A stretch of 62,085 bases of DNA, filler included. It is 9 parts of 9 records of this genome, joined end to end, with 100 filler letters (N's around TTAATTAATTAA, not from the genome) between each part and the next. Parts side by side here need not be neighbours in the genome. Positions count along the whole stretch, not along the records: positions 40,683 to 48,457 come from SRR7504441_2696; 8 more parts are not named here. One strand, given 5' to 3'. The translations under genes and the position numbers were made by a program. The notes under the pieces are model-generated. The model was given only the letters and a program-made list of their open reading frames with translations. It did not search any database and had not been told where the DNA came from. Shown piece by piece: positions 1-62,085 of this stretch. The number at the start of each line of letters is the position of its first letter. The first letter of the stretch is position 1.

Positions 1-1762
1 CAGGCATTGACCAGCCGTTGTCAGCGCCGTGGAACGGGTCTTCTGGGTGAGGAGTCGAGTGGCTGGAGAGGAAATCAACTGCTGCCATCACATCGTGAAC
101 CATCTTGCCCAGTTGTGACCATTCTGGCATGCGGTCGTAGAATCCGAATCCCTCGTAGACTCGCGAGCCCATGCCGATTTGGTCAAAGCCGAGCACGAGG
201 TAGCCATGTGCGGCGAGATCGTAGTAGATGGAGGTGCTGGAGGAGATGTAGCCCTCGTTGAACCCAGAATTATGAGAGAACGGGTGCAGCCATATCACCA
301 CTGGTAGTTTGCTGGCGTTGCCTACATTGCTCGGGTAGTAGAGGTTAGCACCATAGTAGCCGCCGAAGTCTACGACCTGCCTTGTCACATTAGGGAGCGA
401 GTATCTATCATGTGTCAGAATGCCCGTGTCAACATATCCCGCACCAGAGAAGGTCTGGTAGCCCGCAGGCCCACCCGAGCCTCCGTAGCCCGGGGACCAC
501 ACCGGGCCACTGAGTCCTGACGGCGGGCTCCCCAGGCCCCACTGAATACGCAGCAGTGCTGGCGCGCTCAGCGGCGGTGGTTTACTGGCGGTGCTTTTCT
601 GCAGCGCGGACCAGGCCGCCCAGTCAAAGTCGTACAGCAAAGTCTCTGGAAAGTCGCTGTGAGAGACTCGTGGGTTGCGGTTGAACGCGAGATCGAACCA
701 GTCCAAGTACTTTTCGGGCTGGATCCACCCGATGTGCTGATCCGGCCGGTACTGCGTCCTGAGCCTCTCTGGGACCCCTAGAAGCGTGTAGGCCTCCCTA
801 GCAGCCTTGTAGGTCTGCTCCACCGCGAATACCGAGCCACAGCCATCGAGCATGGCGGCAGCCATCAGCGCGTGTCGAGGGGCGATCAAAGCAATCACAC
901 CATGCGCATCAATCGGCAATCTGTCCTCATAGCCCTCGAAGCATGGACCGCTCTGCGGCCCAGCCGGGGCGTACCACTCCAGCGGATCGTGCCCTGGGGC
1001 CGGTCCGAAGGTCCACGCAGACGCAAATCTCCAGGAGATCTGGGTGGGTGTGGAAGGCGAGCTGCCGGCCACCGCTGTCACACGCTCGTCGAATGCGCCG
1101 AGCAGCTCTGCTTGTTTGCCGTTCCGCGAGTGGCCAGTGAAGGCCACTTGCTCGCTGTTGACCTCTGGGAGCCCAACCGCCCAGTCCAGCGCGCGGCTGA
1201 CTGTCCAGGCTCGTCTGATGATGGTGCCCCAACTCGCGTTCGGATACGCGCGCTTAAACCCAGTACTCATGTCGTCTGCGTCGTTGGTGGGAGTGACCAG
1301 CGCCGCGTAGCCTCGAACCACCGCCCGCATCGCCCAGGCGCGGTGCGTGTTCTCGGTAACGAACAGTGGCAGCGGCGGGCGGCTCCGTAGTGGGATGATG
1401 AGCTCGACTGTGATGCTGGTCGGCCGCACTGGCGTGGCGAAGCTCAGCCTCCAGAGCTGGTCGCTGAAGCCTCGCTGGGGGCGCGAATAGTCAGCAGCCA
1501 CCTGGGCGCCGAGCAGTTTGGGCACCGCGTCGGGCACGGAGCCGAAGATGTGCCGCTGGAGTAGCAGTTTGATCTCGTCCCGCCGGTCGGCCCACTGCTC
1601 GGCCGTGCGGACCGTGGAGCCATTCCGGGTGCGCAGCAGCTCGGGCAGCCAGAAGCTCGAGTAGTTGGTGGCCGGTCCGCCCTCGGGGCAGCTGCTCTCC
1701 ATGCCAGGACGCCAGCCCTGTGCGCCGATCACCAGCACGACGCCGACAGCTGCAGCCCGCAT
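1..1762 (-). CDS. Secreted tandem alpha/beta-hydrolase: CE15 glucuronoyl-esterase-like domain plus a second hydrolase domain; 3' end runs off the window
   Basis: Absent from the ORF track because it has no stop codon in the window. Manual translation from ATG 1762: signal-like MRAAAVGVVLVIGAQG, LPELLRTRNGSTVRTAEQWADRRDEI, nucleophile motif GHSRNGK, GAFDERV, LPIDAHGVIALIAPR. The second domain reads PVVIWLHPFSHNSG...GYLVLGFDQIGMGSR...GKMVHDVMAAVDFL. No introns. Confidence 0.85.
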   Translation of the reverse strand, partial: MRAAAVGVVLVIGAQGWRPGMESSCPEGGPATNYSSFWLPELLRTRNGSTVRTAEQWADRRDEIKLLLQRHIFGSVPDAVPKLLGAQVAADYSRPQRGFSDQLWRLSFATPVRPTSITVELIIPLRSRPPLPLFVTENTHRAWAMRAVVRGYAALVTPTNDADDMSTGFKRAYPNASWGTIIRRAWTVSRALDWAVGLPEVNSEQVAFTGHSRNGKQAELLGAFDERVTAVAGSSPSTPTQISWRFASAWTFGPAPGHDPLEWYAPAGPQSGPCFEGYEDRLPIDAHGVIALIAPRHALMAAAMLDGCGSVFAVEQTYKAAREAYTLLGVPERLRTQYRPDQHIGWIQPEKYLDWFDLAFNRNPRVSHSDFPETLLYDFDWAAWSALQKSTASKPPPLSAPALLRIQWGLGSPPSGLSGPVWSPGYGGSGGPAGYQTFSGAGYVDTGILTHDRYSLPNVTRQVVDFGGYYGANLYYPSNVGNASKLPVVIWLHPFSHNSGFNEGYISSSTSIYYDLAAHGYLVLGFDQIGMGSRVYEGFGFYDRMPEWSQLGKMVHDVMAAVDFLSSHSTPHPEDPFHGADNGWSMP

Positions 1763-1906
1763 TTTTGCCACCAGCTGGCTCAGCGCTGAGTAATGTTTCC
1801 TCGCACGGGCTGTTCGGAAGTTCCGCCTTCGTGTAGCTTTGTGGCTTGAGAGAGATCGAGAAAGTCCCGCACGCCGCGTTCGCGAGCTCCAGCTCACGAA
1901 GTCTCC

Positions 1907-3401
1907 ATGGTGGTCCGTCTTGTTGTCGCCTTCTTCATCGGTTTCAGCGCCTTATCTTATGCCGCGCTCCCGACCGAGGACGCGATCGTACCCGAGGTGA
2001 CTGCCCACGAACCGCTTTGCGCATCAGCCGGAGACAGGTCCGCCTGATCGACACCCGGGCCGTTGCGCACTCCTCGGCCGCCGAGAGCGTCCAGCTTCTC
2101 CTCCAGCAAGGTGCCAGGGCAGCAGTTGCGGCAGCTCATGTAGGCACCTCGGTGCAGGCCAAAGTGAGGACAGCTGCAGGAACCTCGCAAACGCCTCAAT
2201 CGCAGAAGTGGAGTCGGCCGTGTCAACCGCCCAAGCGGGGCTAAACGAGTTAGACAAGGGCGAGCACTGCAAAGACGAGGGACAAGACGCAATCGCAAAG
2301 GCTCAGGCCGATCTGCAAGCCGCAAATGAGCGGTTTATACGCGCTCAGGAGGAAGTGGAGGCTGCGAATAATGCAACCGTCACTCTTGGCGCCCAGCCGT
2401 TCTCTGCGCTGCAGACAGGCGATTGTGACTGGATCCAGAAGGACCCAGCGTTCCTGGCTGCCGAAGACCGGTACCGCACAAGCGTTGCAGAACGAGATGA
2501 AGCCGTGTCTGCGATGGAGGCCGCAGTCGATGCTCTTGGCCTAGTGACAGAGCAAGCCAAGCGTGCTGTGCATGCCTGCAACTGCAGAGTACAGAGCGAG
2601 CACGCCACCGAGTGGGAGTCAGCGACCGCCAACAGCGATACCCACCAGGAGACATGGACCAAAGCGCACAACATGCTTTGCGTTCTCGAGCACGTTACTT
2701 ATGACCAATGCCATGTGCCTGCGTGTCCGGCTCTCACCAAGCCGACCTTGGCCCCAGGAGTTACGGAAAGTGATTGCGACGACCCGTCGAGCACGAACTA
2801 CATGCTGTTACAGGCTGCTGTGGGAGCCGGCCATGGACAGTGTGCCGATTCTATTCCCTACAAGCCCGGTTTTTTCGGGGATCATTTTGTGAGGACTATG
2901 CTTAAAACGCCACCAACAACCAACAGCGAGGCAGCTGCCTTGTGTGCGCTGTTCTGCTTTCTCAACACCAAACACACCGACCAGGCGAAAGATTATATCA
3001 ATTGCAACGCTCATTGTGGACTGGTAATGTTTGGTGGCATTGATTGCATTGTGCACAACTTGAATCATGCAGTATGGCAAATGTTCAACTGTCCAATGAC
3101 ATCTCCTGTTATACCCCCAACGTGTGGAAACGACATGTTTGGACATTATACTCCGGATAATCTGTACGAGTACTATGCCCCAATAGTCGACCCCAATGGC
3201 AAGATCTGTGACATTTTCACAAACAAGTACAACACATACGTGGAGGGAAGACCTGGACAAGAAGTAATGGACGCAGCATACAACTATTGCTACAGGAAAT
3301 TCAAATATGTGGATGCGGGTAGCTTTGCGATGGAAATATTTGGGGCGGCGGCAGAGCTTGTATTGAGCCTTATCTCTGGCCCACAAGGGACTAAAACTTA
3401 A
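1907..3401 (+). CDS. Secreted coiled-coil and Cys-rich protein of unknown function, 3 exons
   Basis: ATG 1907 gives signal peptide MVVRLVVAFFIGFSALSYA. GT-AG introns at 1997-2037 and 2111-2157 join it to ORF 2208-3401. The Ala/Glu helical region has spaced Cys, followed by a Cys/Tyr-rich C-terminal domain. Confidence 0.7.
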
Positions 3402-3694
3402 CAGCAAAGAATTGTACAAGTACATGAAAGTTGCATGAAAGTACGAGCATGTGAATTATAAAAGCCTCCGTCGTTTAGACACGAATTAATATCATTGTAT
3501 CATAAGATAGCTGATTATAAGATTTGGATTAGTCTGAGACTAGTTAATCTTTTCAGAAGATAACGTCATTCAGGATGGTGATTGCCGTCTTGATGATTTT
3601 ACACAACTAAGTTGTGTACAATTGCATGTGTAGGTGTGGCGCTTAGGGCACTCCACACTCTTACTAGCTGACTCACAGCTCATAATTGAAAGGG

Positions 3695-5320
3695 TTACGG
3701 GTTGGCAAAGCACTTTCCGCTGGGCAGGCAGAGCACCCCGTGGCTGTGGTACGGGATCACCGTTCCAAGCTCAAGTTTGGCCTGCAGCTTCATCGTCCGA
3801 GGGCACACAAACGCCACAAAGCTGCTGTCAGCGGTCGCATTATAAAACACGCTGAACAGCACCCCGTCATCTTCGTCTGTGCCGCCCGGGCGCGGGATGA
3901 AGTTGGCTTCCATCACGTACACCCCAGGCTGGTGGTAGACGGCAGCTACGGCGCGCGTCTTGGTGTCTAGCTTGACAACAGCATCAAACCACATTGAATT
4001 ATCCGCCCGAGGCGAGGTGACGTATAGCCATCGAGAGCTGGCGTTGTACTTGTAATAGGGGTTGAACGACGGGAAGTCCATCCCAACCGCGGCGATCCTC
4101 GGGTCCGGCCGGCGGAGCAACGGTTCGCACTTGATGGTGGCGTTCCCGCGAGTCGGGACAAGACATCGAGCAGGAGTCATCATAATCCAGTCCCATCGCG
4201 AGCGGAGCCAGGTCTGGTTGGCCAGGTTGTGCCGGAAGTAGTTGTCCAGATAGTTGGCGGTGCCGGGCATAGTATCCACCACAATGTAATCTTCAGTCTC
4301 GTAAATGTTCCCAAAGTGGTTGTTTACAAACTTCAGGTCGCTCTTCAGGATCCGCGTCTCGTTGGTCCGCCGGTCCATAACAAGCCACAGATCGTCCTCC
4401 GCCTGGTGCATATGCCGGAGCATCCCAGCGTCTCGCCGGTCCTTGTGGCTCAGCACGAAGCTGTCCACTTTATTCACAAACCAATGCTTTGTGATCCCTG
4501 GTTGATGTGAGTGTGCCAGAAACTTTCTGCCAGGCAGGACAGTACGCGAGAGCTCGGCCACGGCCATGTCAATCGCCCGCCGCCCGCCGCCCGGCCGGAG
4601 CACCCCCACGCACAGCTGGTCAGCGTCGAAAGTCTCTGTGAGCCCGACTAGGCTCGAGGCGCCACACGGATAGCTCACCAGGCACTGGCTGTTACCATTG
4701 TAGTCGCAGGCCGGGTGGGCATTCATGGTCACCGTGTACGCCTCGAGCAGTCCGCGCACCCCCAACCGGGCCGGGGTCTGGAGGGTCTCTGCGTCGATCA
4801 TCCCCCAGAACCGGTTGTCTATCGTCATCCAGAGCTGTCCGCTGACCGGTAAGATGTTGACCCCCGGGTTGGTGAGGCACGGGCGGGGCCCCAGGTGCAG
4901 GCTGCCCGACCCGAGCCACAGGCATTGCTCGTAGTGCTTCCAGGCCCCGCTCTGGTACGCGGCCTGCCGCCAGGACAGCTTCCCGCCCGGTCCGAAGTCG
5001 AAGCGCATCGGGCTGGCCAAGCCGTCGTAGTGGTAGTCCATCCCCTCCGGCCACTTACTCGGGACGCTCCGGTACACCCGGTGCCCGGCCAGCCAGTCCG
5101 GCAGCCCCTGGACCGTCCCGCTGCCGTTGGCCAGCCGCGGCATGTCTCGGAGGAAGTACCCCACCACGGCCGGCGGCCCGGGGGCCGGGGCGGCCGGCGG
5201 CGAGTCCCCGAAAAGCTGGCCGGCCCGATCCAACCAGGCCTCCGAGTATTCGTCCGCCCCGCACAGCCCCAGCAGCGCGAGCGCAACCACCGCCAGCGCG
5301 AGCCCAGCACGTCCACGCAT
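3695..5320 (-). CDS. Carotenoid cleavage oxygenase (RPE65 family) with signal peptide
   Basis: All four Fe-ligand His contexts are present (NAHP, HSHQPGIT, NHFGNIYE, PYHSHG). Also YHYDGLA, DFPSFNP and EANFIPRPGGTDEDDGVL. Hydrophobic N-terminus; no introns. Confidence 0.9.
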   Translation of the reverse strand: MRGRAGLALAVVALALLGLCGADEYSEAWLDRAGQLFGDSPPAAPAPGPPAVVGYFLRDMPRLANGSGTVQGLPDWLAGHRVYRSVPSKWPEGMDYHYDGLASPMRFDFGPGGKLSWRQAAYQSGAWKHYEQCLWLGSGSLHLGPRPCLTNPGVNILPVSGQLWMTIDNRFWGMIDAETLQTPARLGVRGLLEAYTVTMNAHPACDYNGNSQCLVSYPCGASSLVGLTETFDADQLCVGVLRPGGGRRAIDMAVAELSRTVLPGRKFLAHSHQPGITKHWFVNKVDSFVLSHKDRRDAGMLRHMHQAEDDLWLVMDRRTNETRILKSDLKFVNNHFGNIYETEDYIVVDTMPGTANYLDNYFRHNLANQTWLRSRWDWIMMTPARCLVPTRGNATIKCEPLLRRPDPRIAAVGMDFPSFNPYYKYNASSRWLYVTSPRADNSMWFDAVVKLDTKTRAVAAVYHQPGVYVMEANFIPRPGGTDEDDGVLFSVFYNATADSSFVAFVCPRTMKLQAKLELGTVIPYHSHGVLCLPSGKCFANP

Positions 5321-5494
5321 TGCGTTCGCTCGGGTTGTCCGTTAGAATGCCAGCGTGCGGTGGTGTGGGCGTTGAGGACTGTAAGCCCCGCTGCATTGCG
5401 GTGTGATCCCCGCGGCGCGGGCATCGGCGCGGGATGGCAGCCCGGCTGGACCGCGGCAACGCGTCGACGGCCGTCAGCGGCGAGGAAGCCAAGA

Positions 5495-5594
5495 NNNNNN
5501 NNNNNNNNNNNNNNNNNNNNNNNNNNNNNNNNNNNNNNTTAATTAATTAANNNNNNNNNNNNNNNNNNNNNNNNNNNNNNNNNNNNNNNNNNNN
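5495..5594. other. Artificial contig-joining spacer (N44-TTAATTAATTAA-N44); identical copies at 9219-9318, 13619-13718, 25548-25647, 32246-32345, 40583-40682, 48458-48557 and 58852-58951
   Basis: Eight identical 100-nt blocks carrying a six-frame stop linker. Genes are truncated at them. Confidence 0.98.
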
Positions 5595-6586
5595 TCAATC
5601 CATCCTACATGGCCGCCAACAAGCCCGGGGACCGGATCTACCTGGTGAACGAGGCGTACGAGGGCGACGCCCAGGGTAACCTGCTGTCGGCCTACCGGAT
5701 CCAGACGAGCCCGGAATGTCGGCTGGAGCTGATCAACCAAGCCGAGACCGGCGGGGCTGCCGCCTGCCACCTAGCGGTCTCGCCGTGCGGACAGTTTGTT
5801 GCGGCGGCTACCTACATGGGCGGCTCGGTCTGTGTGTTCCGGCTGGACGCGGAGGGCGGCCTGGCCGAGCGGACGGCGCTGGTGAAGCTGGACGGCGCGC
5901 TGGGCCCGGACGCCGGCCGGCAGGAGGCGTCACACGGGCACTGCGCGGCCTGGGCGCCTGGCGGTGGCGAGTTGCTGGTGTGCGACCTTGGGACGGACCA
6001 GGTGGTCGTGTTCCGACTGGACGCCCAGTCCGGGGCGCTGGCCGAGGTGAGCAGGACTAGCCTACCTCCAGGGTCCGGCCCGCGGCATGTGGCTCTGCAT
6101 CCGAACAAGCCTCAGGTGCTGGTGATATGCGAAATGCTCTCATCAGTGGCCCTGATGGACTATGCAGACGGAAAGCTCACCCTGCTTGGCCAGCCGCAGC
6201 CTACTGTGCCGGAGGCCAAGGTCGGCGTGGGAGGAGAGACTTTCTGCGCCGCAATCAGGTTCTCGCCCTGTGGCAAGTTTGTGTACGCTTCAAACAGAGG
6301 CCACGATTCCATCACTGTGTTCGAGCTGGACCAGGACACGCTCAGCCTCATCGCCTGCCACCCGACAGCTGCCGAGCCCGGCCAGCCGTTGGTGGCCCGA
6401 TGGCCGCCACGCGATTGCCCACGAGATTTTGTGCTCTGCGGAGAGAACAGCGAATGGCTGGTCGCCGGCAATCAAGATAGCGATTCTCTCGTGGTGCTCG
6501 CAAGAGACCCGCACACTGGAATGCTCTCAGATACCGGCATATCTGCGGAGTGCGGGGCTCCAGTATGTGTCATGCCAATCCCTTAG
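5595..6586 (+). CDS. 6-phosphogluconolactonase/cycloisomerase-2 family 7-bladed beta-propeller lactonase, 5' truncated
   Basis: NPSYMA at the contig edge, CHLAVSP, CDLGTD, GSGPRH, YASNRGHDSI, PRDF, AGNQDSD. Confidence 0.9.
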
Positions 6587-6749
6587 AGCCAGCTTAGAGC
6601 ACTTTGTAGAAATCATAGTTGCACTATCACCCCGGGGGCGTCGGATCAGAGGTCCGTATATAGTGTATGCATTGAATACCACGTCTTCATGTGGTTGAAC
6701 ATGATTGTGAGACACTGAAAATAATTAATGTGGAATCGCTTAGTGTTTA

Positions 6750-7682
6750 TTAATCGTTGTCGTCGCTATCAGTCGCATCTGGCCCGAGGCATGGGTCACA
6801 TTCAAACATAAGGTCGAACAGCGATGGAAGCACCCTACTCGCTGGCACGGCCCCCTGGCCCGGATCCGGGTCAAATATTGAAGTCTCGAATGCATTTTGC
6901 GAGTAGTTAGGATCCCGAAACCAGGGCTTGCACGCAACCAAGTACATCACAGGCCGCGCTGAATCCGAAAAATTACGCCGACCGCGGTGGAGCAGCCGGT
7001 AGTCCCAGACGGTCACGCTGCCCACCTCCGGCCACAAGGTGGCTGTGGGCACATCAGCCCCAGACAACCGTGCGCTCCACTTGTGGCTCGCCGGCTTGAA
7101 GTGGGTCGGTCCGTTCAACTCGACCATCGGCACCAGTGGGATAAACACCACGAATGCGTGCGGTGGCAGCTCGGCCTCGAATAAGTGCTTCGAGTCACGA
7201 TGGAAGCTCTGGCAGACCGATCCCGGCAGATTGAGCACCACACCGGCCATCTCGCCGACCCCGGCCTCCTCCCCTAGCAGATCCCGAAACAGCCCCCCAA
7301 GCACCGCCTCGGCGTGTCTCCGGGCCTCCACGAATCCGTCGCCGCAGCAGGACTGGTGCACGTCGAACCTGCCCTGCTGCCTGGAGCTCACCTCGCGGAA
7401 GCTCACGCTCTGGTCCGTCGCCACCCCTGCCGCGCGCATCCTATCCTCCAGCCCGGCCCAGGCCGCCTCAAAACCAACCCGGGCCCGCCCCACCACCCCG
7501 GGGTCCAGCGCGCCCTCGAGCAGGCAAACCCCCATGCTGTCGAGCAGCGCGGCCGCCCCGTCCCGCGAGGGCCGGTCTAGCCCGCCCGTCCGGTCCAGCC
7601 CAGCCCGGACCCGCAGCCCGGTTCGCTCGGCCTCCTGCCGGTGCTCGTCGAACGGGAGCAGCTGCCCCGCGCACCCCGACAT
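6750..7682 (-). CDS. PhyH-family Fe(II)/2-oxoglutarate dioxygenase
   Basis: QSFHRD (HxD), VFIPL...NGPTHFKPASH, DYRLLHRGRRNFSDSARP. Likely start MSGCAG at 7682. Confidence 0.85.
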   Translation of the reverse strand: MSGCAGQLLPFDEHRQEAERTGLRVRAGLDRTGGLDRPSRDGAAALLDSMGVCLLEGALDPGVVGRARVGFEAAWAGLEDRMRAAGVATDQSVSFREVSSRQQGRFDVHQSCCGDGFVEARRHAEAVLGGLFRDLLGEEAGVGEMAGVVLNLPGSVCQSFHRDSKHLFEAELPPHAFVVFIPLVPMVELNGPTHFKPASHKWSARLSGADVPTATLWPEVGSVTVWDYRLLHRGRRNFSDSARPVMYLVACKPWFRDPNYSQNAFETSIFDPDPGQGAVPASRVLPSLFDLMFECDPCLGPDATDSDDND

Positions 7683-7827
7683 CGGCCGCAGCCCCTGGTG
7701 ACTGGACAGCTTCCGTTGCCGGCCCCGCCGACTACAGTGGCTGTACGGTCGGCGGACAGGCGGCACCCGTGTGGAGCCTTTGGGCGGTCTCAGCGTCTAC
7801 GATCTCAACCACCAAGCTGGCCGCGGG

Positions 7828-8749
7828 ATGAGTGGCCGGCCGTGGCTGCTCACAGCCAAGCAGCTGCAGCAGCAGGGGGCCGTGTGGGCGCACCGCCCCT
7901 ACATCACTGGCGGCTACCTGCCGCCGTGCCGGGGCAGACCGCTGCTGAAATGGTGCTGGCGGGCGGCGACTAGCCTGCACAACGAGACTCTCAATATCTG
8001 GACCCACCTGCTGCCCGCCTTCTGGTGCCACCGTCAGCAGGCCTGTGCTCATGGTTGGCCGCAGGGTGCTCGGGATAGCCCAGTCAGTGGTTTGGGGAGA
8101 GTACCACCAGGTGGCCGTGCTCACCACCTCGGACCGACTTCTCTATTCGGTCCTCCTGGCGGCAACCTGCATGTGCTTCTTAGCGTCGGCCGCCTACCAC
8201 TGCGTCGGCCCGGCCACCCAAAGGCTGTATCGGCGACTGCAGGCTCTGGACCTGGCCAGCATCCTGCTGCTGATAGCATCCAGCTACCCGCCGCCGATCG
8301 TGCTTGCCTTCTCTTGTCCGTCCCACCAGCATCTAGCTTACCGCTATCTAGTACCAGTTTTCGCCGTTGTTGTCGGGCTGCTGGTCGCCCCGGTGATTTG
8401 CCCCTCTTTCCATTCGAATGAGTTGGATTGGCTCCGGAGCTCGATGTATGCTCTGGTAGTACTATTTGCCCTCATACCAGCTTTCCACTGGATCCAGCTC
8501 GTCGAAAGGGAAGAAGCACACTTCGGGCTGGTTCGCTTGGCTGTGGGGCTGGCCTTGTACGCGACTGGCTTCTTGTTTTATATGACGCACTTACCGGAGG
8601 CGGTTTATTCTCGATCTAGCACGGGCTACCCCGTGGTAAGCTCGCACAACATTTGGCATTTGATGACAGTCGCTGGCTCGTTTTGGATGCTGTTTAAAAC
8701 CATAGAATATCACGACTTCAAAGCATCGAGGTTGCCACTTTGCTCATAA
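7828..8749 (+). CDS. PAQR/ADIPOR (haemolysin-III family) membrane protein, 2 exons
   Basis: PYITGGY, HNETLNIWTH, SAAYH, LDLASI and SSHNIWH motifs. A 40-nt GT-AG intron at 8025-8064 joins the two ORFs. Confidence 0.9.
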
Positions 8750-9064
8750 AAGGCCTGAGGCCATGTGTATTGATTGAAAACAGAGTGGAGATTGTTTAGT
8801 ATACTCTTGAAAACTTAATTAAGGAAGGCACCTGCATGTACTCACGTAAAGATTTATGTTTTACTCAGTGTACGTGCTTACGATATTGTAGCGCTTGGCA
8901 TTCTGATTTGGTACTGATTTGGTTCTCCGACTGACTATGATTTACTATATTCATTATTTCACTATATGACTACATGATTGTACCTAGTACTAAACTAGTT
9001 CTAAACTACACCTATATATGATCAATAAAGCGCTATTCTCTATCTAAGCATCGGTACATGCATT

Positions 9065-9217
9065 CTACATGCACGTGCGGCCAGATCCAAGAAGCCGTCG
9101 GCCATTATCCACACAGTTCTTACACCTCCAGCCATCGCACTTCATGTCTCCATGACATTGTTCGTCGCCTCCACACTCTGCATTGTGGTCACCAGAGTGG
9201 CATCTATTATGATGGCA
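9065..9217 (-). CDS. C-terminal fragment of a Cys-rich repeat protein
   Basis: Reads CHHNRCHSGDHNAECGGDEQCHGDMKCDGWRCKNCVDNGRRLLGSGRTCM*. Open at the contig edge. Confidence 0.55.
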   Translation of the reverse strand, partial: CHHNRCHSGDHNAECGGDEQCHGDMKCDGWRCKNCVDNGRRLLGSGRTCM

Positions 9218-9511
9218 GNNNNNNNNNNNNNNNNNNNNNNNNNNNNNNNNNNNNNNNNNNNNTTAATTAATTAANNNNNNNNNNNNNNNNNNNNNNNNNN
9301 NNNNNNNNNNNNNNNNNNGTGAGGCCTTTACGCGATTAAAGTGTCCTGTCGATTCCCAAAAAAAAAACAGCTGAGTCGCTTTGGTCGTTGACAGCTTACG
9401 TTGGTCAATCGAGACAATTTTCCCCGAAGCTTCCTCAAGCTTCCTCGAGCTTAGGAAGCTTCGGAAGCCACGGCGCACCTGTTGGCAGCAAAGGTTGTGG
9501 CCAGCCTGCAA

Positions 9512-10853
9512 ATGAATCCCAAGCCGCCGGCTGAGGCCAACGGACACTCTGAATCAGAGAAGCCGACCTGTGGCGCCGAAGCCGATCCGACCAAACAGGG
9601 CCAGGTGGGATCGCTTTGAAGCCTTTCTCCTCCTGCGTCAGTTACAGTTCACAGGGCTACGATGATAAGGGCTACTGGAATGTGCGGTACGGCGAGTGGG
9701 CCCAGGGGCCGTATGACTGGCTGGTCGAGTACAAAGGCAACCGCAGCAATGCAGTTGGGATGACAGCAACGGCCAGACATTCAGCTCTTTCTGGAGGCCT
9801 TTTTCACAAAGGACATGGCGATTCTGTGCCCGGGCTGCGGCAACGCCCCGCTGCATCCGCACATGTGCGCAGCCGGGTGAAGGCCTTAACCGTAGCTGAC
9901 AGGTACGAGGCCGGGTACACCAGGCAAGTTTGCCTGGATACCTCGCACGTAGTGATTGGTTTGTTTGATTCCTGATCTGTCCGACTAAGTGTGGTGGTGG
10001 CAGAGCAAAGCATCGAGCGGTATCACGAGAGCCACCCGGAGATGATATTCAAGCTCGGAGATGCCACGGCGCTCGACTTACCTGACGAGAGTTTCAGGTG
10101 CGATTTGACTGATGATCAGAGTTTTACGCCAGGCAGTTTCATTCTGGACAAGAGCTTGATTGACACGCTGCGCTGTGAGGCCGGGAGCTACAAGGTAGGT
10201 TGATTTCAGTCGGATTTCCCAAAAATTGGTGCAGGTATGCGAGTTGTTTATCGGCGAGATGTACCGGGTGAAATTTCGATGCATAATTGTGAATCTGGAT
10301 TTATTTTGATCCCATGGCAGGTTTTGCGGACCAACGGAATCTTCATGACGGTCTCGCTCAACACTTACGATGCCGCCGACATCGCCCAGTGACTCACTGC
10401 TTTGCATTAATTGATAGACTTCGGGCACAGGTACTATCAGCGGCCCGAGTGGGCGTGGACGGTGAGCTAGTTGTAAAGTGATTAGAACCGATCGATTGAA
10501 AGGTGGTCTGGGGCCACATCCGGAACCCTCAGTTTGAAAAGGCCAAGGAAAACACCGAATACTACACGATTATTGGTGTGTCAGCGCCCAAATTGATTCC
10601 CAACCGATGGACTGGGCCAGTTGTCTCCAAAGTGCCGGATGACAACCAGCTCCAGGCGACTTTCCCCTGATTAGGAAGGAACTGTCATTGATTCAGTTGA
10701 GACAGCCTTTGATTGATTCTTTGATACGCAAGAGTGAAGCTAGATATGAGTTCACCAACGAGGGCAAGGTGTCCATCGATTTGTAATTGAACTAAGTTAT
10801 TTGGGGATCCGCGATATGACGAATGCTAGGTGATGCTTAGTGGACTCGACTAG
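9512..10853 (+). CDS. Class I SAM methyltransferase, EEF1AKMT4/METTL13-N-like; about 12 exons
   Basis: Splicing 11 introns of about 38-61 nt (two GC-AG, at 9737-9776 and 10656-10696) yields GYDDKGYWNVRY...YDWL...ILCPGCGNA...CLDTS...GDAT...ILDKSLIDTL...EMYRVLRTNGIF. If the 10656 intron is not used, the stop is at 10668-10670. Confidence 0.85.
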
Positions 10854-11561
10854 GATTCGACCTGGTGCTTGACCCGACGAGGTGATTGCAAGCTTTGAAA
10901 AACTTAGTTGGATCATACAATAAGTTGCCGGTGTTGTATTTTAGAGGGTTAATCTGGGTTATCATACGAGTAGGGTGTACATAAGTCATTGGGGTAGAGG
11001 GGGGCACCCGATGTGTGCTTACAGCCAGACATTTAGGCGAAAGGCGATCGCCTCAATGAGCGACCACTAGGAGTTGGTTGGCAACTCACTCATTGAATCC
11101 CTAAACTAACTTACTTTCCATACTACGTATCGGTACCAGTACATGATTGTAACCCATTATTAATTCTTCGGGTTTAAAACCCTTTAGCAGCTAATTTGTA
11201 GCTAATTTGAGCCTTAACCGTACCTTAACCGTACGTCTGATTCAACAATCATCAACTTGCTGGGGATGACCGGATTTTGACCCTGGAACGCCTGGAAGTG
11301 CGCCCCGAAATTAAAGGGGCGCTGTATCCGCAATGAAGTGTAATGTTAGTGCGGGGATGCGTGCGCAAATTTATGTCGACCGAAAAATTAAGAACTTTAC
11401 TAACTTACAAGTGTAACTCATTTTTGTTGAAAATGAACGAGTAACTCGTTTTTGTTAAATACCCGAAGTCTAGGCCCCCCATACCCCTTAACATAGGCTC
11501 ACATGGCCTTCTTCCAAAGTTTGCCGAAAGGATCTGGACAAAATTTCACCGTAGTAGCTTG

Positions 11562-13603
11562 CTACGGCGTTGCGGCAGACCCAAGCAGCGGTTGGCTCGG
11601 TCCCTCTGATACGTTTCGCTGTCCAGGTTCCTGCTTGATCTCCTCGTCGTCCTCGTTCTTATCAACCTGCACCCAAAATGGTCATGTCGGGAAGACGTTT
11701 AAGCAATGACATGATTGCCCTGATCAGGTAAAGAGTTTTCACACCTGCACTAGCGTGCGCATCGCCCGGAAGTTCATCTTCTTAATTTCAGTAGAGCTCC
11801 GGTCGAGGGTGCTGTGTAGCTGAGCCGTGGCCGCCCGCTTGAGAAGAGGATCCAACCGCTGCCGACGAGTTAGCACACGTTGATCAATCAGTCTAGCTGT
11901 TGACCTCCAGCCGGAGTGTGTCCTCGTCGTGGAAGTCCTCGCCAATCAGAATCTTGAACACCTGTTAGGCGCAAATTAATTAATGATATACAACTAGCAG
12001 GCACGGAGTAAATTGTGGCCACTCCAACCATATGCACGTGAGCTGGGATGGCGCCCCCGTCCCGCCAGGCCTTGCAAACCTGAGCGATTGCAGCTGAACA
12101 CTGGGCAGTGGAATCAACTGACCAGCTCAGGTTGGTCGCAGACCACAGCCATCCGCGCCTTGTTGTCCTGTCACATGATTCAGCAATTGGGGATCACGCC
12201 AAGATTTACCTGGAGTTGGTTGAGAACCTCAACCATGTCCATCTCCTTGTGCACCGCGAGCATCTTATCGAACCTGCAATCAATCAATTTATCCAGCATT
12301 GACTGTGACCCGAGTTGGCCGATCGAACGAACATCATGTCGAGGGTTTAGCAAAAGCAGGTTCTTGCAACTGATGTACCCTCGGATGTTGTGTGGCAGCC
12401 CCTCATAAACAGGCACACGCTGCCCAGCACCTCGCAATTTAACATTGTTGAGCACACCGAGTGTCCCCAGTGGTATATCTGCGCCATGGTCTCCATATCC
12501 AGCTTTGCTTCCACGTTCAGCATATGCACCTGCAACGGGTTTAGTGTTTGACGAGCAACTGATCGGTACGTGCTCCATTGGGACCGCCACCTCGTGTGCT
12601 TTGTGTTTCTTCAGGTTGAGAGCCCCGTGCATCATAGTCAGCTATCCCTCCCCTCTGCCCATGTCAGCCGGCAATTGCACCTCGTCCGAATGGAAGTTGG
12701 ACTCTTTGCCCACATTGCACCTGCGCAGCCCTGGCTAAGCCCTTGGGTCACGCACAGTTCAAGCCGAATAATGCCAGTTATTAGAGGAGAGGGGTCACGT
12801 CGAACGGAGCTCTCTTTCCTGGATCCTGAGTAACGCTTTCATCTTGGACTTGGTATACCTGAACCGCTTGTGAGCATCCGCTGAGTCATTTGGACACTTG
12901 CGCGGGGCGTGGCCGAGCATCTTCCCTAGGAGCCAGGCGATCGGCCAGGATATCACTGAAGTTAGCCCAAGAGCCAGCCACACAATGGGCGAGAGGCACG
13001 CCGCGATTTGCAGCTGACGCGGTCCAGTGAAAATGGCCTGTCCGCTACTGTAAGACTGGGCCCCATCTTAACGGACGGTGGGCAGGATCTCGCCGAAGAT
13101 GAGGACAGCTGTGACCGAGATCAGGATCGCGTAGACCGGGGACGGGACCAGTTTGTCCAGAAAGATCGGGAGGGCCTCATTGGCGCCTGTCGGTCACAGC
13201 TGGGGCTGTTGGACATTTGAGACGCACCGGCATTGAGCAGAAGCAGTGTGACCATAGTCCAGTGCCCGTGGTGGACGAAGAAGCTCAGCTTACCGGCCGA
13301 GGCCTGTTCCTCAAGCAGCTCGGCTCGCTCGGTCTCGCATTCCACCTCGGTTGGGTCTGGCCGTCACAGTCAGACTGTCTGTTGCAGCTGGCCGGCACCC
13401 TGGGATAGCACTAGGTCGACGTCCTCCTCGTCGAGCGAGACTAGGCCCATCGTGAGCCCAGCGGCCAGCGCCGCGAGTGCCACGCAGCCGAGAGTGCAAA
13501 TCAGGTTGGTCGCGCTGAACTCACCCTCGGTATTCTCGCCCTCGACCGGGGCCCATGCCACCGCCCCCCATGTCCAAAGACCAAAGATCCAAATCCGCAC
13601 CAT
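11562..13603 (-). CDS. CNNM/DUF21 + CBS-pair metal transporter (MAM3-like), multi-exon
   Basis: AAGLTMGLVSLD, MVTLLLLNAG|ANEALPIFLD, LIFGEILP, MMHGALNL, GHS|RVPVYEG. Short GT-AG introns connect the ORF pieces. The 3' end is approximate. Confidence 0.88.
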
Positions 13604-13718
13604 GCCACCGCTACCCAANNNNNNNNNNNNNNNNNNNNNNNNNNNNNNNNNNNNNNNNNNNNTTAATTAATTAANNNNNNNNNNNNNNNNNNNNNNNNNN
13701 NNNNNNNNNNNNNNNNNN

Positions 13719-13836
13719 GCTCGGCCCGCCCGCCCGCAGCAGCGCACCAGATGAGGTGTCCATTGCGGCACTGGTAGACAGCGTCCCAGCTCAGCTCGAG
13801 GCAGATGGTGCACTCGAGCTCCAGGAGGCCCTCCAT
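13719..13836 (-). CDS. N-terminus of a Sina/Siah-type RING E3 ligase, truncated by contig end
   Basis: MEGLLELECTICLELSWDAVYQCRNGHLI(C), followed by a GT donor. Confidence 0.7.
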
Positions 13837-14035
13837 CCCGTGGCACAAACCAGCGGCCACCAAGCCGCCTTGCGGGGACCAACTTTCTGATGAGCGCGAA
13901 GAGAGACGTCGCGTCACTCATCGCCACAGCGCGGACGGACGCCAATGCAGACAGAGCTCGCCCCCCGGGGGCAGCAGGAGGGCTGCGCGGGGGAGCCGCC
14001 CAGCCGCCGGGAGTGCTGCCCGAGCTTCCCAGTCT

Positions 14036-14440
14036 ATGAGGTACCCCCGCGCCCCGCGACAGTCCGACCAATCCCTGCAGGACGTACCGCCGGCCACATG
14101 TGCGTTCTGCGCCCGCGACTTCCCCCAGGATGAGCTGGCCGAGCACGAGGCGCGCTGCCCGGAGCGGATCGTGCGGTGCACCGGGGATGGGTGCGACTGG
14201 GAGGGTCCGTTGCGGCTGCTGCCGGCCCACACCGAGTTTTGCGTGATGGCCCTCGCCACGGACGCCGTGGCCGCCGAGCGCCAGCGGCAGGAGGCGGAGC
14301 GGCAGGAGCTGCGGAAGCAGGTGGCGCTGCTCGAGCTGTGGGTGGCGTGCACCTCGTGCGCCTGCGGCTGCGACGGGGCCCGGAACAAGCCAGGCAGCCG
14401 GATCGCGGAGCCGGAGCACGAGCCGACGATGTGCTATTGA
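14036..14440 (+). CDS. Small TRAF/Sina-type zinc-finger and coiled-coil protein
   Basis: CAFC...LAEHEARCPERIVRCTGDGCDWEGPLRLLPAHTEFC, followed by an E/R/Q coiled coil. Confidence 0.7.
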   Translation: MRYPRAPRQSDQSLQDVPPATCAFCARDFPQDELAEHEARCPERIVRCTGDGCDWEGPLRLLPAHTEFCVMALATDAVAAERQRQEAERQELRKQVALLELWVACTSCACGCDGARNKPGSRIAEPEHEPTMCY

Positions 14441-14660
14441 TTCGCCGGGGGCTTAGCCGAGCCGGGATAGCAACCAGGGCGCGCATGATTTAGTAGCAGA
14501 GTGAGTATATAGCCAAATGCACGAGTACAACCGATTGACATATTACTTTGTGTACACCGTTGGACAAAAAGTATCTCGTAAGCCGTCGAGGTATCTAGGC
14601 ACAACGAGTGGCTTTAATGGACGGGGCTCCCGGGCGCCCCGTGAGGCTCCAATATTTGCC

Positions 14661-15832
14661 TCATGCATGCAGCCCGACATCGGTTAACCTCTGCATGATC
14701 TCGCTGTACACGTCGTTCTCGTTGGCATCAATCCTCTTCTGGTGGCTTTCCCCTAATTCAGCTGCTTGCTGGCCCACACAGCTCAGAGCGGCTCACCAGG
14801 GCTGTTCACCTTCCGCAGCTCCTCCACGATGTACGGGAAGACCTTTTCAGTGATATAATTGATCAATCGGTTTGGGACCAGCTTCAATTTGATATCTAAT
14901 TTGATAATCAAAGTCACTGCCAGACAGCTCAGCGCCCCCGCAGCAGCCAGTGATGGCCAGCGCACCGTGCACCTGATTGTCCCCCACAGGCCTGAGCACA
15001 AAGCCGCCATACTCGCACTCTGCCCTGCAAACAGTGTGTCACCCAACTAGTGTGACAGCAACAGCGACCGTACAAACTTGCCAGTGCTGGCTGCTTCCGG
15101 CAGCTTATCCTGGAGCGCCTCGATCCCCTGCTCGTCCATCGAGCACATCTGCCCACGGTCAGCTCATCCGGCTCTCCGGCTCACCGATATGCATACGCCA
15201 TCTGCATTCACGTCTCCGTACCCTTTAAGCACCAGATCCCGATTGGCCACAGGCCACGGGGAGTAAAACTCGAGATAGACTGCCATCGCGAACTGCGACA
15301 TCTGGGCCACCTGCCCCGGGCTCAGCTGGGGCCTGCTGGGCGGCCGCCTTGATCGATTCCTCGCAGCCGGGCATCCACTCCTTTTGCAGGTCGGCCTCGT
15401 ATAGCAGCGATATCAGGTTGAACAGCGGGGCCTCCACCAGCCCGCTGGCCTTGAAGCTCATCCGGCCGGTCGCCTCGTCCTTCCACCGGCAGGTCTCGAT
15501 CCCCCGCCACTCACTCTGCCCACGGGGCTCGCCCGCTCGCCCTCACCGGCTCGTACCACGAGCTCCCACTTGTCACTGTGCAGCTCCTGAGTCAGATTGG
15601 CCAGCTCGGCCTGCCGCCGACGCACCGCCTCCAGGCTGCTCGCCTGCCCCGGGCTCGCGGGCCGGCACCGTCGGGCGGGCGCCTGCTCTGGGCTGGGAGC
15701 GAGCTGGTGCTGCGCGATGAACTGCTCGAGCTCGCGGAGCCGGTCGATCGAGGCGAAAACCCGGTCCTCGGCAACCAGCTGCTCGATCTCGCCGCATCGC
15801 CGCCCCAGCTCCGCCGCCTCGGGCTCCCCCAT
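14661..15832 (-). CDS. START/Bet v1-like lipid-binding domain protein, multi-exon
   Basis: KWELV|SEWRGIET, SFKASGLVEAPLFNLISLLYEADLQKEWMPGC, YSPWPVANRDLVL, LVPNRLINYITEK. Introns include 15644-15682 (GC), 15516-15556 and 15311-15347 (GC). Confidence 0.75.
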
Positions 15833-15942
15833 CGGGCCCAGTCGCCCGCCGCAGTGACTGCAGGCAGCCGGCAGGATCAAACGATCAAAAACGAAAAAGC
15901 TGCTGCAGTTGCTCGACCACATCTCGACTCCGGGCGCGGCGA

Positions 15943-18900
15943 ATGCCGCGGCTCAACGGCGACGGCGACGGCCACGCGGGGGTCGACCCAGGATGGCTGG
16001 CCCTGTCGCTCGGCCGGGTCGGGCTGCTGCTGGCCGTCCTCGAGACCGCCGGTGCCGGGCTGGTCGCCGTCCTGGTGTCGGACATGCGCGCCGAGAGCGC
16101 AGCGGCCGCCGGCTCGATCCCGCTGCTGCTGTGGCTGGGCATCCTCGCAGGCCCCCAGGCCCGATCGACGTATGCCCGGCTGCTGGCCATGTGCCGGGTC
16201 GGGGTGATCTTCCCGCTGGCCATGACCATCCCGCTGATCGCGTCCGGCGACACGTCCAGCGACGTGCGCGACGCCTGTTACGTAGTGCTCTTCCTGGGGG
16301 TGGTCGGGGCGGCGGTCTGGGCGGGGCTCTCGGTGTTCCCCAAGTTCGGCCCCGAAGATCAGATGATCCCGAGTTCGTTTGTCACGGCCTGGGCGGTGGC
16401 CCCCGGCCTCGTGGGCTCGCTTCTGTGCATCTGGTGCGGCCCGGCCCGGCCCGGCCAGTGAGTGCGGGCAGGCACGTGGACGCTACCTGGCAGGCGGTGA
16501 TCTGCATCATACTCCTGGTCCTCCCAGCCAGCATACTTGTCGGGATGAACGTGTCGCAAGCCCCACAGTGGTGCCACTTCAGCTTTGCGCCACGGAGCAT
16601 CCCGCAGCTGGTGGCCGAAGCGTTCGTTCTGCTCTTCCCACTGGTCGCGTCTACACTCACGATACCACTCTCAATCCACTCCCAAATCGGCGCCGCCTCT
16701 GCAGCGGTCATCTGGGCCGCAGCAACTGCGTTCGCCACCAGCCAGCAATTGGCTAAGCAGCGGGCTCAATCCGCTTCAACAGACGGCGACGCAGTGGGCC
16801 CTGACGGCCCGCGCTGGTTCACTGGAGCCGCCGCTTCGTCCGAGCCGGCCCAGCCTGCTGGAAGCGGTGGCGATCATTGGTTTGCTGCAGAGCGCAATGC
16901 GGTAGTGTCCGGAGCTGCCGTTGTGGATGCTGCGCAGGAGGGCGACGGCACGCGCACACTGCGAGAGAAGATGGACAGCTGCGCCCGCTCTGCGGAGAAC
17001 TGGCTATACTTGATCACCGTCGCTGTGGTTCTGGTGGTGGGCACGCCGCTGCTCTGCCTGCCCCTCTTCCTTGACAACAGCTGGTTTGCAGCATGCGCCA
17101 CCGGGTCTCTGGCTGTTTTCTGCGCGTACGTGTTCTGTGTGGTATCCTGCGTTTGGAAGCTCGGGCACCAGATCTTGGCGCTGTTCGCAGGCGTCGCGCT
17201 GCTGCTGGCCGTTCTGGGGTCTCTCAGGTACTATGATCCTGCAGACAATGCTGTGCCTGGAGGCTTAGCTCGAGTCCTTGCGGCCCCGCCCGCTGGCGGG
17301 CTGCTGGCCGTGTTATTCTTGGTGGGAAACTTGGAGTGTGGGCTGCTGCTCTCGGGCCTCTTCTGTGGCCTGGTGATTTCGCCCATCTTGACAGGCATCG
17401 TGATGTCTCCTGTCATCTCTGAAACTGCCATGATAGTGGTCCTCAGTATGGGCCATCTGGCGTTACTGGGCTTCGTCATCCTGGCAGTAGTCAGGTCGTG
17501 GCCTGCAATTCGCAAATCTCTGCAGGGGCTGGTGCGCTGTGAGCCATCTGTCATTGGCGAGAGCGGGCTGTCACTTTGGCTAATAGCCCTGTGGTCCGTG
17601 TTCATTGTGACTCTGTTTATTGTAGTCCCAGTTTCCTTCGCTACTGCCTGTGAGGTCAACAGCGGGACGCTGCTGTCTGGGTTCATCTGGTGGTTAGTAC
17701 ATGACCTGTATGCAACTCAAGCGCCGGAGAAGATAACATTCCTTCATGACGTTCTCTTTGTTGTCTCCTTTGTTGCGTGCAATGGCCTCTTCATTGCTCT
17801 GATATGCTCCGCAAACGTAAGCTACGTGGGCAATGTGGATTTCGCAGTTCTCCTCGCTACTGGATACTTAGTACCTCTCGCCGTGGGGTTTGGTTTCTAC
17901 ATCAATGCAGAGATCCAGCTCAAGTTGGTTCATTCTTCCGCAGAATCGATTATCTTGGGGATGGAGATCCACAAGGAGGGCTCGCGCTACAAGCCTGTGC
18001 ACCGCTTGCTCTTTCTGGTTCTGTTTGCCATGTTGCCATCAGCGGTGATCCGAAAAATTGATTCTGCACAAAAGTATACGCCTCTGACTGATACCATTGC
18101 CTTGGTCGTGTTCGCCTCTGTTCTGCTCTGGCTATTTTATGTCTTCTGGAGCGCCAAGCCTCGTGCACCTGAACTGCCCTACGCTGCACTATTTGCTGGG
18201 GTAGTGCTGTTGCCGGCGAACACAGCCGGAGTGCTAGGCTTGTTCATCTCTTCTGGCCTAGTATCCAACCCTGTGCGGATCGTGATGCTTGTGCTTGGCT
18301 GGCTTGGGTGTGGAATATTTATTTTGTTTGTTATCTGGGCCTTTTTCAAGCATCAACAGGACTTTCTAGCTTTACTCGGAAATGTCATCCTTGGAAAGCG
18401 AGCCGCACTGCTCCAGTTTGAGGACCTCAAGTCAGTCATTTTCTAATGCCCACCCTGAATCAATAGACACATGCACTGACTATGTTTTGTCAGGATTGGG
18501 ACTGTTGCCAAACGCCTCACCACCTTCCTCTTCTTTTTCTGCGCGCTGTTCCTTGTCGCCATAGACACCATGATCAAGTTTGATGAGGGCTGCGTGGCAT
18601 TGCTGATCTTTATGTTCGTCATGCTGTGGCCATTCCGCTGGTTTCTGCGCCAGATGCGCCAGATGTCGAACTCTGGCTTCAAGTGGTGCACTCTGGGATG
18701 CTGCTGCTGCTTCCTACCTCTACTTCTGGCGGTACCGCTAGTGCTAATGATGCCAAGCACGGGCGATAGCGTCTGGGTGAGATACGGATTACACTCAACA
18801 ACACTTCTCATGATTGTAGGCGGCCCTGCTGTCTTTGTTGTGATTGCTCTCGGATTGTGGTCCCAGCGCTCAGGAAGCCCATTTGAGGTGGTTCAGCTTT

Positions 18901-21824
18901 TCAGCTGCATGTTTGTCTTCTTTCCGTTGCTGGTATTGTTTCCATTGTTCTTCTGGGGAGACGCACGCGGGGGCGAGACCACAGCAATAGCATGCATCTC
19001 ATTCCCGTTCCTCATTGGAGTTACTGTCTTCACAATTGTGCTGAACACCAGGATGCAGCTTCTCCAGGCAGAGCGCAGTGCCAAACTCTTCATCCATAAG
19101 CTTCGCTTTATGCTTCGACCAGAGCGCGTAATATTGAGCCAGGAAGTCGGGCGGTTCATGTACCAGAGGAGTCTGCACCTGGAGAATGACGAGACCATGC
19201 GCAAATGGCTCCTGGCATCAGATGATGGTGTTGTACTGCAAATTCACCGCAAGGAACAAATTGCAGAGATTGTGGACTTTGCGGATTATGAGGAGGAGGA
19301 AGAGGAGACGGAGGAAGCGGAGGAAGCCAATGTGGACGAAGGTGCCGAGGACAGTGACGACGAGGTGATCGCTGATATGGGATCTGCATGCTCGTGTGCA
19401 ATTGCTATTTGTAGTTGCAGCACCTGTTGTCAGAAAATCCAGTCTAGTATCCGGTCATCAGACACAGATGCTCCATTGCTTTCGGCAAAGCAGGAACAAG
19501 AGTTTGATATTTTTGGGAAAACAACATTGACAACTGATCAAATCAAATGGGTTCTGTTCCTCTCGTACTCTCACAGTCATCACATGTCTAGGTTGAATTT
19601 CCTCCGATTTTGTCGGGATGCTGGGCTCATCCGCAATGACATTGAGGTGAGTACGCTCAACGAGTTCTTCACACAAGCTATCGACGGCACATACCAGACG
19701 GCGGCTGAAAGTGTCGTGCCCGACCTTCTGGACCGATCATACACCCATTTCGAGGCCGATTCGTCATTTGACGAGTCAGTGGTACCTTCTCCTAAGGCTA
19801 CGTTCGCTAGTATCATGCATCATGGGCTCGAGCTCTCAGTTCTTCACTTTGCCTGGTCACGATGGCTTGCAAAAGGCACACTCAATTTTGTGCGTTTCAG
19901 ACAAGTTCTCGGTAGAATAGGATGGGGAATATTTGGCAAAACCGAAACTCAGCCAGTTGCCGCTGAAGAGGCAGTTGATGGGATGTCAGGAGAAGCATTA
20001 CTTCACGAGAGCCTGCGTGCGTCAATGATGGAATTTTCTCTTGTGGACCCGGAGAGCGAGTACGAACAGGACCAGTATGGCACCTGGCGGCGCACAGCGA
20101 AGGCGAAATGGCGGGTGTTGTCCAAGCAATATAACAAGGAGTCCGAGACCAATCAAGAGCTTTTCAAAACACACCTGTTACCACTAGCCCGCAGCATAGC
20201 CCAAAGCTCCGATCCATCAAATCGGCATGACCCGTACGGACTGTGGATGCGTCTCCGCGGCCTTAGTCCAAACGAGGGCTCAAACCTTGCACTTCATCTA
20301 CCGTCAGAAGTTTTCTCATGGCTAGATCATGACCGCCTTCATGGGCGCGAGGGAGGACCTGGTGAGGGAAAGATTGTTGAGATGGGCATCGAAGATGACC
20401 GACAAGATATGCTGTTGCTGACCACTCCTGCACCTGAACAGATGCCCCCATTTGAGTGGAAGAAGTACGTGAGGATAATCATGCATCTTTTGCAAGAAGA
20501 GAGACATCTTTGCGATGAGCGGACTCTCGAGAACAGTGTCATCCAGCTTAACGTTGGCAATATTCTGGAAGTGTTTTACATATTTGTAGACCTAGGATCG
20601 ATGCTTTTCGTTGTGTATGAAGTGGCAGCTGAGGTGGGGTGGTGGCCCAAAAAAGACCAAGAAACATATCCAGGCTACAATGGGTTTGCGGTGCTGGGCG
20701 TTGAAATCATCACCGATGGCTTCTATGAGAAAGTGTTCATTGCTTGTTGCTGCGTTGCTGCCATCTTTCCTGTGATTGCATACTATACAATGAGGATGGC
20801 TTGGGCCGGTAAGCTGGGCGGCTCATTCAAGGATGAAGATCGAGCTGCTGACCTGATCTCCTGGGCGAATCTGTTCTACTGCACCATGTGCTTTTTCGCA
20901 TCTGCCTTGTTCTTTCCGATATGCAAGACCTTTGTATATGCATTTGCCTGTACCTATCAACCCGGCATCAGGATCTTTACTCTCAACAAGATTAATGACA
21001 TTCAATGCTGGACCGCGGGAGGTCCTGAATCCAGAGCAGGCTATCAGCAAGATCACTTCCTATTCATCGCGGGAGCTGTGATTGGAGGGCTCCTGTACTA
21101 CCCTGCGGCATCCCTCATTTACCCGACCATCCAGTTCACAGATCGCTCGTGTGACATCAAGTATAATCCAACCTTCCTCGTCCTCCTCATCCAAGGCAAA
21201 CTGGCTCTAGTAGCAATTGCAGTCTGGCTTTATGACGACCCAAACACACTGCTCATCTGTTGCTGCTGCATATTTAGCGTCCTGGGCTTGCTTATCTATC
21301 TCATGAAGCCTTGCCTGGTTCATCTGGGGAATGACCTTCGATTCCTGACCTACATGGTTGCACTTTGGACGGCGGTGGTGTCACTCTTGCAGAACTGGGC
21401 CAACGAGAACTGGCCCGGCGAGCGCATCACCATGGGCAGCGTGTTCTGTGTTGGTCTTGTGCTACTGATTTTTCTTGGCATTGTCTGTTTGATCAGGGGG
21501 AAGCACCCTGACAACGTGATCGCTATGATCCTCACTTGTGGGATGTACGGGCGCGAGGACCCTGCCGAGGAGCTGCCCGAGCCGTCTGGCGGCCCGCAAG
21601 TGGAATTAAGTGTTGAACCGCACAGCACTCTGGAGGAGGGACGGCCATCGGGGCCGTCGTGGTTCTCGGCAGCTGATGAGTCAAATAGGCCTGAGGAGCT
21701 GCCCGAGCCGTCTGGCGGCCCGGAGGCGGAGGCGGAATTAGCTGTTGAACCGCACAGCACTCTAGAGGGAGAGCAGCCATCGGGGGCCTTCGTGAACTTT
21801 TCGCCATTCGACACCCAGATCTAG
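15943..21824 (+). CDS. Very large (~1,900 aa) polytopic membrane protein with a p25alpha/TPPP-like cytosolic segment and a C-terminal TRP-like multi-TM module; 3 exons
   Basis: Intron 16434-16471 (GT-AG) and putative intron 18398-18493 (GC-AG, branch-like CTGAC) join three hydrophobic ORFs in frame. More than 25 hydrophobic stretches by eye. Contains MSRLNFLRFCRDAGLI and FFPICKTFVYAFACTY...IQCW. Confidence 0.7.
21567..21790 (+). repeat. Coding tandem duplication, 126-nt period (EELPEPSGGP...VEPHSTLE...PSG twice)
   Basis: gaggagctgcccgagccgtctggcggcccg is identical at 21567 and 21693. Confidence 0.9.
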
Positions 21825-22075
21825 AGCTCCACTTCCGGAGCAGTCATATAGAACACTCAGAAACTTCCGGTCGGGAGCAGTGTTACATTCTAAAACGACA
21901 GGTATTCAACATTAGATAATTATGATCTTATAGATCTAGACGAAAATCAATGCAATAAAATTAATAAGAGGCGCCTCGCAGAGCTCTACCGTACTTTACT
22001 AGTACAGTACTTATGTATCGATAGCTGCAGACCTAGGCTCGTGTATCTTCTGAGTCTTCATGCATGGTAACCGGT

Positions 22076-23455
22076 CTAATCATTGTTCGTGAACGCATGA
22101 GTCTTTTGTATAATTTGTGTCTCCACGTTTTCCATTTGTGTCTTCGCCGGTTCGAGGTATCGCCGCTGTGCGCTTTCCATTCGTTTCTTCACTGGTCCGC
22201 GGAGAACCACAGGTGCAGGGGGCTTGAACCCGCTGCCGGTTGGAGAGCCGGGGGATTGCTGCTCTGCTTGGTCCGGCGGAGTGTGACGGACCAATCCCTT
22301 AAATGTCTTATTGAAATGGTTCTTGATCCCATTGTCGGTTCGGCCCGGCAGCTCTTTCGAGATTGTTGCCCACTGGTTGCCATGCGTAGCGTGTGCACAG
22401 AGAAGTATCTGGTTCTCTTCGGGCGTCCAAGGGCCCTTATTGATTGTGGGGTCCAACTGGTTGTGCCAGCGCTCGCGGCACTGCTTACCTTTCCGTCCAG
22501 GCAGCAGTCGCTCGAGTTTGGACCACTTGGAAGGTCCATACTGTTCCACGTGGGTTCGGATGATCGCTTCCTCGTTGGGCAGCCACTTCATTTTCTTGGT
22601 CTGGCTCTTCCTGCTCGCTAGATAGACTACGGGCCCTGCCGGCGCTGCAATCAGTGGCCCTGCCCCACCTTGCACAGCCTGCGGTCCTAATTGCTCAGAC
22701 GGACAGTCGGCTGGATGACCATTCACTGATTCCTCAGCCGCTGGAGGATCAAGCAGCGCCTCGTCGGCCCAAGGCTGCTCCACTTGCAGGGACGGTAGCG
22801 CGGTCGGGCGAACCATCTCACTGGCACAAAGTTCGACGATCGCAGCCTGTTGTCTCTCCCAAGCCATCGAACCCGGTGGTCGGAGCAGCTGCTGCCCAAA
22901 GCCATACATCGTCATCCCCGCAGCAACCATCCCCGGTCCGTCCGAGCCGCCCAGCGGCGGCACCCACTGGCCTAGCGCACCCGGCCGAATGGGCTGCGGC
23001 GCCCAGGTCGGACAGACGTGCTGTCCTGGGCACAGAGGCATTCGGCCGATCTGTGGGCTCGCCGGCACGGGCAGCCCAGCCGTCCCGTCCCCGTCAGCAA
23101 CCTCGGCCAGGATCTCAGGCGCATCCAGTGGCCGATCGCTCTGCTCACCCAGGCCAGCCTGCTGGATCGGCTCCCGCGGTCGTCGAGGCTTCTTGCTGGT
23201 GGCGTCCAGCTCCGGGACTGGAACGCTGCTAGCCCGCTTGGCGCCACCCCCCACTGCCGGCGGATCCGCAGTGGGCGAGCCGTTCAGGGGCGGTGCGGCG
23301 TTGGGGATCTTGGAGAGCCCCAGACTGGCGGTGTCGCCCTGCTGCGCCTGCTGGGCCAGGAAGTACCGCACCTCTGGCGGCATCCTGTCGGCGAACGCGG
23401 CCTCCTGCCCGGCCAGCTCGAGAGCCCGGTCGGACTCCGCCGGCGGGCAGTCCAT
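22076..23455 (-). CDS. R2R3-type MYB transcription factor with repeats near the C-terminus
   Basis: KWLPNEE...GRKGKQCRERWHNQLDPTINKGPWTPEE...GNQWATISKELPGRTDNGIKNHFN. Confidence 0.92.
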   Translation of the reverse strand: MDCPPAESDRALELAGQEAAFADRMPPEVRYFLAQQAQQGDTASLGLSKIPNAAPPLNGSPTADPPAVGGGAKRASSVPVPELDATSKKPRRPREPIQQAGLGEQSDRPLDAPEILAEVADGDGTAGLPVPASPQIGRMPLCPGQHVCPTWAPQPIRPGALGQWVPPLGGSDGPGMVAAGMTMYGFGQQLLRPPGSMAWERQQAAIVELCASEMVRPTALPSLQVEQPWADEALLDPPAAEESVNGHPADCPSEQLGPQAVQGGAGPLIAAPAGPVVYLASRKSQTKKMKWLPNEEAIIRTHVEQYGPSKWSKLERLLPGRKGKQCRERWHNQLDPTINKGPWTPEENQILLCAHATHGNQWATISKELPGRTDNGIKNHFNKTFKGLVRHTPPDQAEQQSPGSPTGSGFKPPAPVVLRGPVKKRMESAQRRYLEPAKTQMENVETQIIQKTHAFTNND

Positions 23456-23574
23456 CACGCCGGCCGGCTGCACTCACTAGACTCACTAGACGGCGACGAG
23501 CGGTTTCGTCAACCGCCAGACGTTGAGATCGCTGAAGCAAGCACTGCACAGGGTGGGGAGAGGGCGGGCCAGAG

Positions 23575-24312
23575 ATGCCGGCGCGTGCATTCTGCCATAT
23601 TGACGGCCGTCCGGCCCCGTGCGTCCAGTGCGAGGCGGGGGACGGCCGGAGCTGGGTCCGGGCCGGCTGGATGCGGCTGACGGTGCGGCAGGTGCCAAAC
23701 GGGCGAGGTGGCTGGAAGCTCGAGGAACGGGCAAGCCGCTCGGCCCGCCCGCCGAGCCGCGAGCGGCGGCGCGAGCGAAGCACCCGCCGACGACGGGATC
23801 ACTCGAGTGACGGGGAGTACGCAGCCCAGGCGGAGCGTCCGCCGCAGGCCGCGCGAGCGCCGGAGCCCAGAGCCGCAAAGGAGTCGCGAGGCGGGCGAAA
23901 GGGTGGGTCCTTGGTAAGCTGGTCCTCGGACGAGTCGGGGGGCCGGGACGGCAAAGCACAGCAACAGCACGCAGATAAAGACAGCTCGAGCGGGGACGAT
24001 ATGATTACAGGATTTAAGAAGCTCCACCGGTCTGTCATGCAAGGTGCTGACGATGTGCAGACGGCCCAGAGGAAAGCGATGACCACCAAGAAGACGACGA
24101 AGACGACGACGAGGAACCAGTCCAACGCCGGCTCAGGAGGTGACCCGCCGCCTCCGTATAAGGAGGACACGCCAAAGTCCAAGAAGACAACTTCGAAGGA
24201 GACTGTGCACTGGGAGCTGAAGGAGGGCGATCTCGGGGGCAAGAAGGGCTTCAGGGACGATGACTGGGGCGCAGGCAAGACCCACTCCACCGCGGCCAAC
24301 AGGTTATTCTAA
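23575..24312 (+). CDS. Hypothetical charged low-complexity protein with an N-terminal C/H motif
   Basis: 245-aa ORF starting FCHIDGRPAPCVQC. Probable in-frame 36-nt intron near 23656-23691. AT-rich spacer after the stop. Confidence 0.55.
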   Translation: MPARAFCHIDGRPAPCVQCEAGDGRSWVRAGWMRLTVRQVPNGRGGWKLEERASRSARPPSRERRRERSTRRRRDHSSDGEYAAQAERPPQAARAPEPRAAKESRGGRKGGSLVSWSSDESGGRDGKAQQQHADKDSSSGDDMITGFKKLHRSVMQGADDVQTAQRKAMTTKKTTKTTTRNQSNAGSGGDPPPPYKEDTPKSKKTTSKETVHWELKEGDLGGKKGFRDDDWGAGKTHSTAANRLF

Positions 24313-25023
24313 GCTGGTGCCGATCATGATTGTGCGCGCCTTATTCCCGGTGACAGAGACTAATGTTAAGTGTCATAATTGTCATTTAATATAATGTCAT
24401 GATTGAGCACACGTGTACGAGTACGAGTAGGGCTAGTAGGGCCGTAGCATGCATTTCGATTCCTCCCGCAAGCTCGTCTGATTAAATCGCGAGGAGCTTT
24501 CGTTAAAAATGGCGGTTGTGGCTGGGATTGGCGAAAGCCAAGTGATCATGAGGCGCGCGGGATTCCGATAAGGACCCATCCGTAGAGATCACCAGATTGT
24601 CTTCAACAAGATCATCGAAAAAGGGCCACAGTGGACCAGCGACGGGCAGCTCTTCGCCAACGACAGGTTGGACGGCAAATTAATGGTTCGGCTGGACCCA
24701 GATACAATATCTTCGGCGTGCGTTGCGCGTCACCGCCTGCTGCACTACAATCATTGAGACCGGGGCGCGGTACACTCTACGGTCTCAAGTTCTATCGTCG
24801 GCAGTGCCACGGTTGCCCAATGGGTAGCTCGTTGTCGCCGCCAAAAGCTCCGGTTGTTTGCAGCCCACCCGAGGCCGCCTGACTTAGGGAGGCGAGGGCC
24901 CACAATCTTATGTTGTTCAGCGCGGCTGCTACAGGCGGCGCTCAAATTACTCAGGCGGCCTGAGCAAAATCGACAACAACAACCGATACGGTTGGGATTT
25001 CTGCGCATCAGCGAAGCAGCCAG

Positions 25024-25547
25024 ATGTTGCGCCTGGCGGCAGCCGCACTGGTCGTGGCGCTGTGCGTCGGGGCGTCACTCGACGAGCATGCCGGGAGCAC
25101 GCAACAGCAAGGTGCCCCCCCGCGCGGGGCCCGGGCTGAGCCTGGCGGGCCCAGTGCGCGATCTGCTCAAGAGCGGCCCCCACATGACCCAGATCCGGCA
25201 GTTCGCCCAAGACCGGCTGGCCAGCTCCATGCACGACTTCTCGGTCGCCCGACCCGAAGCAAGGGGCGGCCGTCTGACCGCCCGGCGTCAGGCGAGTTCC
25301 GACCGGGGGGGCGACGCTCAGTTCGAACGACTAGTGGCCTCCGTCTCGAGCCAGGTGCGGAGCGGCAACCCGCAGGCCAATGCGCTGGTGTCGCGGCTGG
25401 TCAAGGACGCGGTCCAGGCATCCGCTCGGCGGCGGGGCCCCGCGAGCGGCGGGGGGTCAGGCCGAGATCCTGAGGCGGCACCATAACCCGGGCGCGGTGG
25501 CCAGCGAGAACACCGCGGGGGGTGCAAAGACACGCGACACCGCCGAG
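25024..25547 (+). CDS. Secreted hypothetical protein, multi-exon, 3' truncated
   Basis: Signal peptide MLRLAAAALVVALCVGA. Short GT-AG introns link it to VRDLLKSGPHMTQIRQFAQDRL. Confidence 0.55.
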
Positions 25548-25648
25548 NNNNNNNNNNNNNNNNNNNNNNNNNNNNNNNNNNNNNNNNNNNNTTAATTAAT
25601 TAANNNNNNNNNNNNNNNNNNNNNNNNNNNNNNNNNNNNNNNNNNNNG

Positions 25649-28600
25649 GCGCAGCCAATCGAGCAGTACAGCTGGGGTGCTGATGGCGTGAACAGCACTT
25701 GGCAGCCTCGACCGCGGGTGAGTCCAGCAGTGGATCACCACTTGCCCAGCAAGGCTCATAGTCCAGAGAGGAGAGAGCCCACAGGCGACACCGATACAGA
25801 GCTGAGTGAAGACGAGCCACCTCGAGTGGACCACGGCCAGCCAGCAAGTCTGAGTGACGAGGACGACTCGAGTGGCGATGAAGCATTTGGAAGTCTCATC
25901 CGGGTGCGAGCCAAGCGGCACGTACTAGAGTCGCAGGACACCGAAGACGAAGATATGGTCGATGCTGATGCGCCCGTGGCTGAGATGATGCAGGTCGAGG
26001 ATAGTCCCTTTGAAGACAGCCCTGTTGAGGATAGTCCTGAAGAAGTTCCATTCGACCTGCATCTCAACAGCTCAACTGCCGAGGAGGAAATCTCCGAGAC
26101 AGAGAAACAGATTCGACTGGATGTAGTCGATGGTGTGAAAACCTGGGATGCCGACAAGGTGGAGCAGGCTCTCGCTGGGCTTGAGGGCGAGGCTAGAGTC
26201 CGAGCTGCAGAGCAACGGATGCCTGAGGATAATGGGACCAGATTCCATCTGCTGCATCACGCAGCCGACTATGGGAACGCGAGACTGTGCGAGGTGTTGA
26301 TTTCAGCGGGTGCGAGCGCCAATATGAAAGCAGCAGGCCAGTCCGCGCTCCATATTGCTGCTTTTAATGACAACGTCGAAGTCGCCAGAGTGCTGCTCAA
26401 AGAGGGCAGGTCGAAGGCCACAATAAGCGACAGATACCTGGCGTCTAAGCAAGTGGGGTTCACTGCGCTCCATTTTGCGTGTGAGGGTTCAAGAAGTCAA
26501 GTTGCCACCTGGGCAGAGATGCTGCTCGATGCTGATGCGGATCCTAATGTCCGTGATACGGAATCACACACGCCCTTTCACGTTCTGGTAGCGCGGCATT
26601 CACCCACAGACAGGAGAAACCCGGAGCAAATCTTGAAAGCAGGCGGTCTGATGGTTAGCAAAGGTGGCGACCCCACAGCTGAGGTCTACCTCACGGGCTA
26701 CCGACTCAACAGCAAGCGGCACCCAGTCAAGATTGCTAAAATCCCCGAAGTGAAGCAGTGGCTGGAGCAGCAGGCCAAGGAGTGGAAGCGCAACGGAGGC
26801 AGGCCTGCACAACAACCTGCTATCCGGACAGAGCATGCCCCCATGGTGGAAGATCCTCTCCATGGAGAGCCTGTGGGCCTGACGCACCCAACACCAGCAG
26901 AAGAACGTGCTTCACCAGGCGCGATCGCGCACGCTGCACCTGTTGCGCCCGGTTCAGCGACGGACGCAGCGGGGGAACGAGCCTCAGCCGCAAAGGCGGC
27001 AAGCCCTGCCCAAACGAATCTGCAAGCGTTGTCGCCATCGGTTCCAACAGCATCGCGGATTCATTTGTCACAGGAAACGTTAGCGAATGGAGCTCCCGGA
27101 GATTGTGAATCCAGTGCGCGAGACCCCGATCAAGCCAGACCTGCAGGCGCACCTGCCACCAGCATGGCAAGGGCTGGTCAACTTGAAGTGAGCCCTCATG
27201 AACTCCAGTTTGCCGTCAAGGTTGGGGAATGCTCGCAGCAGCAGATGTTGCTGCACAACCTCGGCGCCCAACCGATTGCATACAAGATCAAGACCAACAA
27301 CGCAAAACTTTACGTAGCCCGACCTAACCAGGGCGTCATAAAATCCAAGGAGCGAGCCGCAATCCAGGTGACAATGGGAGAGCTGGATCAGATGCCGACA
27401 GAGAAGTGCAAAGATATATTTGTCATTCAATCGACGGTATACTTGGGCGACTTCCCAAGGACCTCGAGCAGCGACGAGCGGTTCAACTGGCGGCAGGAGA
27501 TTACAGATAAGATGCCAAACGCGGTCCCTCAGGAGTGCAGGCTCAACTGCGTGTACTTCTTCAATGTGGACAATAAGGCCGCCCCTGAGGCATGTGAGAC
27601 TGTGGCTAATCTCGGCTCGCCTGGAGGGGAAGTCATCTTGGTCGGCGAACAACCACAGAACAAGCCTGATCTGGCTGTTCAGCCAGCTTCCACCGATTCT
27701 CCGGGAGGCGAGATCTGTGTCATATGCCAAAATCCAGCAAACGGCGAGAAGCTCTACTCGTATCCTTGTGGCTGCAACCACCAGCTTCATCCAGCGTGTT
27801 TCAAAAGATTATACGAGCATCCCAAATGGCGCCGAAAATGCCCGGTGTGCAAGAAAGAAGTCAAAATACCGCTGGAGACGAGGATGGAGTTGAACAACTT
27901 GGCCGAACAACCTTCACCCCAGCAGTGCTCAAGACCAACCAAACCGGAGCCAGAGGCACGGCAGGGTCAGGCTGAAGACTCGGACGATGAAGACGCCATG
28001 CCTCTTGGGGAACTGCACCCCGCTCAACAGCTACCACAAATTGTTAAAGACAATGACGTCGAGCGGCTTAACAAAGCACTAGATCGCTTAACTCCTGGCG
28101 TTGAGGCCGCCAGGGCTTGTAACCAGTTGGTTCGAGTCGCAGTCAACGGAGAAGAGGAAGAGCTCACTCTGTTGCAGGCAGCTGCTCAACAGGGTAATGC
28201 CGAAATGTGCGAGGCTTTACTCAGCGCCCGCGCTGATCCAAATGATAAAACTGGTGACCAAACCGCATTATACATTGCTACTTACCATTACAACCTGAAA
28301 GTTGCCCAGACTCTGCTGAAAGACAGCCGCACAGCCATGACTATCAATGACGCATGGGGCCGTTACGCCTTCTCAGCTCTCCACTTGGCATGCGAAACAG
28401 ACCCCGGTCGCAGTGGATTAGCCGATGCCAGGGTAGCTTCGAATGGTCCTGCTCGTGTGGAGCTGGTGCGAGCTCTTGTTGAAGCTGGGGCTGATGCTGG
28501 CAAGCAAGACTTAGACGGGGACCAGCCGCTCCACATTGTTGCTGCCACCACGAAGAAGAACCACAAACTGCTGGGCGGCTCTCAAACCGAAATATCTCCC

Positions 28601-29188
28601 TGTATCAAAGAGATAATACTAGTTCTGCTCCAATATGGCGCCAGCCCATGTACAATAAGGAAAGCTAAGTGTACAGAGGGTACCATGTATTGCTCAAAGG
28701 GCTTGACCCCGGCTCGAGTCGCTCAGGTGAGTAATAGCCACGCGTCGATCAGAGATTTCTTGCAAGACAAATGGACAGAATCCATGGCAGCTGCATTGCC
28801 TGCTATGACTGCTGGCAACCGGCAAAAGGAGCTGGCTAGCATGTCGGACGCACACAGGCCTGCAGTCTTGGCTGCCATGTCAACAATGGAGAAAGCTCGC
28901 AAGATGAAGAAGATCAAGAAAGCGAGCATTGTGCAAGCGCCACATAGCGAGCCGCTAGCAGATGTGAAGCAGAATGTCCCGCCCGCTCTGAAGACTAAGC
29001 TGCAGCCACTAGGCAAAGAAACGCCGCATCAAACTCCACAGCCGACACAAAGTTCAGCAGACCAAGTACAAACCAAAGAGTACACGCCAGAAGTGCGAAG
29101 CGCTGATGAGAAGGCCACAGCTTCGAACATCGATGCAATGTATGACGAGAGCAGTGACGATGATCTCGATGGTGTTCATGTATTTTAG
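25649..29188 (+). CDS. Ankyrin-repeat / MSP domain / RING-H2 / ankyrin-repeat protein, 5' open
   Basis: ANK block LLHHAADYGN...SALHIAA...TALHFAC. MSP domain LEVSPHELQF...IAYKIKTNNAKLYVARPNQGVI...KDIFVIQS. RING CVIC...CGCNHQLHPAC...CPVC. A second, homologous ANK block follows. Confidence 0.88.
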   Translation, partial: AQPIEQYSWGADGVNSTWQPRPRVSPAVDHHLPSKAHSPERREPTGDTDTELSEDEPPRVDHGQPASLSDEDDSSGDEAFGSLIRVRAKRHVLESQDTEDEDMVDADAPVAEMMQVEDSPFEDSPVEDSPEEVPFDLHLNSSTAEEEISETEKQIRLDVVDGVKTWDADKVEQALAGLEGEARVRAAEQRMPEDNGTRFHLLHHAADYGNARLCEVLISAGASANMKAAGQSALHIAAFNDNVEVARVLLKEGRSKATISDRYLASKQVGFTALHFACEGSRSQVATWAEMLLDADADPNVRDTESHTPFHVLVARHSPTDRRNPEQILKAGGLMVSKGGDPTAEVYLTGYRLNSKRHPVKIAKIPEVKQWLEQQAKEWKRNGGRPAQQPAIRTEHAPMVEDPLHGEPVGLTHPTPAEERASPGAIAHAAPVAPGSATDAAGERASAAKAASPAQTNLQALSPSVPTASRIHLSQETLANGAPGDCESSARDPDQARPAGAPATSMARAGQLEVSPHELQFAVKVGECSQQQMLLHNLGAQPIAYKIKTNNAKLYVARPNQGVIKSKERAAIQVTMGELDQMPTEKCKDIFVIQSTVYLGDFPRTSSSDERFNWRQEITDKMPNAVPQECRLNCVYFFNVDNKAAPEACETVANLGSPGGEVILVGEQPQNKPDLAVQPASTDSPGGEICVICQNPANGEKLYSYPCGCNHQLHPACFKRLYEHPKWRRKCPVCKKEVKIPLETRMELNNLAEQPSPQQCSRPTKPEPEARQGQAEDSDDEDAMPLGELHPAQQLPQIVKDNDVERLNKALDRLTPGVEAARACNQLVRVAVNGEEEELTLLQAAAQQGNAEMCEALLSARADPNDKTGDQTALYIATYHYNLKVAQTLLKDSRTAMTINDAWGRYAFSALHLACETDPGRSGLADARVASNGPARVELVRALVEAGADAGKQDLDGDQPLHIVAATTKKNHKLLGGSQTEISPCIKEIILVLLQYGASPCTIRKAKCTEGTMYCSKGLTPARVAQVSNSHASIRDFLQDKWTESMAAALPAMTAGNRQKELASMSDAHRPAVLAAMSTMEKARKMKKIKKASIVQAPHSEPLADVKQNVPPALKTKLQPLGKETPHQTPQPTQSSADQVQTKEYTPEVRSADEKATASNIDAMYDESSDDDLDGVHVF

Positions 29189-29574
29189 CTGAAAATTACC
29201 AGGAGAGCATCTTTGCCGCAACTTGACGTAACTTCCACCCCCTGACAGCACCCAAATAGACCAACATTAGAACCAAATATAAGGACCAATAATAGCCCCA
29301 ACGTACAAAGTACATGTACATGACATTGTAGCGTACGTAGAGCTAGGCTAGACTGGAACTAGACTCTACCGATAAATGTCAAAACGCCCTACATTGTACA
29401 AGTAATTATGTACTCATGATGGTAGTACAAGTAGATAAGTATACAATCCTAAGTACCCCTAGAGTCTGGAGTACAACTAACACGTCTGACATGATCGTAC
29501 TCGTACAATATCAGCCTTGTCATAATCAATCATGACATTATATACGATCCTTTAGTCGTTACATGCAATCCATT

Positions 29575-31245
29575 CTATCGCTTGGCAGGTGGCCCCGATG
29601 GCTTGTCTGATTTCGTCACTGAGTCGGCCGGGAACGCCACCAAGGCAAGACCAGACCTGGCTTTAGGCATGGACCGCAACGTGAGCCATCCTTGCTGCGT
29701 CGGAGTCCATCGTTCGAATGTATTCAGAGGCTTGGTTCCGTCCGAGCCTCCACAGACGTAGATGTCGGACCCGTTGGCAATTGCTGCCCCTGCCGAGCGC
29801 CTTGCACCCTGCATTTGGCCGTTGCCTAGCGGCTTCCATCTCCCGTCGCCAAATGAGTGCTGCCTGCCAATCCAACTGCAACCATGCTTTGCAGTGCCTC
29901 TATGCTCTCTCGTGGCCGCAGCCGCAGCACGAGGGTCCGGTTGTCTGGAAGCATCACCGTCACTTGAATCATCCGTGTGGCCTCCGCCTGCGCCCGCCGC
30001 TCCCGACCCAACTGGGCCACGTCCTTGGGCGCCTCAATAAACCGCAGGTGGATCTGCAGGAATCCTGCGTTTAGCCTCCCGTTGATGAGTGAGACAGACA
30101 TTGTTGATCCAGTCAGCCCACTGGTGAGCGCCGACTGCACGGCCGTGTCTAGCTCGACGGTACCCGTGCCTACCACCATGTCGAGCGGGCTGCTCTGCAA
30201 CCCGGTGGACAGCACCCGGATCACAATGCCCTGCTCCTGGTTAGGCCTCGGCCTTCGGAGCTCGAGCGCCAACTGCTGTCCTGTCTTGCCCCACTTTGGA
30301 TTCCCAGTGCGGCAGCGGGCCACCGCAGTTTGCAGCAGCTGATCGCCCAGCTGCACCGTGGCCCGGAGGCACCGCTCCTTCCCGAAGCTCTGCGGCCCAT
30401 AAGCCGGTATATTGTTCCCTTCGAGCACGCTCACCACTAGCTTTCCACGAGCTCCCGCTGCCCTGACCGAGGCCTCGTTCTCCACCCGCCAGCGCTCGAG
30501 CTCCTTGCCGGCCCACCCACGCCCGGCCCAGTCTTTACCGGGCAGCTTGGCGTCATCGGCCACAGTCAATCTGAGCAGCTCATGTCCAATCACTCCGTAG
30601 TCTGCCAACATCGCCTCTGGCTCGAACACAGCTCCAGCCAAGTTGATCAGCTGCAGCCGGGCCGGCACGCCAGTGGCCCGCTCCAGCTCCCGCTGGAAGC
30701 TCCGCACAGACCCTCGCGGGCTTACCGGCACAGTCAGTGTCCGGCCACTGGGGACGGCCACGCGCATGTTGACTGGCCGCGGCCGTGGGACCGGGGCGGG
30801 ACGGGGCATGAACTGGGTGACCAGCTTGGCCCGGGCCTCGACAGCCCCGTTGGGCACGCTGAGCGGCACCCAGCGCTCGATCTTGCTCAGCGAGTCCATC
30901 AGCTCGAGCACACTCATCCGGCCCTGGGCGATAAACTCCTCCGGCCGGCCGTCGGGGGCGTCGTGGACCGAGAGCTGGAGCTCCTGGGCCCCCGAGTCGA
31001 GCTCGAGCACAAACTCGTCCTTGAACACCGCTATCGGGCCGGACGGCTGCTTGGTGCGCGCAGTGACCTGCGGGGCCCGGTCAGTGGCCGCGGACGGAGG
31101 GCGGCGCCTTGCGCTGCTGGCCGAGCTGGAGGATGAGCACAGGTTGGAGTCCGCCGGCCAGCCAACGGTCCGGCAGCCCGCGCAGCTCGCATGCCCGCAC
31201 CACCAGCGTGCCATGCGACTGAGCGACTGCCGTCGGGCTCAGCAT
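29575..31245 (-). CDS. C2 / ubiquitin-like / C2 / partial ubiquitin-like / Kelch-repeat tail; the Ubl-to-Kelch junction is anomalous
   Basis: GTLVVRACELRGL (C2), GC-AG intron 31068-31107, Ubl VAVPSGRTLTVPV...LADYGV, second C2 GKLVVSVLEGNNIP, Ubl start IQVTVMLPDNRTLVL, then Kelch IYVCGGSDG...FERW...W...MPKARSG in another frame. Confidence 0.7.
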
Positions 31246-31300
31246 CGCAAGGGGTGCCCGCAACACTTTGGGCAAATTTAATTACAAATTCGTTCACAAA

Positions 31301-32245
31301 ATGGTGCAGCGCGTGGAGGAGGAGCGCGAGGAGGAGCGCTTGGAGGCTCTCCGGGTGCAGCGCGAGGAGGAGGAGTCGGTGCGCGCCGCGGAGCGGTCGG
31401 TGCTCGGGGACGAGCTGAGCCAGCTGCTGGCCGGCCGTAAGGAGGCCGAGGCCGCCAAGCTCTCCGCCGAGCAAGAGCTGGCCGAGGCCGATCGGGCGTC
31501 CGAGCTGCGCCGGCGGGAGGAGACCGCGGACGAGCAGCGGCGGGCGCGTGAGGCTCGGATGAAGGCGGAGGTGGAGCAGGCGGCCCGGGAGAAGGCGCTC
31601 CAGGTGTCCCGGATGGTGGAAGAGACCAAGCAACAGCTGAGCTCCGGGGCCGAGAGGGTGCGCGCTCGCCGGCGAAAGCACTCGGCTGGGCAGCGGCTGC
31701 GATGCGAGAGCCTGATGAGCGCGATGCACCAGCTGCAGGAGGGCGGGCTGCAGACGCTGGTGGAAGAGGATCAGGGAGTCTCGTACAAGCTCGAGCGGTA
31801 TAAGCGCCAGCTCTCCCAAAGCAGACAGGCCCAAGCCGGGGCCGATAGCAAGTCAGGGGCCCGGGCGTTGCTGGCGCGGATGGCCAGCCAGCCGAGCGAC
31901 CCAGGATCACTGATCACGTCCAGTCCGGAGCATATCAAATCCGGGGCCCGGGCGTTGCTGGCGCGGCTGACTACCGAGCCGGGTGAGCCGGAGTCGTTGA
32001 TCACGATCGAGCGCGAGCCGCCGGCAGATACGCGAGAGGACCGGCCCAAAATGACTCCGGCGGAACGGCTGAGGTCAGGGCTGGGCCTTGATTCGGAAGG
32101 AATCAGCGAAGCTGATGAGGCAGTAGCCTATGCGTGTGTGGAGCAGGAGTTAGCAAGTGAGGAGCCTGCAGAAATTGAAGAGGCTTCTGCTTCATCGGGC
32201 GAGGTGTCGGCAGCAAGTGAGGAGGCCACAGCGGCTGCGGAGCCT
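31301..32245 (+). CDS. Coiled-coil protein, 3' truncated
   Basis: E/R/A-rich heptad sequence with an internal 29-aa repeat, KSGARALLAR..PG.LIT twice. Confidence 0.65.
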
Positions 32246-32345
32246 NNNNNNNNNNNNNNNNNNNNNNNNNNNNNNNNNNNNNNNNNNNNTTAATTAATTA
32301 ANNNNNNNNNNNNNNNNNNNNNNNNNNNNNNNNNNNNNNNNNNNN

Positions 32346-32700
32346 ATCCATTCTGGCAGAGTCCATCGAGGCATTTTCCCTGGACACAACAAACTGCCCT
32401 AAGCCGCTACCAAGCCTCGGCTCGAGAGGGGCAGTCTCACCTGATTGAGGCAAAGTTTGTGAGTCGGGAAAGGTTCTGGTCCGATACACGGAGTGATACA
32501 TTCCTGGGGATTGCTGCACACGTCTCCAATGTTGCCCAGACTGCATTTGTTGTTGACACACAGGCCTTGTACAGGCGCCCTCACAGTAGTGGACGCCTGT
32601 TTCACTGCAATAGCCGTAATCGGGAGCGGCGTCGCCACTTAGCCCTTGTGCGATAGCGCAATCTCTTTCACTCGCAATGCCTTCGTTCGACGATCCGGAG
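32346..32700 (-). pseudogene. Frameshifted Cys-rich repeat gene fragment
   Basis: Cys-rich segments (GYCSETGVHYCEGAC / QGLCVNNKCSLGNIGDVCSNPQEC / CCVQGKCLDGLCQNG) lie in different frames with no consistent splice solution and no ATG. Confidence 0.4.
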
Positions 32701-32945
32701 GCCGCCGCCGCCGCCAAGGCTTCGGATGCGGAGATCGACTGGGTGAAGCGTACAGCAGCGTGAGAATACAACAACACAATTAATACGTACTGTATTTAAA
32801 AAAAGGCATACGGCACAGCACTACAATCATGACATTATAGTTGACACAGCAAGCATAGCTATGATGATTGTGATTGTATTAGTCATGTATGTACAAAATC
32901 ATGGCTGTCACTATAATAGTCACTATAACATTACAACTACATGTA

Positions 32946-33012
32946 AATCATTTCGAATCATTTCGAATGAGATTCATTTCGAATGAGATTCATTTCGAAT
33001 TAGATTCGAATT
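32946..33012. repeat. Short tandem array of (GAGAT)TCATTTCGAAT units
   Basis: Five TTCGAA palindromes in about 65 nt of intergenic DNA. Confidence 0.8.
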
Positions 33013-33120
33013 CACACAATTGTTATGAATCTGTGCAAATCTTCTGGCGGCCTCCAATGCATATGATGAAGTGAGTGACTTGTACTCAAACACCGCATTG
33101 CACGGTTCGAGATGACTCAA

Positions 33121-36100
33121 TCAATCGCCATCGCCATCACCACCGTCGCCGTCGCCGTCATCATCAGACGAATAATCGTGCATGCCATCGATGTCGATGG
33201 CAGCGTTGAATGAAGTTGTTTGATAAGCACTGATCATAGTGATTACGTCGTATTCCACCGGCTGCGGCTCTTCGTCGCCTCCCAAGAATCTCTCCTCAAA
33301 CCATTCGCAGAAAGCCGGGAGTTCCCAGGCATTTGTGTCGTTCAGCTCACCCGCAGAGGCAACAATTTCGTCGATCTCTTCGCCTGGCCAACGAACAGCA
33401 CTGAGCTCTAAACCTCCCTGGCAAAAGTTTTACCTGAGCTTTCGAGTTGCAACTTGAAGCACAGATTTGTTACAAGTTGCTGAAGCTCTTCGTCGCTGTT
33501 GATTGTGCCACTCTCGTCCAGATCGTACCGATCAAAATACGTTTCCAGCTCTGCGGAAATCTCCTCATCGGTGAGCGGTAGGTCAGGAATCGGCAGTGGA
33601 TATGGAGGAGGGCCGTCCTCAGGCGGTTGAACAAACTCGTATTCCTGCCAACCAATCCACAGTCAGGTGCGAAGCATGCCAAGCGGGTACCCCATATATA
33701 TCTCTGCATTTGAAAAGGGCCTCCTTTTCTGCACGTTGAGCTTCTTCGCGAGCATCTTTTGCAGCGGCTTCCTCTTTGCTGAGCGAGGAGCCAGAATGCT
33801 TCTTGTCAGTTTTTCTGAAGCAGTTCAACCATGATTTTGAGATGCAGTCCTGCCAATCGACAAACGTCAACAGCGTTGATTAGGTCGACGGCACCGGCAA
33901 GAGATGGTTGCAGATGAACGGTAATTGGTAGTGCGCCATCATAGCAGTGAACAGGATCAGCAAGATGCCATTCGTGCCAAGTAAGAAGCCTAAGTTGCGC
34001 CACAGTCAGCACGCAATTATACGTCAAGACTACTCACCAGTGGTAACACCGTCGCTCCATTCGTCGACTACGTCAATTCCAGAATTCAACACCAAAGCAC
34101 AGGCAAGCGTTACTTGGACCGCAATCAGCGACAGAGCCATCAACATGTTGTCGTCCTCATTCTTGAATGGCCACAACAGAAGAAACATGACCCTAAATGC
34201 ACACAATCAGGATATAATCCTGTACGACACTCACAGAAAGAACACATTGCAAACAGTTGCGACCAAAATCTGCGTGGGAGTGCCTCCCTTGTCGTTGGGT
34301 CGAATAAACATGATTAATGATCCCATCGTCATCTTCCGAATCAGCTCGCTGGTCTCGTACCACCTAGAAAGAAGCATCATTATCAGACTGCAGCCGGTGT
34401 TTACCAGTAATCAGGTTTGAATCTCCCGTATAGAAAGCCGTATTTGGCTATCACAGCTTCGTCCATGAGCTTGTCTCTTCGAACTTCTCTGTATACGGCG
34501 CCGAAGAAGAGAGCAGGGGTGCCGATAGGATAAAGCAAAAGTCCAACGATGCCGACAAAGAGATAGTCCATCCATGCGCCTTCATAGCAGTTCAGATCAT
34601 AGGAGGCGAACAGGAGATGTTCACTCGAATTCCAATCCACCCTGGCCATTGCCTAGTCAGCGGACCTGCCCAGACCTAATGGATCACCAGATTTCATGGC
34701 ATCGCCAGTAATTGAGGACATATTTGGTCGTGCTCGGAAACACAACGAAAAGTAGCATGAGCACGGCCGTAATCTGAGTCCCGCCATGGGTGCGAGCCTC
34801 CGGACTCGTATCTTCGGGATCAGGGATGGTCACGCGGTAATGGATGTACGCGACAATTGCCACAAGTACCGGCAGAAATACATTGAATGTGAGGATTTGG
34901 AAGAAAGTAAACCCACCCTCAGGGCCGATGCAAAGTCCTGCACAAGCACGGTTATACAAGATGAAAGAGCCATTGGACCTTTTAGCATTGCCAGAACGTC
35001 AAGGTTGACGAACTGAAGAGACCCCATCAGACTGTAGAAGGCCTGAGGCCATGCAATGCTCCCAAGGCTCATCATGGAGATAACAACTTGCAGATAACTG
35101 AGCAAGATTTTGAACTGCCACATCCAGCAGCTTGTCAGGAAGCATTTCAGCCAAGAATAGTCAGCATGCCTGAGCTGCGATTGTGGCTGCCCGTGCCAGC
35201 TTTTTCTTCTTAGCCATCATAATCTTGAGTGCTTTGGCGCCTGACAGCTCTGGATCGGCAAACCTACAACAGCGTTAGAGTCGATTGGAACACAGCAAGC
35301 GCACCATCGATCAGAGGCTATCTTGACGAGGACAAAAAGCCCAATGAGGCCAAGCAACAATAGTGCAATCACGTCTGCATTTATTGTGTTGATCCCGCAT
35401 TCGACGCCTGCACGTCACCCAGCTCAATACTGTCGATGATCTGGCCACGCACATTTCAGTCCAGCTTGCACCCAGCCGTATCGGCACACAGCACAGAGCG
35501 GCCCTTCGTAGCCATACTCGCAGTAAGTCTGCTGCACTCCTTCACCCTGGAGGCAGGCCCCGTTGAACGGACATCGGTAAATTTCGTCTCCTGGATATCC
35601 CCGCCAGTAGTTCTCCTTTGTTATGAGGTAGTTGCCTCCTCCATCGCAGAACACGCCGGCTGTGGGACAATTCTGGCATTCAGTTGCACCATCGCCACTG
35701 TTTCCATGCTCAACTGAGTAGGTGCCACTTTTGCACCAAACGCACTCAGCAATGGTGGTGTCCCAGGATCCCTCGCCGTTCCGCTCTTCCGCTTCCATGA
35801 TTCTCAGAGGATTCTCGTCATACACAACCCGCTCGCCCGAGGCACACGGCTGGGTGTAGGCTGGCTGCATTGCATTCTCAGAAAGAAGCTTGAGCACCCC
35901 TGGACTTAGATCCGGTCTGTACCACTGGTACTCAAGCACCCACTCGTAATTAGCATCTCGGATCCAATTGCTTGCTGGCTGTGCTACTTTCCCTCCGAAG
36001 ATGAGGGGTGCGATCTCGGCGATCCCTGGGCCCAGTGTCTTGTTGACTACACCAGAGAATTCCATCATTGTCCTGCCGATATTGTCCACTGAGGGCGTCA

Positions 36101-39100
36101 CCTTGGCCAGCAAACTGTTGCCGTTTGCCGCAGTCTTGACAATTTGGCCAAAGTAATCATAAGCTAGAAAGTAGGCATTGAACCGGATCCCTGGCCTGTA
36201 TACGATCCCATCGGGATCGACATCGGCTACACCGTTGAGACTCGGCTCAGTCATGGCATACATCTGCCTCCTGGACCGTGCAGCTGCTTCGGAAACAGTG
36301 CCCTGCGGCTGACCAACCAGGTCGTCGCCCTCAGGAACTTTGCCGCCCCATTGCCTCGAGTACATGGCTTTCATCTCGTGTGTATCAGTTGCTAGGTCAG
36401 GGCCATACTCAGCCTGGTTGTACCGGAATACACAGTCCTCACAGGAGGCTTCTTTCCGCTGAGCAGCCGTGAATTTTGTCGTATTGCAGTTGGGATAGAT
36501 CACTGAGGGTCTGTCTTCCCACCAGAAGACACAAGCTCCAGCCTGGGCCGTGTTTTCATAGCAGGTCAGTTTCCGAAGCTCAGTCCTTGCGCCGAGCTGC
36601 ACGCTCACACCTCCTCCATAGTCGGTGGCAGTGTTTTGCACGAACGTGGTATCAGACAGGTTTGCAAACCCACGCTTGGCTAAGACCTATAATACAGACC
36701 TCAATCAAACGCCTGGTCAGCTGCTCAGGGCCACCTGTATCGCAGCCCCATTCGTGGCCGTATTGTTGAAGAATGTCCCGCCCACCGCAGCCGTATTATC
36801 GGCATCACGTGCTGAAGGATATCCCACCGGAAAGTTGCAAGTAGCGTCTGTGCAGGTAGTGTCTGAGCTCTCCTCTGTAAGACGAGAACCGTCAAGAGGA
36901 GCCGTTCGAGCGCCAGATCGAGGTGAAATGCCTAGCTCGCTCATCTGAGGTGGTAGCACACCAAGGTACAGCTTTCCTCCTTTGATCAGGAACGCTCCAC
37001 CATCGCTCTCAGCCTTGTTGCTGGAGAAGCGTGAGTTGTAACTGGTGAATTGGTTGCCCTCAAGGAGATAAGCTACCCCTCCGAAGGCAGCACAGTTGTT
37101 CTCGTATGTAGATTGCTCGTCGTACACAACTGCCTTCCCTGACCAGTCCAGATAGTACACTCCGCCCATATACGTTGCAGTATTCCCCTTGAATGTGCAA
37201 TGTGAAACGATTATCAGTGGAGCAGGGCCGCTCATGGAGAAGACCCCACCGCCATTGTACGTGGTCCGATCATGGTTGTCAATGAATGTGCAGCGCACAA
37301 ACTCACCCCTTCCGCCGCGGGAAGCGACAACACCGCCACCTGCCATGGCAAAGATTACTCAGATGCACTGAGTCAAAGACAATCAAGATTTACCGTAAGG
37401 GCCCTGAGGGTCTGGCAGTTCGTTCCCCTGGAAGGTACAATCTTCAAAATATGTACTAGCACCTGCTAGCATGAATAGCACTGGGCCCTCAGGAGCCTGG
37501 TTGTTTATAAACTGAGATCGAAACACTTCCATCATTCCGTCTTCTACAGCGAGAGCACCACCAAAAGCCCCTGACGCCGCGGTCAGCTTCATGTCCCGGA
37601 AGATGCAGTCTTCAATCCGCACATACTTTGAACCTAATTGCATTGCTATTCCACCGCCTTTGGTAATTTCGACCGTTGTGGTGCTGTCCTGGAATGTAGT
37701 GTGCTTGAACAGTGCCCGGGCGCCCGCGTTCACGAGACCAACTGAGGCAGAAACCCCGAGCGTGGTGTTGTAAAAGGTGCTGCTGACCACTGTGGGCTCG
37801 TCCAAGGTCCCAAGGTCAGCAAAAGAAGGGGCTGTGTTCGGAGCGTTGGCATTCAGGTAGGCGCAAGAGGAATCTTGATAGTATTTGAAAGCTGGCGTGC
37901 CAGGCGGTAAACCTAACTGGTCGAGGTAAACCCCCGCACAGAACCCACACATGAGATGAAAGTAACCCAACTCGGGAGGGTTGGTCTGTTGCCCAATCAG
38001 CGGGGCGGGGAAGCCCTGCGGCATGCCGAAGCAGTAGCACGGGACGTCCACACGCCCATTTCCATAGTTCTGTGCGATGTAGGGCTTCGTCCTGCCGTTT
38101 GCATCTCCATGTTGGACACTTGGGCATAGCTTGCTCGGATCCGAGCAAGCCTGCCCAGTGGTTGTTCCACCTCCATGATAACAACCAAGCCCGGGCAGGT
38201 CAGCCACGCACTGGCCCTTTACGGGTGATTCGCTGTACTGGAAACCCCAGTGGGTCTGGGTGTTCTCATTGGCTTGAATGTAAAGGTTGGATCCATAATC
38301 AGCTTTTTGGCCATTAAAGTTGGAGTCTGCAATATAGAGCAGGCTGCCCTGATCCAACACAGCGCCACCTGCCGTCCCTGCGGTGTTCCCAATGAATTCT
38401 GAAGACTCGATTGTGGCAGTAGCGCCTTCGACATTGCCGAAACCGCATTGTTGGCCTGTTCCCAGGTAAATTGCCCCGCCAAAATTTGCGCCCTCGTTTT
38501 GCCGGAAGTGGCAGTTCACTATGGAAGCCTTTTTGTAGGGGTTCCAAGAGGCCGTGTTGCCTAGCAGGTCTCCAATCCTCAGCGCGCCTCCTTTATCCTT
38601 CTGATTTTTACAGAACTCGAAAGTGGTGTCTTCAAGGTGCAGCACTCCTGAACTTTCATAAAACATGCCGCCAGCGTCATGATCAGTTTCGCACTTGCTG
38701 ATCGTCACACCTGTCAGCGTGGCATCGAGCGATTGTGGGACCCCTATGGCCTTGGTGGAGGCGACGGCCATTATGGCGCCGCCCTGTACAGCACACCTGC
38801 ATTCGCTGAATGTCGTGTCCACCATAGTGAAGGTAAGAGACTTGTCCGCATCTGAGTCCGGGATCCAGACCTTCAGCGCGCCTCCGCCACCATGCTCCCC
38901 AGGCGCTCCTCCACCAGTGACCATAGCGGAGGAAGAGCCCAATGATTCACAATGATCAAACTTGCCACCCGAGATTGACAGACTCCCGATCGACCCGAAG
39001 AGCATGCAGCCGCCTCCCATATCTTTGACTTTATCTTCGCGTCCAGTTTCACACCCATCAAACACAACATCCGTGAGCGAGGCTTCACTCGGCTGAGTTG

Positions 39101-40349
39101 TTACCGTATCAGCTCCACTGCCACCCCTGTCGATCAACAAGGTGTCACCATATCGGACACCGACAGCCACCGCGCCTCCTCCCTTTGCAGCCCGGCACGC
39201 TGAAAAGTTTGTCTGTGAAATGGTCAGCTTGGCTCCACTGTCGACATACAGCGCGCCACCCACTGTCGCGTCAATGCGTGCAAACTCGGTGCCGGTGATG
39301 GCTACCTCGTAAGTGCCGGTCATAGATAACTCGCGTGTCCCTGGGTAGATTGATATTGCCCCGCCGTTCACTTCGGTGCCTGTGGAATGCGCGTTTGCGT
39401 TGATGTCCCGCATCTTGCAGTCGGAAATAACAGCCCGGCCCGGGCTCGTAGTTGGCTCATCGTTGCATTTATTGGTCACAGGGTTGCATGTCATGGGGCA
39501 CGTAGTGCCATAATCTGCGCACCACGTGGCCATGGTTACATCCTGTCCTGCTGCTGCCATGGCAAATTCTGCGCATTCTCCACAGTCTCTGTCCTGGCCG
39601 TCAGCGGCGCAGACCCCGGAGACTGGTCCATCGCTCTCGTAGCAGCCCAACTCTTTCGCCCAGCTTTCCAAGAATCCGGTCGGGTCGACGTGCAGGACGG
39701 CCCCTCTATCGCCCGCGATCATGTTGGAGTTCAGGTTTGTGATCTGTCAGCCCAGCTCAGTAGGGCCGGCCGGCCTGGGCACCGTGCACGAGTTGATCGT
39801 CACGAAGTCGGTAACGTCGGCGTACACAAGCGTCGAAGAGGCGCCCTCGTTGTCTACCGACAAGCCTGTCAGCGTGAGCTCTCCTGCCCCGGTGGAGAAA
39901 AAGAGGAAAGTGTCTGTTGCGTTGCTAGCATCGAATCGGACAGTGGGGCTCGTCGCAGCGTCTGCGGTCACTCGCAGCGTCTTGTTGCTGAAGTCGATCG
40001 CCTCGGTCTCCTCGCACACCTGACCGGGGGGGCTCGGCGCCAGCGTCACGTTGATCTCCGCGAGTTCCTTTGCCACGTCATACGCCGCCCCTATGCTCGC
40101 GCACGGTGCGTCCTCCGAGCATACGCCACCGGTCCCATCCACCGCCACGTAGCACTCGCCGTCAGTGGCGCAGCTCCCTGCTCGGCGGGCGGAGGTGGCG
40201 GGCGGAGGCGGGAACGACGTCGACGCCAGATACGACGCCCGGCGGGCGGAGGCGGTACCTTCCAGCCCCTGCTCGGCCGCCGGGGTGGCCAGCTTGCAAG
40301 CCATGGCCGCCAACCACAGCCCCACGACCACTGCTGAACGCCCTGCCAT
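33121..40349 (-). CDS. Giant receptor-like protein: signal peptide, PMP/pectin-lyase beta-helix GGA(I/L/V) repeats, Cys-rich CxxC stalk, ~7-TM domain and C-terminal EF-hand; multi-exon
   Basis: Many F..N.A..GGAI-type repeats, CVWCKSGTYS...CPFNGAC...GYEGPLCAVC, FKILLSYLQV, YDLNCY, YGFLYGRFKPDYW|WYETSELIRK, FDRYDLDESGTINSDEEL. Short introns link ORFs 39747-40349, 37383-39722, 36717-37346, 35424-36641 and downstream pieces. Confidence 0.85.
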
Positions 40350-40409
40350 CGCAGGATCTCTACGACATTTTCTATATATCTGCAGCTGGATTAAGTGCCA
40401 ACGTGCGGC

Positions 40410-40582
40410 ATGAGGGGCCTGGTGGCGGTGGGGACTCTAGTTGCGCTCCTGGCGGTGGGGACGACGGCCCAGGGAGGAGCCCAGGGGCTGGACGCAAGCG
40501 AGGGCGACCCGGTCCCTTGCGCGGACGACGTGGAGGCCGACGCCCTCGAAAGGAAGCTGACCCAAGCCAAAGCTCAGGTGGC
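40410..40582 (+). CDS. N-terminus of a secreted protein, truncated
   Basis: MRGLVAVGTLVALLAVGTTA signal peptide; runs into the spacer. Confidence 0.6.
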
Positions 40583-40682
40583 NNNNNNNNNNNNNNNNNN
40601 NNNNNNNNNNNNNNNNNNNNNNNNNNTTAATTAATTAANNNNNNNNNNNNNNNNNNNNNNNNNNNNNNNNNNNNNNNNNNNN

Positions 40683-41048
40683 GTACCCGCGAACGATTCA
40701 TTGAACGAGGAGTGCAGGGCGAGCACAGTGCTCGTGGCCTCCACGCAGTAATCGTTGATCGCCTCCGCGGTCAAGGCCATCGCCGACTGCCCTCGACGGC
40801 CACCTGCCGGAGTCCAAATCAGCCAAGCTGTGAGATTCGTCGGGTTTGTGGCTGCGAACTACGACTGCGAGCATGGGAAAGGCCCGAGCCAACTCTGCGC
40901 TGCCGTGCTTCCAGTCGGCCACAGCCCCAGAACGGGGCCAGGCGCAGCGGAAGCGTGGTGTGCCACACACGTAACAGATGCTCCCGCCACGGGACCTCGC
41001 TCTTGCTACGAATAGCAAGCCTCCGAGGAGGGCGCGAGAAGCGGGCAT
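40683..41048 (-). CDS. Possible N-terminus of a secreted hypothetical protein, truncated
   Basis: MPASRALLGGLLFVA plus a downstream frame that is open to the contig edge. Exon structure unresolved. Confidence 0.3.
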
Positions 41049-41503
41049 CCTGACTAATGTGTGGGAGCGGGGGGGGGTACGGGTGATCACCTGGCTGCTG
41101 GCCCCCAAGCACACGCCGGGATCGGGTCACCTGCGCCCGGCACAATTACGGGGGCGGGCCTGTATACAGAGGCGGGCTGGGCAAGTGGGCAAGGCCTCAG
41201 CGATCTTGGTGATTAACTGTCGTCACGCGAATAGATAGTTCGTCGAGAGTAGCAAATATAGTTTCACATCCCAGGCCGGGGGGGAGGGGGGCGCTGGCCG
41301 ATGTTGTTACCGCGTGTCGCCGCTTGTGGCCCAGGTACTCACCGAGGCTCAGCACCAGCTTGGGCTCGCAGTTGGCGACCCGCTCAAACCGCTCCACTTC
41401 CAGCTCGAACTTGCCCCCTTGCAGGTACTCCGGGCACGCTCGATGAAAGCTCGCTCGATGAGTATTCCGTTGGAGACCGTTATATAACGTCAGGAGATTT
41501 CAC

Positions 41504-43018
41504 ATGTCTGCAGCAGGCATGTCGGCGGGCTCCAGGAGCGCGTTTGGCACCGGACACGGCGCCGCTGGGCCCAAGAGCAGCACTGCATTCGAGCCCACGT
41601 TGAGCTGGGTGGGGTCCGGGTTCATGATCATGGGAATGATCATGGGGATCGGCCTGCTCGGCTTGCCGTACAACTTCAGCCAAGTGGGATGGATCCCGGG
41701 CCTGATCTCGCTCACCGTAGGCGCGCTCTCGGCAACGTACTCGGGGCTGCTCATCAAAGCCACATGGTTCAAAGCGATGGAGCTCGGCTTCGCGCTCGAC
41801 GACATCGACCAGGAAAGCGACGGCAACGAGACGCCCCGCGGGACCGACCTCGAGATGACCGGCTCAGCCAAGCACAGGAGAAGCACACGGAAGCACACCC
41901 GCTCGCTGCTGCGAGGGTCACTGCTCAGTGTGGTGCAAGAGGAGGAGTCGGAGAGGAGCTCGGGCAAGATCCGGCCGGCCTCGTTCGCAGACCTTGGCGC
42001 CTGTGCGTATGGCGAACGCGGCCGTCAGTTTGCAATCGTCTTCTCCCAATGCCTGGTGTTCCTGGCCCTGGCGGCGTTCCAGATGACTGCGGGCGAGTGC
42101 CTGCAGCAGGCGGTGCTGGATTCATCGCCTAGTTTGGAACCGCACCAATTCTGCCTGTGGATTGCCTCGCTGATAGCGGTCGGGATTGTGCTCCCGATCG
42201 CCCAAGTCAGGGTTCTCGGATCTCTCGGGTGGGTCACAATCGTGGGCGTCACGTCGGTGGCCGTGCCCATCATGATCGTGTTTATTCAAATCATTGAGAA
42301 CCCAGAGTACGACGGGGACGATAACCTCTTCACACTGGGACACGGCGAAAACAAGGGATGGAGCAGCCTGCTTGCCAATCTCATCGGAGGTGTTGCGTTC
42401 GCCTTCGCGGGGCAGGTACTCTTCCCTGAGTTCATGCATGAGATGAAGAAGCCCGAAGACTTTCACTTGGCAGTCTACTTTTCGTCCATTGTGATGTATG
42501 CATCCTACCTGCTCGTGGCGTGTATGGGTTACGCCTATCTTGGCAATTCAGTCTCATCTCCGATAACCACCGATCTTGTCCCAGCTGCCAAATCGGTGGT
42601 TGCTCAAATCGTGCTGCTCTTCCACGTGCTGGTCGCCTTCTCGCTGAATGCGCACGCGTTCAACTCATTTGTCTTCTCAAGAGTTTATCCGGATCGTATT
42701 GAGGACTTCAGCTGGGGGAGTACAATGAGATGGTTCGTGATTACGCTTTGCACTTGTACTGTTGCCTACATCATAGCGGAGAGTATTCCATCTTTTGGGA
42801 CATTTGTCGGCCTGATTGGGTGCACAATAGGGGTGGGAATCACTTATACGATGCCATCATTCTTCTACCTCAAGATATGCAAGCCTGAAGGGCGCGATTA
42901 CTACCTCGTTTGGGCTTTCAACATTCTAGGTATGGTTCTGTCGGTTGCTGGAACCGTCGGCAGTGCCGACCAGCTTTGGCGCGAATTTACCCAAAACAAA
43001 CCCTTCTCGTGTGGTTAG
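41504..43018 (+). CDS. Amino acid/auxin permease (AAAP, Aa_trans) family transporter
   Basis: MGIGLLGLPYNFSQVGWIPG, SFADLGACAYG, FAFAGQVLFPEFMHEMKKPEDF, IPSFGTFVGLIG. About 11 TM segments; no introns. Confidence 0.93.
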   Translation: MSAAGMSAGSRSAFGTGHGAAGPKSSTAFEPTLSWVGSGFMIMGMIMGIGLLGLPYNFSQVGWIPGLISLTVGALSATYSGLLIKATWFKAMELGFALDDIDQESDGNETPRGTDLEMTGSAKHRRSTRKHTRSLLRGSLLSVVQEEESERSSGKIRPASFADLGACAYGERGRQFAIVFSQCLVFLALAAFQMTAGECLQQAVLDSSPSLEPHQFCLWIASLIAVGIVLPIAQVRVLGSLGWVTIVGVTSVAVPIMIVFIQIIENPEYDGDDNLFTLGHGENKGWSSLLANLIGGVAFAFAGQVLFPEFMHEMKKPEDFHLAVYFSSIVMYASYLLVACMGYAYLGNSVSSPITTDLVPAAKSVVAQIVLLFHVLVAFSLNAHAFNSFVFSRVYPDRIEDFSWGSTMRWFVITLCTCTVAYIIAESIPSFGTFVGLIGCTIGVGITYTMPSFFYLKICKPEGRDYYLVWAFNILGMVLSVAGTVGSADQLWREFTQNKPFSCG

Positions 43019-43343
43019 TCGTGGTAGTGCTCCTGAAGAGTTATGTATGTACCCTACGACACCTACTGAAATGGGAGTGCGAGTGCTTTGCATGATTGTC
43101 AAGGTAATGATTGATTGTTGTCTTTGTGACGTAAAATCGAATAAATTTATGACAATCATGACTAAATCATGACATAATGATAATTATGAGTACTCGTACA
43201 TAATCATTGTAAACCCTAGTGAACCCCAGTGAGTCAGTACAGTGTCATGTACTGTACTTAATTAAGCGCTAGAATAAAAGTTCTGCGTATTAACTGAATC
43301 TCCGAAATTAGATCAGGCAGATTAACTGGGTCCAGAGTGTCAT

Positions 43344-45926
43344 TTAGTCGGCCGATCCGCCTGTCTGCCGCTTTAGCTTGCGTCGTCGGACCTCGTCCTC
43401 TATCAGGGCCTTGTGCGCTTGCTCGATCTGAGCCTGCACCGCAGCCAGCTCCTCCTGCAACTCACTGTTCTCGCGCTTGGCCACATCCAGCGTCTGCCCA
43501 GCCCGCTGAGCAGGCGCTATGATCAGCGCTGTGCCTGGTTGTGCAAGTTGAGTTCGCGCTTCTTGTCGAGCCGCTGCCTGTGCAGCGCAGCCTTGTCTTG
43601 CTTGAGTAACTCCAACGCACCAGCCCCTGCCCCCAGCCTCGGCCCCATTCTCGCCTCCCTGCACCCTTGGCGTCGCGCTCGCGGACCAACGAGTCGCACG
43701 TGAGCAGCTTCCGAGCCATCAACTCGAACTTGGCGCTCAGGGCCTCGACCACAGCACACACCTCCATCTGGGCAAGGTCACCAGTCTGCAGGTGTCTAGC
43801 GATACGGCGCTGCAGCTGGTCCATGAACGCCGTGTCGGCTTGCTCGAGCGCCTGTCACTAGCTGGCCACTATCAGCAGGCGCGCGTGCCTGGCCTAGTTG
43901 AGCCAGCCGCTCTTGAGTCCGGCCGATTGCTTTCTCCACCTGGGGGCCCGAGCTGAGCGGGCACACAGCACGCATGCACCATCTGCTCCTCCCACGAGAT
44001 CCCCTGCAGCCCAGTCACAGTGAACTGACCGCCGCTCCTCTGCGTGTGGAAATAGGCGTGCCTGCCCCGGCTTGCCGTGCCCAGCCGAGCCGGCCACATT
44101 AGCTGTTTCCAGAACTCACGCTCGCTGACCGCTGCACTCTGGATGATAATCTCGAACTTGGCCTCGAGCTTGTCGATCTGGTCCGAGAGCAGCTGCTTGA
44201 TCTGGGCTCGCTTGACTTGCTCCTGGTGGATCAGCTCGCCCCCGCCGCCCGGCTCCTGCTCCAGCGTTGCCTCCAGTTGCTTCCACTCGTCCACCACCTG
44301 CCTCGCTCTCAGCCCCACCACTCAGCACGCCAGCACCTGGTGAGAGTCGATCGCTGCCGTGCACTCAGCGATCGCCTCCGCCCAAGCCTTGGCGTCCGCC
44401 GCTGTCGGAGCAGTCAGCGTGACGTCGACAGGGTCTGCCAGCTCTGTCTGCGGCCGGGATAGCCGCACTGTGTCTGCGCCGTGTTCGACCGCGACCACCA
44501 ATCCAGAGAGCATCACGTGCTGTTCATACTGCACCCCCTTGCGGGTATGCGCGGCCAGGATCAGCACCAAATCGAACAAGTATCCGTACAACGGCAGCAC
44601 TGGCCCGCGCCGCCAGCTGCAATCGACCGGGCCCTCCCGCACGAATTCAATCCCAACCGCAGGCACCGCATCCGGCAGCTCCATCCACCGGAGCAGCCCG
44701 TCCGTTTGCTCGGCCTTCAACCGGTCCTTCTCGGCCGCCTCGACGTAGTCTGCCGCGAGCGTCACAGCCGCGAGCAGTTGGTCTGTCTGGTGCAGCCTGT
44801 GCGCCGGCTCACTCGGCTCGGTGGTGAGGGTCCACTGAAGGATAAACAACTGCATCTTAGCCAAGTGCTCCCCGGGCGCAGCCAGCAGGTCCTCCAGCCC
44901 GAGCAGCCCGGCGCAGCTCGGCCGGGCAGCCAGCTCGTTCGCCAGCACTGCCGGGTGGCTCGGCTTGACATCCAGCAAGCTCTCGAGGCCCCTCCAGCCC
45001 GCGCCGGCGTCGCCCGCCCCCCCGACCCGGCCGGTCTGGCCCACGAGCTTGGCCACTCCGTGCGTAACGGCATAACGCAGCTGCGGATCGGCGGCCAGGC
45101 TTGCGTTCAGCAGCGCGAGCACCCCACCCAGGCTGGAGGCCCACTCCTCGTGCAGCTGGAGCCCTGTCACCGCCCAGCCCTCGAGAGCCCCCGACAGCTC
45201 AGGATCAGGCCACCGGGCGGCGCTGGCCTCGAGCACGCGCTTGAGCAGCTCGAGGTGCAGTTCGAGCATCGGCTCGAATCTGCCGAAGAGCGTCTCAAAG
45301 TCTGCATCCGACATCGCCAGCGCGCCGGCCGACCTTGCCTGCCTCAGCGGGACGGTGTACGCCTGCACGGCCGCGTTGAGCCGGACCACCAGGCTCTTCT
45401 GCGCCCGGATGAACTTGCGGATCGCCCTGGCCCTCAGCTGGAGCCGGGGCTGTGTGAGGTACCGACGGGTGGACCCGCCGGCCGGGGCCTCGGACGCCCG
45501 CCATAGCTGATACTTGTGCTTGATCAGAGTCCCAGCCCACTCCTGCTCAGCGCTGAGCGGCAGGCAGGCCGGGTCGGCTGGCTGGGCTGGCCGCGGCCGG
45601 TCGAGTCGGGAGCGGACCCGGACCCGGGCGTGCTCGCCCCCAATGTGTGCTTGGAGCATCTGGAGCCGGTTGCGCATCGAGGCCGTCATGCTCTGGATCG
45701 ATGCCCGGGACTGGCCATCCAGCTGCAGGCTGCTGGCCAGCTTCCGGAACAGAGCCCCATACGGGTCCGGGCCGGCCCGGAGCTGCCGGCTTGGCCCAGC
45801 CCGGCGCACCTCGGCGTACGCATTGCTCGCCAGCTTGGTGTCGAAGGCGTGCTGGGGCAGCGCCGGGATCCGTTGGCCGAGCAGCTTCTCGGCCGGCGTG
45901 CGCTCCCGCATGCTGCTGCGCTGCAT
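43344..45926 (-). CDS. Divergent RhoGEF (DH-PH) protein with a C-terminal coiled coil, multi-exon
   Basis: RARAIRKFIRAQKSLVVRL...YTVPL...FETLFGRFEPMLELH, LEDLLAAPGEHLAK, PH-like FVREG...YGYLFDLVLILA...TAADAKAWAEAI. Downstream coiled-coil exons. Start and end are approximate. Confidence 0.7.
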
Positions 45927-46026
45927 CGCGTGGTCACTGGCTCACTGGTGGCTCGGGCCCCACAACTCGGGCTGAATCATCATTGAGTTCATCCTGGTGA
46001 ATCTTCCGTTATTTCTCAACGGCAAA

Positions 46027-48457
46027 ATGTTCGCCGCCCCGGCTGGGAGTCTCTGGTGTTGAGTGCCGCGCGGCAGGTCGTTGGGGGCGGCGGAGGAAGG
46101 GGCATACTACGCAAAGAGCTTCGCCTCGGAGAACTGCCCGTTCTCCCGCGACCCGGGTCCGTTCCCCGGCCGGTCGCCGAGTCGGCTGCCGCCTGGGCTG
46201 GCCCGGCTGTGTCGGAGGCTGCGGCCGGCGGTCTTGCTGGGCCGGAGCTGGCGGGCGGGCGGCAGCGGCTGAGGCTGGGGTCAGGCGACAGCAACAACTA
46301 CGATTCGTTCGACTACGACGCCTACGAGTCGCAGGCACCGGGCTGGGGCGCAGCCGGGCTGACCGCCGCTGCAGCAATGGCTGAGCTATCAGCTGGAGAT
46401 GAGCGAGAAAAAGAGCTTCCAGGCGCCCCCCGGTGTGAGTGGCGCTGAGGCTGGACCAGACCGACGCGCTGCGCTGGGTGATGTTGCTTGCGATCGGGTT
46501 CTGCACTGGGTGAGCGCCGGGCCGACTGGCGGGCGACTGGCCGGGCAGCTGCACCGGGTTTTTCATCGACGCCGTGGTCAAGTAGCGGCTGGGCGGGGTC
46601 TGGGCGAGCGGGCGGCAGGTACATCGTCAAGCTCAAGTTTTGGGTGATTGACGAGATCTTCAACCAAACCGACACAGATGGAGGCCGGAGCAACATCACG
46701 CTCGCACTCCCGGCCTGGCTGGGCATGGAACTGGTCGACCGCCGTCCCTGCCAGCAGCCAGCCGGGGGCGCAGGCGCTCTGCGCAGTGGCCGGGTACTTG
46801 GTTTGTTTCGTGGAGAGCTGTGCAGCTGGGTCTGGGATTCCGGAGATCAAGGCACGCTCAGCGAGCGGCTGGCGGCCGACTGGGCTGGCAGTGCCGACTG
46901 AATGGGATCAGAATGGTCCGAGTGCTCAGGATCAAGACCTACTTCACCAAGGCCGCCGCCCGCCCCTGGGCTGACTGAGCCAGCCTGCAGGTGTTCGGAG
47001 TGCTCTTCTCTGTGGCTGGCGGTGGGCCACGCAGCGGAGGGTGGCGATGAGGGGTGTGCAGGGCTGCCGGTGGGCAAAGAAGGCCCGATGATCCACTCGG
47101 GCGCGATCGTCGGCTCCGGGATCAACCAGATGAAGTCAAAGTCATGGTGAGGGCACCGGCCAGAGGCTGGTCTCAGCCCGTGCAGGGGCATCGACTGCCT
47201 CAGGCAGAGAGCCTACTCCAAAATGGCCACGTTCCGTAACGACATTGACAAGCGCGACATGATCGCCGCCGGGGCCTCGGCCGGGGTGGCAGCCGCTTTC
47301 GGGGCGCCCATTGGAGGAGTGCTGTTTGCGCTGGAGGAAGGATGCTCGTTTTGGAATGTGAAAATTACTTGGGGCAACTTCTTTGCGGCGATGATCTCGA
47401 CCACGGCCATCAACTTATTTAGCACCGGGATCAACACGGACGTCCCGTTCGGGCTGCTCACTGCCCCTGGGATGGTGACGTTTGGCCGGTTCGCGTCGAC
47501 TCAGGCCACCGCGTTCAATGTCTGGGAGATCCCTTACTTTATTGTAATCGGGTGCGGCGGCGGGCTGCTGGGAGCGCTGTTCAACCACCTGAACACGATC
47601 TTCACCAAGTGGCGGCTGCGACGGGTCAACTCGTACCCTTGGCGCAGATTCGGAGAAGTGATGGTGGTTGCGCTGGTGGTGGCACTGTTTGCTCTGTTTT
47701 TCCCATACGTGGCTGATGACTGCACCTTGATAGCCAATCCGCTCAACTCCCGAGCCAACAACGTCACAGATCTGACTAATCACAAGGCGTGCTTTGAAGA
47801 TGACTGCAGCTGCTCCGCTGAGCTGAGGTCAGCGCTGATTGGTCAGTCGTCCGAAGACGAGTGGGAGTACGACTGCTACTTTGACCCGGAGCTCAAGGAA
47901 AGCATGGTCCAGTTCGCCTGCCCTAACCACTACTACTCTCCAGCCGCCTCGCTCGCGTTTGCCAAGGGCGACGTCGTGATCAAAGGCCTGCTGCACAATC
48001 CTGAGAAGTATCCGATGGGGATGCTCTTTGCCTTCTTTGCCTTCTACTTCATGCTCGCCTGCTGGACCTACGGGATCGGCGTGCCCTCGGGGCTGTTCGT
48101 GCCCTCACTGATCACGGGTGCTGCGTACGGGCGCTTTGTGGGCCAAGCTCTAGATGACGCTGGTGGGTTGCTCAGGGGCTGGCTGACCACCAAGGGCAGG
48201 CATGTTGGATGGGATCCATACCTATGCCGTGGCGGGCAAGATCGGGGTGTATGCTCTGGTTGGCGCTTCGGCAATGCTCGCCGGGATGGCACGGATCACA
48301 ATCTCATTAACTGTCATTCTAATCGAGTGCACTAACGACGTGCAGTGAGCGCAGCCTGGCTGCTCTGCCCGCCAGCCCCGGCTGGCAGGTATGCGCTGCC
48401 GATCATGCTGTGTGTCATGTTTGCCAAGTGGGTGGCCGATCTATTCAACCACGGGCT
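46027..48457 (+). CDS. CLC chloride channel/antiporter (CLC-6/7-like), about 14 exons, 3' truncated
   Basis: [71 protein letters not shown]. At least four GC-AG introns. Confidence 0.93.
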
Positions 48458-48557
48458 NNNNNNNNNNNNNNNNNNNNNNNNNNNNNNNNNNNNNNNNNNN
48501 NTTAATTAATTAANNNNNNNNNNNNNNNNNNNNNNNNNNNNNNNNNNNNNNNNNNNN

Positions 48558-48642
48558 CGCGGCCAAGCTCAAACTCAAGGTTGCCGGGCTGAAGCAGGAG
48601 CTTGACAGGACTGAGGGCAAGCTGAACAGCCTGCTCAACTAG
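48558..48642 (+). CDS. C-terminal coiled-coil tail of a truncated gene
   Basis: AAKLKLKVAGLKQELDRTEGKLNSLLN*, followed by an AT-rich spacer. Confidence 0.45.
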
Positions 48643-49082
48643 CCGCTGTGGTTTAGAGCACCAGAGAGCACCAAGCTTCGCGGCTTAGCGTAGGCTTAGC
48701 GGGCGTTACGATAGTACTTAGGGCGTACGTGCACAGACTTGTAGGTCTGTGTGCACACACACAAAACTTATGATTGATTTGAACGAGCGTTATGAATGAG
48801 GATGCGAATCAATCAGCTGTTGTTGTATAGATAAATTGAATTATAATTGATTGTTGCCGGTCACACCGCCTAATGATCCACCGGCTTGCTACCGGTTTGC
48901 CAAATACTCGTACGAACTCGTACAAGTATACCGATTGCAAGTCATGAAATGTCCGGTGATCGGAGCAAATCTATTATTAAAGAGACATCAATTGCCAACG
49001 AGGATCGGCACTCAAGCAGACTCCGATGTAACACCGGTGACTAGCCGCTCCGAACAATTGACCTTGGAAGTCGGACGTGGCT

Positions 49083-51760
49083 TCAAATCCTGTCGTCCTG
49101 CGACACTGGACTATGAGGGCTATAATCGTCGTCTGTGTAGTCCACATCTGGGTCGTCACCCATATCTCCCAGCCCCGGTTCGTCGCCGCTGAACATTTGC
49201 ATCAGCCCGTCCTCCACAAAATTGGTTGAAGTCACCAGATGCGTACCACCGATGTAGATATCAATCTGCCCCGTCTCAGTGCGAGTGCTAGCCGGCCACT
49301 AACTACCTGCCACTTGGCCATGAGCTCGTACACGGCCTGGATCTCAGCGTGCGAGATCCCGCCCTGGACGAAGATCACTAACGGCCCGTTCTTCTCGTCC
49401 GTTTTCTTGCGCCGGAACCAGGAAGGCTTGCGGGACCCGCCCCTGCCCGGCCACTCAGCCAGCTCCGTGGATCGGTTTACTTTGGATAATCTCCTCTAAA
49501 TCCGTCAATAAACGGGCAGTCCTCTTCACCCATCCCGCCTGCCCGCCCTCGCCTGCCTCCTACCGCCGCCGAGCACCTTGCAGCACCGCGTCAGCTATAC
49601 GATAAATCCGGGGCACAAAAGAATTAAAGCTCTGCGCCTGGTGCAGAAAATCGTCCCTGCCCGCCCTCAGCGCTCCCCACCCCGGGGGGCTACTTGGCGT
49701 CCGCCCGCGCGTCGGCGGCTTCCCCGGACTGGTCCAGGCCCTCTGTATTGGGGTCTAGGTACTCTGGCACCACCATCCCGGCCGGGTCCGCCATTAGCTC
49801 AGCGAACATTGGATCGTGCAGCGCCAGGTGCAGCGCAAGCTCCCGAGCGGGCGGGGTCAGGTTGGAGGCCTGGGTCGGGCTCCACTCGGCGTGGTGGACC
49901 TCCTTGAGAGCGTACCAGCCAGTCAAGTAGTCCACTCCTAGTGGCTCGCTCTCTACCAACTGGCGGACAGTCTCGTCCAAGTCGCCTTGCACCATCAGCG
50001 CATACAGCAGGAACATTCGGTGGCGCATGCACTCGGTGTAGTTCGGGTCGTTGAGCATCAGCATCAGCTGGTCTTTGGCCTGCACCTTCTGCAACTCCTC
50101 CCGCGTGTGCAAGGTGTATTCCTTCTGGCCCATAGCCACCGCCTGCTGAAACTGGAGCATCGCAGCCCTTTGGTCGATCCGTTCCATCCGGCGCTCGCCA
50201 TCCTCCTCGGGCGGGCCGAGCACGATCGAGTAGAGCATCTCCTTCACCTTGCTCAGCGTACGGACTGATTCGTTGTACGAGTGAAGCTCACGTATCCCGG
50301 CCTTACGGATCTGTTTCTGAGCCGGTGTCAGGTTCTTCATGTCCACTCGCTTCTCGGGGTCCGAGTCCCACTCGACCAGCGTGGCGGCTGGCCCCAACAG
50401 TTAGTGCACCCGCCGGCCAACTGTTGTAATCACCGGAGGGGAAGCGCTTCTTGATCCAAGTCCGGAGCTTTTTGCAGATTTCGGAGAAATTCTTGCCAGA
50501 AATCGACTGGAATCTGAGCTGCTGCCAAACCTTGTTCGTCTCGTTGAGCGTGATCATCTTCGGGTTGCCGATCGGCTCGTCCTTGCCGTCCAGCGTGCTG
50601 CACAGGCAGGCGCCAAAGTTCTGCTCATTAACAATGTCGATCTCAAACCTCTCTGATAGCGCCTGAACCCCTGTCAGTCAGCACCGAGAGCCGGCAGCCC
50701 GCCTGCGAGCGCGGGTGGTCCATCAGCACGGCGCCCACATTGTAGTGATCCAGCAGTACGGTCTGTAAGTCGAACGACCGGTCGAGCACCAGTACAGTGG
50801 CGGTCCCACTCTCTGGCTTGTTTGCCCACCGTGAAGTCGCCTGCAGCTGCCGACCGAGCGCCGCCGCCAGCTCCCGCGCCACGTCGCACTCGTCGGTGTG
50901 GGCCGCCCCCTGCGGTGAGTTGCCCTTGACCCACCGCAGTGTCTTGGGGAGCATTGGTTTCCAGTCCTTGACCGCAGCAGGATCCTCCGGGAACCCCAGC
51001 GAGAGCAGCACCGATGAAAGCCCGGTGGCCGCAGCTTGCCTGGCGTTCTGACCGTTCTGGCCCACCGGGGCGTACAAGTCTGGAAGCACCGTGCTCGGGG
51101 AGAAGTCACATGAGCTGAGCACGAAAGCGTGAGCGTCCACCGGAGCGAACGCGAGGTTGAGTTCTGCGCAGCTGGCGATCCGCTGAGCGACCGGGAGGCC
51201 GGCCAGATGGCGCAGGGTGGCCTCCGAGACCGGGCTGGTGAACAGCAGGTGCACCTTGGAGTAGAATGGCTGCTCCGGGTCCGCAAAGTCGGCCAGCAGG
51301 ATCTCTATCTCTTCGGGCTCGGGCTGGATCAAGTAGATGGCCTCCAGCCCGGGGAAAGGCTTGCGCCCGGACTTTGTGATCTTGCTGTCCGGCGGGATCT
51401 CCTCCGGCCGCCGCTCGACCACCAGCGGCTCGACGTGCGAGATTTGGTGCTTGGTCAGCTCGTTGGTAGTACTCACAGCCGAGATGACCCGCACCGCGAA
51501 CTGTGCCCGGGGGTGGGCCGGGCCCGGGGAGAGGGGGGGCACCTCGTCCACCACCAGCACGCACCACCTCTGGTCAGGATTCTCGCCATCGGCCGCCCCG
51601 GTGATGTCGTCGATCGCTCTGAGCAGCCGCCTGCCGCCCGGCTAGCTGGCGGCCCAGGGGAGGGCCGGCACCGTTCTGTGATCGACCGGAGCGATGTGGG
51701 CAGGAACGCCCGCCGCCCCTCCCCTGGCGCCCCACCGCTCTCGTCCTTGCCCCGCCCCAT
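49083..51760 (-). CDS. Sec1/Munc18 (SM) family protein, multi-exon
   Basis: RWCVLVVDE|FAVRVISAV, RKPFPGLEAIYLIQP, VLVLDRSFDLQTVLLDHY, VWQQLRFQ, LVIFVQGGISHAEIQAVY, IYIGGTHLVT. Confidence 0.88.
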
Positions 51761-51864
51761 CCGCAAGTGACCCGAAGCGAGGCCTCGCTCTTGAATGGCG
51801 TGCGTGTCCGTTGCAAATTTTCGGGCTCCCCCAAGTTGGAAGATGCAGAATGGGGCGGGGCGGA

Positions 51865-53046
51865 TCAAAGAGGCGCCGCGGGTGCGGGGCGGGCGGACCG
51901 GCCGGGCGAGGCGGGGCAGGCACCGGAGGTGGACCGGGTCTCGCAGGAGGCCACCCGTGTCCGGGCCTCGGAGCACCGCTGGCTGATGGTTCGGGCCTGC
52001 GGGCGGCCGGTGCGAGCGGCAGCAGGTATGATCGGCAGCTCCCTCCGGTCACCGGTGGTCGCGTTTGATATAAGCATGAAGACCCTGCGATCGTGCCACA
52101 CAGCAGCCCCCGCCAGGAAGCGCGTGCCGGCCGGGTCCGGTCGCCAGTCGCCCCAGCGCACCTCGGTCGCATCTCGCCAGCCACCCTCCCGCCACACAGC
52201 GGTGCCTACTCTGCTAAACGCCCAGAAATGCTCGAATGACTGCGCGTCGCCAGCCCGCTGGAACAAGAAATACACCCGGCGCGGGGCGAGCCCTTGCACT
52301 AGCCAAGGGTCCCAACTCACCGCCCCCAGCCGGAGCCCCAGTCGGCCTGGCACCGGCGCAAGCTGCTCAGACTCAGGCTCGGATGGCGCCACCGCCGTGA
52401 TGGATCGCGCGCTGGCAGGCTGGTGGGTCTCCAGGAGGCCCAGGCAGATATCCAAGCACGGCATCAGCCGCTCGGCCGCCTGCTGCAACCGGCCGCACTC
52501 GGCCGGACTCGCCACCTGGTTCTCCTGGCAGAAGCGGAGGGCAGCCGGCCCAACCGATTGGCCTCTGGTCAGCGCAAATGAGACCAGCCGGCCCGACAGT
52601 GAGAGCCTGAGCAGGACGTGCGGCGCGGGGCTCGACTGGTGGGCCGCCGGCTGCCCGGTGGTCCGGTCCAGGCACACCCGTTCCCCCCGCATGAACACGC
52701 CCGGCATCTGGCAGGTGGGTACGCACGCACGCGCCCGGTCCAACCCAGCCGCCAGGTCGGGGCAGCCGGCGGGGCAGACGGCGGCGGCGGCCCGGTGGCC
52801 CGGCAGCTGCGGGGCTAGCCACACGGCGCCGGGCGGGCCGGCCAGGCAGAGCTTGGCCCGGGACCAGCCCGGGGGGGGCGGGGCCGCGGCCAGCCGGCTG
52901 AGCGGGGCAGTGAGCTCGGCCAGCGACCGGTGCACCGCCCCGTCGGCGTCGGAGAGTACCCCGCGGGCCAGAAGCCCCGGGACCGCCGCCCGGGGCACCG
53001 CGCACCGGCCGGCGTGGAGCAGCAGCACTGCCAGGGCCCAATGCAT
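51865..53046 (-). CDS. Secreted hypothetical protein, very GC-rich
   Basis: 393-aa ORF with signal-like MHWALAVLLLHAG and spaced Cys. Sits in a divergent arrangement like other real genes here. Confidence 0.5.
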   Translation of the reverse strand: MHWALAVLLLHAGRCAVPRAAVPGLLARGVLSDADGAVHRSLAELTAPLSRLAAAPPPPGWSRAKLCLAGPPGAVWLAPQLPGHRAAAAVCPAGCPDLAAGLDRARACVPTCQMPGVFMRGERVCLDRTTGQPAAHQSSPAPHVLLRLSLSGRLVSFALTRGQSVGPAALRFCQENQVASPAECGRLQQAAERLMPCLDICLGLLETHQPASARSITAVAPSEPESEQLAPVPGRLGLRLGAVSWDPWLVQGLAPRRVYFLFQRAGDAQSFEHFWAFSRVGTAVWREGGWRDATEVRWGDWRPDPAGTRFLAGAAVWHDRRVFMLISNATTGDRRELPIIPAAARTGRPQARTISQRCSEARTRVASCETRSTSGACPASPGRSARPAPAAPL

Positions 53047-53110
53047 CGCCCTTTTTATTTTATTTCTGTTTATTGCGCCAACGGAAGGTTATCAGAGTTA
53101 TCAGTCGGCA

Positions 53111-53422
53111 ATGCCGTGCAGAGCGCTGAAGGAGGGCGAGATCGTGCTGTACTGCAACGTGCCCAGGAGCGGGGAGGGTTACACGTACGACATCATCTGC
53201 AAGCCGGGAGATACGGTGCTCAGCGTCAAGGAGAAGATCCTAGCCCCCGAGCCGGTCAAGACTAAGTACTGGAAGCCGGACCGGCCCAAGATCAAGCTCG
53301 AGGACATGTTCTTACGGTTCTCAACTCTCGGGCTGCTCCAGGATGACCGCACCCTAGAGTCGTACGGGATCGGAGTCGGCGACTGGAGCGGCAAGCAATG
53401 GTGCGAGATCCTCGAGATGTGA
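53111..53422 (+). CDS. Small ubiquitin-like (beta-grasp) protein without C-terminal diglycine
   Basis: PGDTVLSVKEKI...LLQDDRTLESYGI, 103 aa. It is the true 3' part of shadow ORF 51767-53422. Confidence 0.8.
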   Translation: MPCRALKEGEIVLYCNVPRSGEGYTYDIICKPGDTVLSVKEKILAPEPVKTKYWKPDRPKIKLEDMFLRFSTLGLLQDDRTLESYGIGVGDWSGKQWCEILEM

Positions 53423-53990
53423 TCCGGCCGGGGGACCGCTGCCGGAGCTCTTGGGCTGGCGGCCGGCGGCGGGTGTGATTATATAGAACGGGGCTCTGTT
53501 GCGGGCGATCAGGAGCGCGGGCAGGGGGGGGCGTCGGCCGATGCTCCGCGCGACTGCCCGCCGGGCCTAGCCGCGCAGCCGAGGTTATCTTAAATACCCT
53601 ATATGCACAGCGGTGCGCCGGTAGCACCCAGGCGCGCACAACCAGACAATGGATTCGCCCCGCAGCGTCTGCGCACAGTAACAACCACCTGGCAGACTCG
53701 AGCCGCGCCGTATCGTCGCATCTTCGTCGCATCTCGTGAGTATTTACGTGCGCATGACGTCGACGCGCGTTGATGAGTCCGAGTCTACGTACAGTATACG
53801 TTGGCCTGTATTGGAACCGAATCTATCGAGCGCCGGGTGAAGTGCAATCGGCCCCCAAGTGCGCTCCTGCTGGCTCTCGTAGATTGCATGCTTGCCATGT
53901 CTAAGATGTCTTAGACGTTTTGAGCACTGATGTTGCACTCTGACATGCCCACGCGAGCTCCGGAGGAAACATCTGTTGGGGGGTTGCCGC

Positions 53991-54591
53991 ATGGCCATGG
54001 CTGGGGAGCCAGCCTCCCCAGACAGGCCCTGGTACAGACCAGAGGACCTGGCCGGGAGCAACGGTGCGCCCGCGAGCGTTGGGCCGCCAGGCGCGCCGGG
54101 GCTGTCGATGGAGGAGACCGAGCGGGTCATTGCCAAGATCTTCGACCGCTACGATGTGAACAGCTCGGGCAGCATTGTAATGCACTGGTGCCTGCGTGCA
54201 TCTGAGCTGCTGGCTGCAGGAGGACGAGGACGAACTGATTCAGCTGTCCACCGCAGTGTGCTATAGCCTCAGGATCACGGGATTCCCCATAGAAAAGGTG
54301 GCCGGCGCCCCGGCGGGGACTGAGCCCAACTGCAGTTTGAAACTGAGGCCCGCGCTCTGGGCAGCTTTATTTTTTCGGAGCGAGACTGCGCGGAGTGGTT
54401 CAACCGCCTGGTTGGGAGCTTTAAGGCCGAGCAAAGTACAGCTGGGTGAACGCAACTCATGGCTCGCAACTGTCCCAGCGCAGAGCAAGAAGTCCCAAAG
54501 CGCAAAGGAACAATCAGATCAACAAAGTCAGGATGGGGGTGGTTCAACTGGCAAAGGCGCCGACGGAAAATCCAAGGACTCATCGGCGTGA
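53991..54591 (+). CDS. Small EF-hand protein, 4 exons
   Basis: IFDRYDVNSSGSI|EDEDELIQLSTAVCYSL. Three 38-43-nt GT-AG introns give a continuous frame. Confidence 0.75.
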
Positions 54592-54790
54592 CATCGGATT
54601 TGCCATGATCCTTGCTCCAAGCCTTGTACATACATGTGAGCAGGCAAATGGAATACAATGGAAACGTAATGGAAACGTTAATGCGGTACGTGCATGTGGT
54701 AAACCTGTGTACATGATGGCATGCCTATCATTAGCCTATCATAATTGAATCGTGAATCTGGCTATCCTCGTACTTGATAAACGATTCGAT

Positions 54791-56315
54791 TTAATTTAAA
54801 TCCGATTTTTTCTTTTTCTTCTTGCCTGCCTTCTTGTTCCGGCGGCGCCTTGGCCGCTGAGTTGAGTTAGACCCCTAGACACAAGCAAAGGCCAAGATCA
54901 GTTGTGCTGTTACACAGGCCCGGTTAAAGGTGCGCAATTGTCACCGGATCCTCACTGTCTGACCCGCTTGCACCAGCCTGGTCGTCGCTAGATGCGTCCA
55001 AAGTCTCAGTATGCCTCGTCTTTGCCTCCCCCAGTTGTGGCTTTGGGAGCAGCGCGTCCCAATCAGTCCAGTGATTGGTTATTAGGAATTCGCTCCAGAA
55101 CGGCTTGAGGTCGCCTGAGGCGGGATTGCTGCTGCACGGCCGAGATGGGAAGAACAGATCCGCTTTGTCGATGAAGCAGTGAAAGTCCGACCAGACCCAT
55201 TCCTCCAGTTCAGGCTGCCCCCTGTCACAAGCAGCTCCCGGGCGGCCAAACCACGTACTGCAGCTTGACCATGATAGTGTCGTACGAGAACGAGAGCGAA
55301 TCTTCCTTCTGCACCTCCCAATCAGCCAATCCCCCGGCTTGAAGGGCTTCAAAACACGGAAATACCTGCAGATTCTTCAGATCCTCCTGCGTGTACGGAA
55401 TCTTCTTCCCAGCCTGACCCACCCATCAGCCAGCCATCGGCTCGCCGGGAGCCTGCCGGGCGTGATATTTAGCCCTGAGCCGGTCCATTGAATCGATCAG
55501 CTGCTGGTGTGTGAAGATGGCCGGCTTCATCGGATAGCAAGCGCCTCTCGTCTCTCGATCGAGTTCAGTCGAGCTCAGCCGAGCCTCCTCCTTCTCAGGG
55601 TCCAGGTGGCACGCGTTGATCCCGGCTTGCGGGTAGGCCACAATGTGCACGCAGTAGGTCACCCGCCGGCGCGGCTTGGCATGAATTATAATCGGGGCAG
55701 GTAGGTGCCCGTTTACCATCATCATGTCTGCACCGCCAGCATCACCTGCCAGCAACCACGGCGGCGCACCGTCCATCGTCTTCTGCGCGCGCGAGTGCCG
55801 CTTCGCCGACGAGGCCGTCTTGGCGATGTGTTCAGCGATGTTCGTCATCCCGGCCATGTCTGCTCGCCGCTGCACGCCGCCGCCCGGCCAGCCGGCACCT
55901 ATCGCGTGTAGGTTTAGCCGGGACGAGCCGGGAGCCCCGAGCACGGGCAGGCTGTGCAGCAGCTGGTCCCCATCGCTGGTCGAGACGAACCCTCTCAGCT
56001 GGCTATCCACTGTGAGGTTGTCCGCACCAAATACCTGCCGCCAGGCCTCGCACGGCCCGCGAGCGCTCACACCGCCCGAATGACGTCGCTGACGCAGCCG
56101 TCGTCCTTAAACATGCCGTCCTTCCGCATGTCGGGGTGCATGTCCCGGATGAACGCCGGCATCACCTGCGGTCGGCTCAGGTCCGACCGCTGCGCCGGCC
56201 GGACCTCTTCGATGATCTCTTCTTCGCTCCGTTGCTCCTCAGAGCCGTCGCACCGACCGAAGGCACTGCCGGGCGCCTCAGCCGGGCACCGGCCAGCGGG
56301 GCGCCTGCGCATCAT
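54791..56315 (-). CDS. Hypothetical protein, multi-exon, with a Lys-rich C-terminus
   Basis: Consecutive ORFs are joined by ~40-nt introns (including a GC donor after YHARQ). Ends RRRRNKKAGKKKKKKSDLN*. Confidence 0.6.
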
Positions 56316-56651
56316 GGCTGCGGCTGGCGCTAGCCTTTCATGACTGTTCCAGCCGCATGGCGACCTGCGTATCAGTTATCACAGCGTCGAGGGAGAAGAA
56401 GCTGCAGCATGAGCAATCGGGATCCGGGGATCCGGCTGTCCGGTGAATCCGGCAGAGCGTGGCTCAGTGACAGGGCCCGTGTGGCTAGTGACGGGACTAT
56501 CGGGGGGGCTGTGAGGGCATGGGGGCTGTAGGATAGGTGGTACTAGGCCTCGCCAGCTAGGTTTAATCCAGCCGGTTCTAGATACTTACTAGATACTCGT
56601 AGCTATTAGGTAGCTATTTCCGGATAGTAGCACGCCTACTGAAGCCCGGAC

Positions 56652-58240
56652 TTAGTGGTCGCGCGGCGGAGCGTGCTGTGTCACGTGCCAATTGCTTGCC
56701 ACGGGGAATCCGAGAGAATGATTGTAGACCCACCCGCTATAGTCCCAGCCAGTAATCGGCTCGCTCGTCGGGTAAGAATCAAAACTGATTCGCGCAGGCT
56801 GCTTGAACAGATACTGCCCATACCTGCCCCGCAACTGTCACTGACCGCAAACTGGCCCGCGTGGCCTGTGAGAGCCGAACGGAGGCGAAGGCCCCACAAA
56901 CTTGGACACGGTGGTGGCCCCGGCGGTGATGACGCCCGATCGAAGCATCTGAGCGTCCAGGTTACCCACCACCCAATGCCGGACCTGCCGGCCGCCTCAG
57001 CCGGCTCGTTGGCGAGCGCTACTGGTGCGTGCGAGCCCGCTAGAGTCTGGTCCGGCCAGGACCCGTTGTTGGGCAGGTCCGCGTCCGTGTCGATCATTAG
57101 CAGCGCGTACAGTGCAGTCTGCTCGGCCTGCTGGCCCAGTGAGCCAAATGGGCCAGGGGCCAGTGCCTGCGGGTAGGTCACAACCGGCGGGGTGTTGACA
57201 GCCCCTCCGCCTATGTCGGACTCTAGCAGCAGCGTGCCGCAGTGCACCTCGCCTGACCCTCGCTTAGCTGAAGACTCCGCCGGCTGTAATTACCGCTGTA
57301 ATACTTGATGTGTCGATAGTCCACTCCAAGCCTGGGCTCCGTGCAGTTCGGCACCAGCGGCATTTTGTCTGGCATGTAGCCCGGCTGGGTGGGCTCGTAC
57401 CCAGGGTGCTGCCGGTCGACTGCAATGCACCAGCCGCACGAGTCCTTGGGTGCGTCTGACTTAAGAGGCAGCAGGGCGCTGCATCCACAGGCCGGTGGCC
57501 CTGAGAAGTCTGGCCAATCGGGCTCAGCGCCAGCCTGGGCGGGTCTCTTACAATTGTCGTTGCAGCCTGTGCCTGGGACGTTGCACGGGAACTCGAGAAC
57601 GTTGATGGTCGGCTGAGCCGTGCTGGCGTGTCCTAGAACCCATTCGGCCCTACGCCACCGGTGAGCGGTTGACTGTTCGGGCTGGCACCGCTTGCCATGG
57701 TCGTCGTGCATGCACCCGGTGTTTGGGTGCTTGAGTACATCCACATACCCGCGGTGCTCCTGGGCCCACGCCCAAGTCTCCTCGATGTGCTCCAACGGCA
57801 CAAAGAAAGCCTTCTGCGGACCGTTCCACGGACTGCCGCCCAGGCTGGCGTTGGGCAGACTCATGCTCATGTATGGGTCGTCTTCCAGAGAACACACGTA
57901 CTTGTAGCCGTTGCTGCCGAAGTTGGGCCCGAATGGACACTGCAGCCTGCTGGCCTGTCGCCGGGTGTGACCGGTCTGCCGGACGGGCGCGGACCTGCCA
58001 GTCGCTCCGTTCGATCGCGGGCGGGAAGAGCTGGATGAACCGCTCCGTGAAGGCCTTTTGGAAGATGTCCTGCGCGGTGGTGTTGGTGGTATAGTGAATG
58101 TGCCAGGACATGACGATCAGGTCGCCTCCCGCCTGACTGAAGGTTCTGTTGCGGCAGTCTTTGTTGGCAGGGTAGTCCGCGCCGGTCAGGGTGACCAGAA
58201 GCAGCGCGGTCAGGGCTCGAACCCGGCAGGTTTCTCGCAT
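56652..58240 (-). CDS. Secreted fusion of a DOPA 4,5-dioxygenase-like domain, a Cys-rich linker and a PEBP domain; multi-exon
   Basis: Signal peptide; SWHIHY, WAWAQEHRGYVDVLKHPNTGCMHDDH...AEW; intron 57253-57293 gives YYSG|EVHCG in frame; PEBP YALLMIDTDAD...RHWVVGN...GPSPPFGSHRYGQYLFKQ. Confidence 0.82.
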
Positions 58241-58689
58241 TTGTGTGGCCCTTTTTTCCTCGGTGCAGGCCCAGCCGCCGCCTGTGTTGTTAATCCCAGT
58301 TACACCTGTCACCCCAAAAAATCATGATCAGGCGGTGTTGGGTATGGCCGTGATAGCGGCGGGCAGCGGCGGCCGGGCGCGGGCTAGGCGCGGGGTGTGG
58401 GGTTAGTGTGGGGTGCCCTTGGTGTGATCGGCCGGCGAGGCGCGGGCCAGCACATCGCCCTTGATGGCTCAGGCCGCTGTCCGGTGTCTCCCGACACTTG
58501 CTCCTCGATCCATCGCGAGAACACGGTCCACCCGTCTTTGCTCCCAATCTCTGGTGCCGCCAACCGCAGGTAGGACCAGGCAGGACCCAGACGTGCGGGC
58601 ACCGCGCCTCGAGCGCCAGATGTCCCGTGGATACGGCATACCGCCGCTTAGCACGGGTACAGCCCGGGAACAGCCCGGGCTCCCCGCGC

Positions 58690-58851
58690 TGTTGTTCCGC
58701 AGAACGCGCAGGTGACTGGCCAGAGGCTGCAGCCAGACTTTATAAACACCCAGGCTATCAATGCAAGAGCTTTAACACAGGCCCTTGCATATCCAGCAAT
58801 GCAACCCGCCGTTGCTGAGCTATTCCACAGCGACGTGAGCTTTGTAGCACC
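58690..58851 (+). pseudogene. Isolated fragment resembling a CASTOR/POLLUX-type RCK segment
   Basis: QPDFINTQAINARALTQALAYPAMQPAVAELF. No coherent upstream coding region; truncated by the spacer. Confidence 0.3.
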
Positions 58852-59140
58852 NNNNNNNNNNNNNNNNNNNNNNNNNNNNNNNNNNNNNNNNNNNNTTAAT
58901 TAATTAANNNNNNNNNNNNNNNNNNNNNNNNNNNNNNNNNNNNNNNNNNNNGGTGAGGCGTGCTGGGACGCGACCGGCACGCTGTGGCGGCAGCGCAAGA
59001 ATGCGGCTTGCAAGCCAGCTTCTCCATCACTTTACCATCACTTCATCAAGAACAAGAGCCACTGTAGACAATACCAGTGTGCCAGCTGAACACTTGCTGT
59101 CATATTGGATCATGGCTCGGCCGCGTCTGCGCCTCCAGAC

Positions 59141-59632
59141 CGTGGCTCTGGCCACCATGTCTCCATTACAAAGAGGCTCATCCAGAGGGTGAGAACCCTA
59201 AACAAAACCCAGGGTCTCGCGATCAAGATCAAGTTGAATACGGTGATCCTGCGTGCCAACCATCATGAAGACTGGAATCAGTTCCTGGAAGCCCTCGCCC
59301 CGCTGCGTTGGAAGATTTTTCAGGTACTGAAGATTGAGGGAGAGAACGACGATGACTATGACGGTTTGTCAGTGACCGACGAGCAATTTCAGAGCTTCAT
59401 CGCGCGGCATCAGTCCACAGAACACAAGGGGGTTACTATAGTTCCTGAAAGCAACGATGCGATGACTTCGAGCTACATTATGATGTCACCTGATGGAAAG
59501 TTGTATCAAAACAGCGATGGCAAATATGAATATTCAGAAGCATTACTGGATGTGGGATTAAGAAATGCTTTAAGCCAAGTTGGATTTGACCAAGACAAGT
59601 TTATCCGTCGCGGCGGGGCATACGAATTGTAA
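59141..59632 (+). CDS. Viperin (RSAD2-like radical SAM antiviral enzyme), C-terminal half only
   Basis: RGSGHHV, KIKLNTV, RWKIFQVLKIEGEND, FIARH, VPESNDAMTSSY, LLDVG...GFDQDKFIRRGGAY. The CxxxCxxC motif is not in the contig. Confidence 0.88.
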   Translation, partial: RGSGHHVSITKRLIQRVRTLNKTQGLAIKIKLNTVILRANHHEDWNQFLEALAPLRWKIFQVLKIEGENDDDYDGLSVTDEQFQSFIARHQSTEHKGVTIVPESNDAMTSSYIMMSPDGKLYQNSDGKYEYSEALLDVGLRNALSQVGFDQDKFIRRGGAYEL

Positions 59633-59911
59633 AGTCTTTCTAGGGCAGGCGTTTGAATGATGACGCCGTGCAAAAAGCAGGTCAAGTTAAGGTCAAGTAC
59701 AAGTAAATTCATGTCATTACCGATTTAGCTGATGATTATGAGTATTAGGATCTAATTACAATCATTTAGCCTGTATATCAATCGTAATCGAAGACAAACT
59801 CGAGTTGGGGCCCCACTTCAATATCCGAAATACAAGTCATGTAAATAAGGTTTCATAAGAAGACACGGGTTTAATATGCATGCTATGACATTCACGCGGG
59901 CATACGCGTGC

Positions 59912-60971
59912 TCATTGCTTGGGCCTGACCATGAACGACAATCCGCCGGCCTCATCAAACGCTGCTTCGGTCTCGGGATCGTTGATCGGCCGCGACTCCT
60001 TGAGTTCAAATCCCCCCTTGGCGGCGTAGAAGCTCCGGTTGGCCTCACCCGTGCATTCAAGGTACATTGGGACCCCGTCGTCATCCGCAAGCGCAGTCAA
60101 CAGCTGAAGCAGCCTGCACAACGCCAATGAGCGGGGCCAAGCATGCCGCCACAGCTCACCGCTTGCCGTAGCCCTTCCCTTGGTGCGCAGGATGGGTTGC
60201 CATATACTGCACATACCAGTGCGGACCGGCCGCCCAGTTGGTGTGCCCGGAGTCCATGACCGTAGTCACCGCATTCAGCCGAGCCTCCGAGTTGTCAAAT
60301 CCATCCGGCGGCAGTCTGCCCACAATCGCCAGCGTACGCACCATCTCCATGCTCCGGGTCCGCGGCTGGCCAGGCGGGACGCAGATGGCGGCAGCCACCA
60401 CCTGGCCTTCGGCGTTGAGCAGCCCAAAACAGCCACCCAGATCGCCCAGCCGGGCATGGTCCCAATCGACCAGAAAGTCGAACCAGCTCCTGCGGGCGGG
60501 GCTCGGCGCGGCCTCGAGCGGGGCTGTGTGCTTAGTCCGTTGCTCGCCGTACGACTTGGCAAACACCCAATCGAGCGTCGCCTCGGGCGCGCTGGTGGCG
60601 CTCCCCGCGAAGCCGAGCTTGACGCAGTCGAGCAGCTGGGGCCGCCTAGGGTCCGAGGGCTGGATCTGGACTACGTCCCGGCACTGAGCGATGCGCCGAT
60701 GGTGCAGCGGATAATTGGCGTAGAGCAGCAGCCCGTTCAGGGCCGCCAGGACGCAGAGCCCGCCGCCCGGAAACAGCAGGTGGGTGACGCCGGAGGCCGC
60801 GGCGGCGGCCAGGGCGAACGGCCAGGCCTGAGGGACTTGCCGGATCAGCAAGAGGTCAAAGGCCACCAGCCCGACCCAACAGGCCTGGAAGCAGCCCTCC
60901 GAGCTCCAGCAGGTGGACAGGAGCGCCAGGCAGCCGATGTAAACAGCGATGAGCCCGCCGTAGTAAGCCAT
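59912..60971 (-). CDS. GNAT N-acetyltransferase with N-terminal membrane segments, 2 exons
   Basis: HWYVQYMATHPAHQGKGYGK|RLL...ADDDGVPMYLEC...NRSFY...GF. Hydrophobic N-terminal ~85 aa starting MAYYGG. Confidence 0.88.
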
Positions 60972-61035
60972 CCAGCCTAAGCTTTCAGCGCTCTCTCGAC
61001 TCCGGTTGAAGCCGTTGGAAAAAGGACAACTGACA

Positions 61036-61752
61036 ATGCCGGGTGAGAGTCCAGGTGAGAGCTGCTGCTTGTCCCCAGGTGAGCCGATCTGGGGACAGTC
61101 CGCCAGTCCAAGATGCTGCACAACATCTACGCCGAGCGCTTGGCCACCGCACCGGTCGGCCCGCTCTTCTACGCCCCCCGCGCCTACGTCGCCGACATGC
61201 CGCGCGCCCAGGCCTCGTAGCTCCCCCCGCCCGCGAGCCCCGGCACCAGTCTGGGCCTGCAGGGCCACCTCGCTCCGGCACCGGCCGCCGTACGAGGCCC
61301 GCGAGATAATCGCGGCCCACCAGGGCGCGGTGCGGCCGTCTGCGCGGGCTCGGCCAAACTTTGGGGGCAGCTGGCGCCTCCGATCTCGGTGGCAAACAAC
61401 TTGCCGCCGGCGCACGCGGTGCACGACCTGATCCACAAGTACAACGAGTTCAACTACGCCCGGCCCTTCTCTTCGGCTGAGATGGTCCAAATGCCCCAGC
61501 CGAACAGGCAGCCGACCAATCACCCCGGGCCGAGCCGTTGGGGCAGGGCTTATACCCAGAGCTCCGGAGCCCCAATGGCGGGCGGGTCCTCAGCGATGGG
61601 TGGCGTGGACCCGGCTGGCCGGCCGCTGACTCGGCTGCCGGAGGTGGGCCGGGGGGCGGGGCTGGGGCGAGCAAGGGCAGGGTTATTATGACTCTGTGGG
61701 GAGACCGTTCCTCAAGCCTTACAGCGAAAAGAGCGGACTGGTCTCCTCGTAG
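61036..61752 (+). CDS. Hypothetical Pro/Tyr-rich protein, about 6 exons
   Basis: Five 37-46-nt introns (one GC-AG) give a continuous frame MPGESP|VRQSKMLHNIYAER...HKYNEFNYARPF...GYYDSVGRPFLKPYSEKSGLVSS*. Confidence 0.55.
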
Positions 61753-62085
61753 GCGCATCCAGGCTCGCTGTGTGGATCTCCTGAGTGCAGCGTGGTGCTG
61801 AGTGGGTCCTTGTATGGCAATCGGATTTCAAGCCATCTATTGATCCTATGCAGCGCGTAGTACTGTAGGGTAAAGTACCGTACTCGTACGAGTAATTAGT
61901 TATACTATAACCATATGACCAATACATGTGTCGGTCTCACGCATGTAACTGTATAACGCGGTGCACTCGACGTACTGGCCTTTGTATGTGGTCTCTACAA
62001 GCATTTGATCTTTTGATAATTATGACATTCTATTTGAGAGCTTGTGCTATCATGCCTCAATTGAACAATTAGGTTTACGGGTCGT

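Follow-up and report, generated by a model that had tools for sequence, protein, structure and literature searches.

Short, GC-rich introns with frequent GC donors after exon-end AG in contigs of a GC-rich eukaryote

GC-AG introns account for about 1% of introns in mammals and plants (PMC3033335). Their share was put at 39.6% in Aureococcus anophagefferens and 22.2% in Micromonas pusilla by Iwata & Gotoh (2011, PMC3033335), who termed the origin of these introns an enigma and found the 5′ end of U1 to be canonical in both algae. Another study gives 14–17% for A. anophagefferens and 14% for Pelagomonas calceolata, with pelagophyte introns averaging 103–177 bp (bioRxiv 10.1101/2024.10.30.620910). 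In Emiliania huxleyi, which has a genome of 65% GC, 56% of 241 curated junctions are GC-AG, nine GC junctions were verified by RT-PCR, and the class is ascribed to high GC content (Feldmesser et al. 2014, PMC4028052). A sequence-only reading of the DNA studied here had given a share of about 1% elsewhere, raised in a few algal groups, which agrees with the available parts of these three sources. Constrained 3′ intron structures have also been described in protists (Irimia & Roy 2008, PMC2483917), and SPF45 takes the place of U2AF in human short introns (PMC8363638). Open-access full-text word searches for very short introns together with GC-AG junctions in protists returned no matching 40-nt, GC-AG-rich regime.

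The window, that is, the whole 62-kb stretch of DNA analysed here (58.7% GC), consists of nine short, linker-joined contigs of a GC-rich eukaryote. We placed 39 introns in four genes (CLC, methyltransferase, START-like and Sec1-family) by trying all donor and acceptor positions without dinucleotide preference and scoring each cut by its spliced translation against transcript-derived relatives, which are 45–74% identical proteins from transcript collections and not the organism's own transcripts. A junction was called firm when the top-scoring tie set contained one GT-AG or GC-AG cut. This unbiased search yielded 27 firm placements among the 39 (20 GT-AG and 7 GC-AG), and the chosen cut was the sole AG-ending one in 26 of them, the exception being 10656, where a CC-AG cut ties with GC-AG. 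At the other 12 junctions, the best GT-AG or GC-AG cut was taken, 1–29 below the top score. Once the introns are removed, the translations can be aligned over the junctions with P0001, P0002, L001, P0121–P0128, P0132 and P0135. An ab initio parser (a periodic Markov coding model with GT/GC-AG jumps) failed to find the CLC structure that homology had established, placed GC donors liberally and was rejected as evidence.

The large exon of the CLC gene matches Pfam Voltage_CLC, and its relatives P0001, P0002 and L001 are 74%, 70% and 74% identical, respectively. No close named algal relative was among the 120 matches listed, the best of which were transcripts. When the metagenome was scanned with the CLC exon, one locus was found, L001, and this relative has no introns. 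GC content varies inside single contigs, the large CLC exon having a much lower GC content than the 5′ part, where introns abound.

46027..48457, plus strand: CLC chloride channel/exchanger gene, truncated by the edge of its contig; 4 GC-AG introns in a total of 13
46029..46076, plus strand: GT-AG intron, 48 nt, probable; splits the start codon after AT, the protein start then being as in P0002 and L001
46157..46284, plus strand: GT-AG intron, 128 nt, a length outlier, probable; the highest-scoring GT-AG cut, which a non-canonical cut beats by 3
46335..46374, plus strand: GC-AG intron, 40 nt, exon-end CAG, firm; sole AG-ending cut among 5 top ties
46423..46459, plus strand: GC-AG intron, 37 nt, exon-end CAG, firm; sole AG-ending cut among 5 top ties
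46510..46548, plus strand: GT-AG intron, 39 nt, firm by junction search
46582..46618, plus strand: GT-AG intron, 37 nt, firm by junction search
46734..46773, plus strand: GT-AG intron, 40 nt, firm by junction search
46852..46891, plus strand: GC-AG intron, 40 nt, exon-end AAG (after EIK), firm; sole AG-ending top tie, best GT-AG cut 132 lower
46952..46990, plus strand: GC-AG intron, 39 nt, exon-end AAG (after FTK), firm; sole AG-ending top tie, best GT-AG cut 157 lower
47022..47061, plus strand: GT-AG intron, 40 nt, firm by junction search
47147..47185, plus strand: GT-AG intron, 39 nt, firm by junction search
48163..48199, plus strand: GT-AG intron, 37 nt, probable; 3 below the top, with a 25-nt GC-AG cut 4 below the top
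48345..48388, plus strand: GT-AG intron, 44 nt, firm by junction search

The first of these introns has an alternative in a 21-nt GT-AG cut at 46056–46076, and for the intron at 46335..46374 there is no in-frame GT donor that leaves the frame open. Three DNA runs yielded only short, low-depth contigs of a strain about 98% identical; one of them covers 48104–48454 and contains both GT introns of that segment, and none reaches over a GC donor with a usable piece.

The methyltransferase gene has relatives (P0123–P0125) that are 51–56% identical; a Pfam search of 103 short ORFs on its contig (9319–13618) gave no useful match. Removing its 50-nt GC-AG intron clears an apparent stop at 10668, and the exon 3′ of this intron aligns with the C-terminal ends of P0124 and P0125. 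The START-like gene was matched by 13 relatives, 5 of which were used. The Sec1-family gene matches Pfam Sec1, with relatives P0121 and P0122 at 55% and 45% identity.

9512..10780, plus strand: methyltransferase gene; 11 introns
9605-9654, 9865-9902, 9959-10003, 10098-10136, 10195-10234, plus strand: methyltransferase GT-AG introns, from the junction search
10268-10320, 10389-10430, 10462-10502, 10576-10620, plus strand: further methyltransferase GT-AG introns, from the junction search
9737..9776, plus strand: GC-AG intron, 40 nt, exon-end AAG, firm; sole AG-ending top tie, best GT-AG cut 76 lower
10656..10705, plus strand: GC-AG intron, 50 nt, exon-end CAG, firm; top tie shared with the CC-AG cut 10652-10701
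14664..15832, minus strand: START-like lipid-transfer gene; 7 introns
15556-15516, 15184-15149, 15068-15025, 14965-14917, 14809-14769, minus strand: START-like GT-AG introns, from the junction search
15311..15347, minus strand: GC-AG intron, 37 nt, exon-end AAG, firm; sole AG-ending top tie, best GT-AG cut 171 lower
15644..15682, minus strand: candidate GC-AG intron, 39 nt, ambiguous; in frame without a stop
49140..51751, minus strand: Sec1-family gene; 8 introns
51671-51631, 51542-51501, 50433-50388, 49576-49539, 49480-49443, 49306-49266, minus strand: Sec1 GT-AG introns, from the junction search
49729-49666 (GT) or 49739-49673 (GC), minus strand: ambiguous Sec1 intron, from the junction search
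50663..50702, minus strand: probable GC-AG intron, 40 nt, exon-end CAG, ambiguous; 50710-50671, another 40-nt GC-AG cut, is an alternative

The candidate at 15644..15682 scores 216; read-through scores 182, and the leading non-canonical cut reaches 245. At 50663..50702, the two GC-AG cuts lie 13 and 16 below the top score, and GT-AG cuts of 34 and 22 nt fall 30 and 31 below it. Four introns, each in frame and stop-free, are concealed within long ORFs; the Sec1 intron 51542-51501 is of this kind. Further candidates come from outside these genes. Joining ORFs without homology is informative solely where the ORFs barely overlap, and such candidates were kept out of the tallies.

31068..31107, minus strand: candidate GC-AG intron, 40 nt, exon-end AAG, in a C2-domain gene; bridges two frames over a stop
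61508..61546, plus strand: candidate GC-AG intron, 39 nt, flagged from the letters by the sequence-only reading
39782-39744, 37393-37358, 36734-36687, 18431-18493, 44336-44298: five ORF-joining GT-AG candidates, uncounted
55441-55375: doubtful ORF-joining GC candidate, 67 nt, uncounted

A 28-nt GT-AG cut is likewise in frame at 31068..31107, where the downstream exon has a weak Pfam C2 match. Around 61508, Pfam searches of the exons returned no family and no relative was found. The five ORF-joining GT-AG candidates contribute no GC donor.

GC donors make up about one in five of this 62-kb sample, with 7 of 27 firm junctions and 9 of all 39 being GC-AG, shares that come from four genes of which three were picked on GC donors flagged earlier. 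The Sec1 gene, picked blind, has no GC donor among 4 firm junctions and one or two ambiguous ones among its 8. At a rate of 1.3%, the chance of 7 GC-AG introns among at most about 80 is p = 9e-5. Ten GC donors had been flagged from the letters alone: seven now have firm placements (46335, 46423, 46852, 46952, 9737, 15347 and 10656), the one at 15682 is plausible only, and the other two, 31107 and about 61508, stay candidates. At 10656 the donor had been called correctly but the acceptor is 10705, which gives the 50-nt length.

These GC donors could in principle be artefacts of gene modelling, with nearby GT donors being used, the segments being kept or the genes being pseudogenes. In-frame GT alternatives do exist at 46435 (25 nt), in the 31095 region (28 nt) and at 50684 (34 or 22 nt). 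However, such alternatives, at 22–34 nt, are shorter than all firm introns (at least 36 nt), and six of the seven firm GC introns outscore their best GT-AG cut by 37–171. For 46423–46459, the GTGAGT donor at 46435 would insert four residues that are missing from both P0002 and L001. Retention of any of the seven firm GC introns (40, 37, 40, 39, 40, 50 and 37 nt) produces a frame shift or a stop; the 39-nt (46952) and 50-nt (10656) introns contain a stop, into which read-through of 46952..46990 runs. Downstream frames, moreover, remain open and conserved. We consider an artefact exceedingly improbable.

Intron length falls in a very narrow range, as the sequence-only reading had proposed: the median is 40 nt, 35 of 39 introns measure 37–50 nt and 37 of 39 measure 36–53 nt, with outliers of 64 and 128 nt. 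The proposed link between GC donors and exonic AG also holds. An exon-end AG precedes every one of the nine GC donors but just 7 of the 30 GT ones (Fisher p = 5e-5; with firm junctions alone, 7/7 versus 5/20, p = 9e-4), and the base at −3 of each GC donor is A or C. Of the donors after exon-end AG, 9 of 16 are GC, near the proportion of C among intronic pyrimidines, C/(C+T) = 0.29/(0.29+0.17); after other exon ends, none of 23 is. This all-or-none association suggests a simple rule, in which position +2 would be unconstrained provided that the exon end pairs, and not otherwise.

On the intronic side, the description of positions +3 to +6 as nearly random is right in that each carries just 0.1–0.25 bit, but it overlooks the GT donors, which favour G at +3 (19/30) and +5 (18/30), as well as at −1 (23/30). 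No GC donor carries AAGT at +3 to +6 (0/9), and C occupies +5 in seven of the nine and +6 in seven of the nine. U1 pairing at GC donors would then rest on only about four positions, a point against the ordinary U2-type reading given below. None of the 39 introns has the donor [AG]TATCC of U12-type introns, which is accompanied by a TCCTTAAC-like branch site in that class.

At the 3′ end, the pyrimidine share of positions −23 to −4 is 0.43, and there is no pyrimidine tract. G is found at −4, −5 and −6 in 25, 26 and 23 of 39 introns, respectively, and C at −3 in 37. A branch-like [TC]GA[CG] lies 8–18 nt 5′ of the intron end in 22 of 39 introns, compared with 106 of 398 controls (27%), which were stretches upstream of exonic CAG. 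This motif peaks 10–14 nt before the 3′ end, and CTGAG is enriched 8.6-fold. The missing tract, the G-rich 3′ ends and the nearby CTGAC/CTGAG-like element had all been noted from the letters and were borne out by these counts. By eye, the remaining 17 introns have looser branch variants.

Short G-rich introns could also be copies of a mobile intron family, that is, introner-like elements, and some intron pairs have 20-nt stretches in common (for example, 46510 and 46852). Aureococcus and Micromonas, first noted for high GC-AG, are also classic introner hosts, although known introners are several times longer than the introns here. In an all-against-all comparison of the 39 introns, the mean best-partner score was 12.2 versus 10.7 in composition-matched shuffles, and the best pair scored 17 versus a shuffle maximum of 20. 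With intron similarity near that of shuffled controls, we rejected this origin, which we regard as highly improbable.

Introns are richer in GC than exons (67.7% versus 59.3%), but the methyltransferase gene stands apart, its introns being 48% GC versus 73–77% in the other three genes. The contigs may therefore stem from more than one genome, for example through a binned metagenome of related organisms, in which case the regime would be a blend of GC-rich and AT-richer introns. The window, made of nine joined contigs, does range from 48% to 68% GC per 2 kb. All four genes nevertheless agree in intron length (36–53 nt), in the CAG at intron ends and in having GC donors that follow AG, and GC shifts occur within single contigs too, as between the large CLC exon and the 5′ part of that gene. 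Such a mixture seems improbable to us.

Together, the junctions are probably those of ordinary U2-type spliceosomal introns in a GC-rich, short-intron protist, in which several weak signals would be read across the intron. These signals would comprise a length of about 40 nt, a G/GY start (slash, exon–intron boundary), a CTGA[C/G]/YTRAY-like branch site 10–14 nt from the 3′ end and a CAG end, with no pyrimidine tract and probably low reliance on U2AF65. GC donors may have arisen by GC-biased base change from GT to GC. A C at +2 would cost one U1 pair, a loss that would be tolerated only when (C/A)AG at the exon end pairs. Donors after exon-end AG would then accept either pyrimidine almost freely at +2, and all others would keep T. 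The earlier suggestion that introns are defined mainly by length and exonic AG fits this in part, in the narrow lengths, the exon-end AG at every GC donor and the weak intronic donor positions.

The same suggestion, which implied relaxed U1/U6 pairing and less dependence on U2AF65, can be taken further, to an altered splicing machinery in which U1/U6 pairing with the donor would be relaxed or lost, U2AF65 would be dispensable and introns would be measured mainly by length plus exonic AG. The canonical U1 5′ end is ACUUACCUG and the U6 box is ACAGAGA. Some features of the sample would fit such an alteration, including the 0.01–0.25 bit carried by each of positions +3 to +8 of GT donors, C instead of G at +5 of most GC donors, the absent tract and the narrow lengths. 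The G preferences retained by GT donors argue against it, as does the full (C/A)AG exon end needed by GC donors, which is the U1 pairing partner. The U1 5′ end is also canonical in Aureococcus and Micromonas, whose GC-AG shares are just as high, according to the available part of the report (PMC3033335). The strict (C/A)AG requirement is better explained by compensating contacts of an ordinary U1 (and U5) with the exon end than by a loss of pairing, and we judge an altered machinery unlikely. As for snRNA genes, none was found in the window; only SNORD24 was.

Also improbable, on the same junctions, is a distinct intron code. It would combine a free pyrimidine at +2 after (C/A)AG; a GC class of its own, (C/A)AG followed by GC-R-N-C-C, with nearly no intronic U1/U6 pairing; G-rich introns that exceed exons in GC; and a 3′ site at a fixed 10–14 nt from CTGA[C/G], chosen without U2AF65-type tract binding. 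Early recognition factors would then be altered.

Whatever their basis, introns of this kind matter for annotation: gene-finding software built around GT donors, AT-rich introns and pyrimidine tracts will get the structures of these genes wrong. They also provide a small, clean data set for an old puzzle, the tolerance of GC donors at tens of percent in some GC-rich protists.

The abundance of GC-AG introns in GC-rich algae is already published (Aureococcus, M. pusilla, Pelagomonas and E. huxleyi); what differs here is the 40-nt length and introns richer in GC than exons. Aureococcus, Micromonas and Pelagomonas, as far as the available parts of their reports go, resemble this organism in GC-rich DNA, in retained AG acceptors and, going by the present 62-kb sample with its three genes picked on flagged donors, in GC-AG shares that may reach tens of percent, whereas pelagophyte introns are far longer on average than the median here. 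The exon-end AG rule found here goes unmentioned for these three algae in the same parts. E. huxleyi, from the available text, is similar in its GC-rich DNA, its canonical acceptor and, going by the same sample, GC donors as a major class, and differs in a higher GC-AG share. The GC-AG introns of mammals and plants, whose donors have the compensating consensus AG/GCAAGT, share with these the exon-end AG and U2 type, but the intronic side here is uncompensated, and GC-AG makes up about 20% of the introns sampled, against about 1% in mammals and plants. Finally, the short introns of protists and humans, as described in the accessible portions of those studies, likewise have a branch motif near the 3′ splice site, cross-intron recognition and a tract that is weak or missing, whereas the introns here are G-rich and exceed their exons in GC.

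Introns of about 40 nt with frequent GC donors, described in a sequence-only reading of the window, were confirmed in four genes by comparison with relatives, starting from tblastn alignments. All of these relatives were transcript-derived, apart from an intron-free metagenome contig (L001, 74%) used for the chloride channel/exchanger (CLC) gene together with P0001 (74%) and P0002 (70%). The Sec1 gene, selected without regard to flagged sites, was compared with P0121 (55%) and P0122 (45%), the 2 matches at E <= 1e-10; the methyltransferase with P0123-P0125 (51-56%; 3 matches among 71 candidates); and the START-like gene with 5 of 13 matches (P0126, P0127, P0128, P0132 and P0135), the 8 weaker ones being dropped. 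All donor and acceptor positions were combined, blind to dinucleotide, and the joined exons were translated and scored against the relatives. Repeated flanking bases allow an intron to be shifted without loss of score, so the best score was usually shared by 3-6 shifted cuts, and we called a junction firm when this tie set contained one GT-AG or GC-AG cut. In total, 27 of 39 introns had firm junctions (20 GT-AG, 7 GC-AG), and at 26 of the 27 this was the sole AG-ending cut in the tie set, the exception being 10656, where a CC-AG cut tied. For the remaining 12, in variable protein regions, the best GT-AG or GC-AG cut was taken (1-29 below the top) and graded probable or ambiguous.

Of the thirteen CLC introns, four are GC-AG in the junction search against relatives:

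46335-46374 (+), GC-AG intron
46423-46459 (+), GC-AG intron
46852-46891 (+), GC-AG intron
46952-46990 (+), GC-AG intron

For the last two, every GT-AG cut scored at least 132 units worse. A textbook GTGAGT lies in frame 12 nt downstream of the 46423 donor; its use would make a 25-nt intron and add four residues absent from both P0002 and L001. A 48-nt intron seems to interrupt the start codon after AT (region 46027-46077, +); with it removed, the predicted N terminus begins exactly as in two relatives. Besides this intron and one of 128 nt, CLC introns span 37-44 nt.

GC-AG introns recur in the other genes. The methyltransferase has 11 introns, with GC-AG at 9737-9776 and 10656-10705; cutting out the latter eliminates an apparent stop and connects a conserved C-terminal exon. 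Among the 7 introns of the START-like gene, one is firmly GC-AG (15347-15311) and a second, in-frame candidate starts at 15682. Seven of the ten GC donors originally flagged were confirmed and 15682 is plausible, with 31107 and ~61508 as candidates. The 8 Sec1 introns comprise four firm and two probable GT-AG, one ambiguous and one probably GC-AG (50702-50663 or 50710-50671, each 40 nt), both placements outscoring GT cuts of 22-34 nt. The conserved frame is preserved only if each of the seven firm GC introns is excised, so they are real introns.

At the usual GC-AG rate of 1.3% (PMC3033335), seven such introns would be expected by chance with p = 7e-7 among 39 introns and p = 9e-5 among 80, a generous total for the window. 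Our sample (GC at 7/27 firm junctions and 9/39 in total) probably overstates the share, since flagged GC donors guided the choice of three of its four genes; Sec1, chosen blind, and five ORF-joining candidates together contributed no more than 1-2 GC donors out of 13. A reasonable estimate is roughly 10-25%, far above 1%.

The 62,085 bases of the window (58.7% GC; 48% to 68% by 2-kb step) comprise nine contigs of 3-12 kb, separated by eight linkers, N44-TTAATTAATTAA-N44, with stops in six frames:

5495-5594, linker
9219-9318, linker
13619-13718, linker
25548-25647, linker
32246-32345, linker
40583-40682, linker
48458-48557, linker
58852-58951, linker

Genes flanking a linker are therefore not necessarily genomic neighbours. 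The noted CLC introns fall in contig 40683-48457. Low-depth contigs of an aquatic metagenome run (X1) are ~98% identical to this contig (48104-48454 and short pieces of 41219-45783), so that a close strain is present in an independent data set or the source sample; 14% of the window's words occur in one aquatic metagenome. Numerous genes consist of a single long exon (RPE65-like, lactonase, PhyH, Myb, ankyrin/MSP, amino-acid transporter and others). A very large right-handed beta-helix/PMP-like repeat gene (35427-40436, -) has at least four long ORFs, probably joined by GT-AG introns of 36-48 nt. Four introns are stop-free and divisible by three in length (51501-51542, -; 10576-10620, +; 10098-10136, +; 15644-15682, -), so that they lie hidden in long ORFs, where they could be mistaken for coding insertions; more may be present in other apparently single-exon genes of the window. 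No snRNA was found in the window at Rfam gathering thresholds. The sole Rfam match was a SNORD24-like C/D-box snoRNA (41193-41277, -; 56.4 bits, gathering score 41), immediately upstream of the amino-acid transporter gene.

Most of the signals first described held across the 39 introns. Median length was 40 nt, with 35 at 37-50 nt and 37 at 36-53 nt, evenly spread modulo 3 (11/14/14). Donors comprised 30 GT and 9 GC. Positions +3 to +6, said to be nearly random, do carry little information (0.01-0.25 bit per intronic position past +2 in GT donors; ~2 bits in total outside GT), but GT donors favour G at +3 (19/30) and +5 (18/30), as well as at -1 (23/30). An (A/C)AG exon end precedes all GC donors; exon-end AG was found at 9/9 GC versus 7/30 GT donors (Fisher p = 5e-5), or 7/7 versus 5/20 at firm junctions (p = 9e-4), and C at +5 in 7/9 versus 5/30 (p = 0.0014). 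At acceptors, C occupies -3 in 37/39 and G occupies +1 in 23, -4 in 25, -5 in 26 and -6 in 23, bearing out the G-rich 3' ends. There is no polypyrimidine tract: the pyrimidine share over -23..-4 is 0.43, and the longest run within the last 30 nt is at most 6 in 38/39 introns. The proposed upstream element was also recovered, with a branch-like [TC]GA[CG] whose A lies 8-18 nt from the 3' end (peak, 10-14 nt) in 22/39 introns versus 106/398 controls, taken upstream of CAG within long exons, and CTGAG in 8/39 versus 9/398. Introns are usually GC-poorer than exons. Here they averaged 67.7% versus 59.3% GC, were also G-richer (39% G) and were much GC-richer in three of four genes (CLC, 77% versus 58%; 46027-47190 versus 47190-48160), with the contrast reversed on the methyltransferase contig 9319-13618 (48% versus 55%).

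The earlier interpretation, that length plus exonic AG may mainly define these introns, is partly supported, in that its sequence-level parts hold; at the level of the machinery, relaxed U1/U6 pairing and a dispensable U2AF65 would be possible consequences. The link between GC donors and exon ends fits the standard picture of U1 pairing: C at +2 would cost one U1 pair, so that only donors with full exon-end pairing would survive the change. Under GC-biased base change, +2 would be nearly neutral after exon-end AG and constrained after other ends, and the expectation matches the counts: 9/16 donors are GC after exon-end AG, near the proportion of C among intronic C and T (~0.63), versus 0/23 after other ends. 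Among the 39 introns, nothing pointed to U12-type introns or to copies of a mobile element.

Abundant GC-AG introns in GC-rich genomes are an already known core phenomenon. Iwata & Gotoh (2011, PMC3033335) put the GC-AG share of Aureococcus anophagefferens at 39.6%, that of Micromonas pusilla at 22.2% and that of a Chlorella at 7.7%, tie it to genomic GC, find canonical U1 5' ends and describe its origin as an enigma. A 2024 preprint (bioRxiv 10.1101/2024.10.30.620910) gives 14-17% in A. anophagefferens strains and ~14% in Pelagomonas calceolata, genomes whose introns average 103-177 bp, and in E. huxleyi GC-AG made up 56% of 241 curated junctions, nine being RT-PCR-verified (Feldmesser et al. 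2014, PMC4028052). Word searches of open-access text found no paper on the combination of 40-nt length, GC-rich introns and uncompensated GC donors, which may still be described. In its 3' half, the typical intron here resembles the short introns known from fungi and protists: the branch site sits near the 3' splice site, the end is CAG, and there is neither room nor need for a tract. Set against these published cases, the introns here fall in a 40-nt length class, are GC-richer than exons and have GC donors without any intronic compensation, and the closest relatives in protein collections, among the matches listed, are transcript-derived sequences.
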